The position numbers were made by a program, and so were the translations under genes. Shown in pieces: positions 1-32,000 of a stretch of 32,000 nt of DNA; position 1 is the stretch's first letter, and each line of letters opens with the position of its first letter. Location of the stretch: positions 600,001 to 632,000 of the forward strand of contig CP013062.1 of the NCBI GenBank assembly GCA_001430755.1, written 5' to 3'. The stretch is from Candidatus Peribacter riflensis. Its GTDB lineage: Bacteria; Patescibacteriota; Gracilibacteria; Peribacterales; Peribacteraceae. The notes below the pieces were generated by a model. That model was not told the origin of the DNA. It worked only from the letters and a program-made list of their open reading frames with translations, and did not search any database.

Positions 1-200
1 TAGTACTTCTTGCGATTCCGATGGCGTGCGCGCACGAGCCCGATGTGCCTCAGATTCTCGAGCTCTCTGCGGATGGAATTGATCTGCTCATGCAGCAGCC
101 GCGTGAGTTCACGAATGAAATACTCCTCTTCGGGATGGAGGAGAAATGTCGAGAGGAGCTTCACGCGCGTCTGCGAACTAAACAGTGCTTTAAGAATCAC
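1..200 (-). CDS. winged-helix (ArsR/MarR-like) transcriptional regulator; its 3' end runs off the window
   Basis: Absent from the ORF track because it runs off the window edge. My minus-strand translation from GTG at 200 gives (M)ILKALFSSQTRVKLLSTFLLHPEEEYFIRELTRLLHEQINSIRRELENLRHIGLVRARHRNRKKY..., a typical wHTH pattern. Alternative in-frame GTG starts lie at 209 and 215. An in-frame TGA at 227-225 closes the frame upstream. Confidence 0.55.
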   Translation of the reverse strand, partial: MILKALFSSQTRVKLLSTFLLHPEEEYFIRELTRLLHEQINSIRRELENLRHIGLVRARHRNRKKY

Positions 201-220
201 GGATGACACGATCACAAAGA

Positions 221-234
221 GTACTCATGAGTAC
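221..234. promoter_or_regulatory. perfect 14-bp palindrome GTACTCATGAGTAC, candidate operator
   Basis: The sequence is self-complementary when read directly. It lies 6-20 nt upstream of the candidate starts of the wHTH gene, inside the AT-rich divergent spacer 216-471. Confidence 0.3.
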
Positions 235-471
235 ATGGATAGTGCAAGAAAAGTGATCAGACAATTGATCTACTTTATTGTTCAAAAAAGTGCCTTATTG
301 AAGCCAAAAAGTACGACTAATGCCAAATTATGGGTACATTCGTGAACACTAATTATACTCAACTATGAGGAACTTTTGTGTTCTAAGTATACTTTTCATC
401 ACTTCCCTGTTCTTCGACCCTACAGCAGACAGTCATTGAGTAAGAGGCCAAAAAGTGATAGAATAACTAGA

Positions 472-2232
472 ATGCTTTCAAAGAGAAAAATCCTCTTCGC
501 GACGCTCTCTCTCCTGCTCCTCTGCTGGATCACGAGGACTGAAGGTGTGGGCGCTCTCGCCCTCATGCAACCGGCCCTGGCTGCCGGAGATGATCTCGAT
601 CCCTTCTTCAAGATCATCAACCAGCTCTTCAGCTGGCTTGCCATGTTCTCGCACTTCCTCATCTACATTCTCACGGCAATCGCCGGAATGTTGATGGATC
701 CTGGTTTCATGAACCTGAGAACCGACGGGCAGTCGATGGGAATGACTCTGCTCAAGATCTGGCAGATCTCGCGCAATATCACCAATATCCTCCTCGCGTT
801 CCTGCTCATCATCGGAGCCATTATGACCGTGGTGTTCGCAGAGGGCGGCTACGTGCAGAAGTACGCCGTGAAGTTCGTGCTGGCCGTCTTACTCGTCAAT
901 TTCTCGTGGTTCTTCCCACGGGTGGTCTTGGACCTCGCGAACATCCTCACGGCAACGGTCTACTCGCTCCCCAGTGCCATCAACGTGCCGTGCGTAGCCT
1001 ACGACGCAAAGGGCAATGTCGATCCGGCCGGGTGCAAAATCATCACGGATTTCGCCTTCTTCGGCAATCAACCGGCAGGTGCAGACTGGAAATGCCCCCT
1101 TGATTTCAACGCGGATACGAAAATCGTCTGCATCAAGGAATCCCCACTCGATCCGCAGGCCAATACCCCCAATGCCATCTTCGGCAGCCTTGTCTACAAC
1201 CACGCCCGTTTTCAATTCTTCCCCAAAGTCGTGCCCCCGGCCGGCAACAATCCGGCGGCAGGACCTGCGGCACTGTCCCGCCTGCCGCAACTGCTGATGT
1301 TCACCCTGCTCATGTCCATCATGCTCTTCTTCAGTCTTGCCCTGCTCTTCCCGCTCCTCGCTCTCACACTCGTCCTCCTCATCCGCATTCCCATCATCTG
1401 GATCACCGTGGCCTTCATGCCCTTCATGTTCATCGGATTCGTAGCGGGAGACACCCCCGCACTGAAGGTCTTCAACCCCATGGAAATCTGGAACAAGTTC
1501 CTGCACGCGGCGTTCATTCCCGTCGTCGTCGCCATCCCCTTCTCGATCGGCTTCATCATGCTCAATGTGGCCATGGCCAACCCGCCAGCCGGCTGGGCTG
1601 CCAACCATCCGTTCATGCGGAACGGAGTGGTGCCCATGCTGCCCGGCGTCATCAACCTCTGGCAGCTTCTGTGGGTCGGCATGTCGATCGCCGTCATATG
1701 GATGGGCGCAAAAGCCGCCTTCAAGATGGATGCCCTGTTTGAGAAATTCGCTGCACCCATCATGAATGCCGGCGCATCCTTCGGACGGTTGATGATGAAG
1801 CTGCCGCTCCTGACCCCCCTGCCACTGCCGGGAGGTTCCATCACGCCGCTGGGCGCCATGCGCGTCGCGCAGAATGCCGAACATGCATTCATCGACCCCG
1901 TCGGAAAATTCCGCATGCCGGAGGTCTTCGGCGGCGCGGCAGGAGCTGCCGCAGTCGCAGGCACGAAACTCGCCGATCACATCAACATCAACGTGCCGAT
2001 ACAGAATACCATCCGCAATGAGATCAACAGCTTCAACACTGCAGCTGACGGCGCTCCGGGGCAGGCCATCCGCGACGAGGCCATTCGCAAGATCCGCGAC
2101 GAACTGCAGAGATCTGCGACGCAGGCCGGCGTCGCAGTCGATCTGACCAATAACCGAAATCTTGTGGAGGTCCTGCGCAAGATTTCGGACAAGGTTCCGG
2201 GCGTCGGAAGACTCAACGAAGCCAAACTTTAA
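472..2232 (+). CDS. polytopic membrane protein of unknown function
   Basis: ORF track 376..2232. I prefer the ATG at 472, where MLSKRKILFATLSLLLLCWITRTEG looks like a signal/anchor. Codons are GC3-rich. The protein has many hydrophobic segments, a 4-Cys loop (VPCVAY..GCKII..WKCPL..IVCIKE) and a soluble C-terminal tail. I recognise no family by eye. Confidence 0.85.
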   Translation: MLSKRKILFATLSLLLLCWITRTEGVGALALMQPALAAGDDLDPFFKIINQLFSWLAMFSHFLIYILTAIAGMLMDPGFMNLRTDGQSMGMTLLKIWQISRNITNILLAFLLIIGAIMTVVFAEGGYVQKYAVKFVLAVLLVNFSWFFPRVVLDLANILTATVYSLPSAINVPCVAYDAKGNVDPAGCKIITDFAFFGNQPAGADWKCPLDFNADTKIVCIKESPLDPQANTPNAIFGSLVYNHARFQFFPKVVPPAGNNPAAGPAALSRLPQLLMFTLLMSIMLFFSLALLFPLLALTLVLLIRIPIIWITVAFMPFMFIGFVAGDTPALKVFNPMEIWNKFLHAAFIPVVVAIPFSIGFIMLNVAMANPPAGWAANHPFMRNGVVPMLPGVINLWQLLWVGMSIAVIWMGAKAAFKMDALFEKFAAPIMNAGASFGRLMMKLPLLTPLPLPGGSITPLGAMRVAQNAEHAFIDPVGKFRMPEVFGGAAGAAAVAGTKLADHININVPIQNTIRNEINSFNTAADGAPGQAIRDEAIRKIRDELQRSATQAGVAVDLTNNRNLVEVLRKISDKVPGVGRLNEAKL

Positions 2233-2254
2233 ATACTGTGACTCTCTCCTGCTC

Positions 2255-3532
2255 ATGGCAGACGCCCCACGCGAATCACAGGCACAAGCACCCGAACAGC
2301 GTGAGCGCGTCACCGAGAGCGAGGTGAAACAGGCGCTCAGGCGGAATACGGCCGAGAACCGCCCGGTACACCCACGCGACGCGGAGCGACGCGAAGTGGA
2401 AAATACCCGTGACCTCAGTCTGACGACCATGGCGGTGGAAATGCTCCCCCGCGAGGGACGCATCTTGCAGAAGGAACTGGAAAAGGCGAAGAAGAAGAGC
2501 GAAGTCCCCCACCTGATCGAGAGCCAGAAGAAAGCGCAGGCCGTCGTCGGCGCGTACCTGGCGAGTCTCAAGCAGGATCTGAAGGAGAACTTTCCGGAAG
2601 AGGACTTCCGCGCAGCCTCACGCGCACATGCCAAGGGCATTCAGCGCAAGATCGAGGCCATGCTCGACCAGGCCCAGCGCGAGGGGCTCGTGACGGTCTA
2701 CAACGGGCGTATCGCGAACCGCGTGGGCTACGCGGCCGCGTGGATCGAGGAGTTGAAGCAGATGCGCAGCGGCCCCGACCTCACGCCGGGCCAGAAGCAG
2801 GCGATCATGCGCGTGGAGCGCTTCTTTCAGACCGTGCTGGATGGCGACCCCGCGTGGACACAGGCCTACAAGATCGTGCATCAGAAGCGACCGGAATCCG
2901 ACGCCGTACGACGCGGCAAGGGAGCCCTCAAGATGCTGGGCGTGCTGGCCGCAGCGGGCATGGCGTTCATCTCGGGCATTCTGGACATGAAAAATAAGCA
3001 GGTCTCGCCCTACACCCTGGCCTGGCTGGGACTCACCGGGTGGTCTGTGGGCTTCTTCAAAGGACAGGGCGAGACAGTGCGTAACCAGCTCGCCTTCGTG
3101 CCCACCAAAGACTGGGAGACGCTCTGTCAGAAGCTCGCCCTCAAAGGGCAGAACGGCGTGGATTTCATCGCCTTCATTCAGCGCGCCCACCAGAGCAAGA
3201 AAGGCAAGAAGGCCCTGGAGCTGCTCAAGAAAGCGCGACCGCAGGCCAGGCTGAATCCCCAGGAGTACATCCCGCTCCTCGTCGGCGAGAATCCGCAGGG
3301 ACCCGATGCGCAGATGGAGGCCACACTCAAGACGCTCTCCCCAGCGCAGCTCTACACCCTCTGCCTGCACGTCACCTCGGTCACCGACCGCACGGCCAAT
3401 GCGCTCCTGCGCGACTTCATCCAGAACAACGTGAACAGCCAGACGACTGCGGGTGACCTCAGGCAGTTGCAGAAGCCTCCTTCCGCTTCAACTCCTTCAG
3501 GAACACCTCCAGCTGGTCTCCCTCAGCAATGA
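2255..3532 (+). CDS. hypothetical protein with two central TM helices
   Basis: ORF track 2162..3532. The ATG at 2255 (MADAPRESQ) lies 22 nt after the upstream stop. The N-terminal half is charged. TM helices are LKMLGVLAAAGMAFISGILDM and YTLAWLGLTGWSVGFF, and the tail is Pro/Ser-rich. The last 74 nt overlap the 3' end of infB on the other strand. Confidence 0.75.
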   Translation: MADAPRESQAQAPEQRERVTESEVKQALRRNTAENRPVHPRDAERREVENTRDLSLTTMAVEMLPREGRILQKELEKAKKKSEVPHLIESQKKAQAVVGAYLASLKQDLKENFPEEDFRAASRAHAKGIQRKIEAMLDQAQREGLVTVYNGRIANRVGYAAAWIEELKQMRSGPDLTPGQKQAIMRVERFFQTVLDGDPAWTQAYKIVHQKRPESDAVRRGKGALKMLGVLAAAGMAFISGILDMKNKQVSPYTLAWLGLTGWSVGFFKGQGETVRNQLAFVPTKDWETLCQKLALKGQNGVDFIAFIQRAHQSKKGKKALELLKKARPQARLNPQEYIPLLVGENPQGPDAQMEATLKTLSPAQLYTLCLHVTSVTDRTANALLRDFIQNNVNSQTTAGDLRQLQKPPSASTPSGTPPAGLPQQ

Positions 3533-5723
3533 GGGTCGTTGCCTCGACGCGCATTCCGCACTCCGCACCCTCTTTGACCTCTTTGGCGTCCGCATCCCCT
3601 TTGCGCAGCGAAGTAATGCGACCCGTCCCCACCTGTTCGGTGCCCCGCTGAATGCGGAACGGCAGGCGCTTCATGGTGCCATCCGTCACGCGTCCGCCGA
3701 TGATCTGCTCGCTCTTCTTGGTGAGGAAGACCTTCAGCACCTGCAGGTGCCCGACGATCTTCTCGACATCTGCCGGCTCCACGAGACCCTTCAAGAGGCC
3801 CTCCATGTCCTCGAGCAGAGCGTAGATCACCTCGTACTCCCGCACACTCACGCCTTCGCGCTCGGCAATGGAGCGCGCTCCGCTCGGCACCGGAACGTGG
3901 AACGCGACCACGATCCCCTCGCTCGCCGCAGCCATCGAGACGTCGCTGTCCGTCACCGCACCGATGGAGGCATGGATGATCTTTACCGTGACCGTCTCGG
4001 TGGTGAGTTTGGCGAGCGCCTCCTTGAGTGCCTCCAATGATCCCTGGGCATCCGCCTTGAGCACGATTTTGAGCTGTGAGAGCTTGCCCTCCGAAAGCCT
4101 GCTCACAAGATCCACGAACCGCTGCGTCTGCCTGAGGTTGCGTCGCTCCTCCACAGCAGACAGAAGATCACGCGCCAGTTTTTCGGAAGCGACGACCTGC
4201 AGAATATCGCCCACCTCAGGAACGGAGTGGAACCCGGCCACCTGCACCGCGCCCGAAGGACCCACCTCCTCAAACCGCTTGCCGTGGGCATCGGACATCG
4301 TGCGCACTTTTCCGAGCGTCCGGCCGCAGACAAAGCTCTCGCCGTGGTGGAGCGTGCCGGCGTTGATGATGATGGTCGCCAGAGGGCCCAGAGAAGGATC
4401 GAGCTTGCTCTCGATCACCGTGGCCACGGCGGAGCGCTTGGGGTTGGCCGTGAAGGAATGCATCTCGGAGAGGAGCACGATGGAATCGAGCAGATCGGTG
4501 ATTCCCTGCTTCGTCTTGGCCGAGCACTGGACGAACGGCACCTGCCCGCCCCACTCCTCGGACTGGATCCCCTGCGCCGCCATCTCGCCCATGACACGAT
4601 TCACATCCGCCCCCTCCTTATCCATCTTGTTGAGCGCCACGAGCATGGGCACGCCCGCCTCTTTTGCGTGATCGATCGCCTCGATGGTCGTGGGTTTCAC
4701 ACCTTCGTCCGCCGCCACCACGATCACCGCGATATCGGTGACCTGCGCCCCGCGGGCGCGCATGGCCGTGAAGGCCTCGTGTCCCGGCGTATCGAGGAAG
4801 GTGATCTTGTGCACCTCTGCAGAACCGGCGGGCTTATGCTCCACCTGATACGCGCCGATGTGCTGCGTGATGCCGCCCGCCTCCCCGCCCGCCACGTTCG
4901 TCTCGCGGATGACATCGAGAATGGAGGTCTTGCCGTGATCGACGTGCCCCATCACCACAACGACAGGGGGACGCTTGACCAGGTTCTCCGGCTCGTCTTT
5001 GAGCAGCTCCGTAAGATTCCGGCTGAAGAGATCTTCCGCCGAGGCCTCCTCCTGCTGCTTCGCTACGGTCACGCCCAGCTCCGTGGCCACCACCGCGGCG
5101 GTATCGTAATCGATCGCCTGCGTGATCGTGGCAAGCACGCCGTTCTTCATGAGCGTCTGAATGAGCATGGGAATCTGAATACCCGTCTTTTCGGCCAGTT
5201 CCTTCACGGTGATCTGCGCCGGCAGAGAGACCACTCCCTCCTTCTTCTTTTTGATCTGTTCCTGATTGGTGGAGGAGATATCGCGCTTCTCCCGGACCCC
5301 GCGCGCCTTGCGATCGCCGAAGCGCCTGCGCTGGCCGGAAGGCCGGCTCTTGCTCATGGCCTGCTCCTGGCGGGCAATGGCCTCGCGCGAGACATCTTCG
5401 AGCGTGAGCTTGCGAAGCACGTTGACGCTCTTGTTCGCGCCGCTGCCATCTGCTTCGGCGGCCGGCTCGGCCGACGGAGTTGCCGGTGCGCCCTGGGCCT
5501 CTGGCGGTTTCGGAGCTTTGTCTTCGTCCAGGGACATGCCCTGCAACGCCTCCATATCCACCTCTTTGCCGTACTTGCGCGCCAGGAAGCGGATGATCCC
5601 CTGCGCCAGAGAATCGGTTACTTCGCGGTCCGTCGGCTTCACGCCGAAATTCACCTGCGTGAGCTCGTGTCGCAGTTGTTGACCGGTCATGCCTAATGCT
5701 TTCGCAACCTGTACAAGGCGCAT
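3459..5723 (-). CDS. infB: translation initiation factor IF-2
   Basis: GTPase motifs [24 protein letters not shown] and NKMD are present. The N-terminus [17 protein letters not shown] is IF2-like. I prefer the ATG at 5723 to the track start at 5759. Confidence 0.97.
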
Positions 5724-5792
5724 GGATTCAGTGAAAAGCCGCGTCCAGTGTAGCGGCAACGCCTCTGGATGCGAAGGAAAAACTCCCCCTCC

Positions 5793-7163
5793 TCACGATG
5801 CATTCGACTCCTCTCCCTTCGATGCACTCCCGGTACGCTTCTTGCCCCCCTTCCGGTGACTCAGCTCCTCGACGATATCGAGGGAGGAGCCGCTCTTCCG
5901 TGGCTCCGCAGGAGCAGCCTTGCCGGGGGACGGAACGGGCTTCTGGACGGGCAAAACGGGTGGGACAGCTTTGCGCTCCTGCCCGGGAAGGCGCTCCCCC
6001 TCCTCACGCTGCCGAACCATACCTTCCCGGATTTTCTGCACCGCCTCGAGCACCGCGAGCTGGAAATTGGAAGGGGATGGCAGACGGAAACCGGCGGCAC
6101 GGGGATGACCCCCACCCTTGAAGAGCTTGGCTGCAAGCTGGTTGGCATCGATCGCAGGCGAGGAACGCAGGCTGGCTTTGATACCGCCCTCCTCCATCTC
6201 AACGAAAATGACATGCGCATCCGCATCGGGAATCGTCGAAATGAGTTCATCGAGAATGCCCGATACCTCTTTGCTGTGCGCCCCCATCTCGGTCAGGTCC
6301 GCCAGGCTCACTGCGGACCAGGCGATCTTGGCCGCGTCATCCACCTGAATGCGGTTCAAGGCACGTCCCCAGATCTTCAGGGTCGTGAGGGGCTTGGTCT
6401 TGTAAATGTTCTGGATGATCTCCTGCTGGCGCGCTCCGAGATCGAGGAGCTCTGCAGCCACTTCGAGCGAGCGGGGCGTCGTGTTGGGGTTCTGAAAACT
6501 CCGGGTGTCGGTGATGAGACCCGTGAGGAGGAGTGTCGCGAGATCCGGCGTCATTTTCTCGCGCCATTCTGGCACGTGCAGGAACCAGTGGTAGAGCACC
6601 TCGGTGACGCTGGCCGATGTCGTGTCGATGAGTTGGAGCTGGCCGTAGCGCGTATTGCTGATGTGATGATCGACATTGAGCACGGGGATCTCGGAGAAGA
6701 GATCTACATGGTGGACGTAGAGCGACCCCAAGAGCGGCAGATCGGCCGTATCCACGACCACGATCAGGTCATAACGCTGCTCCCCTTCTCCGAGTGCGAT
6801 CTGCTGCGGCCGGATGCGCCCGTTCTTGGGCACGACGATGATATTCACGCGGTGATCCTCCACGGTGTACCGGAGCTTATCCACCTCCACCCCTTCCTCC
6901 AGGTTCACCGTGATGACGAAATTCTGCGACTCGATGAGCTGCTCCTCCACGCGCTCGAAGCCGGGCAGAAAACGGAGCGATTCGGGCGGGGAATCGGGGC
7001 AGACCACCGTCACATCCTTGCCGAGGGCACGGAAGAGCTGGAAGCACGACAGCGCCCCTGAAAGGGCATCGGGATCCACGTTGGCATGGCACACGATGAG
7101 GATGCGCTGATTGTCCTGAATCGCGCGTGTGGCAGCCGATAGCTCCTGGGGGGATAAGCTCAT
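5793..7163 (-). CDS. DHH/DHHA1 family phosphoesterase (NrnA-like oligoribonuclease/pAp phosphatase)
   Basis: DHH motifs ILIVCHANVDPDALSG, VVVDTAD and NVDHHISN are present, together with DHHA1 GGGHPRAAGF. I prefer the ATG at 7163 because the track GTG at 7184 falls inside the predicted promoter. The C-terminal tail is long and Pro/Lys-rich. Confidence 0.88.
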   Translation of the reverse strand: MSLSPQELSAATRAIQDNQRILIVCHANVDPDALSGALSCFQLFRALGKDVTVVCPDSPPESLRFLPGFERVEEQLIESQNFVITVNLEEGVEVDKLRYTVEDHRVNIIVVPKNGRIRPQQIALGEGEQRYDLIVVVDTADLPLLGSLYVHHVDLFSEIPVLNVDHHISNTRYGQLQLIDTTSASVTEVLYHWFLHVPEWREKMTPDLATLLLTGLITDTRSFQNPNTTPRSLEVAAELLDLGARQQEIIQNIYKTKPLTTLKIWGRALNRIQVDDAAKIAWSAVSLADLTEMGAHSKEVSGILDELISTIPDADAHVIFVEMEEGGIKASLRSSPAIDANQLAAKLFKGGGHPRAAGFRLPSPSNFQLAVLEAVQKIREGMVRQREEGERLPGQERKAVPPVLPVQKPVPSPGKAAPAEPRKSGSSLDIVEELSHRKGGKKRTGSASKGEESNAS

Positions 7164-7174
7164 GCTAACTTGAT

Positions 7175-7203
7175 ATTGTAACACAATTTATAGTTTTTAT
7201 CAA
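7175..7203 (-). promoter_or_regulatory. sigma70-type promoter TTGATA-17 nt-TACAAT for the DHH-infB unit
   Basis: The minus strand reads TTGATAaaaactataaattgtgtTACAATatcaagttagcATG. The -35 element is at 7203-7198 and the -10 element at 7180-7175. Only 11 nt separate the -10 element from the ATG, so the leader would be about 4-5 nt. Confidence 0.55.
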
Positions 7204-7303
7204 CTGCCCCATTCTGTCGTCCTTGTAGACCTGTCATAGGCATAAGGGGCGTATGGAAGCACAAAGAAAGTCTCCGGGCAATCCAAAAGGCCAGGCTACG
7301 GGG

Positions 7304-7337
7304 CAAAAGAAAGGCCACCCGACAGAGATGGCCCTTC
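7304..7337 (-). terminator. intrinsic terminator after the AAK-GNAT gene
   Basis: The minus strand reads GAAGGGCCA-11 nt loop-TGGCCTTTC followed by TTTTG. The single non-Watson-Crick pair is G.U on the minus-strand RNA but an A.C mismatch on the plus strand. The hairpin starts 8 nt after the stop at 7345. Confidence 0.5.
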
Positions 7338-7344
7338 TTGAGAC

Positions 7345-8655
7345 TCACTTTCTGGGCTCCCACACCTCGCGTCTCCAGGTGCAGAAACAGGGATCACGCT
7401 TGCTCACGTCATACTCCCGAATGCTGGGAAGATCGTCATAGACCGTGGATGACCCTTGCTGCAATGCCGAAACGTTTCCCAGATTCTCGAAAGAATTGCG
7501 CAACAGGATCGACAACAACCCCGGGGATTGCGTGAAGACATACACATTCTTCTGCTTTTGCAGGGCGATTCTCTGAGCAGCCTGGATGATCAGATCGCCG
7601 ATCCCCGTCTTGTCGTAATCCGAGCAGATCGTCGCGCATTCCATCCATTCCCCCCGCGGAATGAGTGCAAAGGCTCCAAGAATGGAATTACTGACTTTGA
7701 GCAGATGCACGTACTTTTTGAGCTCCTGCAATTCCTCCGGCGATCGGGCCCGGAAATTTTTGCTCTCCACATTCTTTTGGTAGAGCGCATCGAAAATTGC
7801 ATCGTCGGCGCCGTCGTGTGGAGGCGACTCGCACTGGACAGCACTGTGCGCAATCACCAACGTTCCGCTGCCCAGGATTCTTTCAATTTCCTGCCGGACA
7901 CCCGCAACACCGGTGATCACGACCTTCTGGATGTACTGAAGCATCTTCTTGGCCTCGCAGAGCTTCTTCTGCATGCCGCCACCTCCACCGGTCACATCAA
8001 TGTGCGCGTGCTGCCCATCCGCGGCGATATCTTCTTTCCAGAGCAACGGAGCTATTTTCCCCTTATGGAGTACACCGCCGGTCTCCGTCACGAAGATGGC
8101 CTCATTGAGGTTGGCACACTCCTGAGCGGCAATAGCCCGCGCCGTGTCATCCGCGTTCACATTGAGGAGCTTCTGCCCATCACTCCCCACCGAAGGAACG
8201 ACAACGATCGCGCCTGCATGGAGTTTTTCGACCGACTCCGGATCACCGACGAACCCGAGAGCGGGCAGGTGGGTACAGTGCAACTGCTCTGGCTCGAGAA
8301 TAGTGGCTTCTGCGAGCGATTGGTGGAACAAGGATCGGATACTCTGATAGGCAGGCAACACTCCGTGGAGCATCTGCTGTTCATCCGTCACCCTCCTGCC
8401 ACCCACACGTTTGGGCTCAACCCATTGCTGTCCTGTTTGCGCAAGATAGTCTTTGAGACACTGTGTATTTTGCTCGCCCGCGCCGCACACGATGATGAAA
8501 TGGATACCCTCGCGCGCGAGTGACTGCACGTCCTGCATCAGCGCAGGCATCTGCTCGCTTAAGAGCGTCTTGCCACTCACTTTGAGTAAGAGCGTCTTGC
8601 CGCCGTACTTGTGATGGTACGCGGCTGGTACCGATGGTGGTTCAGAGGGATGCAT
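7345..8655 (-). CDS. amino-acid kinase domain fused to a C-terminal GNAT acetyltransferase (N-acetylglutamate synthase/kinase-like)
   Basis: The N-terminus carries LLLKVSGKTLL, IIVCGAGEQ, GGRRVTD, LNVNADDTARAIA and GGGGGMQKKL, which match the acetylglutamate-kinase fold. The C-terminal ~150 aa (GAFALIPRGEWMECATICSDYDKTGIGDLIIQAAQ) are GNAT-like. Length and domain order match ArgA. The start is an ATG at 8655. Confidence 0.75.
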   Translation of the reverse strand: MHPSEPPSVPAAYHHKYGGKTLLLKVSGKTLLSEQMPALMQDVQSLAREGIHFIIVCGAGEQNTQCLKDYLAQTGQQWVEPKRVGGRRVTDEQQMLHGVLPAYQSIRSLFHQSLAEATILEPEQLHCTHLPALGFVGDPESVEKLHAGAIVVVPSVGSDGQKLLNVNADDTARAIAAQECANLNEAIFVTETGGVLHKGKIAPLLWKEDIAADGQHAHIDVTGGGGGMQKKLCEAKKMLQYIQKVVITGVAGVRQEIERILGSGTLVIAHSAVQCESPPHDGADDAIFDALYQKNVESKNFRARSPEELQELKKYVHLLKVSNSILGAFALIPRGEWMECATICSDYDKTGIGDLIIQAAQRIALQKQKNVYVFTQSPGLLSILLRNSFENLGNVSALQQGSSTVYDDLPSIREYDVSKRDPCFCTWRREVWEPRK

Positions 8656-9016
8656 AGTTGGAAATGGAAGTGAAATACCTGTGCAGCACGGGAAAAACCT
8701 CCTGAAGCGTTGCTCCGCGGAGGGTGTGCTGCCGGCTACATTCAGTTCAGTCAGCCCGGCCCCTCTGCGGAGGAGATACGGATACGACGCGCGATGGTGA
8801 GGAGGAGGATCATGGGAACAGCGGAAGAACCCCTGCGGGAGAGAGATCCGGTTGAGAGGTGACTTGCGTTTGAAACGTGAGCAGAGACCGTCACCTCTTT
8901 ACGAGGCGCGGCGACGGAGACAGATTTGAAGGAATGATGGCTGCACGATGGGCTTATCGTAGAGGTTTTTCGCGAAGTGTCAATATCCGCATCTTTCGGG
9001 TGGTGATTGCAGTCTT

Positions 9017-9093
9017 TGGTCGGGGCGACAGGACTTGAACCTGCGACCTCTTGCACCCCATGCAAGCGTTCTAGCCAACTGAACTACGCCCCG
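9017..9093 (-). tRNA. tRNA-Pro, anticodon GGG, CCA encoded
   Basis: Hand-folded cloverleaf: acceptor CGGGGCG/CGCCCCG, D arm GTTC-AGTTGGCTA-GAAC, anticodon arm CTTGC-ATGGGGT-GCAAG, T arm GCAGG-TTCAAGT-CCTGT, then discriminator A and CCA. Confidence 0.93.
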
Positions 9094-9129
9094 ACGCGCA
9101 AACTATAGCAGTGATACCATGCGTGCTGC

Positions 9130-9396
9130 ATGGAAAATCCCGAATCTCAGATCGCCGCCATCGTGGAACGCAACAAGCGTGTCGAAACCGACAAAGCGTG
9201 GGAGGTGAGCTGGACGCGGCGGCTGCTCATCACCGCCCTCACCTATAGTGTCGCCGTGCTTTTTCTCTGGACAATCGAGAACCCGGGCTTCTGGCTCAAC
9301 GCAGCCGTCCCGGCCTTAGGCTACCTGCTCTCCACCCTCTCGCTCCCGTGGGTGAAGCAGTGGTGGATACGGCAGCATCTGGAATCCAGTCAGTAG
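9130..9396 (+). CDS. small conserved-looking 2-TM membrane protein
   Basis: ATG start. The N-terminus IVERNKRVETDKAWEVSWTRR is amphipathic and is followed by two hydrophobic helices. It is the only plus-strand ORF here and no competing frame exists. Confidence 0.7.
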   Translation: MENPESQIAAIVERNKRVETDKAWEVSWTRRLLITALTYSVAVLFLWTIENPGFWLNAAVPALGYLLSTLSLPWVKQWWIRQHLESSQ

Positions 9397-9412
9397 GGAA
9401 CAAAACAGAACA

Positions 9413-9442
9413 GAAAACAAAAAAAACTGCTCATAGCAGCTG
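9413..9442 (-). terminator. candidate intrinsic terminator, either the end of a long eno 3' UTR or of an unannotated minus-strand RNA
   Basis: The minus strand reads AGCTGCT-atg-AGCAGTT followed by TTTTTTTGTTTTCTG. The stem is short and AT-rich, and the hairpin lies about 185 nt downstream of the eno stop. Confidence 0.4.
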
Positions 9443-9494
9443 TGAGCAACGATAAGTAAATCGGCCTTTAACGGAAGGAGGTTTACTGTTAGGA

Positions 9495-9548
9495 GGGTAA
9501 AGGGGGTGTCGGGGGGCTTAGGGAACCGAACAAGGTGCCCTAGCCCCC
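9495..9548 (+). other. G-quadruplex-type motif overlapping a strong hairpin
   Basis: GGG-taaa-GGGGG-tgtc-GGGGGG-ctta-GGG spans 9495-9523. GGGGGCT(T)AGGG at 9512-9523 can pair with CCCTAGCCCCC at 9538-9548. Confidence 0.4.
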
Positions 9549-9625
9549 TGACGAATGAATCAGATTCATCTCTCGTTCAGCGAGAAAACAGATCCCTTCT
9601 TGTCGCGACAAAGGTGGAAAGAGTC

Positions 9626-10924
9626 TTAGAAAGGAGAAACATACTTCGCCTTACCTCCCAATTCCTCCTCAATGCGCAGAAGCTGGTTGTACTTACACAC
9701 CCGATCCGTGCGCGAGGCGGAGCCCGTCTTGATCTGCCCCGTGCCGAGGGCCACGGCGAGATCTGCAATGAACGTATCTTCCGTCTCGCCGCTGCGGTGG
9801 CTGATGATCGTCCTCCAGCCGTTCTTCTGCGCCAGCTGAACGGCATCGACCGTTTCACTCACTGTTCCGATTTGATTGAGCTTGATGAGAATGGCATTGG
9901 CCGCCTTCTCTGCAATCGCCTTCTTGAGCCGCTCGACATTCGTCACCAGCAGATCATCACCGACGAGCTGAATCTTTTTTCCAAGCATCTTCTGCATCTC
10001 TTTGAACCCATCCCAGTCATCTTCACTGTGACTGTCTTCGATGCTCACGAGCGGGTAGCGATCGCAGAGAGCGGCATAGAACTGCGTGAGCTCCTGTGAG
10101 GAGAACTTCTTTCCATCTACGGTATAGACGCCTTTGGTACAGAACTCGGACGCAGCCGCATCGATAGCCAGTTTCACCGTGCCTCCGTATCCCGCCTCAT
10201 CGATGGCCTTGGCCAGAAAGCCAAACGCTTCCGCACTATCCTTCACACGCGGCGCAAACCCCCCCTCATCCCCCACGGCCGTGATGTGCCCCGCGTCGTG
10301 CAGGAGCTTCTTTAAGGTCATGAAGACCTCCACCCCCGCCCGAAGCGCATCGGAGAAGCGGGAAAACCCGACGGGCACGATCATGCACTCCTGCAGCGAG
10401 AGGCCGCTGTCTGCATGCTTGCCGCCGTTCATCACGTTCATCATCGGCACCGGCAAGAGCCCCGTCTCCTTCACCGAGAATTGCGTGGCGAGCGACCGGT
10501 AGAGGGGCAGTTTTTCGCTGACTGCACGCGCGCGGCACACCGCCATCGAAACCCCGAGAATGGCATTGGCACCCAGCTTGTTTTTCATATCCGTTCCGTC
10601 GAGGGCAATGAGCGCCCCGTCTATGATCCGCTGGTCTGCGACGTCCTTCCCGACCATGGCCGTCGCAATGGTTCCATTCACATGGGTCACCGCCTTCAGA
10701 ACGGATTTCCCTCCGTAGAGCTTCTTGTCTCCATCCCGGAGTTCCAGCGCCTCGTGCGAGCCGGTGGATGCGCCCGAGGGCACGGCGGCACGTCCGAACG
10801 ACCCATCGGAGAGCAGGCAATCCACCTCAACCGTGGGCGTCCCGCGGGAGTCGAGGATCTGTCTGGCGTGGAGAGATTGAATAGTCGGCACAGGCAAAAG
10901 GGAAAGATGCGAGCATCCTAACAC
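9626..10924 (-). CDS. eno: enolase
   Basis: [33 protein letters not shown] and full-length similarity to enolase as judged by eye. The track start is the GTG at 10924. GTG at 10891 or TTG at 10897 would give the usual short N-terminus, so the start is uncertain. Confidence 0.97.
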
Positions 10925-10941
10925 AACCCCCTACCCATCAT

Positions 10942-11000
10942 CCTAACCCTAACCCTAACCCTATCCCTAACCCTAACCCTAACCCTATCCCTAACCCTAT
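10942..11000 (-). repeat. tandem hexamer array (TTAGGG/ATAGGG)x10, read on the minus strand
   Basis: The plus strand reads cctaa CCCTAA CCCTAA CCCTAT CCCTAA CCCTAA CCCTAA CCCTAT CCCTAA CCCTAT. The higher-order unit is 24 bp, (CCCTAA)3CCCTAT. Confidence 0.95.
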
Positions 11001-11857
11001 CCCCTCCTCCGTCTCGCCCTATCGTGCAACACCCCCGTGTACCCCGCGAGCATCATCAGGGCGAACACGGCAGCCTCCGGACCCGATGAAGGCAGCTTCG
11101 TAGGCTGGGTCTTCGCTTCTTTAAGCTCCGTACCCTCCGATGTCGGCTGGAGGGACGGGACGAGAGCGCGCATGGAACTGGAGGACGTGCTCTTCAGCCG
11201 CTCCTCCCGGGCCTGCTTGCGGCGATCTTCGGCCTGGCGCAGCTTTACGCGCCACTCCTCCTCCTTGGCATCGCTGGAGGCGCTCAGGTTCTGCTCCGTC
11301 GGCAGGCGCCCTGCGAGTTTGATCCCCAGAAACTCCTTTCCCTCCAGTTCCTGAAGCCACTCCCCTCCCCACAGAACCGATGCGAGTTCACGATCCCAGT
11401 GCGTGGCACGCTCGCTGGCCAGCGCCCCGCCCACGAACGGAATGAAGGCGGCAAGCAGAAGCACGACGCGCGTCAGGCGGCGGCGCACCACCTGCAGGCA
11501 GTAACTGATGAGTAGAATGAAAGCGATGGTGACGGCGGGCAGCGTCCACCCCCACGTGTACCAGCCGATGAATGAATACGCCCGCGGCACCTCGAGCGCC
11601 ACGATCTCGACTCCGAGCCACAAGAGGAGCATCAATGCAGGAAACCAGTGCAACAGACGGAAGGCGTGATCCGCGCGGCGGCGGCGAAAGAGCGCGAAGA
11701 GCGCGAGGGGATAGAGAATGGAGAGCACGAAAAGGATCGTCCAGGGCACCGCCCCCGCCGGCAGATCAGGCAGCGTGGTGAGCAGAAGCCCCGTGAGGAG
11801 GATGACGGCGCCGAGAAGGAAAACGAGAAAAGTTTCCGTAGCGTGCTTGAGAGGCAT
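10997..11857 (-). CDS. membrane protein of unknown function (N-terminal TM bundle, charged C-terminal half)
   Basis: ATG at 11857. About five hydrophobic helices are followed by a Lys/Glu/Arg-rich region. The stop TAG (10999-10997) lies inside the last hexamer repeat. Confidence 0.8.
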   Translation of the reverse strand: MPLKHATETFLVFLLGAVILLTGLLLTTLPDLPAGAVPWTILFVLSILYPLALFALFRRRRADHAFRLLHWFPALMLLLWLGVEIVALEVPRAYSFIGWYTWGWTLPAVTIAFILLISYCLQVVRRRLTRVVLLLAAFIPFVGGALASERATHWDRELASVLWGGEWLQELEGKEFLGIKLAGRLPTEQNLSASSDAKEEEWRVKLRQAEDRRKQAREERLKSTSSSSMRALVPSLQPTSEGTELKEAKTQPTKLPSSGPEAAVFALMMLAGYTGVLHDRARRRRG

Positions 11858-11952
11858 AAAAGGGGTTGATACTCTCGAACGAGAGCGACCCTGTCAAGTT
11901 CGTTGAACACCAAAGGAGAACGAAGGCGGATTGGCGATTTTATGATTGAATG

Positions 11953-12045
11953 ATTTGCGATGTACATCCCTGAAAAGACAGAGCCTGACATGAAATTCTG
12001 CTTGTTTTCGACAAATCGCAAATCGTACATCCGTCAATCGCAAAT
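11953..12045. repeat. short repeated motif set: ATTTGCGAT once, its complement ATCGCAAAT twice, and GTACATCC twice
   Basis: ATTTGCGAT lies at 11953-11961. ATCGCAAAT lies at 12015-12023 and 12037-12045, 22 nt apart. GTACATCC lies at 11962-11969 and 12025-12032. All sit in the spacer upstream of the 10997..11857 gene. Confidence 0.6.
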
Positions 12046-12047
12046 TG

Positions 12048-12461
12048 TTACTTCTTGCGCTTCGGCAAGTACCGGTCCCGCGGATCGCTCGAAACCTCCG
12101 TCGGGAGCTTCTCGTAGTATCGCATCCGGAAGAAGCGCACCTGAATAACGATGTACAGCGCGAGCAGAATGCCCCACAGCACCCACCAGAGACGCATAGC
12201 GAGGAAGCCGATGCTCTCCACGCGTGAGACGACGAAGACTAAGCCCGTGATCCCAAACCAGAACAGGGCCGACGGCCATGAGCGGCTGAGCTTCTTGAAG
12301 ACCGGATTCTGCATGTGCCTGCGCCAGAACCGCAGGACGAACGAGAGCAGGATGAAGAGAACACAGACCGCAAGGAGCAGACGGATGTTGGTGCTGCCGT
12401 AGTAGGCATTGCCGGGATTCGGCCAGACCAGGTAGATGAAGAAGGATTGGAGTGCGGCCAT
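12048..12461 (-). CDS. small polytopic membrane protein
   Basis: The track ORF 12048..12728 has an implausible Ser/Cys-rich first 89 aa that overlap the next gene. The ATG at 12461 gives MAALQSFFIYLVWPNPG... with 3-4 TM helices and a basic C-terminus. Confidence 0.75.
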   Translation of the reverse strand: MAALQSFFIYLVWPNPGNAYYGSTNIRLLLAVCVLFILLSFVLRFWRRHMQNPVFKKLSRSWPSALFWFGITGLVFVVSRVESIGFLAMRLWWVLWGILLALYIVIQVRFFRMRYYEKLPTEVSSDPRDRYLPKRKK

Positions 12462-12477
12462 AGGGGAGGTGGGAATA

Positions 12478-12828
12478 CTACTCCTCCGAAGAGGATTTTT
12501 TGGAGGAATGGTTTTTACCGAGGAGTTTGTCGGCGAGCGCACGGACGAGGGCATCCTGTTCGCGCTGACGGATGGTCCGCGCCGGCCGGAGGAGGAGGTA
12601 CAGGAAAAAGCCGACCACGGGGAGCAGTGCAACGAGCACGATGCAGAGCGCCATGTACCAGAAGGAATGTGTGCGCAGCAGAATGTCGCGGGTGGTGAAG
12701 AACACGAGGAAGATGATGAGCGCCCCACCGAGCAAAAGCGCCCCCTGAATCATCCGCAGAACAGGATCATCCGAAAGAAACAGAAGAAAAGGGTCGAATA
12801 AAGACTGAAACGAAGTGAAGAGCTGCAT
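12478..12828 (-). CDS. small 2-TM membrane protein (resembles the PLD-nuclease N-terminal type motif LPVVGFFLYLLLRP)
   Basis: ATG at 12828. Two TM helices are followed by a charged tail. The family assignment rests on motif resemblance only. Confidence 0.65.
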   Translation of the reverse strand: MQLFTSFQSLFDPFLLFLSDDPVLRMIQGALLLGGALIIFLVFFTTRDILLRTHSFWYMALCIVLVALLPVVGFFLYLLLRPARTIRQREQDALVRALADKLLGKNHSSKKSSSEE

Positions 12829-12843
12829 AGGAGCAATGGGGAT

Positions 12844-13767
12844 CTAAAGATGAGGATACCGTCGCCGGTGGACGACAACGTACACGACGGTGGCGAGAAG
12901 TGCCAGCACCGCGAGGAACTGGCTGAACCGGAGCTCATGCGTTTCGAGCGGAAGCTGAGAGCGCAGGAGCGCATAGCCGCCGAACACGACGAGCAGGGCA
13001 CCCTCGAACAGGAAGAGCGAACGGCGCGAGAGCATGAGCTCAATGACCGCGAAGACGCCCAGGCTCACGAAGAGCGAGAGGAGGATGACGAAATCCAGCG
13101 TGGTGGCGAACACCGGAATTGTGAAATCCCCGCGAAAGTACTCCAGGATGAATGTGCCGATGCTGGCACAGATGATGCCAATGAGCGTCTCGGTTCCTGC
13201 CCGTTTGCCGTACTTGCGCAGCACCAGGAGCAGGAACGTGAGGAAGAGCGAAAAGATGGCATAGTAGAGTTGCACCGGATGAATCGGAACGGCGTAGCGC
13301 ACGCTGATCGACTCGTACGTCACCCCCCAGAAGACATCGGTGGGCTTGCCGTAGGAGTGCCCGGCGAAGAAGAGACCGAGCCAGCTGAACGTGGACCCGA
13401 GCATCGTGGCCGGCAGCAGCACGTCCAGCCACTGGAGGAAGGTGGCGCGATGGTTGCGCGTGGCCCAGAAGAGAACAATGCCGATGCCGATGGCTCCGCC
13501 CAGAAAGCTGAATCCCCCATCCCACACGATGAAGATGCGCAAGAGATCGTTCCAGTACACACGATACTGGGCCACGATGGCGAAGAAGCGGCCTCCGGCG
13601 AGGAACGCGAGCAGGTAGAGCCACGCGTGCTCACGGAAGTGCTGCAGTGAGAGATTGGCCGCACTCGCCAGCCTCAAGAAGAATTCCGTCGAGACCCAGA
13701 TGCCGATGAGCAGGAAGACGACGGAGGTCCAGATGAGAAACGGACCGAAGGGGAACGCCTGAAACAT
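12844..13767 (-). CDS. lgt: prolipoprotein diacylglyceryl transferase
   Basis: IFIVWDGGFSFLGGAIG, HPVQLYYAIFSL and ILEYFRGDF match the conserved Lgt blocks (E. coli VWDGGMSFHGG, HPSQLYE, EFFRQPD). I prefer the ATG at 13767. The track start is the GTG at 13791. Confidence 0.92.
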   Translation of the reverse strand: MFQAFPFGPFLIWTSVVFLLIGIWVSTEFFLRLASAANLSLQHFREHAWLYLLAFLAGGRFFAIVAQYRVYWNDLLRIFIVWDGGFSFLGGAIGIGIVLFWATRNHRATFLQWLDVLLPATMLGSTFSWLGLFFAGHSYGKPTDVFWGVTYESISVRYAVPIHPVQLYYAIFSLFLTFLLLVLRKYGKRAGTETLIGIICASIGTFILEYFRGDFTIPVFATTLDFVILLSLFVSLGVFAVIELMLSRRSLFLFEGALLVVFGGYALLRSQLPLETHELRFSQFLAVLALLATVVYVVVHRRRYPHL

Positions 13768-13820
13768 CGGGCAAAGAGTAGCAGAGGTCACTCACCGCCG
13801 GTAGGCAGAGACGGGGTCGT

Positions 13821-15641
13821 TTAAGAGCCGATGGAACACGCAAGCCGCCGCAGCCGGATATCCTCTTTCGTCTTTTCGATGAATTCCTTGAGCGGCACAG
13901 AGACCTGCTTCTTGGTCAGAACGTTGCGGACGGCCACGGAATTATCGGCGACTTCTTTATCCCCAACGACCAGCAGGTACGGCACGCGCTGCTGCTCCCC
14001 TGCCCGGATGCGTTTACCGAGCGAATCGGTCGAAGGCAGGACCTCGCAGCGGATCCCCTGCTCCTTCAGGGCCGTCTGCACGTGCCGCGCGGGAACCTCG
14101 TGCGGCTCCGCCACGGGGATGATCATCGCCTGCACAGGAGCGAGCCACAATGGGAAGTGCCCGGCGAAGTGCTCGATGAGGAACCCGATGAACCGTTCGT
14201 GCGTTCCGAGGGGGGCACGGTGGATGCAGAGCGGCACCTTCTCGGTACCGTCCTTATCGGTGTACTTGAGGCCCACCTTGCCCGGCACGTCAAAATCCAC
14301 CTGGTTCGTGGCAAGCGTGAACTCCCGGCCGATGGCGCTCCACACTTCGACATCGATCTTGGGTCCGTAGAAGGCCGCTTCATCCGGCACCTCGACGAAC
14401 TCGATCCCCTTCTTCTTGAGGGCCTTGCGCACCATGTCCTCCGTCTTGAGCCACAGCGCCTCGTTATCGACATACTTCTTGCCGAGTCCCTCGGGTGAGT
14501 GCAGCGAGAGCCGCATGACGTACTTCTGAATATCGAAGATCGCGAAGTACGTGAGGTACAGGTCGACCACCGCGTTGAATTCGTCTTCGAACTGCTCCTC
14601 CGTCACGTACATGTGCGCATCGTTCATTGAGAGCGACCGCACGCGCATGAGGCCGAACAAGGCCCCGCTGTCCTCGTAGCGATAGCAGTGCCCGTACTCC
14701 GCGAGACGCATGGGCAGATCGCGGTAGCTCCGGGGACGGCTGGCGAAAATCTCGTGGTGGTGCGGGCAGTTCATGGGCTTCAGGTAGTACTCCTCCTCTC
14801 CATCCAGCTCCATCGGCGGGAACATGGACGTCCGGTAGTGCGCCAGATGTCCCGTTCGCTCGTAGAGAGCGCCCTTGGCAATGTGCGGCGTGCGCACGCG
14901 CATGTAGCCGCCCTTCTCCTCCATCTCTTTCGCGAGCGCCTCGATCTGGTCAGCGATGATCGTGCCCTTGGGCGTCCAGAGCGGAAGGCCCGGCCCCACC
15001 ATTTCGGAGAAGGTGAAGAGGTCCAGCTCCTTGCCCAGTTTGCGGTGATCGCGCTTCTTGGCCTCCTCCATCATCGTGAGGTATTCATTGAGCTCCTGCT
15101 TACTCCCGAATGCGGCGACGTAGAGGCGCGTGAGCTGCGCGTTCGTTTCTTTGCCCCGCCAGTACGCGCCAGCCAGACTCGTGATTTTGAATCCATCGGG
15201 GGGAATCTCGTTCAGGCTCGTCACATGCCCTCCGCGGCAGAGATCGGTGAAGGTCTCTTTGCCGCTCTTGTCCACGTTGCGGTAGTGCGTCACTTTGGTC
15301 TCCCCTGCCTTCGCCAGATCCTCGACCAGCTCCACCTTGAAGGTCTGCCCACGGTCCTTCCAGTACTTCACAGATGCAGGGATCGCAAGTTCTTCCACCT
15401 CAAACGTCTGCGCCGAGCCGATGATACGACGCATCTCTTTCTCGATCTTGGAAAAATCGGCATCGGAAATGGGCTCTGCGAACAGGAAATCGTAGTAGCA
15501 GCCCGTGTCGATCGGCGGACCGATCGTGATCTGCGTATCGGGCCAGAGGTTCTGCACGGCCTGCGCCAGCACATGGGCCAGCGAGTGACGCATGTTGTGC
15601 AGCGATTCTGGGACAGCGTTTCCGATGGATTTCTTTGCCAT
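13821..15641 (-). CDS. thrS: threonine--tRNA ligase (begins at the editing/SAD domain; no N-terminal TGS domain)
   Basis: MRHSLAHVLAQAV, RDHRKLGKELDLF, the class II catalytic core and the anticodon-binding C-terminus are present. The start is an ATG at 15641. Confidence 0.97.
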   Translation of the reverse strand: MAKKSIGNAVPESLHNMRHSLAHVLAQAVQNLWPDTQITIGPPIDTGCYYDFLFAEPISDADFSKIEKEMRRIIGSAQTFEVEELAIPASVKYWKDRGQTFKVELVEDLAKAGETKVTHYRNVDKSGKETFTDLCRGGHVTSLNEIPPDGFKITSLAGAYWRGKETNAQLTRLYVAAFGSKQELNEYLTMMEEAKKRDHRKLGKELDLFTFSEMVGPGLPLWTPKGTIIADQIEALAKEMEEKGGYMRVRTPHIAKGALYERTGHLAHYRTSMFPPMELDGEEEYYLKPMNCPHHHEIFASRPRSYRDLPMRLAEYGHCYRYEDSGALFGLMRVRSLSMNDAHMYVTEEQFEDEFNAVVDLYLTYFAIFDIQKYVMRLSLHSPEGLGKKYVDNEALWLKTEDMVRKALKKKGIEFVEVPDEAAFYGPKIDVEVWSAIGREFTLATNQVDFDVPGKVGLKYTDKDGTEKVPLCIHRAPLGTHERFIGFLIEHFAGHFPLWLAPVQAMIIPVAEPHEVPARHVQTALKEQGIRCEVLPSTDSLGKRIRAGEQQRVPYLLVVGDKEVADNSVAVRNVLTKKQVSVPLKEFIEKTKEDIRLRRLACSIGS

Positions 15642-15819
15642 AATGATGGGAGGGTAACAGAGAAAAAACTCCTTCGCTATTGCGGAGGAAGGCAGTGGGA
15701 TGAATGGTCAGCGCTACACCCCTTCCTCAGCGGGAGGTCGTGGTAGTCGTCGTCGTGGTGGCGCGCTGCGACATGACGAGCAAACTGTACGCGCCCCCCG
15801 ACGCACCGACAAGGCAAAA

Positions 15820-16194
15820 CTACATGTCCGCACGCACGATCGGGCGCCCCCGCAGCACCGCATCCACCAGCAGCTTCGTTTCATCGCGGATACGGTCGGG
15901 AATGATGCCCATCATATACAGAAAGAGCTGGCTCAAGAGCACCTGCTCGCTGTCGGCGAATTCGCCGCCGAGCCGCCCGCCCAGCACGCATACTTTCTCG
16001 TACAGGCGGTCGATCACTTCGGCATGGAACAGCTCTTCGAGCTTCTTGCGGGCGTCCTGGCGTCTGCGGAGAAACCACTGCGCCGAAAGCGCCTTCTGCT
16101 CTGTAGGAGAGAGCTGGCGGATCCACTGCACGATCACCGTCCCCCAGGGGTCGCAGCTGCCCGGCGGCCTGCGTTCGGCTTCTGCACTGTCCAT
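15820..16194 (-). CDS. hypothetical 124-aa protein directly downstream of dnaA
   Basis: I translated this frame by hand and the third codon positions are strongly G/C, as in neighbouring genes. The two overlapping plus-strand ORFs are Arg-rich shadow frames. I prefer the ATG at 16194 (MDSAEAE). Confidence 0.65.
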   Translation of the reverse strand: MDSAEAERRPPGSCDPWGTVIVQWIRQLSPTEQKALSAQWFLRRRQDARKKLEELFHAEVIDRLYEKVCVLGGRLGGEFADSEQVLLSQLFLYMMGIIPDRIRDETKLLVDAVLRGRPIVRADM

Positions 16195-16244
16195 GGAGCA
16201 ATAGTACAACTCCGTTGCACCGGACTGGAATGAATTCCGATGAA

Positions 16245-17666
16245 TTATACCACGCCTAATTCCTGCTCCATTGCGCGGACTTCGCGGAGCAACTGCGGAT
16301 CATTCTGCATCTTCGCGTCGATCTTGCCGCACGCATTCATCACGGTGGTGTGGTCGCGGCCCGAGAAGACTTCGCCGAGGCGCACGTAGCTCATGCGCAG
16401 GTGCTTCTTGCCCAGGAACATCGCGATCTGGCGGGGCACCAGGATCTCGCGCACGCGTGACTGACCGATCATGTCCTGCACTGAGACGGAGTAGTAGCGG
16501 CTGACCGATTCCAGCACATCCTGAAACGTGGGGGCACGCTTGGGGGTCGTCTCGAAGCCGACGTGCTCCTCCTCCGCATGCGGATCGCGGCTGAGCTTTC
16601 GCATGATCTCGGCGATACTCTTCACCGTGGGCATGCGCGACTCCAGCTCGTACTGCGCCACCGCCTGCATCAGGATTCCCTCCAGTTCGCGGACGTTTCT
16701 CGTGGTGTGCTCCGCGATAAACTGGAGCACCGTCATGTCGATCATGAGTTCGTACTCCCGTGCTTTCTCGACGAGAATAGCCAGCCGCGTCTCGTAATCG
16801 GGCACGGAAATATCGGCGATCATGCCACGCGCGAAGCGCGAGATGAGACGGTCTTCGAGCTGCAGTTCCTGCGGCGGACGGTCGGCCGAGAGAATGACCT
16901 GCTTGCGGTCTTCGTAGAGGGCGTTGAACGTGTGGAAAAATTCCTCCTGCGTGCGCTCCTTGTTCGCCAGGAACTGCACGTCGTCGATGATGAGCACGTC
17001 TACCTGCCGATAGCGGCGACGGAACTGCTCCATCTTCTGCTGCCGGATCGCCTCGATGACCTGATTCGTGAAGTCCTCGGTGGTCGTGTACACCACGACG
17101 GACCGCGGCATCTTGCGGAGGATATCGTTGCCCGTGGCCTGCAGCAGGTGCGTCTTGCCCAACCCCACTCCGCCGTAGAGGAAGAGCGGGTTGTAGCGGC
17201 CGCCCGGAGCCGCCGCCACCGACTGGCAGGCCGCATGCGCGAGACGGCTGTTGGCGCCGACGACGAAGTGTTCCAGCGTGTAGCGGGGATTCAAAATCTT
17301 GCTGATGACCCCCTCCGCCATCTTCACCTCGGGCTTGCCCGGCAGCTTGCGGCGCTTCTGTTCCGGAAAGACTTCGAGCAGATCCACCGTCCGCTCGCGG
17401 CTGTCTTTGAGCCCCCCATCCACCGTGTAGACGATTTTCTCGATGAGCGGATCAATGCCCTGCGCGATCTCGAGCGTCATGGCGCGGTAGTGTTCCATGT
17501 GCCACGAGAGTGACATGGGGAGCGGCAGCCCCACGATGAGCGTGCCGGCCTCCCTGCCCAGAATCGCCGTGTCTTTGAACCACGTGATGAAGGCGCTGCG
17601 CTGCAATTTTTCTTCCAGTTTGCGGAGGATGGCGATCCAGAGTTCCTGGCTCACCTGTTCCGCCAT
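16245..17666 (-). CDS. dnaA: chromosomal replication initiator DnaA
   Basis: Walker A GGVGLGKTHLLQA, IDDVQFL, and the domain IV sequence SRVREILVPRQIAMFL..GRDHTTVMNACGKI. The ATG at 17666 (MAEQVSQELW) is preferred because the track start at 17705 would overlap rseP. Confidence 0.97.
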   Translation of the reverse strand: MAEQVSQELWIAILRKLEEKLQRSAFITWFKDTAILGREAGTLIVGLPLPMSLSWHMEHYRAMTLEIAQGIDPLIEKIVYTVDGGLKDSRERTVDLLEVFPEQKRRKLPGKPEVKMAEGVISKILNPRYTLEHFVVGANSRLAHAACQSVAAAPGGRYNPLFLYGGVGLGKTHLLQATGNDILRKMPRSVVVYTTTEDFTNQVIEAIRQQKMEQFRRRYRQVDVLIIDDVQFLANKERTQEEFFHTFNALYEDRKQVILSADRPPQELQLEDRLISRFARGMIADISVPDYETRLAILVEKAREYELMIDMTVLQFIAEHTTRNVRELEGILMQAVAQYELESRMPTVKSIAEIMRKLSRDPHAEEEHVGFETTPKRAPTFQDVLESVSRYYSVSVQDMIGQSRVREILVPRQIAMFLGKKHLRMSYVRLGEVFSGRDHTTVMNACGKIDAKMQNDPQLLREVRAMEQELGVV

Positions 17667-17682
17667 CGGAGCCGCCACGGCG

Positions 17683-18798
17683 CTAGAAGAGGCGGATGAT
17701 GTCATAGAACGTGATGAGGAGGATGAGCAGAATGAGCACCGAGAACCCGAGCGCGTTCGAGTAGGCCTCGAAGCGGCGGTTCAAGGGCCGTCGTGTCACG
17801 GCCTCGACGAGCACGAAGAGAAGCCGCCCGCCATCCAGGGCCGGGAACGGCAGGAAATTCAAAATAGCGAGGCTCAAGCTGATGAGAGCGACCAGACGCA
17901 GGTACGTCATGAAGCCGGCCTGCACCGAGGTGTAGGTGAGCTGGGCGATCCCCACGATGCCCGTGATCCCTTCGGGGACCCTCCCGCTCTGTGCGAGAGA
18001 CGACACGAGCGTCCCGATGCCGAGCATGGTCTGCACGGTCATGATTTTCGCTTCTCGCAGTGCGAGGAGCATCGAGGTGCCCACCGAACGCAACGGGGCC
18101 GAGAGCGAACGCGGGAAGGTGGAGATGACCACACCGGCTTTGCCCTCTTTGAGCGTCACGGTGAACTTCTGTTCCTGCGCCGCCTCCCCTTCCCCGACGA
18201 GCACCGTGTACACCACTCTCCGCTTCTTCTCCTGCATCTTGCTCACCTGCTCGGCGGCAACCACAGACGTTCCGTCGACGGAGAGCAGAATGCTCTCGGC
18301 GGGCACACCCGCCACAGCCGCCGGGCCGCCGCTCAGCACCTGCTCGATGATCACACCGGGTTCCATCGCGATGATGCCGCGGTCGGCATGCGCCTGCATC
18401 TCTTCCATCGTGAAGTAGGTGGGCACCCACCGTCCGAGTGAGAAGCCGAACGTGAGGAGCACGAAGGCGAGTACGAAATTCATGAACACGCCTGCCGACA
18501 GAATCACGATGCGCGCCGTGAAGGAGGCCTGATGAAAACTGCCGGGCCGGTTCCGTTCGTTGGGCATCATCGCCGTCTCGCCCCTCAGACGCACAAACCC
18601 TCCGAAGGGCACCCAGTTGAGCGTGAACTTCGTCCCATGGCGCGTGAAGAGCGTGCGTGCCTTTGGCGGCAAGCCGAAGCCAAATTCCTCCACCGTCACC
18701 CCAGCGCTCCGCGCCGCGATGAAGTGCCCGTACTCATGGATGAGGATGAGCAGGGTCAGCAGGAAGACAAAGGCCACTACTGTGAGAAGCATGGTCAC
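17683..18798 (-). CDS. rseP: site-2 (M50/RseP-type) intramembrane zinc metalloprotease with a PDZ domain
   Basis: HEYGHFIAAR (HExxH) lies in TM1, a central PDZ-like region follows, and the C-terminus carries LNFLPFPALDGG. The start is either GTG at 18798 or ATG at 18792. Confidence 0.9.
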   Translation of the reverse strand: MTMLLTVVAFVFLLTLLILIHEYGHFIAARSAGVTVEEFGFGLPPKARTLFTRHGTKFTLNWVPFGGFVRLRGETAMMPNERNRPGSFHQASFTARIVILSAGVFMNFVLAFVLLTFGFSLGRWVPTYFTMEEMQAHADRGIIAMEPGVIIEQVLSGGPAAVAGVPAESILLSVDGTSVVAAEQVSKMQEKKRRVVYTVLVGEGEAAQEQKFTVTLKEGKAGVVISTFPRSLSAPLRSVGTSMLLALREAKIMTVQTMLGIGTLVSSLAQSGRVPEGITGIVGIAQLTYTSVQAGFMTYLRLVALISLSLAILNFLPFPALDGGRLLFVLVEAVTRRPLNRRFEAYSNALGFSVLILLILLITFYDIIRLF

Positions 18799-18820
18799 AG
18801 GTGGCGCATGCTAGACGCTC

Positions 18821-18846
18821 GGTGGATAACTGAAAAGTTATCCACA
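18821..18846. promoter_or_regulatory. inverted pair of DnaA boxes upstream of rseP-dnaA
   Basis: TTATCCACA at 18838-18846 is a perfect consensus box. GGTGGATAA at 18821-18829 is the complement of TTATCCACC, 8 of 9 positions. The two boxes are separated by 8 nt and lie 23-48 nt upstream of the rseP start. Confidence 0.6.
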
Positions 18847-18908
18847 CCTACTTCGTCTTGCAGTGTGCATCCAACACGTACGGAATGTACGAACGTTGAA
18901 GGAGCCTG

Positions 18909-19685
18909 TCAGTCACCTCGCCGATGATCGTGGGCAACCACCCATCCTTCTACAGAGAAGACGCCTGCTTCTCTGAGGGCACGCGCGCAACTCTCAAGTG
19001 TCGCGCCGGTCGTCGAGAGATCATCGATGAGGACGACATGCGCCGGCGGATGATCCGTTGTGCAGCAAAACGCCCCTTGGACCCCCGTGAGTCGTTCTTC
19101 GCGCGTGCGCTTCATCTGCGATCCGGTCCAACGCCTGCGCTTGAGGAGCGGCAGAACGGTGAGTCCCCGCTCTCTGGCAACGACACGGGCGAGAAGCTCC
19201 GACTGGTTGAATCCGCGCTGGAACCGCCGTGCCCAGTGAAGCGGAACCGGGCAGAGAACAATTTCGCGGGATGGTAACCTACGGTTTCCCTCCCGCGAAC
19301 CCACCCTTCCCTCAAAGGTACGGCTCCAACGCCGGGTCCCGTCAGAGCCACCCAGCGTTTCGCCGTGATTGTTTTTTGTTATCTGAGAAGAATGATCAAT
19401 CTCGGTGAGTGTCTGCACGATGAGTCGACCAAGCTCTTTATCCAACCATCGAACGTGTCCGTACTTGAACGTATGAATCGCCTTCTTTAAGAGCGGTGAA
19501 TCCGCATACGTGCTCGCGGCGACGAGGCGATCCAAAGAGCGGATGCCGCGGCGCTTCAGATCGGCAGCTTCTTCGATGACCGGGTGGGGAATGAGTGTGC
19601 GGCGTTCCTCCTCCGTCATCCACTCCCCTTCCGCTCCCGCAAGAGAACGGCGTGGGAAGAAGAGATCGAGGAAGAGCTGCCACAT
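18909..19685 (-). CDS. comF: ComF-family phosphoribosyltransferase-like protein with a 32-aa repeat-derived insert
   Basis: LCPVPLHWARRFQRGFNQSELLA and the PRTase loop VVLIDDLSTTGATL are present. I prefer the ATG at 19685 (MWQLFLDLFFP) to the track start at 19748. The N-terminus has none of the Cys pairs usual in ComFC. Confidence 0.8.
   Translation of the reverse strand: MWQLFLDLFFPRRSLAGAEGEWMTEEERRTLIPHPVIEEAADLKRRGIRSLDRLVAASTYADSPLLKKAIHTFKYGHVRWLDKELGRLIVQTLTEIDHSSQITKNNHGETLGGSDGTRRWSRTFEGRVGSREGNRRLPSREIVLCPVPLHWARRFQRGFNQSELLARVVARERGLTVLPLLKRRRWTGSQMKRTREERLTGVQGAFCCTTDHPPAHVVLIDDLSTTGATLESCARALREAGVFSVEGWVVAHDHRRGD
19262..19362 (-). repeat. copy B of a ~96-nt structured repeat, inside the comF-like CDS
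   Basis: About three quarters of positions match 27994-28094 in my hand alignment of the reverse complement, with one 1-nt indel. The copy is bounded by CGAAA pentamers exactly 96 nt apart. Confidence 0.85.
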
Positions 19686-19786
19686 GCCAAAAAGTGTACT
19701 CCTCGGTGTGCATGCTGTTGAGAACGGTGAGCAGAGTTGAGGTAGCAAGGATCACAGTCCCGACAGTTTGAAGAAACAGCTGTTGG

Positions 19787-19815
19787 TTGTGTAATAAGTA
19801 CATTTATTGTATAAT
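19787..19815 (+). promoter_or_regulatory. promoter TTGTGT-17 nt-TATAAT giving a leaderless transcript
   Basis: TATAAT lies at 19810-19815 and only 7 nt separate it from the ATG at 19823. The surrounding spacer is AT-rich. Confidence 0.5.
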
Positions 19816-19822
19816 ATTGTGA

Positions 19823-21349
19823 ATGGCAAGCACAGAAGAAATTGGGAATTCTCCCAAAGGCGAAAACAAGGAAACAATGACTGAGAACACCAAAGATCGT
19901 CTGCTCGTTCTCCGGAAAAAAATCGAGGAGGGTGCAGTGCAAAGATGGGAGGCAGTCTTCGAGAATCAGAAAGTACCCGCACTGCATCTTTCTCCACAGG
20001 AGATTCAGGCGTGGTCACGCGTGTACATGTCGAATATGCAAGTGTCGGGACGACTCTGGTCAGTGGAAGACAACGCTATTGGCAAAATAGAGGAAATGAC
20101 TCTCATCAATGTCCGCGGAAAGAACGCGACATTGCTGAGTGCCGAAGTGCTATCCATCGCACGCACATTTGCGGACCGGAAACTTGTCATTCTCTGCAAA
20201 CAGCCTGAAATGGGCATCCAGGCATTTGAGGAAAAAGCTATGCAAGAATTGCTGCAGCAAGGACTGCAAGATACGAAGAACGTCCATTTTCGTTATGCAG
20301 AACATTATCGTGATCATTGGGCGAGAGACAACTTCTTGCGGGTCTATGACTATCGCTACGGGAAGAATGTCTTCGTTCACTCAACCCAAAATGAGCGAGG
20401 AGCATTTGCGAAGGAGTTGGCGGAACAAGATGCCGAACAACGATCAATCCATGAAGAGATCCCCTTCTATTTTGAGGGAGGTGATCTTCGATCAGTTGGC
20501 CCCTATTTGTTCATAGGGAAAGAATCGCTTGAAAAAGCTGGACATGCCCTGAGAGGAAATAAAGTGGATGTGCACCCGAAGCTGGTACCCATGAATATGA
20601 ATCCCGGCGAAGAGGACTTTTATGCACAGAAGAGAACGGAGACATCATCAGAAGATAGGGAGGCGCAAGAAAAAATTCTCCAGAGCCTTGGGGAGCTTTT
20701 TGGACGGAAGGTGGTGACAGTGGGAGAGGGTGACAAGTATGAGCAAGCCCTATTTCACATTGATATGTTCATCACGTTCCTTCCCAACGCGGATCAGAAA
20801 CCGACGGTTGTGGTCGGGGACATCGGTCAAACGATGAGCATTCTCGATCAGCTTTCCGAGAAAGAATGGAATCAAACCCATCAGACAATGCTTGGTTCGC
20901 AAGTGCTGCTCGGGACTGGAAAACAGCACACCATCATCGACTTGTCTCGAAATAAAGAGGACGTCGTCCGCGAGATGAAAACAGAGTCCAGCACAAGACT
21001 CCTTCGAAGAGGGCTCGATGCAGCTGCTGATTGGTTCGCGAATCAAGGATTCTCTGTTGTACGAACACCGACAGTCATTTCACAGAAGCATTCCAGATAC
21101 AGGGCATACAACAATGCGATCGTTGAGGCCTATGTGGATAAAGATGGCAACCTGAAGAGAAAAATATATATTCCTTCTTTTGGCATTTCTCCTCTCGAGC
21201 ACGTCCTTGTTCAGAAATACAATACGTTAGGATATGAAGTGATTCCCGTTCCCAATCTCTCTTCGTCAGCGGAAAACAGAGGTTCTCTCAATTGCCTCAC
21301 CTCAGAGAAACGTTTCCAATTCGACAAAGAGTACCGGGAAGGACAGTGA
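19823..21349 (+). CDS. guanidino-group-modifying enzyme, agmatine deiminase / Porphyromonas-type peptidylarginine deiminase fold, with a ~170-aa N-terminal extension
   Basis: HWARDNF, FYFEGGDL..LFIG, ALFHIDMFITFLP, RAYNNAIVE, IYIPSFG and the C-terminal GSLNCLTSE (catalytic Cys block) appear in the order expected for this superfamily. G+C is visibly lower than in neighbouring genes. Confidence 0.7.
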   Translation: MASTEEIGNSPKGENKETMTENTKDRLLVLRKKIEEGAVQRWEAVFENQKVPALHLSPQEIQAWSRVYMSNMQVSGRLWSVEDNAIGKIEEMTLINVRGKNATLLSAEVLSIARTFADRKLVILCKQPEMGIQAFEEKAMQELLQQGLQDTKNVHFRYAEHYRDHWARDNFLRVYDYRYGKNVFVHSTQNERGAFAKELAEQDAEQRSIHEEIPFYFEGGDLRSVGPYLFIGKESLEKAGHALRGNKVDVHPKLVPMNMNPGEEDFYAQKRTETSSEDREAQEKILQSLGELFGRKVVTVGEGDKYEQALFHIDMFITFLPNADQKPTVVVGDIGQTMSILDQLSEKEWNQTHQTMLGSQVLLGTGKQHTIIDLSRNKEDVVREMKTESSTRLLRRGLDAAADWFANQGFSVVRTPTVISQKHSRYRAYNNAIVEAYVDKDGNLKRKIYIPSFGISPLEHVLVQKYNTLGYEVIPVPNLSSSAENRGSLNCLTSEKRFQFDKEYREGQ

Positions 21350-21382
21350 AGTGTTCGAATGTGCACAGTGTCAGAAACCGAA

Positions 21383-21459
21383 TGGTGGGCAGTACTGGAT
21401 TCGAACCAGTGACCTCCGCGATGTCAACGCGACGCTCTAACCAACTGAGCTAACTGCCC
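21383..21459 (-). tRNA. tRNA-Val, anticodon GAC, CCA encoded
   Basis: Hand-folded cloverleaf: GGGCAGT/ACTGCCC acceptor, GCTC-AGTTGGTTA-GAGC D arm, TCGCG-TTGACAT-CGCGG anticodon arm, ACTGG-TTCGAAT-CCAGT T arm, then ACCA. Confidence 0.93.
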
Positions 21460-21564
21460 GTTTAAAGCCAACGAAGGGTACCAAGAGACCTGCAGGGTCA
21501 CAAGCAAGTCCGATGCAATCTCATCGGGCGGGGCGCACCGCGGGGGGTGTAAGATCCGCCCGAC

Positions 21565-22320
21565 ATGTTCGCCCTGCTCTCACACCAATCTCTTCTCATC
21601 TTCCTCATTGGTTTTGTTGCGAGCTTCTTCGCCACACACACGGGAGGCATCGGACTGGTCATGGTTCCGGCACTCATCCTGTTCGGCCTCTCGCCGCAGC
21701 AGGCTGCCGCCACATTCCGCCTCGCCATCACTGTGGGGGATTTCACGAGTCTGCATCGTCTGGAACGTGCCGGAAAAGTCGTCCGTCCCATGATCGTGCC
21801 CGTACTGTTGCTCGGCATTGCGGGTGCGCTCATCGGCTCCACCGTTCTCCTCTGGACCCCGGGGCCCCTCGCAGAAAAAATCTTCAGCGTCTTCATCCTC
21901 CTCATGGTGGCGGCAACTCTGTTCAAGCCGAACCTCGGACTCAAGCCCGCACACGGGCAGTCAACGTGGAGGAAGACTGCGGGGTACGCTTCGATCTTTG
22001 TTCTGAGCATTGTCAGCACATACTTCAGCGCGGCCACGGGGCTCCTCGGCCGCACCGCTCTCATGGCGTGCTTCGGCCAGACGTTTCTCGAGAGTTCCGC
22101 CACGCGCAAGGTGCAGAGCCTCGGCATGGGAGTGACCTCCACTATCATCTTCATCGCGAGCGGGAGCATGCACTGGACGGCCGCTGCGGTTCTCGTGCCT
22201 GCCGTCACGCTCGGCTCATTCCTCGGCTCCGTGTACGCCATTCGCAAGGGAGAAACATGGGTCCGGCGGCTCTTTCTCATCGTCGTCGCAGCGACGGCGC
22301 TCATCCTCTTCTTGAAATAG
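21565..22320 (+). CDS. TauE/SafE (TSUP, DUF81) family anion exporter-like permease
   Basis: The protein is 251 aa with about 8 TM helices and an N-terminal FLIGFVASFFATHTGGIGLVMVPALILFGL motif typical of the family. The other two long ORFs here are shadow frames. Confidence 0.8.
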   Translation: MFALLSHQSLLIFLIGFVASFFATHTGGIGLVMVPALILFGLSPQQAAATFRLAITVGDFTSLHRLERAGKVVRPMIVPVLLLGIAGALIGSTVLLWTPGPLAEKIFSVFILLMVAATLFKPNLGLKPAHGQSTWRKTAGYASIFVLSIVSTYFSAATGLLGRTALMACFGQTFLESSATRKVQSLGMGVTSTIIFIASGSMHWTAAAVLVPAVTLGSFLGSVYAIRKGETWVRRLFLIVVAATALILFLK

Positions 22321-22447
22321 AAAAAAGTGGCTTCCATAAGCCATAACTGAAAACAGTATGTCGAAATCATCGTTTGAGAAATCTGCAACTTTGCGGCATG
22401 GGCAAAATGCCATTTTTCCGCTAGAATAGAAGGATTTACACACACAT

Positions 22448-22915
22448 ATGACAGACACCCACACCCTCATCAGCTGGACCGCTCCCGAGCGCCCTCCGCA
22501 CAACCGCGGAAAGCGCTGGTACCTGATCGCCGGAGTGATCGCGGCACTCCTCTTCGGCTATGCGCTCTTCACACAGGCCTGGACCTTCGCCCTGGTCATC
22601 GCGCTCCTCGCAGTCACCTACGCCATCATCCATCACAAGCCGCCCCTGTCGCACTCCGTACAGGTGACGGCGCACGGACTTACGTGGGACAAAACGATCA
22701 TTCCCTGGAGTGTACTGAGCGGATTTTGGATGTTGCAGGGGCCCGGGTACATCGAACTCCACATCGAACGAAAAAAGTCTGGAGGCCGGCTCACGGTACA
22801 GACGGGCGATTGTGTTCCGTTGGAAATTGCCGAGACGCTCTCGCAATTCATCCCACTGATTCAGGACCGGAGAGAAAATATACTTGACTACATTATTCGC
22901 ATCTGTAAACTTTGA
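22448..22915 (+). CDS. small membrane protein: N-terminal 2-TM hairpin plus a PH-like soluble domain (guess)
   Basis: LISWTAPERPPHNRGKRWYLIAGVIAALLF.. is followed by a second TM helix and a ~90-aa domain. Its stop TGA at 22913-22915 is 1 nt from the next ATG. Confidence 0.75.
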   Translation: MTDTHTLISWTAPERPPHNRGKRWYLIAGVIAALLFGYALFTQAWTFALVIALLAVTYAIIHHKPPLSHSVQVTAHGLTWDKTIIPWSVLSGFWMLQGPGYIELHIERKKSGGRLTVQTGDCVPLEIAETLSQFIPLIQDRRENILDYIIRICKL

Positions 22916-22916
22916 C

Positions 22917-25900
22917 ATGCTGAGCTTCAACGCCTTCGTTCGCTTTGCTCTCAGCCGCTCTCCCCTCCGGGAGCAGCGCGAACTCCTGTTCAGCGCCAAA
23001 AAGAAAGACCCGACACAGGAAGGGCAGACCGGCCCGCAGGAAACACCCGAAACGGAACGCTCGTTTGATGATGACCGCCTTGTGGAGCGCGAAGCACAGG
23101 AAACCGGTGCACAGATCTCTTCGGTGCTCCGCACGTTAGACAGTCAGGAAATTTTTGACCGCCTGGGCGAAGAACTGAAGAACGGAGAGGCGTTTGACCG
23201 CCTGTTCACCCACGAAGAGTCGACAAAAGGCATTGATCTCTCCTCCATTGCAACGAGATCAGGAATCGCGATTTACATGTCAGAGCGGGATTCCGTCCTG
23301 CCGCAGGGAACCCCGCGCGAAGTGCTCTCCGCCATCATCGACTTCGATACGCAGAAGGGATTCCCCATCGAAGTGAAGCGGACATTCATCGAGATGCTCC
23401 TGCGTGGGGCCCCCCGCATGACCGCCACATTCGCACGGGCAACGGTGACACGCATCAGAGACTACGAAGAGCAACAGGCAGCCATCGAAACCGCACGCAA
23501 GCGCTTCGAGACGGAAGAGATGCTCGGCAAGATCGGCCCGAAAGGCATGGCGGTGGCATCGCGCTTAAGTCTCGGAGAGATCCCGAATATCCAGGCTGCC
23601 GTGAACGAGATCGGAGCGAAGCACCCGCTCAGCATGGATCAGGTCCGCGAGCTCTACACAACACTCGACAACGTGAGTGAGGCGATGCGCAAAGTGAGAG
23701 AATTCGGCAACCGCTACTGGGGCACTGCCGAAGTGCTGCCGCCAGAGAAAGACGAACAACGGCAACTCGAGTACCTGCATCACCTCAAAGAGCAGGCACG
23801 CGATCTCTCGCGGCTGCTCTCGATTCAACTGAGACTGGGCGCACAGGACACGGTGCAACACCTGGAGGAAGGCGCGGCAGAAGCCATGAAGCAACCAAAG
23901 GCGCAAGGCATGGAAGATGCGATTCAGAGGAGCGCGGCGGATCCGGGCATGCGTGCCCTCAGGCTCATCGCAAAGGTGGATGACCCGCAGAACGATCTCG
24001 TGCAGGATCCCAACAATCCGCACTTCACGCAGCTCTCAGATGCATTCCTCCGCGAGTCCGAGCAACACCTGGCTACGCTCGATTCCATTCAGGAAGACAG
24101 CAATCAACTCCTGGCGCGTTGGAAGAGCCCCGAAGGACTGACCGATGAAACCCGCGACCAGAAGGGACGGCATGAATGGGCCGAACGATGCCGCACGATG
24201 GTGCAGACCATCCTGACGGACCCTGCGCTCAGCGCTAAAACGAAGCAACACCTTGAACAATTCAACGAGCAATTGCAGGATCCCGCCGCCCTCTCCGCCT
24301 TCAGCGAGAAGGAAATGGTGCGGGAAGAGTACGGCGCAAAAATTCTGCTCGAGCAGGGAGAAGCCGCGTTCACCGAAGCGAAACAGGAAGGCACGGACAC
24401 GCTGCACACCGTGATGAGCGAACTCACGGATACAGACACCCTCGCGTGGATCGATGCAAAAAAGAAGGAGGCAAAGACTCTGGAAGACGAACTCTCCGCC
24501 CTGCTCACACACCCCGTATGCCCGGCACTGGGCATCGTAGGACTCGTGCAGTCCTACTCCCGCGATCTGCAGGGTGAGCTCACGTTCCTTGCAGAAACCA
24601 GAATCCCGGATGCGCAGAAGAAGGAGATGTGCGAACGGATCGGCGTGCAACTGCAACACTGGCAACAGGCATACACGCTCGTCCGCAAGCTCGAACAGGC
24701 GACTGCCCATGTGCCGCCGGAGGGAAACGAATGCATCCGCGTCCTCCCGCGGGAGGAATACCTCGAAAAATTCGGCGTCGAGACATCCCGTGCATGCTAC
24801 TTCCGCGGATTCATCTACATGCGCGGAGATGTGCCGGAGGACGAGCGGCCCGCACTCATCGAACATGAGAAAGGACACTTCCTCATTGCGATTCTCAGCG
24901 ATCAATCACACCTCTTCCCCGACCTCCTGGAACGGTCTTTCGGCGAACCGACACCCGAACACTGGACCCTGCTCGAGTCGAAGGCGAAGGGATGGGGAAT
25001 CAGCAAAGAAGATATCCGCACCCAGTACCGGAGGGAGAATCCGACTCTTCCCGAAGCACTGTTGAATGCGCGCGTGGAGGCCCGCTACCGGCGTGCACTT
25101 CTGGAAGAGGCGACGGTGCGCGGGGCACTCGCTCCGGAAGGGCACGGGGATCGGCAATGCTTCGAAGGCCTGAAGAAAGAAGAGCTCGTGCAATTTGAGA
25201 GCGCCACGCCACTCCACTCTACGGACGATGAAGCGTTCCCCGTCGATGCGGAGGCGATGCAGCAGGCTCCCGCTGACACCAATTCCTACAACGCGCACGA
25301 GGATCTGGAAGCCATTGACCGCATGGTCAACGGCATCAAGACATTCGGCAATGCCTACGGCACACGTGATCCGCGCGGGACGAGCCGTCACTTCGACCCG
25401 CGCATAAAGCAGCAGGCCGATGCGATCGTGGATGGCGACGGGGGGTACCAGGATATCCTCGACGAACTCAAATTCATCCACACGAACGGCCAAACGCGCG
25501 CCGGGGAATCGGTGGATCCGCAGTACAACACGAAGTACCGGGAAACGGTTCTCAGATTCAAAGAGCACGTCAAGCAAACCCATGACCAGGTGGACGCAAT
25601 AGAAAAGTATTTCGCCGAGATCGCAAAGGAGCCCATGTCGAAGAAGAAGACGATCTCAGAGAAACTGGGCATCCAGTGGCTCTGCATCCTCGACATCATG
25701 CGCATGTACAAAGAGTTCGTGGAGGATATCGAAGGCATGTGGCACTCCATGCAGGACCAGAAAACCGCCGACGCCAAAGCGGCATTGACGAAAAATCTGC
25801 CCGTCTACATCCCCGGCACCAAAATCAAGATCCCCATCATCGGCAAGTACACCGAACGCCTGCCGCACTACACGGAACGCGCGCGGAACAGCAAAGAGCT

Positions 25901-27470
25901 CGAGCGTGTCAAGAAGTGGGAAGATTCCTTCACCAACCTCGACGCGGAAGAGCTCCTCGATTTGATCGGCAAAACACCCACCAGAGACCAGCTGCGTGCC
26001 AGTATCGAACTGCTCGTCAAAAAGGGCCGCATGAGCTGGGGGGACCACCGCGTCTGGAAGGCGCTCAATCAGAAATCGAATTACAAGATGCCCTTCGGCC
26101 CCTGCGAGCGGGATGAGACGCTGCGCGACAAGTGGCTGCATAAGCTGATCTCGGACATCTGGAACGACAAAGACATGTTCAACGAGTGGATGACGGGCAA
26201 CAGCGGCAATTTCGACAAGCACAAGCAGTCTTACACCCACGAAGCAGACAACTTCGCCAACATCGCGGGCAAGACGGCCTACGAGCTGCACGTGATGCTC
26301 AGGACATACGTGGAGTGCCACGATAAGGGCGGGAACTTGATCAAGCCGATGCCCGAGGAGGTGAACCCCCATCACTTCGAGGAGCTGCTCGTCTACTCCA
26401 TGCGCAACGGCAAGATGAGTATGGAGCAGAAAATCTACTATCTGATCCAGGGTGTCGCTTCCGGGTTTTTGACCCTGGAACGACTGCGTGCCATCGCGGG
26501 CGAGAAGGGAGGCGTCCTGCTCAAATTCCCCTTCTTGGACTACTTCTACCAGCGGCACAATACGCTCCCCGAAATCCGCTCTATCGCAGCACGCATTACG
26601 GAGAGAGGCCCCGACGGCAAATCAACCTTCCTGCCCGGTGCCAAGACAACGATGTTCATGCGCCTCGTGATCCTCCGCGACCAGAAGGCCCTCGAACGTA
26701 TTTCCAAGGCACTGGACAAGGGCGCAGAGGGGCTGGACCACGAAGATATTCCATACATCGCCACCGAGATCGACTGGGTGAAAATGGGAGGCCTGCTCGA
26801 CGTGATGAGCGGAGGCCGATCCAAAGTGTCGAAGGAAGGATGGAAGAACGCCTACGTGGGATTCAATGAGAAATTCAAGGTCTACGCGCACCTGGCCAAG
26901 CTGGCGAAGAATAAACGGGCGATGTTCACCGAGGAGGACGCGAGGAATCTGGCACAATCCGTCGGCGCGTACATCGTGATGGATAACCAGATGATGCGCG
27001 CGGTCAAGCTCAAGAACGGAGGAATGATCTCCCTCTCGCGCGAGGCGCTGGAGACCGAGCGGCCGGTGGCAAACCCCGCACTGCGCACGGCGGATTACCG
27101 CAACCGCTCGCGCGACTTCATCTTCGACCTCGTGGGGCGGCTGGGGATGCAAGATAGCGACCTCGGCGTCAAGGACCTCACCCTGCAGCAATTCCTCGCG
27201 AACCGCGACCGCGACCAGCGCAGCATCACCAGCGAAGAGCAGGACAAGATCGAAAAGGCAAAAGAGCCGTTCATCACGGCACTCGCAAGGAAGATCGCGA
27301 CCAGTGGGGGCACCCAAACCCTCATGGACGTGCTCGCCGAATTCGAAGACACCACATACGCCGCCGGGGGCAAATTCCTCGACAGTCATACCGAAGATGT
27401 CAATGAAACGGAACTGCAGAAATACCACGGCGAATTCGCGAGGCGCTATCAATCGATCGTCGGACAGTAG
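22917..27470 (+). CDS. 1,517-aa orphan protein with a single HExxH (HEKGH) putative zinc-peptidase motif
   Basis: A long uninterrupted frame with normal composition. All antisense ORFs here are Arg/His-rich shadows. The ATG at 22917 is preferred to the TTG at 22884. I see no TM segment or signal peptide by eye. HEKGH is encoded at 24864-24878. Confidence 0.85.
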   Translation: MLSFNAFVRFALSRSPLREQRELLFSAKKKDPTQEGQTGPQETPETERSFDDDRLVEREAQETGAQISSVLRTLDSQEIFDRLGEELKNGEAFDRLFTHEESTKGIDLSSIATRSGIAIYMSERDSVLPQGTPREVLSAIIDFDTQKGFPIEVKRTFIEMLLRGAPRMTATFARATVTRIRDYEEQQAAIETARKRFETEEMLGKIGPKGMAVASRLSLGEIPNIQAAVNEIGAKHPLSMDQVRELYTTLDNVSEAMRKVREFGNRYWGTAEVLPPEKDEQRQLEYLHHLKEQARDLSRLLSIQLRLGAQDTVQHLEEGAAEAMKQPKAQGMEDAIQRSAADPGMRALRLIAKVDDPQNDLVQDPNNPHFTQLSDAFLRESEQHLATLDSIQEDSNQLLARWKSPEGLTDETRDQKGRHEWAERCRTMVQTILTDPALSAKTKQHLEQFNEQLQDPAALSAFSEKEMVREEYGAKILLEQGEAAFTEAKQEGTDTLHTVMSELTDTDTLAWIDAKKKEAKTLEDELSALLTHPVCPALGIVGLVQSYSRDLQGELTFLAETRIPDAQKKEMCERIGVQLQHWQQAYTLVRKLEQATAHVPPEGNECIRVLPREEYLEKFGVETSRACYFRGFIYMRGDVPEDERPALIEHEKGHFLIAILSDQSHLFPDLLERSFGEPTPEHWTLLESKAKGWGISKEDIRTQYRRENPTLPEALLNARVEARYRRALLEEATVRGALAPEGHGDRQCFEGLKKEELVQFESATPLHSTDDEAFPVDAEAMQQAPADTNSYNAHEDLEAIDRMVNGIKTFGNAYGTRDPRGTSRHFDPRIKQQADAIVDGDGGYQDILDELKFIHTNGQTRAGESVDPQYNTKYRETVLRFKEHVKQTHDQVDAIEKYFAEIAKEPMSKKKTISEKLGIQWLCILDIMRMYKEFVEDIEGMWHSMQDQKTADAKAALTKNLPVYIPGTKIKIPIIGKYTERLPHYTERARNSKELERVKKWEDSFTNLDAEELLDLIGKTPTRDQLRASIELLVKKGRMSWGDHRVWKALNQKSNYKMPFGPCERDETLRDKWLHKLISDIWNDKDMFNEWMTGNSGNFDKHKQSYTHEADNFANIAGKTAYELHVMLRTYVECHDKGGNLIKPMPEEVNPHHFEELLVYSMRNGKMSMEQKIYYLIQGVASGFLTLERLRAIAGEKGGVLLKFPFLDYFYQRHNTLPEIRSIAARITERGPDGKSTFLPGAKTTMFMRLVILRDQKALERISKALDKGAEGLDHEDIPYIATEIDWVKMGGLLDVMSGGRSKVSKEGWKNAYVGFNEKFKVYAHLAKLAKNKRAMFTEEDARNLAQSVGAYIVMDNQMMRAVKLKNGGMISLSREALETERPVANPALRTADYRNRSRDFIFDLVGRLGMQDSDLGVKDLTLQQFLANRDRDQRSITSEEQDKIEKAKEPFITALARKIATSGGTQTLMDVLAEFEDTTYAAGGKFLDSHTEDVNETELQKYHGEFARRYQSIVGQ

Positions 27471-27518
27471 TGTCACGTGGAACTTGCCCCCGTCCTCTGA
27501 CACGCGCATCCTGAGCGC

Positions 27519-27959
27519 ATGCAGGTCGCCATTCAGCGGGTCGATGCCTCTCTCCCCCTCCCCAGTTACCACACGGCCGGGGCAGTGGGCTTTGACCTGA
27601 TCACGCGCGAGACGACGGTGATTGAGCCCAAGAAGATCGCGCTGGTTCCGGGCAACGTGATCGTGAAGGTGCCGGAAGGGCATGCCCTCCTGATCCTCCC
27701 CCGGTCCTCCCTCCCGAGGAAGAAGGCGCTCGTCTGTCCACACTCGATCGGCGTCATCGACTGCGACTACCACGGGCCGGAGGATGAGATCAAAGTGCAG
27801 GTGCAGAACATTTCCGATGCGCCCGTCACCGTGGAGCGCGGCGAACGCATCGCGCAGGGCATGTTCGTGAAGGTGGAGCGCGCGGAATGGGCCGAAGTGG
27901 ACGGGCACGGCGCGCAGACGCGGGGCGGATTCGGCTCCACCGGCACTCACGTTCAGTAA
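27519..27959 (+). CDS. dut: dUTP diphosphatase
   Basis: GAVGFDL, LPRSSL, GVIDCDYHGP, GERIAQ and the C-terminal RGGFGSTG. Confidence 0.9.
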   Translation: MQVAIQRVDASLPLPSYHTAGAVGFDLITRETTVIEPKKIALVPGNVIVKVPEGHALLILPRSSLPRKKALVCPHSIGVIDCDYHGPEDEIKVQVQNISDAPVTVERGERIAQGMFVKVERAEWAEVDGHGAQTRGGFGSTGTHVQ

Positions 27960-27993
27960 TACTTCGTCGCGCAGCGACGATAAACACGCATCG

Positions 27994-28094
27994 CGAAGCC
28001 GCGGGTGGCTCTGACGGGCCCCGCGGCTGGAGCGATACCTTTGAAGGGAAAGGAGAGACCGTGAGAGGGAAACCGTAGGTTTCCCTTTCACGAA
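27994..28094 (+). repeat. copy A of the ~96-nt structured repeat, in the dut/ftsZ convergent spacer
   Basis: Helix 1 is GCCGCGGG (27998-28005) paired with CCCGCGGC (28020-28027). Helix 2 is 15 bp, CGTGAGAGGGAAACC-gta-GGTTTCCCTTTCACG (28060-28092). It is homologous to 19262-19362 on the opposite strand. Confidence 0.85.
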
Positions 28095-29345
28095 TTACTT
28101 GCTAATCGGCTTTCTCATGAACGCGGGCACCTCCAGCTCTTCTTCGCTCAAACCCAGCGTGCTCGTCTTGGCGGGCTCCAGGAATGAGGTCTTGGCCGGT
28201 TCGCGCCGGCCCTGAGATGCGTCGAAGGATTCCTCACTGAAGCGTGCAGGCTTGTGCACGCCGGGCTTGATGCCGCGTGCCGCGCCGATGGCCGGCAGCC
28301 CATCCAAATGCGCCTCGTCGAAGCCCGTCGCGATGACGGTCACCTTCACCTCGCCCGTGAACTTCTCGTCGATCACGGCTCCGAAGATGACGTTCGCCTC
28401 GGGATCGGCCGCCTCGGTGATGATGCGCGCCGCCTCGTCCACCTCGAACATGCTCAGGTCATTGCCGCCCGTGATATTGAAGAGCACGCCCTTGGCACCA
28501 GAGATCGAAAGATCGAGCAGGGGGCTATCGATGGCCGCACGGGCCGCCTCGGCGGCGCGGCTGTCGCCGGTGCCGTAGCCGATGCCCATGAGCGCCGTGC
28601 CGGCATCCTGCATGATGGATTTCACGTCGGCGAAGTCCACGTTGATGAGACCATGCTCGGTGATGAGGTTCGAAATGCCCTCGATGGCATGCTGCAGCAC
28701 CTCATCCACGACCTGGAAGGCCTCGGTGAGCGGGGTGGTCTTGTCGATGAGCGAGAGGATCTTGTCATTCGGAATCGTGATGAGCGTATCCACCTTGCCC
28801 TTCAGATTCGCGATGGCATCCTCGGCCTGCTGCTTTCTCTTGAGCCCCTCGAAGCTGAACGGCTTGGTGACGACCGCCACCGTCAGAATCCCCATGCTCC
28901 GGGCGATCTCGGCAATCACATGGATGCTTCCGCTGCCCGTTCCGCCGCCCAGTCCCGCCGTGATGAAGATCATGTCTGCACCCTCCAGGGCTGCCTGGAT
29001 CTCGGCGCTGCTCTCCTCCGCGGCCTTCTTTCCCACATCCGGATTGGCACCGGCCCCCAGTCCCCGCGTCGTTCCGCGACCGATGGTGATCTTGCGCGGA
29101 GCCGGGTTGTGGTAGAGCGCCTGCATATCGGTGTTCAGGGCGATGAATTCCACGCCCTGCACCTTGGAGTCGATCATGCGCTTCACGGCATTGCTGCCGC
29201 CGCCGCCCGTACCAAGGACGACTAAACGTGCGCCGGGCGTGGCCTCGGGACGCACCTCGCGCGAGACAATCGGGCTGTCATCATGATTGGAACCATTCGA
29301 TGATGCGCGGGAGCCGGAGAAGAGAGAGCGGAGCGTATCGGACAT
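28095..29345 (-). CDS. ftsZ: cell division GTPase FtsZ
   Basis: The tubulin signature GGGTGSGS, NTDMQAL, and the C-terminal peptide LEVPAFMRK. Confidence 0.97.
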   Translation of the reverse strand: MSDTLRSLFSGSRASSNGSNHDDSPIVSREVRPEATPGARLVVLGTGGGGSNAVKRMIDSKVQGVEFIALNTDMQALYHNPAPRKITIGRGTTRGLGAGANPDVGKKAAEESSAEIQAALEGADMIFITAGLGGGTGSGSIHVIAEIARSMGILTVAVVTKPFSFEGLKRKQQAEDAIANLKGKVDTLITIPNDKILSLIDKTTPLTEAFQVVDEVLQHAIEGISNLITEHGLINVDFADVKSIMQDAGTALMGIGYGTGDSRAAEAARAAIDSPLLDLSISGAKGVLFNITGGNDLSMFEVDEAARIITEAADPEANVIFGAVIDEKFTGEVKVTVIATGFDEAHLDGLPAIGAARGIKPGVHKPARFSEESFDASQGRREPAKTSFLEPAKTSTLGLSEEELEVPAFMRKPISK

Positions 29346-29384
29346 GTGAGTAGGGGGTAGGGCGAAGGGAATAGGGAATCGGAC

Positions 29385-30617
29385 TTAGGGAAGGAGGCTC
29401 TTGAACCAGGAACCCATGCGCTGCACGGCGCGCTTCATCTGCACTGTTCCGACCATCGGGGCGCTCTCGCCCTCGCGCACGCCCCAGATGAGTGTGCCGA
29501 GTGCCGTGGCGTAGGCCGGATCATCCACCTTCTCGATGACGCCGCCGACATCCACCGGGAACCCCATCTGCACGGGGAGCCCCAGCACGTCGCGCGCCAG
29601 ATCCAACACCCCCGGAGCCTTGGAAGCCGCCCCCGTGAGGAGCGCGCCGGCGGGCAGCATGCCGCTGCGACCGATGCGCGTGAGCTCCTGCTTGACCAGA
29701 GAGAAGACCTCGAAGTAGCGCGCCTGCATGATCTCGGCCATGTAGCGCTTGCTCACGGTCTGCGTATCCACTTTGCTCACGGACGAGAGATCGATCATCT
29801 CACGCTCCGCAATCTCCTGCGGAAGCACCGAGCCGAACTCGATCTTGATCTTCTCGGCCGTATCAATGGAGGTCCGCAGCCCGATGGCGATGTCGTTCGT
29901 CACACTCTCGCCCCCCAACGGCAGGCTGGCCGAGTAGAGGATCGTCCCCTCCTCGAAGACCGCGACGCTCGTGCAGCCCGCGCCGATGTCGATGATGACG
30001 ACGCCGAGCTCCTTCTGACGCTTGGTGAGCACAGCCTCGGGCGCGGCGACGGTGGCCGGAACGATGTCATCGATATCCACGCCGGCCTGATCCACGCACT
30101 TCTCGATGTTCTTCACGTGCTGGATGTGCCCCGTCACGATGTGGGCTTCGACCTCGAGACGGATGCCCGTCATGCCGACGGGATTCTTGATGCCGCGCTG
30201 CTCGTCGACCGCGTACGACTTGGGCTCGATGTGCAGGATGCGCCTGTTCTGGGGAATGCTCACGGCCTGTGCAGCCTCGAGCACGCGCCCCACGTCCTCC
30301 ACGCTGATCTCGGAACCCGAGATGGCGATGACGCCGCGACTGTCGAACGATTCGATGTGCGATCCGCTCATGCCCACGAACACGTGGTTGATGGGCACCC
30401 CCGCCATGCGCTCCGCATCTTCAAGCGAAGAGATGATATTGTGAATGAGTTCCTCCACGTCGATCACGTGCCCCTTGCGCATCCCATGGGAGGGAGAGAT
30501 ACCCACACCAATCACATTGGGGATGAGCTTCTCCTGCTCGCCATCCACGACAGCGACGACGGTCCGAATTTTTGCGCTTCCGATATCGAGGCTGGCGACA
30601 ATGCGTTCTTTTGGCAT
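29385..30617 (-). CDS. ftsA: cell division protein FtsA
   Basis: The actin-fold N-terminus SLDIGSAKIRTVV, IDIGAGCTSVAV, and the C-terminal amphipathic helix MGSWFKSLLP. The ATG at 30617 is preferred. The first 90 aa of the track ORF (up to 30887) are not protein-like. Confidence 0.95.
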   Translation of the reverse strand: MPKERIVASLDIGSAKIRTVVAVVDGEQEKLIPNVIGVGISPSHGMRKGHVIDVEELIHNIISSLEDAERMAGVPINHVFVGMSGSHIESFDSRGVIAISGSEISVEDVGRVLEAAQAVSIPQNRRILHIEPKSYAVDEQRGIKNPVGMTGIRLEVEAHIVTGHIQHVKNIEKCVDQAGVDIDDIVPATVAAPEAVLTKRQKELGVVIIDIGAGCTSVAVFEEGTILYSASLPLGGESVTNDIAIGLRTSIDTAEKIKIEFGSVLPQEIAEREMIDLSSVSKVDTQTVSKRYMAEIMQARYFEVFSLVKQELTRIGRSGMLPAGALLTGAASKAPGVLDLARDVLGLPVQMGFPVDVGGVIEKVDDPAYATALGTLIWGVREGESAPMVGTVQMKRAVQRMGSWFKSLLP

Positions 30618-30890
30618 GGGAGAGAGGGTCAGAGAAGTTGAATACAGAAGATGTTCCGCGTACTCCAAAGTGAAGTATCCGCGAAACAACGTAATTCTAA
30701 TTGGAGAAAACGCGGATCCGCAAGATGAAGATGAATACCTTTGGTATACAGCAGGCACAACAGAGAACAATTTTTCTGTTCTGGAGTTTGCCCGTCTACT
30801 AGGGATGATCACCCATTGTGTGTCACTGAAATTTTTGACGGAAAATGACTGAACACAGGTTGTGAACAGCGTGACGCATCTCTGCACTCC

Positions 30891-31853
30891 TCAAAAGAGC
30901 GTCGGCTGATCGAGCTTCACACTCACCGGTGAGGGCATCGCTGCAGCCGCCTCTGCATCGGCATGCGCCTTGCCGAAGGCTGTTATGAGAAGCGACTGGA
31001 AGCGCTTGATGAGCAGAGTGAACTGCATGTCACGGAAGAATTCCAACACCTGAGTGGTGGGAAAAACGCCGAGCTGCACATCTGCGAGAGAGAGCGGAAG
31101 CGGCATGTCGGAAATCAGTGCAGCCATCCGCTCGCAGAAGAACGCCTGCTCGCGATCCGCCGCGAGCTTCTCGTGGACGGCGGGCCGAATCTCATCCAGA
31201 TGATCGTAGACGCCCTTGAGGGTGTCGTACTTCTGCAGCAGCTCCGCCGCGATCTTGGGCCCGATGCCTTTCACTCCCGGCAGGTTATCGGATTGGTCGC
31301 CGGTGAGTCCTTTATAGGAGGCGATCTGGTCGGGCCGGACCCCGTACTTCGCCTCGATCTCCTTCGGTCCCAGGTACTCCGCCTGCTGGTACCCCTTGTG
31401 CGGAATGGCGATGCGGATCTGATCACTGGCGAGCTGCAGGGCGTCGCGGTCCCCTGTCACGATAGTGACCCTCATCCCAGCCTTCTCCGCCAACCGCGCG
31501 TAGGCGCACAGCAGGTCATCGGCCTCGTACTTGGGATTCGAGACATGGGGAATACCGAACGTCTCGATGAGCTCAAGGATGCGCGGAATCTGCACGTAGA
31601 AATCGTCGGGGGTTTCGGCGCGGCCCGCCTTGTAATCTTTGGCCTCCTGATGGCGGAAAGTTTCATCGCCCTCGTCGAAGCAGAAAAGGAGGGCATCCGG
31701 CTCCTCTTTGCCGAGAATGGAAAGGAGCATGGAAGCCACGCCGAAGACCGCATTCGACTGCTCGCCCGACTGGGTTTTGAGCGTGCGCGGGATCGCCCAG
31801 TAGGCCCGGTACATAAGGTGATGCCCGTCAATCAATACAAGATGCTTCATCAT
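30891..31853 (-). CDS. stand-alone 5'-3' exonuclease (Pol I N-terminal/FEN-like domain)
   Basis: LVLIDGHHLMYRAYWA, VTGDRDALQL, and the H3TH motif SDNLPGVKGIGPKIAAELL. At 320 aa it has no polymerase domain. Confidence 0.9.
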   Translation of the reverse strand: MMKHLVLIDGHHLMYRAYWAIPRTLKTQSGEQSNAVFGVASMLLSILGKEEPDALLFCFDEGDETFRHQEAKDYKAGRAETPDDFYVQIPRILELIETFGIPHVSNPKYEADDLLCAYARLAEKAGMRVTIVTGDRDALQLASDQIRIAIPHKGYQQAEYLGPKEIEAKYGVRPDQIASYKGLTGDQSDNLPGVKGIGPKIAAELLQKYDTLKGVYDHLDEIRPAVHEKLAADREQAFFCERMAALISDMPLPLSLADVQLGVFPTTQVLEFFRDMQFTLLIKRFQSLLITAFGKAHADAEAAAAMPSPVSVKLDQPTLF

Positions 31854-31909
31854 AAGAAGAAAAGGTGGCTTGCCCGGCGTAGCCCGAAGGGCGAAGTCGG
31901 GTGGCCATC
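31854..31909 (-). terminator. long GC-rich hairpin plus U-tract immediately upstream of the exonuclease start
   Basis: The minus strand reads GATGGCC-a-CCCGAC-ttc-GCCC-ttc-GGGC-tac-GCCGGG-caa-GCCACC followed by TTTTCTTCTT and then ATGATG. It is probably the terminator of an upstream gene beyond the window end. Confidence 0.45.
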
Positions 31910-32000
31910 AATGAGGACAAGATGCTGCACCGCATGAGCATGCAGCAGAGGCGTTCAAAAGGCAAAAAGGCGGCCCCGCATCCCCCCTCTTCTTGCCTGA

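Follow-up and report, generated by a model that had tools for sequence, protein, structure and literature searches.

The closest described class to the hexamer array found upstream of the enolase gene (eno) of the groundwater bacterium Candidatus Peribacter riflensis is that of the G-rich simple sequence repeats known from Xanthomonas (GGGAATC) and Nostoc (GGGGA(C/T)T), which form G-quadruplexes (G4s) and whose function is unknown (Rehm et al., PLoS One 2015, PMC4692102). Other known elements resemble the array in part. Eukaryotic telomeric and interstitial (TTAGGG)n tracts share its unit sequence and its quadruplex potential, but the eno array spans only 60 bp, is internal to a circular bacterial chromosome in which no reverse transcriptase was found, and belongs to a Peribacter family in which variant units are frequent. 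The contingency-locus repeats of Neisseria and Haemophilus are likewise slippage-prone tandem units near a promoter or gene boundary, whereas the 6-nt unit at eno keeps the reading frame, its neighbours have housekeeping roles, and no variation in length is seen in three assemblies. Intrinsic terminators and REP/BIME palindromes share the position after a stop codon, and some members of the Peribacter family pair with an inverted copy; unlike these elements, the eno copy has neither an inverted partner nor a U tract, and the family lacks conserved flanks.

The array occupies positions 10941–11000 of the window (the whole 32,000-nt stretch of DNA that was analysed, positions 600,001 to 632,000 of contig CP013062.1) and is G-rich on the minus strand. 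Read along this strand from 11000 to 10941, it consists of nine NTAGGG hexamers (ATAGGG or TTAGGG) and a terminal TTAGGA, preceded by a GGGG tract and followed by a degenerate G-rich tail that contains another two G tracts (10940–10925, minus strand). Tandem Repeats Finder returned, for window positions 10942–11003, a period of 6 nt in 10.3 copies (score 103) and a period of 24 nt in 2.6 copies (97% matches, score 117), in agreement with the ten tandem hexamers and 24-bp higher-order unit noted in the initial annotation; the longer period indicates that a block of four units, one of which carried a T-to-A change, was duplicated as a whole. A two-unit 12-mer with at most one mismatch matched nine times at the array, whereas 100 shuffled sequences gave 0.03 matches on average. 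Both flanking genes lie on the minus strand, so that the G-rich strand is indeed the sense strand of each, and the array begins inside the TAG stop codon of the upstream gene (10999–10997, minus strand), which falls within the first unit, as had also been claimed. Array and spacer are identical in three independent assemblies, namely two ENA metagenome assemblies and one NCBI draft, and an apparent sequence variant in one of them proved to be a run of N, a scaffolding gap located elsewhere in the draft and the only difference among the three. This identity excludes a chimeric join, an event that the initial annotation had named as capable of overturning its description, and the syntenic flanks agree.

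The upstream gene (10997–11857, minus strand) encodes a 286-residue membrane protein with no hit in the Pfam profile search. Its C-terminus, in which an LPSSG motif precedes a hydrophobic region and then an Arg-rich tail, resembles a sortase sorting signal and is conserved among Peribacteraceae loci; a sortase A is mentioned in the P. riflensis genome paper (Anantharaman et al. 2016). On the far side of this gene, the spacer at 11947–12029 follows the stop codon of the preceding gene and holds a hairpin with TTTGCGA-type heptamer arms (15 nt, 87% complementary), after which a promoter-like stretch with TTGACA is found just before the 286-residue gene.

The enolase gene itself (9626–10891, minus strand; Pfam Enolase_N and Enolase_C) encodes 421 residues from a GTG codon at 10891–10889. 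The initial annotation had taken a GTG at 10924 as the start, with the array filling nearly the whole gap between the genes and lying in the eno leader. Comparison with relatives leads to a different picture. The start at GTG 10891 (MPTIQ...) is conserved in 25 of 25 Peribacteraceae loci examined, in all of which the product begins M-[PST]-x-I at this point, and 37 blocks of the public collection contain the exact 421-residue product. With this start the gap measures 105 nt, of which the array fills about 60 nt. The leader of eno is pyrimidine-rich and has no Shine-Dalgarno motif, a feature that eno shares with many P. riflensis genes. A simple consensus scan for a –35/–10 pair returned nothing in the eno upstream region. 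An extended –10-like motif, TGTTAGGAT (10915–10923, minus strand), lies 23 nt before the start codon and is a probable core promoter of eno, since the pattern [TC]GnTAnnAT recurs upstream of eno in 15 of the 25 loci, at the identical 23-nt distance in the closest relatives. Judged from this conservation, eno would have a promoter of its own between the array and the start codon, and the array, which ends 20 bp upstream of the putative –10 hexamer, would span about –33 to –92 relative to the transcription start expected from the motif. Because the conserved motif separates the array from the true start codon, the array is placed upstream of the likely eno promoter and probably outside the leader of eno; RNA containing it would arise only by read-through from the upstream gene.

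As a canonical G4 motif, the array is predicted by ViennaRNA, with quadruplex energies included, to form two tandem three-layer G4s, the minimum free energy falling from –28.6 to –52.6 kcal/mol for RNA and from –4.1 to –32.0 kcal/mol for DNA. These values lend model-based support to the quadruplex potential originally proposed, and folding in vivo would be in keeping with them. The array lacks the combination of GC-rich hairpin and U tract that characterizes an intrinsic terminator: no terminator-like site was found between 10700 and 11200, and the array has neither a U tract nor an inverted partner.

Although it was initially treated as a singular feature, the array belongs to a family of about 30 arrays of at least three units in this genome, with further members in congeners. 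The P. riflensis genome is a single closed contig of 1,248,026 bp with 58.5% GC; for closed Ca. Peribacter riflensis genomes the genome paper gives 1,248,071 ± 217 bp and 58.5% GC (Anantharaman et al. 2016). A three-unit 18-mer with at most two mismatches matches it 105 times, against none for the backwards control, and perfect N[TG]AGGG runs of at least three units number 31, whereas the backwards unit never exceeds two in a row. Runs of three to ten units occur 13, 4, 2, 6, 2, 1, 2 and 1 times, respectively, with the eno array one of the three longest. Units often depart from the standard sequence (A/G/C-TAGGG, TGAGGG), G-rich arrays commonly show a multi-unit period of 12, 18 or 24 bp, and no conserved flanks accompany them. 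The repeat was found in seven of eight congeneric genomes, two of which gave 31 and 24 matches, and in 12 of 24 Peribacteraceae genomes, against one of 16 other families of the class. Literature searches returned no description of such arrays in Peribacteria or other candidate-phyla bacteria, and in the genome paper the word 'repeat' is used only for other matters (Anantharaman et al. 2016). The family is thus new to the literature for the Peribacter lineage, its kind being already known from Xanthomonas and Nostoc. Tandem families with other units of 6–8 nt, such as CCGAGTTC, CCGAAGT, CTTAATT and AGGACTA, are also abundant in P. riflensis; they often pair with an inverted copy to give hairpins, and can replace one another in orthologous spacers of congeners. 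An inverted partner lies nearby for 25 of 94 mostly intergenic tandem arrays, against 8 of 176 genic ones.

The resemblance to the Xanthomonas and Nostoc repeats extends from the unit to its distribution. In both cases a short unit (6–9 nt with a run of at least three G, here NTAGGG repeated ten times) stands in tandem, and copies are dispersed over the chromosome far above chance (105 against 0 and 31 against 0 in the two counts above), mostly outside genes. The flanks of 29 P. riflensis arrays were read individually, the genome-wide tally resting on crude ORF-scoring gene calls; approximately 22 of the 29 lie outside verified genes, in a genome of which intergenic DNA makes up about 14%. Some 12 arrays lie immediately before a start codon and have C-rich sense strands. 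About ten come after a stop codon and have G-rich sense strands; of these, five have an inverted C-rich partner with which they form a hairpin. Five or six arrays run in frame inside real genes (G000:C1 203754, 344948, 677948, 1062809, 119127 and 550665), all with the C-rich strand as sense, in hosts comprising GidB/RsmG, RsmB/F, a GT4 glycosyltransferase, Sua5/YrdC (TsaC/YrdC), a PMT_2 membrane protein and probably a C39-like peptidase. In none of the 29 does G-rich sense sequence immediately precede a start codon. The eno array conforms to this pattern as a post-stop copy with G-rich sense strand. The Xanthomonas and Nostoc repeats likewise have G-rich sense after stop codons and C-rich sense before start codons, a non-coding bias in which G-rich sense is rare or avoided within ORFs, and some convergent pairs able to form hairpins. 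The Peribacter repeat differs from them in its 6-nt rather than 7-nt unit, identical to that of vertebrate telomeres, in its host, a 1.25-Mb genome of the candidate phyla radiation, in showing no preference for four units in P. riflensis, in having several copies in frame inside conserved enzymes, and in numbering about 30 loci instead of hundreds. Purifying selection is the likely source of the genome-wide orientation pattern, and a positional rule common to Peribacter, Xanthomonas and Nostoc, members of three distant phyla, suggests a general constraint on G-rich repeats around genes. One case of the start-codon position is a six-unit array with C-rich sense strand (G000:C1:7751–7786) that fills the entire rplB-rpsS spacer and supplies, with its last unit, the ATG of rpsS, leaving no room for a Shine-Dalgarno sequence.

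At eno, related genomes retain a much shorter version of the repeat. Three degenerate units stand in a spacer of 55–56 nt in three congeneric genomes (G002, G003 and G008) and in metagenome contig L089, and a fourth genome (G004) has two units; the degenerate tail of the P. riflensis array (10925–10940) is the counterpart of this two- to three-unit seed (loci L009–L011, L089 and L091–L094), and the position of the upstream stop codon is kept within one codon in congeners. Since these five congeneric sequences have only the seed, the ten-unit array is, by sequence comparison, an expansion specific to P. riflensis of a seed that includes the stop codon. The variable copy number anticipated in the initial annotation accordingly holds between species, with two to three units against ten, and does not extend to the three P. 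riflensis assemblies, in which the number of units is constant. In two further genomes (G005 and G007) unrelated hairpins take the place of the repeat, and the more distant genera have either short, structureless spacers or strong hairpins of other tandem units; the hairpins that some Peribacteraceae have at this same post-stop position have z-scores from –3 to –6. Roughly half of the eno spacers in Peribacteraceae are short and devoid of any structured element, from which it follows that no element is required there; this weakens the notion of an obligatory post-stop structure at the site. Scans of metagenomes with flank patterns yielded one related contig and nothing further. Turnover elsewhere in the genome was followed at 23 array-bearing sites of genomes G001 and G007, holding 26 arrays. 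For about 14 of these the orthologous P. riflensis spacer or gene has the same repeat in a different copy number, for eight the counterpart spacer has a different short tandem family, and the remainder correspond to remnants or could not be placed. Array positions are thus often kept between species even where the repeat family changes, as in Xanthomonas and Nostoc, where intergenic sites are kept between related species with length and sequence much changed; a structured or repeated element could therefore be wanted at those boundaries.

The explanation preferred here, at a probability of about 65%, is that the array is a tolerated product of replication slippage with no dedicated regulatory role. 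A short TAGGG seed starting in the stop codon of the upstream gene, a putative sortase substrate, would have expanded locally in P. riflensis, slippage adding single units as well as multi-unit blocks, as part of a class that numbers about 30 G-rich hexamer arrays across the chromosome and recurs in most congeners. The orientation of such arrays would be filtered by selection, with G-rich sense sequence disfavoured at translation starts and within ORFs, and the eno copy would persist because it lies after a stop codon and upstream of the putative eno core promoter, in what would be the 3' untranslated region of the upstream gene and not the eno leader. There the G-rich strand would be present in sense RNA and in non-template DNA, both predicted to be capable of two tandem quadruplexes, and any effect would be as a structured 3' end or as a roadblock for read-through from the upstream gene. 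The lack of a reverse transcriptase match (RVT_1) in the genome counts in favour of slippage and led to rejection of a telomerase-like origin. Counting against it are the frequent conservation of array positions, the absence of the termination factor Rho and the post-stop hairpin in the adjacent spacer. Should the explanation hold, the locus would show how microsatellites resembling vertebrate telomeres accumulate in a very small genome, densely packed with genes, from a lineage not yet in culture, and would caution annotators and designers of contamination filters that bacteria can have genuine TTAGGG runs of their own.

Among the alternatives, the one that survives best, unlikely as it is, holds that the array is a functional 3'-end element, whose post-stop RNA quadruplexes would cause RNA polymerase to pause or terminate, or would shield the upstream mRNA from 3' exonucleases, and would insulate the eno promoter from read-through, a task that tandem-repeat hairpins would have in other spacers. 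Rho (PF07497) was not found in this closed, 98%-complete genome, so that structure-based 3'-end signals should matter, and the two predicted tandem G4s lower the computed minimum free energy of the RNA (–28.6 to –52.6 kcal/mol). Half of the approximately ten post-stop G-rich arrays have the inverted partner needed for a hairpin, strong hairpins stand at the same post-stop position in other Peribacteraceae, and array positions are often conserved between species. The heptamer hairpin after the stop codon in the neighbouring spacer adds to this, since the eno array occupies a position where hairpins sit elsewhere. Yet the closest congeners make do with two to three units and about half of the relatives with no structure in the eno spacer, while the array itself has no U tract or terminator-like site. 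Moreover, the repeat occurs inside operons (rplB-rpsS) and in frame within genes, where termination would be harmful. G4-based 3'-end formation has been proposed in bacteria, but a literature search yielded neither a demonstration of it nor any case of G4-dependent termination in bacteria in vivo. Were post-stop arrays to act as RNA or DNA quadruplex signals in this Rho-less genome, they would offer a natural case of this mode of 3'-end formation.

A broader and somewhat more doubtful version of this idea concerns the family as a whole. The Rho-less Peribacteraceae might systematically furnish their gene boundaries with elements of short tandem units, either inverted-pair hairpins or G-rich quadruplex arrays, as 3'-end or insulator signals, of which the eno array would be the quadruplex version. 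The conservation of sites whose unit family is repeatedly replaced would then point to a process, specific to the lineage, by which tandem repeats are formed anew at gene ends.

It is improbable that the array instead tunes the eno promoter, in the manner of a contingency locus, through a non-template G4 or a unit number that alters promoter strength over the –35/UP-element zone. The distance of 20 bp between the end of the array and the putative –10 hexamer is compatible with such an effect, but extended –10 promoters usually need no –35 element. The single unit number across three independent assemblies and the housekeeping nature of enolase also speak against it. Promoter-region G4s can activate or inhibit depending on their location, as Rehm et al. 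state in citing their own work in E. coli, but the same authors found no regulatory role for the analogous repeats (Rehm et al. 2015, PMC4692102).

Slighter still is the chance that the arrays bind a sequence-specific protein, such as a factor that organises the chromosome or an orienting factor of the FtsK type, and that their strand is set by the direction of replication. Single N[TG]AGGG hexamers do favour the leading strand (62%), two-unit runs do so 38 to 9, and 23 of 29 arrays have their G-rich sequence on that strand if arrays are defined tolerantly. Perfect runs of at least three units, however, divide 19 to 12, which does not differ from the single-hexamer baseline (p = 1.0), so that a leading-strand bias of the arrays as such was discarded, and no candidate protein was identified. 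The gene calls made for this analysis show no leading-strand bias of genes (48%).

Finally, the reading of the array as an assembly artefact, a eukaryotic contaminant or a true telomere or telomerase product, for which only the identity of the unit with the vertebrate telomere repeat speaks, is already refuted as far as assemblies can show, since three independent assemblies agree apart from the N gap elsewhere, the same gene pair flanks the spacer in many Peribacteraceae (which upholds the initial argument against contamination), the array is internal to the circularised 1.25-Mb chromosome at 610.9 kb, no reverse transcriptase gene was found and backwards-pattern controls gave zero. The Pif1 G4 helicase, too, was not found in the genome. 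An Rfam search of window positions 9000–13000 gave no match at the array or in the eno spacer, its only hit being a tRNA gene downstream of eno (9020–9093, minus strand; RF00005, 63.8 bits).

What the first reader, a model, noticed from the sequence alone, without database searches (positions are those of the whole stretch)
19262..19362. 96-nt structured repeat inserted in frame inside the comF-like gene
The minus-strand CDS reads ...NNHG-ETLGGSDGTRRWSRTFEGRVGSREGNRRLPSR-EIVLCPVPLH. The extra 32 codons lie between two CGAAA pentamers (plus-strand TTTCG at 19358-19362 and 19262-19266) that are exactly 96 nt apart. They are a copy of a sequence also found in the dut/ftsZ spacer (27994-28094). 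Removing one pentamer plus the insert leaves ...NNHGEIVLCPVPLH, a normal short connection into the conserved VPLH/RGFNQ block of ComF-type proteins. The insert carries a 9-bp hairpin and a near-complete 15-bp hairpin, which is unusual inside coding sequence. In-frame colonisation of ORFs by palindromic repeats is established for Rickettsia palindromic elements. This looks like the same behaviour by an unrelated element.
Basis: partly seen in the sequence, partly recalled or inferred. Interest (0 to 1): 0.75.

Follow-up and report, generated by a model that had tools for sequence, protein, structure and literature searches.

The report
Structured repeat embedded in-frame in ComF
A roughly 119-base, two-hairpin repeat that normally sits just behind gene ends in Peribacter-type bacteria has one copy inside the competence gene comF, where it is read as an extra floppy protein loop, and its DNA has changed far less than the gene around it.

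Summary
The comF insert is a 117-119-nt unit (19261-19379, minus strand), not 96 nt. The two CGAAA pentamers are conserved internal parts of the element, not a target duplication.

It belongs to a new, Rfam-absent family of two-hairpin elements restricted to Peribacteraceae (Peregrinibacteria, CPR). I found two copies in this window and about 24 elsewhere. Thirteen of 26 stem pairs covary.

Eighteen of 24 non-ComF copies lie 1-11 nt behind the 3' end of a gene on the opposite strand (FtsZ, DnaA, DnaX, GyrA, HisRS, tRNAs). A T-rich run follows on that strand. This is terminator-cassette-like, closest to pneumococcal SPRITE or REP. No TIR, TSD or transposase was found.

The ComF copy occurs only in ComF alleles P0001-P0007. 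It lies in the opposite orientation to the others, keeps an open frame, and encodes a 39-aa loop that AlphaFold2 models with low confidence.

It is 97-100% nucleotide-identical across three relatives (88% in a fourth, L007), while the rest of comF is 79-80% identical and neighbouring genes 77-87%. Its few stem changes are compensatory.

RPE-like behaviour is supported for this one gene. The strand on which the element acts and the cause of its conservation remain unresolved.

The parts
19261..19379 (-). ComF-embedded copy of the element. This is the conserved block; the translated insert is 39 codons at 19263-19379, TKNNHGETLGGSDGTRRWSRTFEGRVGSREGNRRLPSRE.
   Evidence: The covariance model scores 128 bits over 19256-19373. 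The block is 100 / 97.4 / 99.1 / 88.0% nt-identical to the orthologous copies in L001 / L003 / L005 / L007, with sharp boundaries. It is absent from insert-free ComF.
19368..19379 (-). A-rich 5' box (ACAAAAAACAAT). Its complement is a T-rich run that follows hairpin 1 on the plus strand.
   Evidence: The 12 nt 5' of hairpin 1 hold a mean of 6.1 A in 21 copies, against a background of 22% A. The box is conserved within the ComF block.
19320..19366 (-). Hairpin 1: a 5-bp outer helix, a GA/GGA internal loop, a 9-bp helix and the apical loop GGGUGGCUCUGACGGG.
   Evidence: MFE fold. In alignment A3, helices 8-12/51-55 and 15-23/39-47 are 98-99% paired, and 8 of their 14 pairs show double changes.
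19298..19319 (-). Purine-rich single-stranded linker (ACCUUUGAGGGAAGGGUGGGUU), of the ComF-type subfamily.
   Evidence: Alignment A3. The same subfamily linker occurs in the intergenic copies L029 9715-9833 and L011 1391-1508.
19265..19297 (-). Hairpin 2: a 15-position stem with two conserved mismatches and the loop CC-GUA-GG.
   Evidence: Compared with L007, a G-C pair has become A-U by two synonymous changes.
18909..19685 (-). ComF/ComFC-type gene, 258 aa from ATG at 19685. The mechanical ORF extends to TTG at 19748.
   Evidence: It is 100% identical to P0001, and homologues are named ComF family. There is a weak Pfam Pribosyltran hit. The AF2 model has pLDDT 86, and its best PDB match is H. 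pylori ComF 7p0h_A (E = 1.5e-5).
27978..28094 (+). Intergenic copy filling the dut/ftsZ spacer: A-box 27978-27989, hairpin 1 27990-28036, linker 28037-28059, hairpin 2 28060-28092.
   Evidence: The covariance model scores 128 bits over 27983-28101. MFE is -62 kcal/mol, z = -6.6. The copy is absent from the same spacer in L001, L003, L005 and L007.
28095..29345 (-). ftsZ. Its stop codon (TTA on the plus strand, 28095-28097) lies 2 nt beyond hairpin 2 of the intergenic copy.
   Evidence: Pfam Tubulin and FtsZ_C; sequence; stop-offset analysis.
27519..27959 (+). dut (dUTPase), convergent with ftsZ. It ends 18 nt before the A-box.
   Evidence: Pfam dUTPase.

Best explanation
The segment is the core of a roughly 119-nt copy of a two-hairpin interspersed element specific to Peribacteraceae.

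Normal habitat and likely role (inferred): the family normally sits directly behind gene 3' ends. Hairpin 2 lies 1-11 nt from a stop codon or a tRNA CCA end on the opposite strand. A pyrimidine-rich tract and then hairpin 1 plus a T-rich run follow on that strand. I infer that it works as a terminator / 3'-end cassette, SPRITE- or REP-like, that is gained and lost at gene ends.

The ComF copy (shown): one copy entered the loop of ComF that precedes the conserved VPLH/RGFNQ block. It is oriented so that the T-run precedes the hairpins, opposite to all other copies relative to the adjoining gene, and it sits in an open reading frame.

Translation (inferred from the intact ORF, purifying selection downstream and the AF2 model): the copy is transcribed and translated with comF as a 39-aa Arg/Gly-rich loop that leaves the fold intact.

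Why it persists: it changes far more slowly than comF, including at synonymous sites, and its stem substitutions are compensatory (shown). From this I infer that the nucleic-acid structure itself, on the comF-sense strand, is under selection. The most likely form is an RNA structure acting on the comF transcript or on local transcription.
For: Family and structure:
- About 24 non-ComF copies were found in Peribacteraceae MAGs and metagenomes, and none in viral contigs.
- 98.7% of stem cells are paired and 13 of 26 pairs have double changes. The covariation score is 0.428 against 0.204 when shuffled (0 of 500 shuffles reach it).

Genomic context:
- 18 of 24 non-ComF copies abut the 3' end of an opposite-strand gene: FtsZ, DnaA, DnaX, GyrA, HisRS, TruB, LGT, sortase, a cupin protein, tRNA-Pro, tRNA-Cys and unnamed ORFs.
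- In tail-to-head gene pairs the orientation is the same.
- The A-run 5' of hairpin 1 averages 6.1 of 12 nt. On the other strand this is a T-run starting 2-4 nt after the helix.
- Syntenic sites differ in presence or absence between relatives.

The ComF copy:
- It is present only in P0001-P0007.
- Insert-bearing ComF P0001-P0006 form a clade with 78% bootstrap support.
- The insert region has pLDDT < 50 and no secondary structure, in a model with mean pLDDT 86 and pTM 0.83 whose best PDB match is H. pylori ComF.
- The insert is 100 / 97.4 / 99.1 / 88% nt-identical to the four orthologues, against 80 / 79 / 79 / 71% for the rest of comF.
- It shows 0-1 synonymous codon changes in 39 codons in three of the four comparisons (5 in L007), against 57-63 in about 218 codons outside. 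Neighbouring genes are 77-87% identical.
- Window versus L007: A-U became G-C in hairpin 1, G-C became A-U in hairpin 2 and G.U became A-U. No stem pair is broken.
Against: - Strand signals conflict. The hairpins fold better on the comF-sense strand: RNAalifold gives -44.9 against -28.7 kcal/mol, and interior G.U:A.C is 17:2. That strand is antisense to the abutted genes.
- A simple terminator scan calls nothing canonical at either window copy or in the one L019 stretch scanned.
- Terminator-like sites are not enriched in the window at all.
- A pure terminator role gives no reason for conservation of the inverted ComF copy.
- Orthologous intergenic copies (L034 versus L035) are no better conserved than dnaA beside them.
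- There are no transcript data.
- The complete P. riflensis genome could not be scanned.
Confidence: 0.5

Rival explanations
1. The element is a functional structured RNA made from the comF-sense strand. It could be a small RNA gene, with the A-box (consensus TGAAAAAAT) as an extended -10 promoter, convergent with the abutted gene and sharing hairpin 2 as a bidirectional terminator. Alternatively it could be a cis-acting RNA. On this view the ComF copy is a working copy nested in an ORF.
For: - Folding energy and G.U/A.C asymmetry favour this strand.
- The apical loops and the GA/GGA internal loop are invariant while the stems covary.
- TG often precedes the A-run.
- The ComF copy is sense-oriented and very strongly conserved, A-box included.
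- MITE-derived sRNAs are known in Coxiella (PMC10969869).
Against: - The A-box ends only 2-4 nt before the covarying outer helix. A start site about 7 nt downstream of a -10 element would delete that helix.
- There is no consistent -35 element and no promoter-scan hit.
- No U-tract follows hairpin 2: mean 3.4 T in 12 nt.
- Loop invariance is partly imposed by the search pattern used to collect copies.
- Copies found only by the covariance model vary or lack loop 1.
- There is no Rfam match.
Confidence: 0.22
2. The element is a selfish, non-autonomous mobile element, moved as single-stranded DNA or by recombination. The ComF copy is a tolerated passenger. Its near-identity between lineages reflects recent horizontal spread, such as homing or gene conversion after DNA uptake, rather than selection.
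For: - Presence or absence varies at syntenic sites.
- Copies cluster locally and in tandem. Five of 11 unbiased genome-scan hits lie in the roughly 45-kb dnaA-ftsZ neighbourhood.
- Folding is strand-specific.
- The insert is 100% identical between the window and L001, although the window lineage is the outgroup in the rseP, dnaA and ftsZ trees, with insert-less L034 and L035 nested among insert-bearing lineages.
- The genomes are mosaic: L001 and L005 are 96-99% identical in neighbouring genes but 84% in comF.
Against: - No terminal inverted repeats or target duplications exceed chance.
- No transposase appears among the called genes of the loci.
- Copy number is low, and paralogues within one genome differ by about 15-25% with compensatory changes. 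This does not look like a recent burst.
- The conserved block ends within 1-3 nt of the element ends in three independent pairwise comparisons. Recombination tracts would not do this.
- Stem changes within the ComF orthologues are compensatory.
Confidence: 0.2
3. The 39 residues are an ordinary lineage-specific ComF loop, and the intergenic look-alikes are fragments copied from comF, or the resemblance is due to chance.
For: The insertion point is a variable loop. P0015 and P0051 carry unrelated short GC-rich expansions there.
Against: - The family occurs in genomes whose ComF lacks the insert (JAUSKD: L018 and L035).
- Copies score 90-134 bits, while 713 kb of unrelated DNA gives none.
- Stems covary, and this is not a coding-sequence pattern.
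- Synonymous sites are frozen.
Confidence: 0.02

Closest known systems
Rickettsia palindromic elements (RPE; Ogata et al. 2000, as summarised in PMC10969869)
   Same: Both are hairpin-forming repeats of about 100-150 nt, found both between genes and inside an ORF. The ORF copy is in frame, translated with the host protein, and placed where the fold tolerates it.
   Different: - The sequence is unrelated and the phylum is different (CPR).
- Only one of about 29 copies is ORF-internal, whereas nearly half of the RPE copies in R. conorii are.
- There is no shared family peptide.
- This family has a strong preference for the first nucleotides behind gene 3' ends.
- The ORF copy is conserved well beyond its host gene.
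[quoted passage not shown]
   Same: - Low-copy interspersed repeat with a long stem and a T/U-rich tract.
- A-run and T-run termini.
- Strongly enriched close to the 3' ends of CDSs, especially convergent ones.
- No demonstrable target duplication and no matching IS ends.
   Different: - This element has two different hairpins with conserved loops and an internal loop, and is G+C-rich.
- Its stop codons often overlap the element.
- It also abuts tRNA genes.
- One copy lies inside an ORF.
- It folds best on the strand opposite to the one carrying the T-run.
REP/BIME elements and their RAYT transposases
   Same: Both are extragenic palindromes at gene 3' ends and between convergent genes. Hairpins are maintained by compensatory change, and strand-specific folding is plausible. 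A GTAG motif is present in the hairpin 2 loop.
   Different: - REPs are 20-40 nt, present in hundreds of copies, carry the GT(A/G)G at the hairpin foot and are linked to a RAYT gene.
- Here the unit is about 119 nt with a few copies per genome and no RAYT seen in the loci. RAYT was not searched genome-wide.
Bacterial MITEs (Correia/NEMIS, ERIC, RUP, BOX)
   Same: Small, non-coding, structured and interspersed. Some MITEs act as terminators, RNase substrates, promoters or sRNA sources, and some fuse in frame with ORFs (PMC10969869).
   Different: The defining terminal inverted repeats and target-site duplications were tested here and not found. Copy number is low, and no parent IS was identified.

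Membership tests
Rickettsia palindromic elements (RPE) | Repeat of about 100-150 bp with a stable predicted hairpin structure | tested here: met
   The unit is 119 nt with two hairpins. z = -4.1 to -6.6. 98.7% of stem cells are paired.
Rickettsia palindromic elements (RPE) | Many copies inserted in frame in unrelated ORFs, encoding a conserved family peptide | tested here: not met
   Only ComF carries an internal copy among about 29 distinct copies. The peptide has no true relatives among 1.84 billion representative proteins. A few genes merely take their last codons and stop codon from the element.
Rickettsia palindromic elements (RPE) | The inserted peptide is compatible with the host protein fold (surface position) | tested here: met
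   In the AF2 model, residues 111-113 and 115-138 have pLDDT < 50, and residues 106-141 have no secondary structure, between helix 81-105 and strand 142-146. The rest of the model is confident. The best PDB match is ComF 7p0h.
Rickettsia palindromic elements (RPE) | Sequence homology to RPE families of Rickettsia | not tested
   No RPE sequences were available in the tools. The host is Peregrinibacteria.
MITE | Terminal inverted repeats | tested here: not met
   The best inverted matches between the ends are 3-6 nt, against about 4.3 nt expected by chance.
MITE | Target-site duplication flanking each copy | tested here: not met
   Flanking direct repeats are 3-7 nt, against about 4.2 nt expected. 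The CGAAA pair is internal to the element. No clean empty site was available.
MITE | A cognate autonomous IS with matching ends | not testable with these tools
   Whole genomes could not be scanned. No transposase appears among the called genes near copies.
REP/BIME | Short (20-40 nt) palindrome in hundreds of copies, with an associated RAYT gene | tested here: not met
   The unit is about 119 nt. One to three exact-pattern copies occur per species-representative genome. RAYT was not searched.
REP/BIME and SPRITE-like terminator repeats | Location at gene 3' ends or between convergent genes | tested here: met
   18 of 24 non-ComF copies lie within 11 nt of an opposite-strand gene end.
Intrinsic (Rho-independent) terminator / SPRITE-like | G+C-rich hairpin followed directly by a U-rich tract on the transcribed strand | tested here: inconclusive
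   On the strand of the abutted gene, hairpin 1 is followed after 2-4 nt by a T-rich run averaging 6.1 of 12 nt. However, a simple scan calls none, and the hairpins fold better on the other strand.
Any Rfam 15 RNA family | Score at or above the family's gathering threshold | tested here: not met
   Only two tRNAs pass in the window. Permissive scans of three copies give only chance-level hits.
Diversity-generating retroelement TR/VR pair | Two copies that differ only at adenines of the template, with the ORF copy hypervariable | tested here: not met
   Differences between the two window copies involve all four bases. The ORF copy is nearly invariant among orthologues.

The most novel reading that the evidence does not exclude
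The comF-embedded copy is a working non-coding element nested inside a translated ORF. On this reading it is a strongly conserved 119-nt structured RNA (or single-stranded DNA signal) selected at every codon position while the host gene diverges around it. It might regulate comF or produce a small RNA. Alternatively it could be a homing-type element that spreads between Peribacteraceae lineages into the same comF site by transformation and recombination.
Probability: 0.3. Interest if true: 0.75.

Novelty: new variant of a known kind. Interest (0 to 1): 0.55.

Why it matters
- Interspersed structured repeats have, to my knowledge and in the papers searched here, not been described for CPR/Patescibacteria. 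These genomes are small and poor in mobile DNA.
- This family offers a handle on how such organisms end transcripts and reshuffle gene ends.
- It supplies a second, independent example of the RPE phenomenon, in which a hairpin repeat is turned into protein sequence.
- Unlike RPEs, the ORF copy is conserved far beyond its host gene and shows compensatory substitutions. That makes a concrete, testable case of overlapping nucleic-acid and protein constraints in a competence gene.

Tried and rejected
- Rfam at gathering and permissive thresholds: nothing relevant.
- CGAAA as a target duplication: rejected, because it is internal and conserved in the aligned copies.
- TIR/TSD search: chance level.
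- DGR template/variable repeat pair: rejected.
- Sigma-70 promoter and simple terminator scans at the copies: no calls. Window-wide scans are at chance level.
- A-box as a -10 promoter element: the geometry is unfavourable, since it lies 2-4 nt from a covarying helix.
- Ideas considered only by reading the sequences, with no formal test. None was consistent across copies, and all were dropped:
  - a pseudoknot between loop 1 (GGCUCU) and the linker (AGAGCC);
  - a loop-loop kissing interaction (ACGG with CCGU);
  - a 5-codon mini-ORF (AUG/GUG ... CCG UAG) in hairpin 2;
  - parS-like or integron attC-like readings.
- Viral contigs: a loose pattern gave 120 chance matches with no covariance-model hit, and the strict pattern gave none.
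- The short insert of P0015 at the same ComF loop is unrelated.
- Peptide search: only chance SDGTxxW-repeat proteins.
- GC skew could not place the origin relative to the copies.
- Weak covariance-model hits at window 9451-9560 and 31813-31912 (12-14 bits) were not accepted as copies.
- Extending the P. riflensis-type sequence by about 12 kb found no further copy.

Full report
OBSERVATION.

The minus-strand ORF 18909-19748 encodes a ComF-type protein. The likely true start is the ATG at 19685, giving 258 aa that are 100% identical to P0001 from Candidatus Peribacter riflensis. The ORF contains the quoted extra residues.

TTTCG pentamers lie at 19262-19266 and 19358-19362. A related sequence in inverse orientation fills the spacer between the convergent genes dut (27519-27959, plus strand) and ftsZ (28095-29345, minus strand). 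It is 77.7% identical over 103 nt, E = 3e-17.

Both copies fold into a long hairpin, a purine-rich linker and a second hairpin. Their energies are 4-6.6 standard deviations below those of dinucleotide shuffles.

BOUNDARIES.

Three lines of evidence agree:
- similarity between copies;
- the block conserved among ComF orthologues;
- the residues that are extra relative to insert-free ComF.

All three begin at an A-rich box (ACAAAAAACAAT, 19368-19379) and end at ...CCCGCGAAAT (19261). That is 39 codons, TKNNHGE...LPSRE, at 19263-19379.

The 5' 'GCGAA' is invariant or nearly so across the 21 aligned copies and the 3' 'C(A/G)(C/T)GA(A)' recurs in most of them, at unrelated sites. They are element sequence, not a target duplication. 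Flanking direct or inverted repeats do not exceed chance.

THE FAMILY.

One scan each of species-representative genomes and of metagenome contigs was run with a two-core pattern. The genome scan gave 11 true hits out of 13, and the metagenome scan 9 out of 11. All true hits are in Peribacteraceae or Peregrinibacteria.

A covariance model (R1) built from 21 distinct copies found further divergent copies. It found nothing in 713 kb of unrelated viral DNA and no further copy in this window with filters off. The total is 5 orthologous ComF copies and about 24 other copies at roughly 20 sites.

The structure is strongly supported:
- 98.7% of stem cells are paired;
- 13 of 26 pairs show changes on both sides;
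- the covariation score is 0.428, against 0.204 in shuffles (0 of 500 reach it) and 0.03-0.10 for slid controls.

Rfam 15 has no matching family. The 2016 Peribacter genome paper does not mention the element.

Variants exist with large insertions in either loop, or with hairpin 1 shortened or missing.

WHERE THE COPIES SIT.

In 18 of 24 non-ComF copies, the base of hairpin 2 lies 1-11 nt from the 3' end of a gene on the opposite strand. Sixteen of these are stop codons, several of them supplied by the element's own TAA or TGA. Two are tRNA 3' ends (CCA ends). The abutted genes include FtsZ, DnaA, DnaX, GyrA, HisRS, TruB, LGT, a sortase, a cupin protein, tRNA-Pro and tRNA-Cys, plus several unnamed ORFs.

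Spacing on the A-box side is loose. Between co-directional genes (dnaA to the 122-aa gene; the 289-aa gene to enolase) the orientation rule is the same.

Reading the strand of the abutted gene gives this order: stop codon, hairpin 2', a CU-rich tract, hairpin 1', then a T-rich run averaging 6.1 of 12 nt. This layout resembles a terminator cassette. The closest published analogue is pneumococcal SPRITE, a low-copy terminator-like repeat enriched next to the 3' ends of convergent CDSs, with no demonstrable target duplication (PMC3049150).

Sites are polymorphic:
- The dut/ftsZ spacer holds the element only in the window lineage. It carries unrelated hairpins, or an Avd-like gene, in four relatives.
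- L001 and L005 carry a copy upstream of enolase, where the window has a CCCTAA-type tandem repeat.
- L034 and L035 carry one behind dnaA, where the window has none.

Copies also cluster. Seven sites fall in the roughly 45-kb dnaA-ftsZ neighbourhood across eight genomes, and tandem copies are interleaved with tRNA genes.

THE ComF COPY.

Only ComF clusters P0001-P0007 carry the insert. The nearest insert-free homologues (P0008 onward) and all more distant ones have a short loop there. A genome with element copies elsewhere (JAUSKD: L018 and L035) has an insert-free ComF.

In the ComF tree, P0001-P0006 form a clade with 78% bootstrap support. The position of P0007 is unresolved.

The ComF copy is oriented opposite to all others relative to the adjoining gene, so the T-run precedes the hairpins in the direction of comF transcription. 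The frame is open in three of six frames, including the comF frame.

AlphaFold2 with 108 homologues gives mean pLDDT 86 and pTM 0.83. Most of the insert region (residues 111-113 and 115-138) has pLDDT < 50, and residues 106-141 have no secondary structure, between helix 81-105 and strand 142-146. The best PDB match is H. pylori ComF, 7p0h_A, E = 1.5e-5. The insert therefore behaves as a tolerated loop, as RPE peptides do (PMC10969869).

UNEXPECTED CONSERVATION.

| Comparison (window versus) | Insert, nt identity | Rest of comF, nt identity | Synonymous codon changes in the insert (39 codons) |
|---|---|---|---|
| L001 | 100% | 80.3% | 0 |
| L003 | 97.4% | 79.3% | 1 |
| L005 | 99.1% | 79.3% | 0 |
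| L007 | 88.0% | 70.9% | 5 |

Outside the insert there are 57-63 synonymous codon changes in about 218 codons. The conserved block ends within 1-3 nt of the element's ends, with synonymous differences in the very next codons. Neighbouring rseP, dnaA, ftsZ and dut are 77-87% identical in the same comparisons.

Against L007, the stem substitutions are:
- A-U to G-C in hairpin 1;
- G-C to A-U in hairpin 2, by two synonymous changes;
- G.U to A-U.

No pair is broken. This points to selection on the folded nucleic acid within the ORF.

Two observations keep a horizontal-spread explanation alive:
- In housekeeping-gene trees the window lineage is the outgroup, and insert-less L034 and L035 are nested among insert-bearing lineages.
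- Orthologous intergenic copies are not unusually conserved.

UNRESOLVED STRAND QUESTION.

Context and the T-run point to the strand of the abutted genes. Yet the hairpins fold better on the comF-sense strand: RNAalifold gives -44.9 against -28.7 kcal/mol. Interior wobble pairs favour that strand as well, at 17 G.U to 2 A.C in intergenic copies.

A promoter reading of the A-box is geometrically awkward, because it lies 2-4 nt from a covarying helix, and it gets no support from scans. The element may act on both strands as a bidirectional terminator between convergent genes, or it may be recognised as single-stranded DNA. I could not decide between these.

VERDICT.

This is a real, new, lineage-restricted structured repeat family. 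Its usual behaviour is that of a gene-3'-end, terminator-like cassette. One copy has been captured in frame in ComF, in the manner of an RPE. That copy is conserved beyond its host gene.

It does not hold for the family as a whole, and the proposed 96-nt size and target duplication are wrong.

Noticed in passing
window 10925-11012: About 12 tandem units of CCCTAA/CCCTAT (TTAGGG-like on the other strand) lie between the enolase start and the stop of the 286-aa gene. This is exactly the spacer where relatives L001 and L005 carry a copy of the element, and the flanks are homologous.
   Followed up: partly
window 27960-28094 versus L001 2637-3057, L003 761-887, L005 2641-2782, L007 2986-3078: The ftsZ/dut spacer is non-homologous in every relative. 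Each has its own purine/pyrimidine-rich hairpins. L001 has a 123-aa Avd / 23S-rRNA-IVP-like gene flanked by inverted repeats there.
   Followed up: partly
window 18909-19685 and L001/L005 10001-10792: comF is far more diverged than its neighbours between the close relatives L001 and L005: 84% nt identity against 96-99% for rseP, dnaA and ftsZ. This suggests allele replacement or fast evolution of this competence gene.
   Followed up: partly
window about 9-35 kb equivalent; L014 2234-2353, L020 707-828, L034 13410-13564, L035 13467-13587, L003 18542-18772: Element copies are concentrated in the dnaA-ftsZ neighbourhood. There are 7 different sites across 8 genomes, and 5 of 11 unbiased genome-scan hits fall there. 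Several abutted genes are replication genes (DnaA, DnaX, GyrA). This could reflect an origin-proximal function, local hopping or sampling.
   Followed up: partly
L019 4102-4676 and L025 3080-3498: Tandem copies on one strand are interleaved with tRNA genes (tRNA-Cys, tRNA-Leu and a tRNA-like fragment) on the other strand. Some of these copies lack hairpin 1.
   Followed up: partly
L003 18542-18772; L034 13410-13564: Some copies are modular variants. One has 71-nt and 28-nt insertions in the two apical loops. Another has the apex of hairpin 1 replaced by a longer hairpin.
   Followed up: no
window 27964-27981: A small hairpin, TTCGTCGCGCAGCGACGA, lies just upstream of the A-box of the intergenic copy. 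A similar GCGTCGCGGAGCGACGG precedes the copy in L009.
   Followed up: no
window 19823-21349 and 22884-27470: A 508-aa protein divergent from comF and a 1528-aa protein have no Pfam match. The 1528-aa gene is conserved in synteny in all relatives.
   Followed up: no
window 9451-9560 and 31813-31912 (plus strand): These are weak covariance-model matches: 12 and 14 bits, E about 0.1 and 0.04 with filters off. They could be decayed copies or chance.
   Followed up: no

Follow-up and report, generated by a model that had tools for sequence, protein, structure and literature searches.

A small gene and a giant gene of Candidatus Peribacter riflensis can be regarded, from comparison of their sequences, as one translationally coupled module that is core and lineage-specific in Peregrinibacteria. 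Both lie within the analysed window, a stretch of 32,000 nucleotides of contig CP013062.1. Our tentative reading, given a probability of about 0.4, is that the giant protein may be a membrane-tethered, zincin-bearing scaffold working with pilin-type or polytopic membrane proteins.

The gene pair and its junction

The pair comprises the following features, in window coordinates:

22399-22427, + strand: promoter-like site TGGGCA-17-TAGAAT (consensus scan, 9/12 positions), 20 nt 5′ of the small gene
22448-22915, + strand: small membrane protein, 155 aa (ORF, hydropathy, homologues upstream of the giant gene)
22517-22633, + strand: predicted two-TM hairpin of the small protein, aa 24-42 and 44-62 (hydropathy)
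22913-22919, + strand: coupled junction TGAcATG, with the small-gene stop 1 nt before the giant start
22917-27470, + strand: giant protein, 1,517 aa, predicted cytoplasmic (ORF, homologue searches)

Both reading frames were read from the window sequence, that of the giant being counted from its ATG. An earlier sequence-only reading of this DNA had noticed a 155-aa protein with two transmembrane (TM) segments ending 1 nt before the 1,517-aa frame and had proposed their co-expression. The arrangement was verified in the sequence, and the coupling was found to be conserved across the whole class: the stop-to-start spacing was between -4 and +7 nt in 54 of 55 loci, being exactly 1 nt in 31, and a survey of the pairing among homologues, as had been suggested, revealed a small-gene homologue immediately 5′ of the giant gene in 49/49 GTDB loci, namely those with sufficient upstream DNA. 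A junction kept to this extent can hardly result from chance, and the constant pairing and spacing indicate a core, translationally coupled module rather than an accessory island. The pair was present wherever this could be checked in the candidate class Peribacteria, with coupling and synteny holding class-wide, and both proteins appear confined to the Peribacteria/Peregrinibacteria lineage, the giant almost entirely so. One HExxH-bearing relative of the giant (L070) had no small gene nearby.

The small genes all end with a Lys or Arg codon, followed by Leu or Ile and the stop, the commonest ending being ...KL. No purine-rich Shine-Dalgarno-like stretch was found in the window within 20 nt 5′ of the giant ATG. 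This ATG, at 22917, is the true start of the giant gene, and not an in-frame TTG further upstream at 22884, because homologues start beside the small-gene stop in 54 of the 55 loci; they mostly begin with ML and carry a conserved (R/H)FA...SP.RE.RE peptide. Regarding transcription, the consensus scan returned 3 promoter-like sites in the region against 1.6 expected, which makes the call at 22399-22427 weak evidence, and its use as the promoter of the small gene is only suggested.

The small membrane protein

The small protein opens with a W..PE.PPH.RG.RWY peptide, continues with two hydrophobic segments (aa ~24-42 and ~44-62; Kyte-Doolittle 19-residue windows of 1.6-2.0) and closes with a soluble domain of ~90 aa ending in ...DYIIRICKL. 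An N-in/C-in topology is predicted by the positive-inside rule, from the RGKR before TM1, the uncharged TQAW loop and the HHK after TM2. The family was found in Peregrinibacteria only, and the identity of the small protein is 65-71% in relatives whose giants are just 40-72% identical. In Pfam searches with 18 members, DUF5673 was weakly matched by six (best E 0.0024, none at the curated threshold) and bPH_2 by none. The soluble domain gave no significant Pfam family and no PDB profile match, and comparison of the protein with a pilin profile (hhalign) was also negative. The two TM segments and their charge distribution, together with its stronger conservation than that of the giant and a giant partner that lacks a signal or clear TM segment, are the grounds for reading the small protein as a membrane anchor.

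Distribution and overall build of the giant protein

A profile search among 50%-identity clusters recovered 479 representatives of the giant family at E<=1e-3. The gene is carried by 58 species-level genomes, almost all of Peribacteria/Peregrinibacteria, and its 58 loci come from 58 different assemblies, that is, once per assembly among the loci found. Full-length homologues measure about 1,450-1,930 aa and have diverged to about 20-30% identity across the class; none was found in viral contigs. The giant had been called an orphan, which stands as regards annotation but not as regards relatives. Nothing significant was retrieved in Pfam, NCBIfam, PHROGs, PADLOC or PDB sequence searches, Pfam matched none of 24 diverse members, and Foldseek with a 958-aa model gave no significant match.

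Hydropathy analysis agreed with the sequence-only reading that the giant has neither a signal peptide nor a TM segment: no Sec-type signal and no clear TM segment were detected, and the one window of borderline hydrophobicity (1.76 at aa 526, LSALLTHPVCPALGIVGLV) includes His, Pro and Cys and falls within a helical region. No secretion signal of any recognisable kind was found. From its N- to its C-terminus, the protein consists of a conserved peptide, a region resembling a coiled coil, an embedded module that carries HExxH and is predicted to have a zincin topology, and an all-alpha domain:

22917-22991, + strand: conserved N-terminal peptide MLSFNAFVRFALSRSPLREQRELLF (family motif ML....(R/H)FA...SP.RE.RE..F.)
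23094-24596, + strand: helical, coiled-coil-like region, aa ~60-560, the least conserved part family-wide
24609-25136, + strand: predicted minimal zincin-like module, aa ~565-740 (AF2 model, family motif, weak profile matches)
24864-24878, + strand: HEKGH (H650, E651, H654), the HExxH motif, aa 650-654 (sequence, homologue alignment)
25107-25109, + strand: E731, candidate third metal ligand, in the L.(D/E)ELL..YA.W helix, aa 713-738
25197-25283, + strand: acidic, poorly conserved linker, aa 761-789 (pLDDT <50 at fragment residues 202-230, conservation dip)
25614-27116, + strand: family-defining all-alpha C-terminal domain, aa ~900-1400 (conservation, AF2 model)
26406-26432, + strand: NGKMSMEQK motif of the C-terminal domain
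26736-26747, + strand: DHED of the EGLDHED.PY motif of the C-terminal domain

In the N-terminal peptide, nearly all residues from A11 to L24 are invariant in close relatives, and across 24 diverse members the conservation of A11, E19 and R21 is still at least 90%. Nearly all loci, as well as the sister-lineage homologues, have a recognisable version of this peptide, which may act as a docking peptide for the small protein. The region that follows, at aa ~60-560, shares an identity of 0.11-0.19 with diverse members, and in the profile search its PDB matches were limited to the coiled-coil arms of SMC3, SMC6, MukB and dynactin (E 1e-7 to 1e-3, profile positions 116-530).

The zincin-like module

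The HEKGH that had been noticed at nt 24864-24878 was located at aa 650-654. An HExxH alone is weak evidence, since about 0.1 such motifs are expected by chance in a protein of the giant's length and composition. Its retention among homologues at about 20-30% identity can scarcely be a matter of chance: the motif is invariant in 13 close relatives, and in the homologous column of the 103 module-bearing representatives HExxH was found in 96 and EExxH in seven, so that the module may not be catalytic in every member that has it. Invariance, which the earlier reading had proposed to check, was therefore observed among close relatives but not across the family, and the sister-lineage homologues lack the module altogether. 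As these homologues keep the N-terminal region and the C-terminal domain, the module is considered accessory.

In the AF2 model, DSSP assigned a backing helix, a strand at 607-610, a helix at 612-619, two strands at 626-629 and 632-636 (SRACYFRGFIYMR) and the active-site helix at 644-663, the module core having a pLDDT of 89-97. This beta-alpha-beta-beta-alpha(HExxH) order is predicted to be that of a minimal zincin. As expected of zincins, the predicted model has a mixed beta-sheet with an edge strand just before the active-site helix, has a backing helix, and carries HEKGH on the helix itself (pLDDT about 95). The family motif is G.Y....G.IY.N...HE.GHAI, in which the conserved edge strand G.IY.N is a candidate for substrate binding. 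A distal Glu helix is conserved as well: E731 was found in 108/129 aligned sequences, is the best-conserved downstream acidic residue and is (nearly) invariant in module alignments, and we would guess that it provides the third metal ligand.

The best PDB matches of the module profile were all zinc peptidases, with strand-turn-strand and HExxH aligned, namely snapalysin (1C7K, E 0.0087; 4HX3, E 0.0091) and IrrE (3DTE, E 0.021), along with 8SLM (E 0.023), the best E of 0.009 remaining short of conventional significance. When 33 diverse module segments were searched one by one against Pfam, matches were obtained to DUF6782 (3/33, best 1.2e-4), Peptidase_M78 (3/33, 0.0066), SprT-like (4/33, 0.017), Tox-MPTase4 (1/33, E 0.063) and PF13699 (1/33, E 0.15), all below curated cut-offs. 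Foldseek with the 958-aa model listed no zincin among 50 matches and nothing at E <= 0.001. Membership in any single zincin family is thus not something that the sequence allows to be claimed. The sequence-only reading had likened the HExxH context to DUF4157-type modules; its zinc-peptidase-like character is upheld by the predicted topology, the motif and the PDB matches, but a specific tie to DUF4157 is not, and the window's own giant gave no Pfam match to PF13699. The zinc-protease-like module appears to be the sole recognisable part of the giant, the remainder, its 500 best-conserved residues included, resembling nothing known.

It is conceivable, although rather unlikely, that the giant is a pseudo-enzyme, a non-catalytic scaffold in which the HExxH unit binds a structural metal or has lost its activity. 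The dispensability of the module in sister lineages, the seven EExxH members, the absence of a significant zincin family match and the moderate identity outside the motif (0.22-0.27) are in keeping with this explanation. Nevertheless, the general-base Glu and both His are kept in 96/103 members despite low overall identity, and the edge strand and the distal Glu helix are also conserved. Retention of these elements is typical of active zincins.

The C-terminal domain

The C-terminal domain is the best-conserved part of the giant, with an identity of 0.82-0.89 among close relatives and 0.43-0.58 among diverse members, and it is common to the main family and to the sister-lineage homologues without the zincin module. 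Its motifs are GKYTERLPHY.ER, RVKKWED.F.NLDA, KGRM.W.D..VWKALN, NPHH.EE, NGKMSMEQK, FPFLDYFYQRHN and EGLDHED.PY, and its near-invariant polar residues include D1274-H1275-x-D1277, K1166, K1172, R1189, R1261 and K1264. In view of these residues and of the sister lineages devoid of the module, the description of HExxH as the only catalytic-looking feature of the protein was misleading. The core function of the giant may well lie in this domain, and zincin activity would be accessory.

The AF2 model covered 958 aa of the giant with a mean pLDDT of 86.9. Most 10-residue blocks of aa 990-1480 were at 85-97, and aa ~905-975, including the GKYTERLPHY motif, were poorly modelled (about 45-60, and <50 at aa 918-942). 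Foldseek with this model found no match in PDB (best E 0.045) or BFVD (best E 0.026), with TM <= 0.14, and PDB profile searches for the region were empty. A P-loop or other known enzyme fold was considered for the domain and set aside, no structural or profile match being found with Foldseek, PDB profiles or Pfam. No internal repeats were found in it.

Genomic neighbourhood

27519-27959, + strand: dUTPase gene dut, 48 nt 3′ of the giant gene

The order small gene-giant-dut-ftsZ-ftsA-exonuclease was observed in 37/42 loci, and dnaA lies 5 kb from the pair. The ORF at 27519-27959 matched the dut genes of L001-L006 at phmmer E of about 1e-84 to 1e-89, and was identified as dut through the PF00692 matches of these genes. 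No terminator-like site was found on the + strand between 27470 and 27519, and dut may be co-transcribed with the giant gene. It follows the giant in 37/42 loci, but its strand is reversed in L053, L062 and L064. The giant gene had been assigned to the only non-housekeeping block of the window, whereas its block proved to be among the most syntenic parts.

This setting bears on the frame in which the HExxH module had been placed, that of polymorphic toxins and contractile-injection cargo. According to it, the giant would be such a toxin or cargo with a DUF4157-type zincin, and the small protein an accessory or immunity factor. The zincin-like module itself and the single PF13699 and Tox-MPTase4 matches are what speaks for it, and five other zincin families were matched at least as well. 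No contractile-injection (eCIS), T6SS or other trafficking genes occurred among the Pfam-annotated neighbours (L001-L006, L065-L071), and the homologues sought around the 58 GTDB loci included no injection-system gene. Downstream stands dut and no immunity-like gene, the C-terminus is not hypervariable but better conserved than any other part, the gene is core, syntenic and present at one locus per assembly in 58 assemblies, PADLOC and PHROGs were empty, and viral contigs lacked the family. Membership in the polymorphic toxins was rejected accordingly, and the frame as a whole is held to be highly improbable.

The proximity of division genes raises a different possibility, in which the FtsZ/FtsA ring would be organised or regulated by the tethered giant with its coiled-coil-like region, as a cell-division or envelope scaffold in a lineage without many canonical division proteins. 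EzrA, a coiled-coil FtsZ regulator anchored in the membrane, would be the analogue. The pair adjoins dut-ftsZ-ftsA in 37/42 loci of a class whose giants share only about 20-30% identity. The N-terminal ~500 aa of the giant resemble a coiled coil, a membrane anchor forms part of the pair, and the giant gene is core, once per assembly and near the origin. However, ftsZ and ftsA converge on the pair from the other strand and cannot share its transcript. A clade with giants of ~1,790 aa and the sister lineages have lost the adjacency and show pilin or polytopic membrane genes instead, and synteny inside one class may be mere inheritance. We judge this role unlikely.

Candidate membrane partners and proposed function

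472-2232, + strand: 586-aa polytopic membrane protein whose N-terminus is signal-like; homologous to the ~775-aa protein encoded immediately 5′ of the giant gene in sister-lineage operons

The neighbours in other clades point to candidate membrane partners for the pair. In the ~1,790-aa clade, three abutting genes for VirB2-like pilins (PF18895) directly follow the giant gene in all five loci, four of the six scanned genes scoring above the Pfam gathering score. Such a direct pilin link was seen in only 5/58 giant loci, and no pilin-like ORF was found in the main-clade flanks or in the window. Three contigs of sister lineages have a five-gene operon, in which genes for a ~500-aa protein, a ~295-aa protein and a polytopic membrane protein of ~775 aa lie between the small gene and the giant gene; on visual inspection of L065 and L066, the ~295-aa protein has a TM tail at its C-terminus.

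The 586-aa protein of the window matched the L066/L065 homologues (phmmer E 8e-19, blastp E 8e-18) and had no Pfam or NCBIfam match. Its aa 99-153 form a weak pilin-like hairpin (hhalign P 0.0015), the L065 homologue weakly matches PF18895 (E 0.019), and the polytopic protein bears only a weak resemblance to pilins or VirB6 (17% probability in hhalign). Located 20 kb from the pair, it is a possible functional partner. In the GTDB taxonomy, the class Gracilibacteria contains the Peribacterales. A "missing" VirB6 has been described in that class (PMC12102498).

In the preferred reading, the small protein would form an N-in/C-in hairpin in the membrane, and its ~90-aa cytoplasmic domain would tether the giant to the inner membrane face, perhaps through the conserved N-terminal peptide. 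Termination-reinitiation coupling would ensure joint synthesis of both proteins. Once at the membrane, the giant would serve the polytopic protein and the VirB2-like ("T4SS pilin") proteins as a scaffold or enzyme, and would thereby be accessory to an envelope apparatus resembling a pilus or a type IV secretion system. The zincin module of Peribacteria would contribute zinc-dependent proteolysis, by which either a partner or the giant itself is processed; this activity would be accessory, with the core function residing in the C-terminal domain.

Alternatively, the giant would be a translocated effector, delivered into a host cell by T4SS-like or pilus-associated export, with the small protein as membrane adaptor or chaperone; in that event, its zincin and C-terminal domains would act in the host cell. 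A large multidomain protein with an embedded zincin is reminiscent of polyvalent proteins, and Iyer et al. are said to have described, in 2017, embedded zincins in polyvalent proteins of conjugative elements and phages. The top BFVD matches also include "large polyvalent protein associated domain" proteins, at a non-significant E of 0.078. Effectors are usually variable, multi-copy or patchily distributed, whereas the giant is found once per assembly, in every species genome recovered, in synteny and with a very strongly conserved C-terminal domain. Moreover, it has no recognisable secretion signal, no coupling ATPase is nearby in the annotated flanks, and the family is absent from viral contigs. 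The co-operonic VirB2-like arrays of one clade and the episymbiotic lifestyle of Patescibacteria (PMC12102498) would suit an effector, which is nonetheless deemed distinctly unlikely.

Comparison with known systems

Among known proteins, the module most resembles the minimal zincins. Snapalysin/M7, IrrE-ImmA/M78, SprT-like and DUF6782 proteins have a strand-turn-strand followed by an HExxH helix, as does the giant; they are the only families retrieved by the module profile searches, and the predicted topology agrees with theirs. In the giant, however, the module lies mid-protein and makes up about 10% of 1,500 aa, and all matches are sub-threshold. The third ligand of snapalysin is an Asp, while the candidate in the giant is a Glu located some 77 residues further downstream. 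DUF4157/eCIS_core (PF13699) proteins likewise have the generic HExxH arrangement of zincins, and this family was matched by one of 33 members at E 0.15, but the giant is core and syntenic, with a conserved C-terminus and no injection context.

The small protein, with its short N-terminus, TM hairpin and ~90-aa soluble domain, is organised like YdbS and DUF5673, two-TM proteins that we take to be PH-like, although DUF5673 was weakly matched (6/18) and none reached the curated threshold. The pair as a whole recalls the EzrA-type regulators in its membrane tethering and long coiled-coil-like region, and it also adjoins ftsZ/ftsA. It differs from them in that no sequence or structural similarity was found, its anchor is a protein in its own right, nothing in them corresponds to the zincin or to the large C-terminal domain, and the ftsZ adjacency is not universal.

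Finally, the pair can be compared with the T4SS of Patescibacteria (PMC12102498). Neither of its proteins is homologous, by Pfam and NCBIfam, to a catalogued component (VirB4, TrsD, VirB3/PrgI, VirB6, VirB2), and that work makes no mention of the small-protein or giant families. None of the Pfam-annotated flanks, those of L001-L006 and L065-L071, contained virB4 or virD4 beside the pair, and the main clade, to which the window belongs, has no adjoining pilin gene. On the other hand, one Peribacteria clade has the pair in an operon with three PF18895 pilin genes, and the sister lineages have it in an operon with a polytopic, possibly VirB6-like protein. Arrays of VirB2-like pilin genes have been described in Patescibacteria, whose T4SS genes are reported to lie near dnaA (PMC12102498), as does the gene pair.

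The gene pair and its junction

The pair under study is composed of two genes of the forward strand:

22448-22915, + strand: ORF of 155 aa encoding the small two-TM protein, with TGA as stop codon
22917-27470, + strand: ORF of 1,517 aa encoding the giant protein, opening at an ATG 1 nt after that TGA

These genes constitute a coupled, conserved unit, whose junction reads TGAcATG. An alternative in-frame TTG at 22884 would make the giant 11 residues longer; the start at 22917 was preferred because, in 54 of 55 related loci, the start of the giant homologue could be placed at the junction, beside the stop of the small gene. The distance from stop to start ranged from -4 to +7 nt in these 54 loci, being exactly 1 nt in 31, and most of the giant homologues at these junctions open with ML and carry a conserved N-terminal peptide. 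In every small gene, the last two codons are Lys or Arg and then Leu or Ile, with ...KL as the commonest ending. A GAAGGA precedes the small gene, and no Shine-Dalgarno-like stretch was found before the ATG of the giant; the giant is therefore most naturally viewed as being translated by termination-reinitiation on the stop of the small gene.

The co-expression suggested by the sequence-only reading was borne out by the related genomes. An HMM of the small protein detected a homologue directly upstream of the giant (E 1e-23 to 1e-96) in all 49 GTDB loci with at least 700 nt of upstream DNA. The exception to the pairing, with the small gene missing from its vicinity, is a relative in locus L070:

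L070, 8001-12317: protein of 1,438 aa with HExxH and the N-terminal peptide, having a radical SAM gene upstream and UvrA downstream

In both proteins, the stretches flanking the junction rank among the most conserved: the C-terminal ~15 residues of the small protein (DRRE.ILDYIIRICKL, 22868-22912) and the N-terminal 25 of the giant (22917-22991). This conservation could reflect a protein-protein contact, constraints of the reinitiation site, or both.

The small protein contains two hydrophobic segments (aa ~24-42 and ~44-62) and is predicted to form a two-TM hairpin, to which a soluble domain is joined at the C-terminus, both ends being probably cytoplasmic according to the positive-inside rule. 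It is better conserved than its partner, with 65-71% identity where the giant shows 40-72%. Nothing significant was found for it in Pfam, NCBIfam, PHROGs or PADLOC, nor was any PDB relative. A pilin-like nature was considered and rejected (hhalign E 0.23).

Distribution of the giant protein family

The giant had been described as an orphan, a designation that did not survive wider searches. A word-indexed search revealed 13 full-length relatives with 40-77% identity, whose available source names were all Peribacteraceae or Peregrinibacteria, and an exhaustive profile search with aa 560-1517 against cluster representatives (50% identity) gave 479 matches at E<=1e-3 and 127 at E<=1e-30, most being 1,450-1,930 aa long. 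When one genome per GTDB species was scanned, the giant was found in 58 loci, each from its own assembly. With few exceptions the assemblies bore the names Peribacteria, Peribacteraceae, Peribacterales or Peregrinibacteria; the other names were 'Patescibacteria group' (three), 'Gracilibacteria', 'bacterium' and 'Kiritimatiellales' (one each), the last being probably a mis-binned assembly. No relative was found among the viral contigs scanned. The pair defines two Peregrinibacteria-specific families. Peregrinibacteria belong to the Candidate Phyla Radiation and have small genomes, so that a gene of 4.6 kb is costly to maintain; its retention in all the species genomes recovered suggests that it matters to the cell.

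NCBI contig MFYK01000018.1 also encodes proteins of the window, in keeping with the complete genomes of Ca. Peribacter that were described from Rifle (PMC4736985). In the genome of the window, another orphan giant is encoded roughly 8 kb before the first position of the window:

L069 (upstream DNA of the same genome), 1784-6511, - strand: protein of 1,575 aa with mid-protein hydrophobic segments and no Pfam match, flanked by genes of 204 and 132 aa

This protein was considered as a family member and discarded as unrelated, the HMM giving no match.

Architecture of the giant protein

The giant lacks a signal peptide, as had been noted from the sequence, and its sole borderline hydrophobic window holds His, Pro and Cys. 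Sequence searches of Pfam, NCBIfam, PHROGs, PADLOC and PDB gave nothing significant, the last for both the single sequence and the aa 560-1517 profile; thus, the ORFs, the junction and the lack of a recognisable family for the giant stand as first described, and no full-length match to a characterised family emerged. Pfam produced no recurrent match on 24 diverse full-length members and nothing on seven members of the sister lineages (other Peregrinibacteria or bacteria labelled only 'Patescibacteria group', with giants devoid of the HExxH module), while a 129-sequence profile compared with PDB returned coiled-coil noise and one weak IrrE match. Conservation is very uneven: in comparisons with 23 diverse relatives, identity is 11-28% over the N-terminal 900 aa and rises to 32-58% over aa 1000-1350. 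Neither internal repeats nor domain duplication were found, and five parts may be distinguished:

N-terminal peptide, 25 residues: ML...(R/H)FA...SP.RE.RE..F, conserved family-wide, sister lineages included
aa ~60-560: PDB profile matches only to coiled-coil arms (SMC3, SMC6, MukB, dynactin), read as a compositional coiled-coil signal
aa ~565-740: HExxH module
aa 761-789: acidic linker with low model confidence
aa ~900-1400: all-alpha domain, the best-conserved part, with many near-invariant polar residues

Among the near-invariant residues of the C-terminal domain are D926, E936, E994, D1024, N1095, E1155, K1166 and K1172, together with R1189, R1261, K1264, D1274-H1275-x-D1277 and N1311. An AlphaFold2 model of aa 560-1517 built on a 53-sequence alignment reached a mean pLDDT of 86.9 and a pTM of 0.71, superseding an earlier run with 8 sequences (pLDDT 64.7, Foldseek uninformative); confidence was poor for the linker and for aa ~905-975 (pLDDT ~45-60, below 50 at aa 918-942). 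Foldseek searches with this model, run against PDB and BFVD, gave no significant match (best E 0.045 and 0.026, respectively; TM-scores <= 0.14), the hits being HEAT/ARM solenoids of a generic kind together with internal or polyvalent proteins of phages. The C-terminal domain is therefore, as modelled, a confidently predicted unit of ~500 residues without known relatives in PDB or BFVD, the two collections to which 'no structural relative' refers here. An NGKMS stretch was rejected as a Walker A motif because it reads G-K-M where GK[ST] would be required and lies in an all-alpha domain. Altogether, ~85% of the giant is without any relative, as is its partner, which does not in itself demonstrate a new mechanism.

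The HExxH module

The HEKGH motif lies where it had been reported:

24864-24878, + strand: HEKGH, aa 650-654 of the giant

A single HExxH is expected by chance in ~1 in 10 proteins of this size, so that the evidence resides in conservation and context. At the homologous column, 96 family representatives carry HExxH and seven, which form one clade of ~1,770-1,930-aa proteins, carry EExxH; a distant group of 1,150-1,550-aa proteins lacks the motif. The family motif is G.Y....G.IY.N-(10-25)-HE.GHAI..L.....FP.LL ... W ... L.(D/E)ELL..YA.W, in which the last Glu (E731) is kept in 108 of 129 sequences. In the AlphaFold2 model, a strand, a helix and two further strands precede the HExxH helix (pLDDT 89-97), an arrangement that is the minimal zincin topology of metallopeptidase catalytic domains.

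When a profile of 33 diverse module segments was compared with PDB sequences, the six best places were occupied by zinc peptidases; these were snapalysin 1C7K (E 0.0087), 4HX3 (0.0091), IrrE 3DTE (0.021) and 8SLM (0.023), as well as the oligopeptidase A entries 4PUT (0.19) and 4KA8 (0.51). The snapalysin and IrrE alignments span the strand-turn-strand and HExxH. Sub-threshold Pfam matches of family members comprised the putative metallopeptidase DUF6782 (three, best 1.2e-4), Peptidase_M78 (three), SprT-like (four), Tox-MPTase4, M66 and M56. Taken together, profile and model indicate that the module is very probably a divergent zincin, and there is about an even chance that it is an active peptidase. 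That the unit is a purely structural pseudo-zincin, a reading that overlaps with a scaffold role for the giant, seems doubtful.

The sequence-only reading had likened the context of the motif to zinc peptidases of the DUF4157 type, found in polymorphic toxins and contractile-injection-system cargo. The zincin-like part of that proposal is supported by the topology and the PDB matches; the DUF4157 identity is not, PF13699 (eCIS_core, the former DUF4157) having matched only once (E 0.15), and a toxin or eCIS cargo is now very improbable. Moreover, the zincin does not define the family, as judged from the distant-group giants, which keep the N-terminal region and the C-terminal domain without the module.

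Gene neighbourhood of the main clade

In the main clade of Peribacteria loci, the genes keep a fixed order, starting a few kb upstream with dnaA and an M50 peptidase and continuing with TauE (variable), the small gene, the giant and dut, followed on the opposite strand by ftsZ, ftsA and a 5'-3' exonuclease. The upstream genes of the window, about 5 kb before the pair, were named from their positional counterparts in L001 and L003-L005 (486-490 and 369-371 aa), where the same arrangement was observed:

16245-17705, - strand: dnaA, 486 aa
17683-18798, - strand: M50 (RseP-like) peptidase, 371 aa

This distance places the module of the pair close to the origin. Downstream, 42 loci had enough DNA for comparison, and 37 of them carry dut and ftsZ after the giant. 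Because this neighbourhood is fixed across loci, the block cannot be called the only non-housekeeping one of the window, as it first had been: it is core and syntenic, and variation is confined to the stretch before the small gene, where the 508-aa ORF listed below is located. The synteny with ftsZ and ftsA, together with the coiled coil, would also suit a scaffold for cell division, a role that we consider unlikely for the giant.

Other features of this region were the following:

19823-21349, + strand: ORF of 508 aa, missing from this position in the other Peribacteria loci examined and therefore part of the variable region
21383-21459, - strand: tRNA-Val(GAC), between the 508-aa ORF and TauE
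9017-9093, - strand: tRNA-Pro(GGG), further upstream
28067-28085: inverted repeat GGGAAAC-cgtag-GTTTCCC then TTTC, between the convergent dut and ftsZ

Searches of Pfam, NCBIfam, PHROGs, PADLOC and PDB gave nothing for the 508-aa ORF; its FHIDMF and GSLNCLT motifs, noticed by eye, are reminiscent of guanidino-group-modifying enzymes. The two tRNAs were the only Rfam families in the window, with no RNA element at the locus of the pair. The inverted repeat, seen by eye and not listed by the terminator scan, is likely a bidirectional terminator.

Pilin-like and polytopic membrane protein genes near the pair in other clades

Two other clades have the pair in one operon with genes for membrane proteins of a pilin-like or polytopic kind. 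The first comprises distant-group proteins, which cluster look-ups assigned to other Peregrinibacteria or to bacteria labelled only 'Patescibacteria group'. In three such loci (L065, 2597-12224; L066, 2752-11675; L071, 2277-12662), a conserved operon of five genes closes with the giant:

gene 1: two-TM homologue of the small protein (E 1e-23 to 1e-28)
gene 2: protein of 499-621 aa
gene 3: protein of 258-298 aa, by eye with a hydrophobic TM-like C-terminal tail in L065 and L066
gene 4: polytopic membrane protein of 769-807 aa
gene 5: giant without the zincin module

The five proteins had no significant Pfam match, only a few weak ones (E 0.007-0.08). A homologue of the polytopic protein (phmmer E 8e-19) is found in the window, followed by a second membrane protein, neither of which matched Pfam, NCBIfam or PDB:

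472-2232, + strand: polytopic protein of 586 aa with a signal-like N-terminus
2255-3532, + strand: protein of 425 aa with TM segments

A weak pilin-like hairpin was detected in the polytopic protein (PF18895, E 0.019, in L065; hhalign P 0.0015 for the window protein), which is possibly a divergent VirB6-like or pilin-fusion protein.

The second is the EExxH clade of Peribacteria, with giants of ~1,790 aa (L056, L057, L059, L060 and L061), in which dut and ftsZ are not next to the giant. Here the giant is followed by three abutting or overlapping T4SS_pilin (PF18895) genes, located at 7746-9168 in L060 and 7847-9215 in L061, and then by an aminotransferase gene. The six pilin genes scanned in these two loci scored 20-65 bits, four of them above the gathering score of 26.6, and a purpose-built HMM found the triplet in all five loci of the clade. 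A sensitive search revealed no pilin-like ORFs around the main-clade loci or in the window.

Proposed role and comparison with T4SS

The pair is far from anything described, and the function that we infer for it is a composite, to which a probability of roughly 0.4 is given. The small protein would tether the giant to the membrane, possibly by binding its conserved N-terminal peptide; the complex would serve a membrane-embedded apparatus of pilin-like and polytopic proteins; and in Peribacteria the zincin would provide proteolytic processing. Of these steps, the tethering is rather probable, and the link to a pilin or T4SS-like apparatus, drawn from gene neighbourhoods only, is tentative. An alternative in which the giant itself is a translocated effector is less likely even than the division scaffold.

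To our knowledge, the cell biology of the Candidate Phyla Radiation is almost unknown, and surface or secretion machinery is considered a basis of their epibiotic lifestyle. The pair adds two new protein families, one with a ~500-residue domain lacking a PDB structural neighbour, and the context clues connect it with pilin arrays and a polytopic membrane protein. The GTDB class Gracilibacteria contains Peribacterales.

A survey of T4SS revealed that Patescibacteria carry systems related to monoderm conjugation systems, with arrays of 2-11 VirB2-like pilin genes and genes often near dnaA, in which a VirB6 homologue was undetectable in the class Gracilibacteria; the present two families go unmentioned there (PMC12102498). 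At its most specific, and this version is unlikely, the pair would be the lineage-specific cytoplasmic/inner-membrane core of a divergent pilus- or T4SS-like machine, working with the polytopic protein (perhaps the 'missing' Gracilibacteria VirB6) and VirB2-like pilins; the C-terminal domain would be a new fold with an undescribed enzymatic or assembly activity via the near-invariant D-H-x-D, Lys and Arg, and the zincin would mature pilins or other partners. If the link is false, the pair can nevertheless serve as a clean class-level marker and as a structural-genomics target; if it is true, candidates have been named for the missing parts (VirB6) of a surface or secretion machine.

Follow-up and report, generated by a model that had tools for sequence, protein, structure and literature searches.

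The convergent genes dut and ftsZ of Candidatus Peribacter riflensis are separated by a sequence that recurs inside a protein-coding gene of the same 32,000-nt stretch of DNA (the window, to which all coordinates in Table 1 refer). The locus raises the question of whether the recurring sequence is a decaying duplicate or a structure maintained by selection and, if the latter, which nucleic acid adopts the structure and how its copies come to lie where they do. We find that the dut-ftsZ spacer sequence is one copy (copy A) of a previously undescribed folded element of ~115-125 nt, a second copy of which (copy B) lies within comF. With the forward strand defined as the dut-sense and comF-sense strand, the element consists of an A-rich leader, an outer helix P1, a GAA/UGGA internal loop, a helix P1b with a ~14-nt loop, a GA-rich single-stranded linker, and a 15-bp helix P3 with a GUA triloop.

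Table 1. Positions in the window of the two copies of the element, their parts, and the genes that adjoin or contain them.
Feature	Position	Strand	Basis or remark
dut (dUTP diphosphatase)	27519..27959	+	NCBIfam NF001862, 2e-36; upstream of copy A
Small separate hairpin TCGTCGC-GCA-GCGACGA	27964..27980	+	4 nt past dut stop, just upstream of leader; read from sequence
Copy A	27977-28097	+	dut-ftsZ spacer
Copy A, A-rich 5' leader ACGATAAACACGC	27977..27989	+	aligns with A-rich stretch of all copies; weaker than elsewhere
Copy A, hairpin 1	27990..28036	+	folding and covariation
Copy A, P1	27990-27994 with 28032-28036	+	covariation
Copy A, internal loop	within hairpin 1	+	GAA on one side, UGGA on the other
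Copy A, P1b	27998-28005 with 28020-28027	+	covariation
Copy A, hairpin-1 loop UGGCUCUGACGGGC	28006-28019	+	14 nt
Copy A, single-stranded purine-rich linker ACCUUUGAAGGGAAAGGAGAGAC	28037..28059	+	AAGGGAA invariant
Copy A, hairpin P3	28060..28092	+	15 bp (28060-28074 with 28078-28092), GUA triloop, one G.U
Copy A, 3' tail AATTA	28093..28097	+	its TTA is complementary to the stop codon of ftsZ
ftsZ	28095..29345	-	NCBIfam TIGR00065, 3e-124; convergent with dut
comF (ComF-family phosphoribosyltransferase-like protein)	18909..19685	-	NCBIfam TIGR00201, 3e-22, C-terminal domain
Copy B	19257-19380	-	in-frame inside comF
Copy B, leader	19380-19368	-	
Copy B, P1	19366-19362 with 19324-19320	-	
Copy B, P1b	19358-19351 with 19336-19329	-	
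Copy B, linker	19319-19298	-	
Copy B, P3	19297-19283 with 19279-19265	-	

An initial annotation of the window had proposed, from a comparison of two copies, a two-hairpin fold with conserved loops and covarying stems. The underlying alignment is correct: the blocks GGGTGGCTCTGACGGG, TGGAGC, TACCTTTGA, and GGGAAACCGTAGGTT are identical in 27983-28097 (forward strand) and in the reverse complement of ~19262-19362; helix 1 reads GCCGCGGG/CCCGCGGC in copy A and ACGCTGGG/CCCGGCGT in copy B, a difference of three double changes plus one C-G to U.G change; and the outer part of helix 2 reads CGTGAGA/TTTCACG in copy A and CGCGGGA/TCCCGCG in copy B, a difference of two double changes plus one G.U to G-C change. 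Both of these helices (here P1b and P3, respectively) covary, but the covarying helices number three, with the addition of a newly recognised outer helix, P1 (AUCGC/GCGAU in copy A, ACGGC/GCCGU in copy B), and the element is longer than 27983-28097, since it includes the A-rich 5' leader and starts in copy A near 27977. Across 17 family members, 95% of cells are paired, as compared with 37-48% in slid controls, and both sides have changed in 14 of 29 pairs: 3 of 5 in P1 (100% of cells paired), 5 of 9 in P1b (96.6%), and 6 of 15 in P3 (92%). The covariation score is 0.38 vs. 0.18 in shuffles, none of 500 of which reaches the observed value; RNAalifold, applied to nine copies, finds compensatory changes in 13 of 31 pairs and no broken pair. 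Predicted folding energies are -62 kcal/mol (z = -7.3) for copy A and -56 kcal/mol (z = -3.8) for copy B. The further copies thus carry substitutions that keep pairs rather than break them at random, and we conclude that, as originally proposed, the element is a selected RNA or DNA structure and not a decaying duplicate.

Between the covarying stems lie conserved junction and loop nucleotides (CGAAG, CUGGAGC, AAGGGAA, and ACCGUAGGU). The loops described as conserved are so in copies A and B but are not invariant family-wide: in copies found by the covariance model, as opposed to those found by loop pattern, the hairpin-1 loop is altered, expanded, or replaced, and the P3 loop carries insertions. 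Hairpin insertions are placed in loops and leave the core in place, in the manner of the expansion segments of structured RNAs. Several other candidate features were considered and set aside: the middle hairpin CCUUU/AAAGG of the minimum-free-energy fold receives no support from other copies; a pseudoknot between loop 1 (CUCU) and the linker (AGAG) is only partial and lacks covariation; and two potential reading frames, a mini-ORF encoding MR(E/G)KP behind a Shine-Dalgarno-like GA tract and an ORF ending in GGWL across the leader, vary in start, stop, and length across copies. A pairing of leader with tail, P0, can be drawn for copy B and L024 only.

The substitutions also indicate the strand on which selection acts. 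Wobble cells comprise 13 G.U or U.G and no A.C, and in all 15 copies compared the forward RNA is predicted to exceed its reverse complement in stability, by a mean of 9 kcal/mol. It follows that one strand is selected, either as RNA or as single-stranded DNA. The forward strand folds under DNA parameters too, and G.T wobbles and hairpins fit single-stranded DNA equally well; we infer that RNA, rather than single-stranded DNA, is the active form. A relation of strand to replication was sought in GC skew, which is uninformative within 32 kb.

A feature of the linker bears on the same choice. The 3' part of the linker repeats the 5' strand of P3 in mirror order; identity in the mirror register is 110/130, vs. 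28-60% in other registers; and mirror positions 2, 6, and 7 show three-way covariation. The resulting candidate triples are G·G-C, A·A-T, and T·A-T. Triples of this type constitute the purine motif of DNA, which forms well in DNA and poorly in RNA. The mirroring of P3 by the linker hints at a triple helix, and it is conceivable, although we hold it to be doubtful, that the element represents a new functional class of nucleic-acid structure in which the GA-rich linker would fold onto P3 as a 9-triple antiparallel purine-motif triplex (G·G-C, A·A-U, U·A-U). To our knowledge, no contiguous triplex of this purine-motif kind has a precedent in natural RNA; if single-stranded DNA were instead the active form, the element would be a natural folded DNA element. 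In either case, the linker and P3 offer a candidate natural triple helix that simple biophysics can confirm or dismiss. Were the element such a new class, copy B, in-frame in comF and yet conserved like a tRNA, would be a gene for an RNA (or DNA) situated within a protein gene, in a CPR genome of 1.25 Mb.

Searches of Peribacteraceae genomes and metagenomes bring the family to a total of 17 copies or fragments, which so far come only from a subclade of the Peribacteraceae (CPR, Peregrinibacteria), bacteria of groundwater. The genome scan returned two true loci and the metagenome scan ten; the other nine of the 19 metagenome-scan loci are coincidental matches in coding repeats, and the covariance model rejects all nine. 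In 283 kb of Peribacteraceae DNA there are ~20 matches, a figure that includes strain duplicates of the same copies, mostly with one to three per locus. Copies that share one genome are merely 66-74% identical, and sister species differ in the presence or absence of the element at orthologous sites: extra copies are found between a gene for a 289-aa protein and enolase in L035 and L036, adjoining lgt in L034, and adjoining tRNA-Lys in L007. Most sites are at gene ends, the neighbours are unrelated housekeeping genes with no constant gene partner, and inspection of the flanking genes shows no transposase or reverse transcriptase adjoining any copy. Orientation is random with respect to neighbouring genes, and at about half of the sites the flanking genes run antisense to the strand that folds, such that an RNA role at those sites requires antisense or independent transcription. 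Truncation, disruption, or a load of insertions is seen in some copies (L020, L021, L034 18543-18771, and L034 13956-13996), which is the pattern of decaying selfish DNA.

Copy B lies on the comF sense strand, and the comF ORF reads through it in-frame, with ~42 aa added. The comF genes of L007, L008, L009, and L039 are without the 126-nt insert, leader included; ComF has 258 aa here vs. 212-216 aa in insert-free relatives; and the insertion point is a variable linker of ComF. The element thus explains the 42-aa insert of Peribacter ComF. When peptides from five of the element's six reading frames were compared with protein sequences, the only matches were six ComF clusters. Across four species, the comF copy varies at 5 of 120 sites, vs. 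212 of 654 in the remainder of comF (Fisher p = 1e-12); identity is 96-99% for the copy, 76-84% for the flanks, and 58-72% for third codon positions of the flanks, which remain under coding constraint. The copy is the most conserved 120-nt stretch within 4.2 kb that include dnaA, and both of the stem substitutions in it preserve pairing. The benchmark, tRNA-Val, has 0 variable sites in 77. The same pattern is present at an intergenic site, where L022 and L028 have no differences over the ~130 nt of the element vs. ~9% in the flank. We take this to mean that purifying selection on at least some of the copies is very strong, with conservation that is nearly tRNA-like.

An alternative interpretation of the near-identity of the comF copies is recent horizontal spread by site-specific insertion (homing) in place of purifying selection. 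Conservation does drop sharply at both boundaries of the insert (1-5 sites within it, flanks 16-24% diverged), and L035 and L036, which are almost identical around the enolase site, have comF genes that are only 84% identical, a discrepancy that suggests mosaic genomes. Against this, the few differences in the insert track the phylogeny of the flanks, with L034 an outlier in insert and flanks alike, as fits vertical descent; no homing enzyme is present; the L022/L028 site is different and intergenic; and tRNA-Val is equally invariant through ordinary selection. We consider homing very unlikely.

The comF data also bear on whether the element is purely selfish: that is, a non-autonomous mobile element without host-level function, the hairpins and perhaps the triplex of which would be recognised as single-stranded DNA by a HUH or Y1-type transposase acting in trans. 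Such an element would account for the presence/absence differences among sisters, the variable sites and random orientation, the degraded, truncated, and invaded copies, the folding of the forward strand under DNA parameters, the candidate triples of the DNA purine motif, and the GCGAAGC-type mini-hairpin motifs that occur both in the core and in loop insertions. It would leave unexplained the tRNA-like conservation of the comF copy, which is not expected of junk DNA at a locus at which synonymous sites are near saturation. In addition, hairpin 1 is unlike P3, whereas the two ends of IS200/IS605 elements resemble one another; no transposase is nearby; copy number is low in the DNA sampled; and the two copies in the window, which are opposed in orientation and probably on one side of the origin region, give no hint of lagging-strand bias (a weak point, from two copies). 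We regard a purely selfish element as unlikely, but with an appreciable chance of being correct.

The spacer that contains copy A has a history of its own. Copy A is seen only in P. riflensis (the same FtsZ protein sequence is present in CP013064.1) and is missing between dut and ftsZ in ten other species or assemblies. Every relative examined has a different sequence in this spacer, and none provides a clean empty site for comparison with copy A: most have a terminator-like or other hairpin-forming sequence, three have a small protein gene, and a bAvd/IVS-like gene occurs only in spacers of other species. L007, which is element-free in this spacer, has ATTACTTGCTAAT in common with the 3' side of copy A, which places the copy A junction between CACGA and ATTAC (CACGA|ATTAC). 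Small hairpins similar to the one ahead of the copy A leader precede the leader in L012, L021, L022, and L024. The dut-ftsZ spacer is thus a hot spot at which unrelated hairpin elements succeed one another.

In P. riflensis, copy A is almost the sole structure between the two convergent genes. Its 15-bp hairpin (28060-28092) starts 100 nt past the dut stop codon (27957-27959) and reaches to within 2 nt of the ftsZ stop codon (28095-28097), exactly as first described, and the associated proposal, that copy A acts as a bidirectional terminator, is no more than plausible. A scan with the terminator consensus is negative on both strands at copy A and negative also at copy B, and a promoter scan finds no promoter around either copy; a potential promoter in the leader, a -10-like AAYAAT box, scores negative in the scan and is too near P1 for P1 to be transcribed. 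Behind P3 the forward strand reads AAUUA; behind P1/P1b the reverse strand reads U5-7 in most copies and only GUGUUUAUC in copy A. Copy A probably also serves as a 3'-end structure for dut and ftsZ.

A stronger version of this idea is that the element as a whole is a reverse-strand terminator or 3'-end cassette, with the order stop codon, P3, P1/P1b, and U-run (the complement of the leader), similar to the SPRITE element of Streptococcus pneumoniae (described in PMC10969869). A gene on the reverse strand ends at or inside the P3 end at 6 of ~11 sites (ftsZ, L015, L021, L022/L028, mraY in L024, and the 289-aa gene in L035/L036); the leaders mostly consist of 5-7 consecutive A, to be read on the reverse strand as U-runs behind a GC-rich hairpin; and L007 has, in the same spacer, an ordinary, plain terminator-like hairpin between an A-run and a T-rich run. 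All 13 wobbles, however, favour the forward strand, and the reverse strand is the less stable in 15 of 15 copies; a terminator needs neither the conserved linker nor the internal loop nor a 115-nt architecture; the comF copy, which is the best conserved, is in the sense orientation within its host gene; and the hairpin of copy A is followed by no more than UUU, and the scan finds no terminator there. We judge it quite unlikely that the element is such a cassette.

Database searches assign the element to no known family, including by cmscan, the comparison to which the initial annotation had tied its proposed fold. Rfam 15 at gathering thresholds, applied to the whole window, reports two tRNAs only and no family at either copy; E-value scans of copy A, copy B, and the L022 copy yield hairpin-type noise of at most 21 bits, with no family that recurs, and weak ylbH, pistol, and miRNA matches do not recur across copies. 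ARAGORN reports nothing at copy A or copy B, and searches of plasmids, phages, and viral contigs give no match, or only chance matches in a phage repeat protein. Kinship to tmRNA, SRP, 5S, T-box, or raiA RNA was considered on the basis of motif resemblances, for which no model support was found. No terminal inverted repeats were identified as a family feature (ACAAT/ATTGT at the ends of copy B is not found in other copies), and no target-site duplication is common to 11 sites. The two copies in the window are not a TR/VR pair of a diversity-generating retroelement: their differences are mostly paired stem changes that involve all base types and are not adenine-specific, and there is no reverse transcriptase within the window. 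An IS200/IS605-derived PATE or a REP-RAYT system likewise finds no support: hairpin 1 and P3 are unrelated in sequence, and the flanks contain no Y1/HUH gene.

Dispersed copies whose stems covary and whose junction nucleotides are conserved also occur among self-cleaving ribozymes and aptamers. A new RNA class that is catalytic or binds a ligand, either a self-cleaving ribozyme or an orphan aptamer, would be in keeping with the conserved nucleotides between the covarying stems and with copies that are few, dispersed, and tied to no fixed gene partner. No model of a known ribozyme or riboswitch rises above noise, and none of the catalytic-core models for known self-cleaving ribozymes (hammerhead, twister, pistol, hatchet, HDV-like) matches; the best ribozyme match, pistol, has 14.6 bits against a threshold of 34.5 and is placed on the small upstream hairpin, off the element. 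Self-cleavage within comF mRNA would be costly, 5'-UTR position is not consistent, and the hairpin-1 loop can be replaced or interrupted. Such a class appears highly improbable.

The reading we prefer, and to which we give an even chance, is that the element is a low-copy, insertion-dispersed, selectively maintained structured RNA module. According to this reading, new copies would arise by insertion at new sites, mostly at gene ends and once in-frame in comF, and some would then be kept by very strong purifying selection; the element would act as RNA, as a structured module within any transcript that covers it, possibly excised at its AU-rich flanks; and copy A would be the species-specific occupant of the dut-ftsZ spacer. 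For CPR bacteria, the genomes of which are tiny, hardly any non-coding RNA or repeat biology has been described, and the element provides them with a clean, covariation-supported family, absent from Rfam, for which strand, boundaries, subfamilies, and insertion history are defined. It joins two properties that are rarely combined, mobile-repeat behaviour (RPE-like in-frame insertion in a competence gene) and tRNA-strict conservation, and it makes it practicable to ask whether the small dispersed repeats of reduced genomes are selfish DNA or have been recruited as RNA parts.

In its behaviour, the element resembles MITE, RPE, and SPRITE elements, although it appears to be a member of none of these groups. 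Rickettsia palindromic elements (RPEs) are short hairpin-forming repeats of a reduced genome that lie in-frame within intact genes and add a peptide to the product (PMC10969869). Like RPEs, the element is ~100-150 bp in length, forms hairpins, and resides in a reduced genome, and the comF copy is an in-frame insertion, with an added peptide, in an intact conserved ORF. RPEs comprise ten families with dozens of in-frame insertions in many genes, whereas recurrent insertion in many unrelated genes is not seen here (ComF alone in the protein search; low copy number in the DNA sampled); the element, moreover, has no sequence relation to RPEs, belongs to another phylum, and has strand-specific covariation and tRNA-like conservation. 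Prokaryotic MITEs, including SPRITE and Correia/ERIC-type elements, are possible terminators or sources of sRNA (PMC10969869). The element is, like these, small, non-coding, and dispersed, with a stable transcript fold, mostly intergenic gene-end sites, and occasional nesting; unlike these, it has two dissimilar hairpins and a linker rather than one long palindrome, only 1-3 copies per ~20-30 kb sampled with few matches in large scans, and no terminal inverted repeats, target-site duplication, or related insertion sequence that could be found. With REP/BIME-RAYT systems and IS200/IS605-derived PATEs the element would share a mode of recognition that depends on hairpins and not on sequence, structures specific to one strand, and sites behind genes, as well as the tetranucleotide GTAG, which is inside the P3 loop here and not at a hairpin foot; REPs are high-copy repeats of 20-40 nt and PATE ends are two similar hairpins, and the element is neither and has no RAYT/TnpA nearby. 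The comparison with tRNA genes is of a different kind: the element has no cloverleaf, no ARAGORN or Rfam match, and some clearly degraded copies, but it has in common with tRNA genes near-invariance among relatives, covarying stems between paralogues, and genomic relocation over time.

The window holds two copies of the element, and only two: copy A, in the dut-ftsZ spacer, and copy B, inside a ComF-family gene whose ORF continues in-frame straight across it (table). Five ~1.248-Mb Ca. Peribacter riflensis genomes have been reported, in a paper from whose text the structured element is absent (PMC4736985), and the window's FtsZ protein is identical to that encoded on CP013064.1 (GCA_001430845.1, 1.25 Mb) and on Rifle aquifer contigs. 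The initial annotation had aligned the two copies by hand and proposed a conserved two-hairpin fold; its sequence blocks, helices and distances were all correct on re-check. Folding energies are -62 kcal/mol for copy A (z = -7.3) and -56 kcal/mol for copy B (z = -3.8). The two proposed helices, P1b and P3, hold, and the fold gains an outer helix, P1, that also varies by compensatory changes (AUCGC/GCGAU in copy A vs ACGGC/GCCGU in copy B). A minimum-free-energy middle hairpin, not conserved across copies, was rejected.

Collecting further genomic and metagenomic copies left the pairing intact: RNAalifold on nine copies gave 31 pairs, 13 with compensatory double changes and none broken. Across 17 copies, standard pairs occupy 95% of cells, vs 37-48% with partners slid 1-3 columns; 14/29 pairs are changed on both sides; and the covariation score, to which P1, P1b and P3 all contribute, is 0.38 vs 0.18 in shuffles, a value reached by 0/500 shuffles. 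These results bear out the earlier claim of a selected structure and exclude chance origin or a decaying duplicate. Among the proposed pairs there are 13 G.U/U.G cells (by count, roughly eight independent events) and no A.C/C.A cells, and the forward RNA is stabler than its reverse complement in 15/15 copies, by a mean of 9 kcal/mol, which places the selected structure on the forward strand (dut-sense at copy A, comF-sense at copy B). We conclude that copy A genuinely belongs to a new family of elements whose structure is strand-specific.

The loops, described as conserved, are so between copies A and B; across the family (loci with L numbers are comparison contigs from Peribacteraceae genomes and metagenomes) the hairpin-1 loop, which caps P1 and P1b, is altered in L035 and L036, replaced in L007 and interrupted by a ~75-nt insertion in L034, and insertions also occur in the P3 triloop of L007, L026 and L034. 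The purine linker and P3 are the most constant portion. Small GC-rich hairpins with CGAAG, CCGAAGG or CCTGAGCGAAG motifs, inserted into element loops at four loci (table), look like a separate class; their motifs resemble palindromes flanking genes for IVS proteins, as seen in the L008 spacer.

A loop-to-loop pattern scan covering one genome per species returned two further Peribacteraceae MAGs, in both of which the sole match was the orthologous comF copy. JGI metagenomes scanned for the hairpin-1 pattern gave 19 loci, comprising ten true relatives and nine chance matches. Covariance models built from the retrieved sequences recovered four more copies that the patterns had missed, together with a degenerate solo 5' half (leader and hairpin 1, several mismatches) in the ~450-nt gap just downstream of dnaA in L034, which therefore has three copies or fragments at most 9 kb from dnaA. 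The models matched neither the chance loci nor more distant relatives, and no family member was found in viral contigs, plasmids or phages. The scans of genomes and metagenomes were single, pattern-anchored runs, so the sample is biased toward conserved loops. Comparison with Rfam 15, using the window and three copies, assigned no known family: nothing matched at gathering thresholds, and three different copies searched at E up to 10 gave inconsistent noise only. That the element is a new ribozyme or aptamer seems to us most improbable.

Features and their coordinates
Feature	Location	Strand	Remark
dut	window 27519-27959	+	flanks copy A
ftsZ	window 28095-29345	-	convergent with dut; copy A in between
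copy B	window ~19257-19380	-	inside ComF-family gene
dut-ftsZ spacer	window 27960-28094; L007 11249-11304; L034 761-887; L035 2637-3057; L036 2641-2782; L037-L040 too
linker + P3 5' strand mirror	window 28048-28074		columns shared by all copies; candidate triple helix (9 triples, purine motif)
extra copy	L007 3165-3318		covariance model; mini-hairpin in loop
extra copy	L035 19744-19859		covariance model
extra copy	L036 19916-20032		covariance model
extra copy	L034 18543-18771		covariance model; mini-hairpin in loop
solo 5' half	L034 13956-13996 (= L005 1277-1317)		covariance model
mini-hairpin insertion	L026 1389-1538
mini-hairpin insertion	L020 77-164		P3 interrupted
separate 7-bp hairpin	window 27964-27980		TCGTCGC-GCA-GCGACGA
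telomere-like array	window 10917-11012		CCCTAA/CCCTAT, 12-nt phase
1528-aa ORF	window 22884-27470
508-aa ORF	window 19823-21349
tRNA-Lys gene	L007 3485-3561		within region 3380-3570

The comF copy records an insertion. ComF is 212-216 aa long in L007, L008, L009 and L039 vs 258 aa in the window, and alignment of comF reveals an insertion of 126 nt, A-rich leader included (right junction ...CGCGAAAT|TGTTCTC), which is common to the window species, L034, L035 and L036. Copy A is absent from the dut-ftsZ spacer in all 10 other species or assemblies examined. Second copies in sister species lie between a 289-aa gene and enolase (L035 and L036) or adjoin lgt (L034), and the L007 copy adjoins tRNA-Lys. 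A ~20-nt partial duplicate of one end of that tRNA (CAGGCTGAGCTACTGACCCA) is present ~120 nt away, the kind of scar left by an integrated element. Identity between copies from different loci ranges from 56 to 91%. Copy A matches copy B at 74% and its nearest relatives, L012 and L026, at 82%, so A did not arise recently from B. The genes next to the copies have routine housekeeping roles (mraY, carA/purN, ileS etc.), and neither a transposase nor a reverse transcriptase is among them. Recent homing we regard as very unlikely. A protein search with element peptides in five of six reading frames matched ComF only, so comF seems to be the one gene that houses the element in frame.

The comF copy is strongly conserved. 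Among the four species that share it, the insert is 96-99% identical, vs 76-84% for the remaining comF and 58-72% at third codon positions, and 5/120 sites vary in the insert vs 212/654 in flanking comF sequence (Fisher p = 1e-12). No other 120-nt stretch in 4.2 kb spanning comF, rseP and dnaA is as conserved as the element, which has 4-6 variable sites vs 14-19 in the best dnaA segment; a nearby tRNA-Val has 0/77. Both stem substitutions in the insert keep pairing (U.G -> U-A, C-G -> U.G), and L034 is the outlier in insert and flanks alike, matching the prediction of vertical descent. The same holds for an intergenic copy shared by L022 and L028. Other copies, in L020, L021 and L034, are truncated or invaded; thus not every copy is maintained. 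We conclude that insertion spreads the family and that strong purifying selection then retains it, at least in part. We favour, at about even odds, a role at the RNA level, with the element forming a structured module of host transcripts.

The forward-strand conclusion is valid for RNA or single-stranded DNA, because the forward strand folds under DNA parameters too, and a selfish element folding as single-stranded DNA is a possible, if rather unlikely, reading. The linker's 3' part repeats the P3 purine strand in mirror order (e.g. AAAAGAGAG-N5-GAGAGAAAA), with identity of 110/130 in the mirror register vs 28-60% in other registers. The columns read as G*G-C, A*A-U or U*A-U, the triples that characterize the antiparallel purine motif. 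At positions 2, 6 and 7 the third strand changes in step with the base pair; there are two exceptions (copy A position 7, L026 position 4). Since independent lineages are few, the statistics offer modest support (a rough p of about 0.03-0.2), and the linker-P3 triple helix is a candidate, to be taken as a lead. Antiparallel purine-motif triplexes form readily in DNA and poorly in RNA.

Reverse-strand genes end at or within the P3 end of the element at 6 of ~11 sites, and on the reverse strand P1/P1b is followed by the leader complement, usually U5-7, as a terminator or 3'-end cassette would have it; however, the strand evidence argues against the reverse-strand structure being the selected one, the U-run is weak at copy A, and consensus scans at copies A and B found no terminator and no promoter. 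We consider such a cassette improbable. A secondary, putative role of copy A in ending dut and ftsZ transcripts is plausible, because in the same spacer the relative L007 has an ordinary terminator-like hairpin, lying between an A-run and a T-rich run.

The dut-ftsZ spacer is a turnover hot spot where nearly all related species have an insert of their own: the terminator-like hairpin of L007, C5/G5 hairpins, nested CCCTC/GAGGG palindromes, TTAGGG-type inverted arrays (inverted TTAGGG/CCCTAA in L039), or a gene, intact or decayed, that encodes a 23S-rRNA-IVS/bAvd-like protein with a four-helix bundle. TTAGGG/CCCTAA-type arrays appear to be a second intergenic repeat family in these genomes; the window has a telomere-like tandem array between the enolase gene and a 286-aa gene, and L035 and L036 have a structured-element copy at the orthologous position. 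A separate small hairpin lies 4 nt past the dut stop, just 5' of the copy A leader, and comparable hairpins precede the leader in L012, L021, L022 and L024. Two ORFs without an NCBIfam match adjoin the window copies: all relatives examined encode, in the same place, a Pfam-less counterpart (1517-1559 aa) of the 1528-aa ORF, and the 508-aa ORF recurs only in same-species contigs, L034 having a 475-aa DUF4153 protein at the corresponding position.

Although hallmarks of MITE, RPE and SPRITE elements (terminal repeats, target duplications, high copy number, many host genes) are lacking or left open in the family, these are the elements nearest to it in behaviour (PMC10969869).
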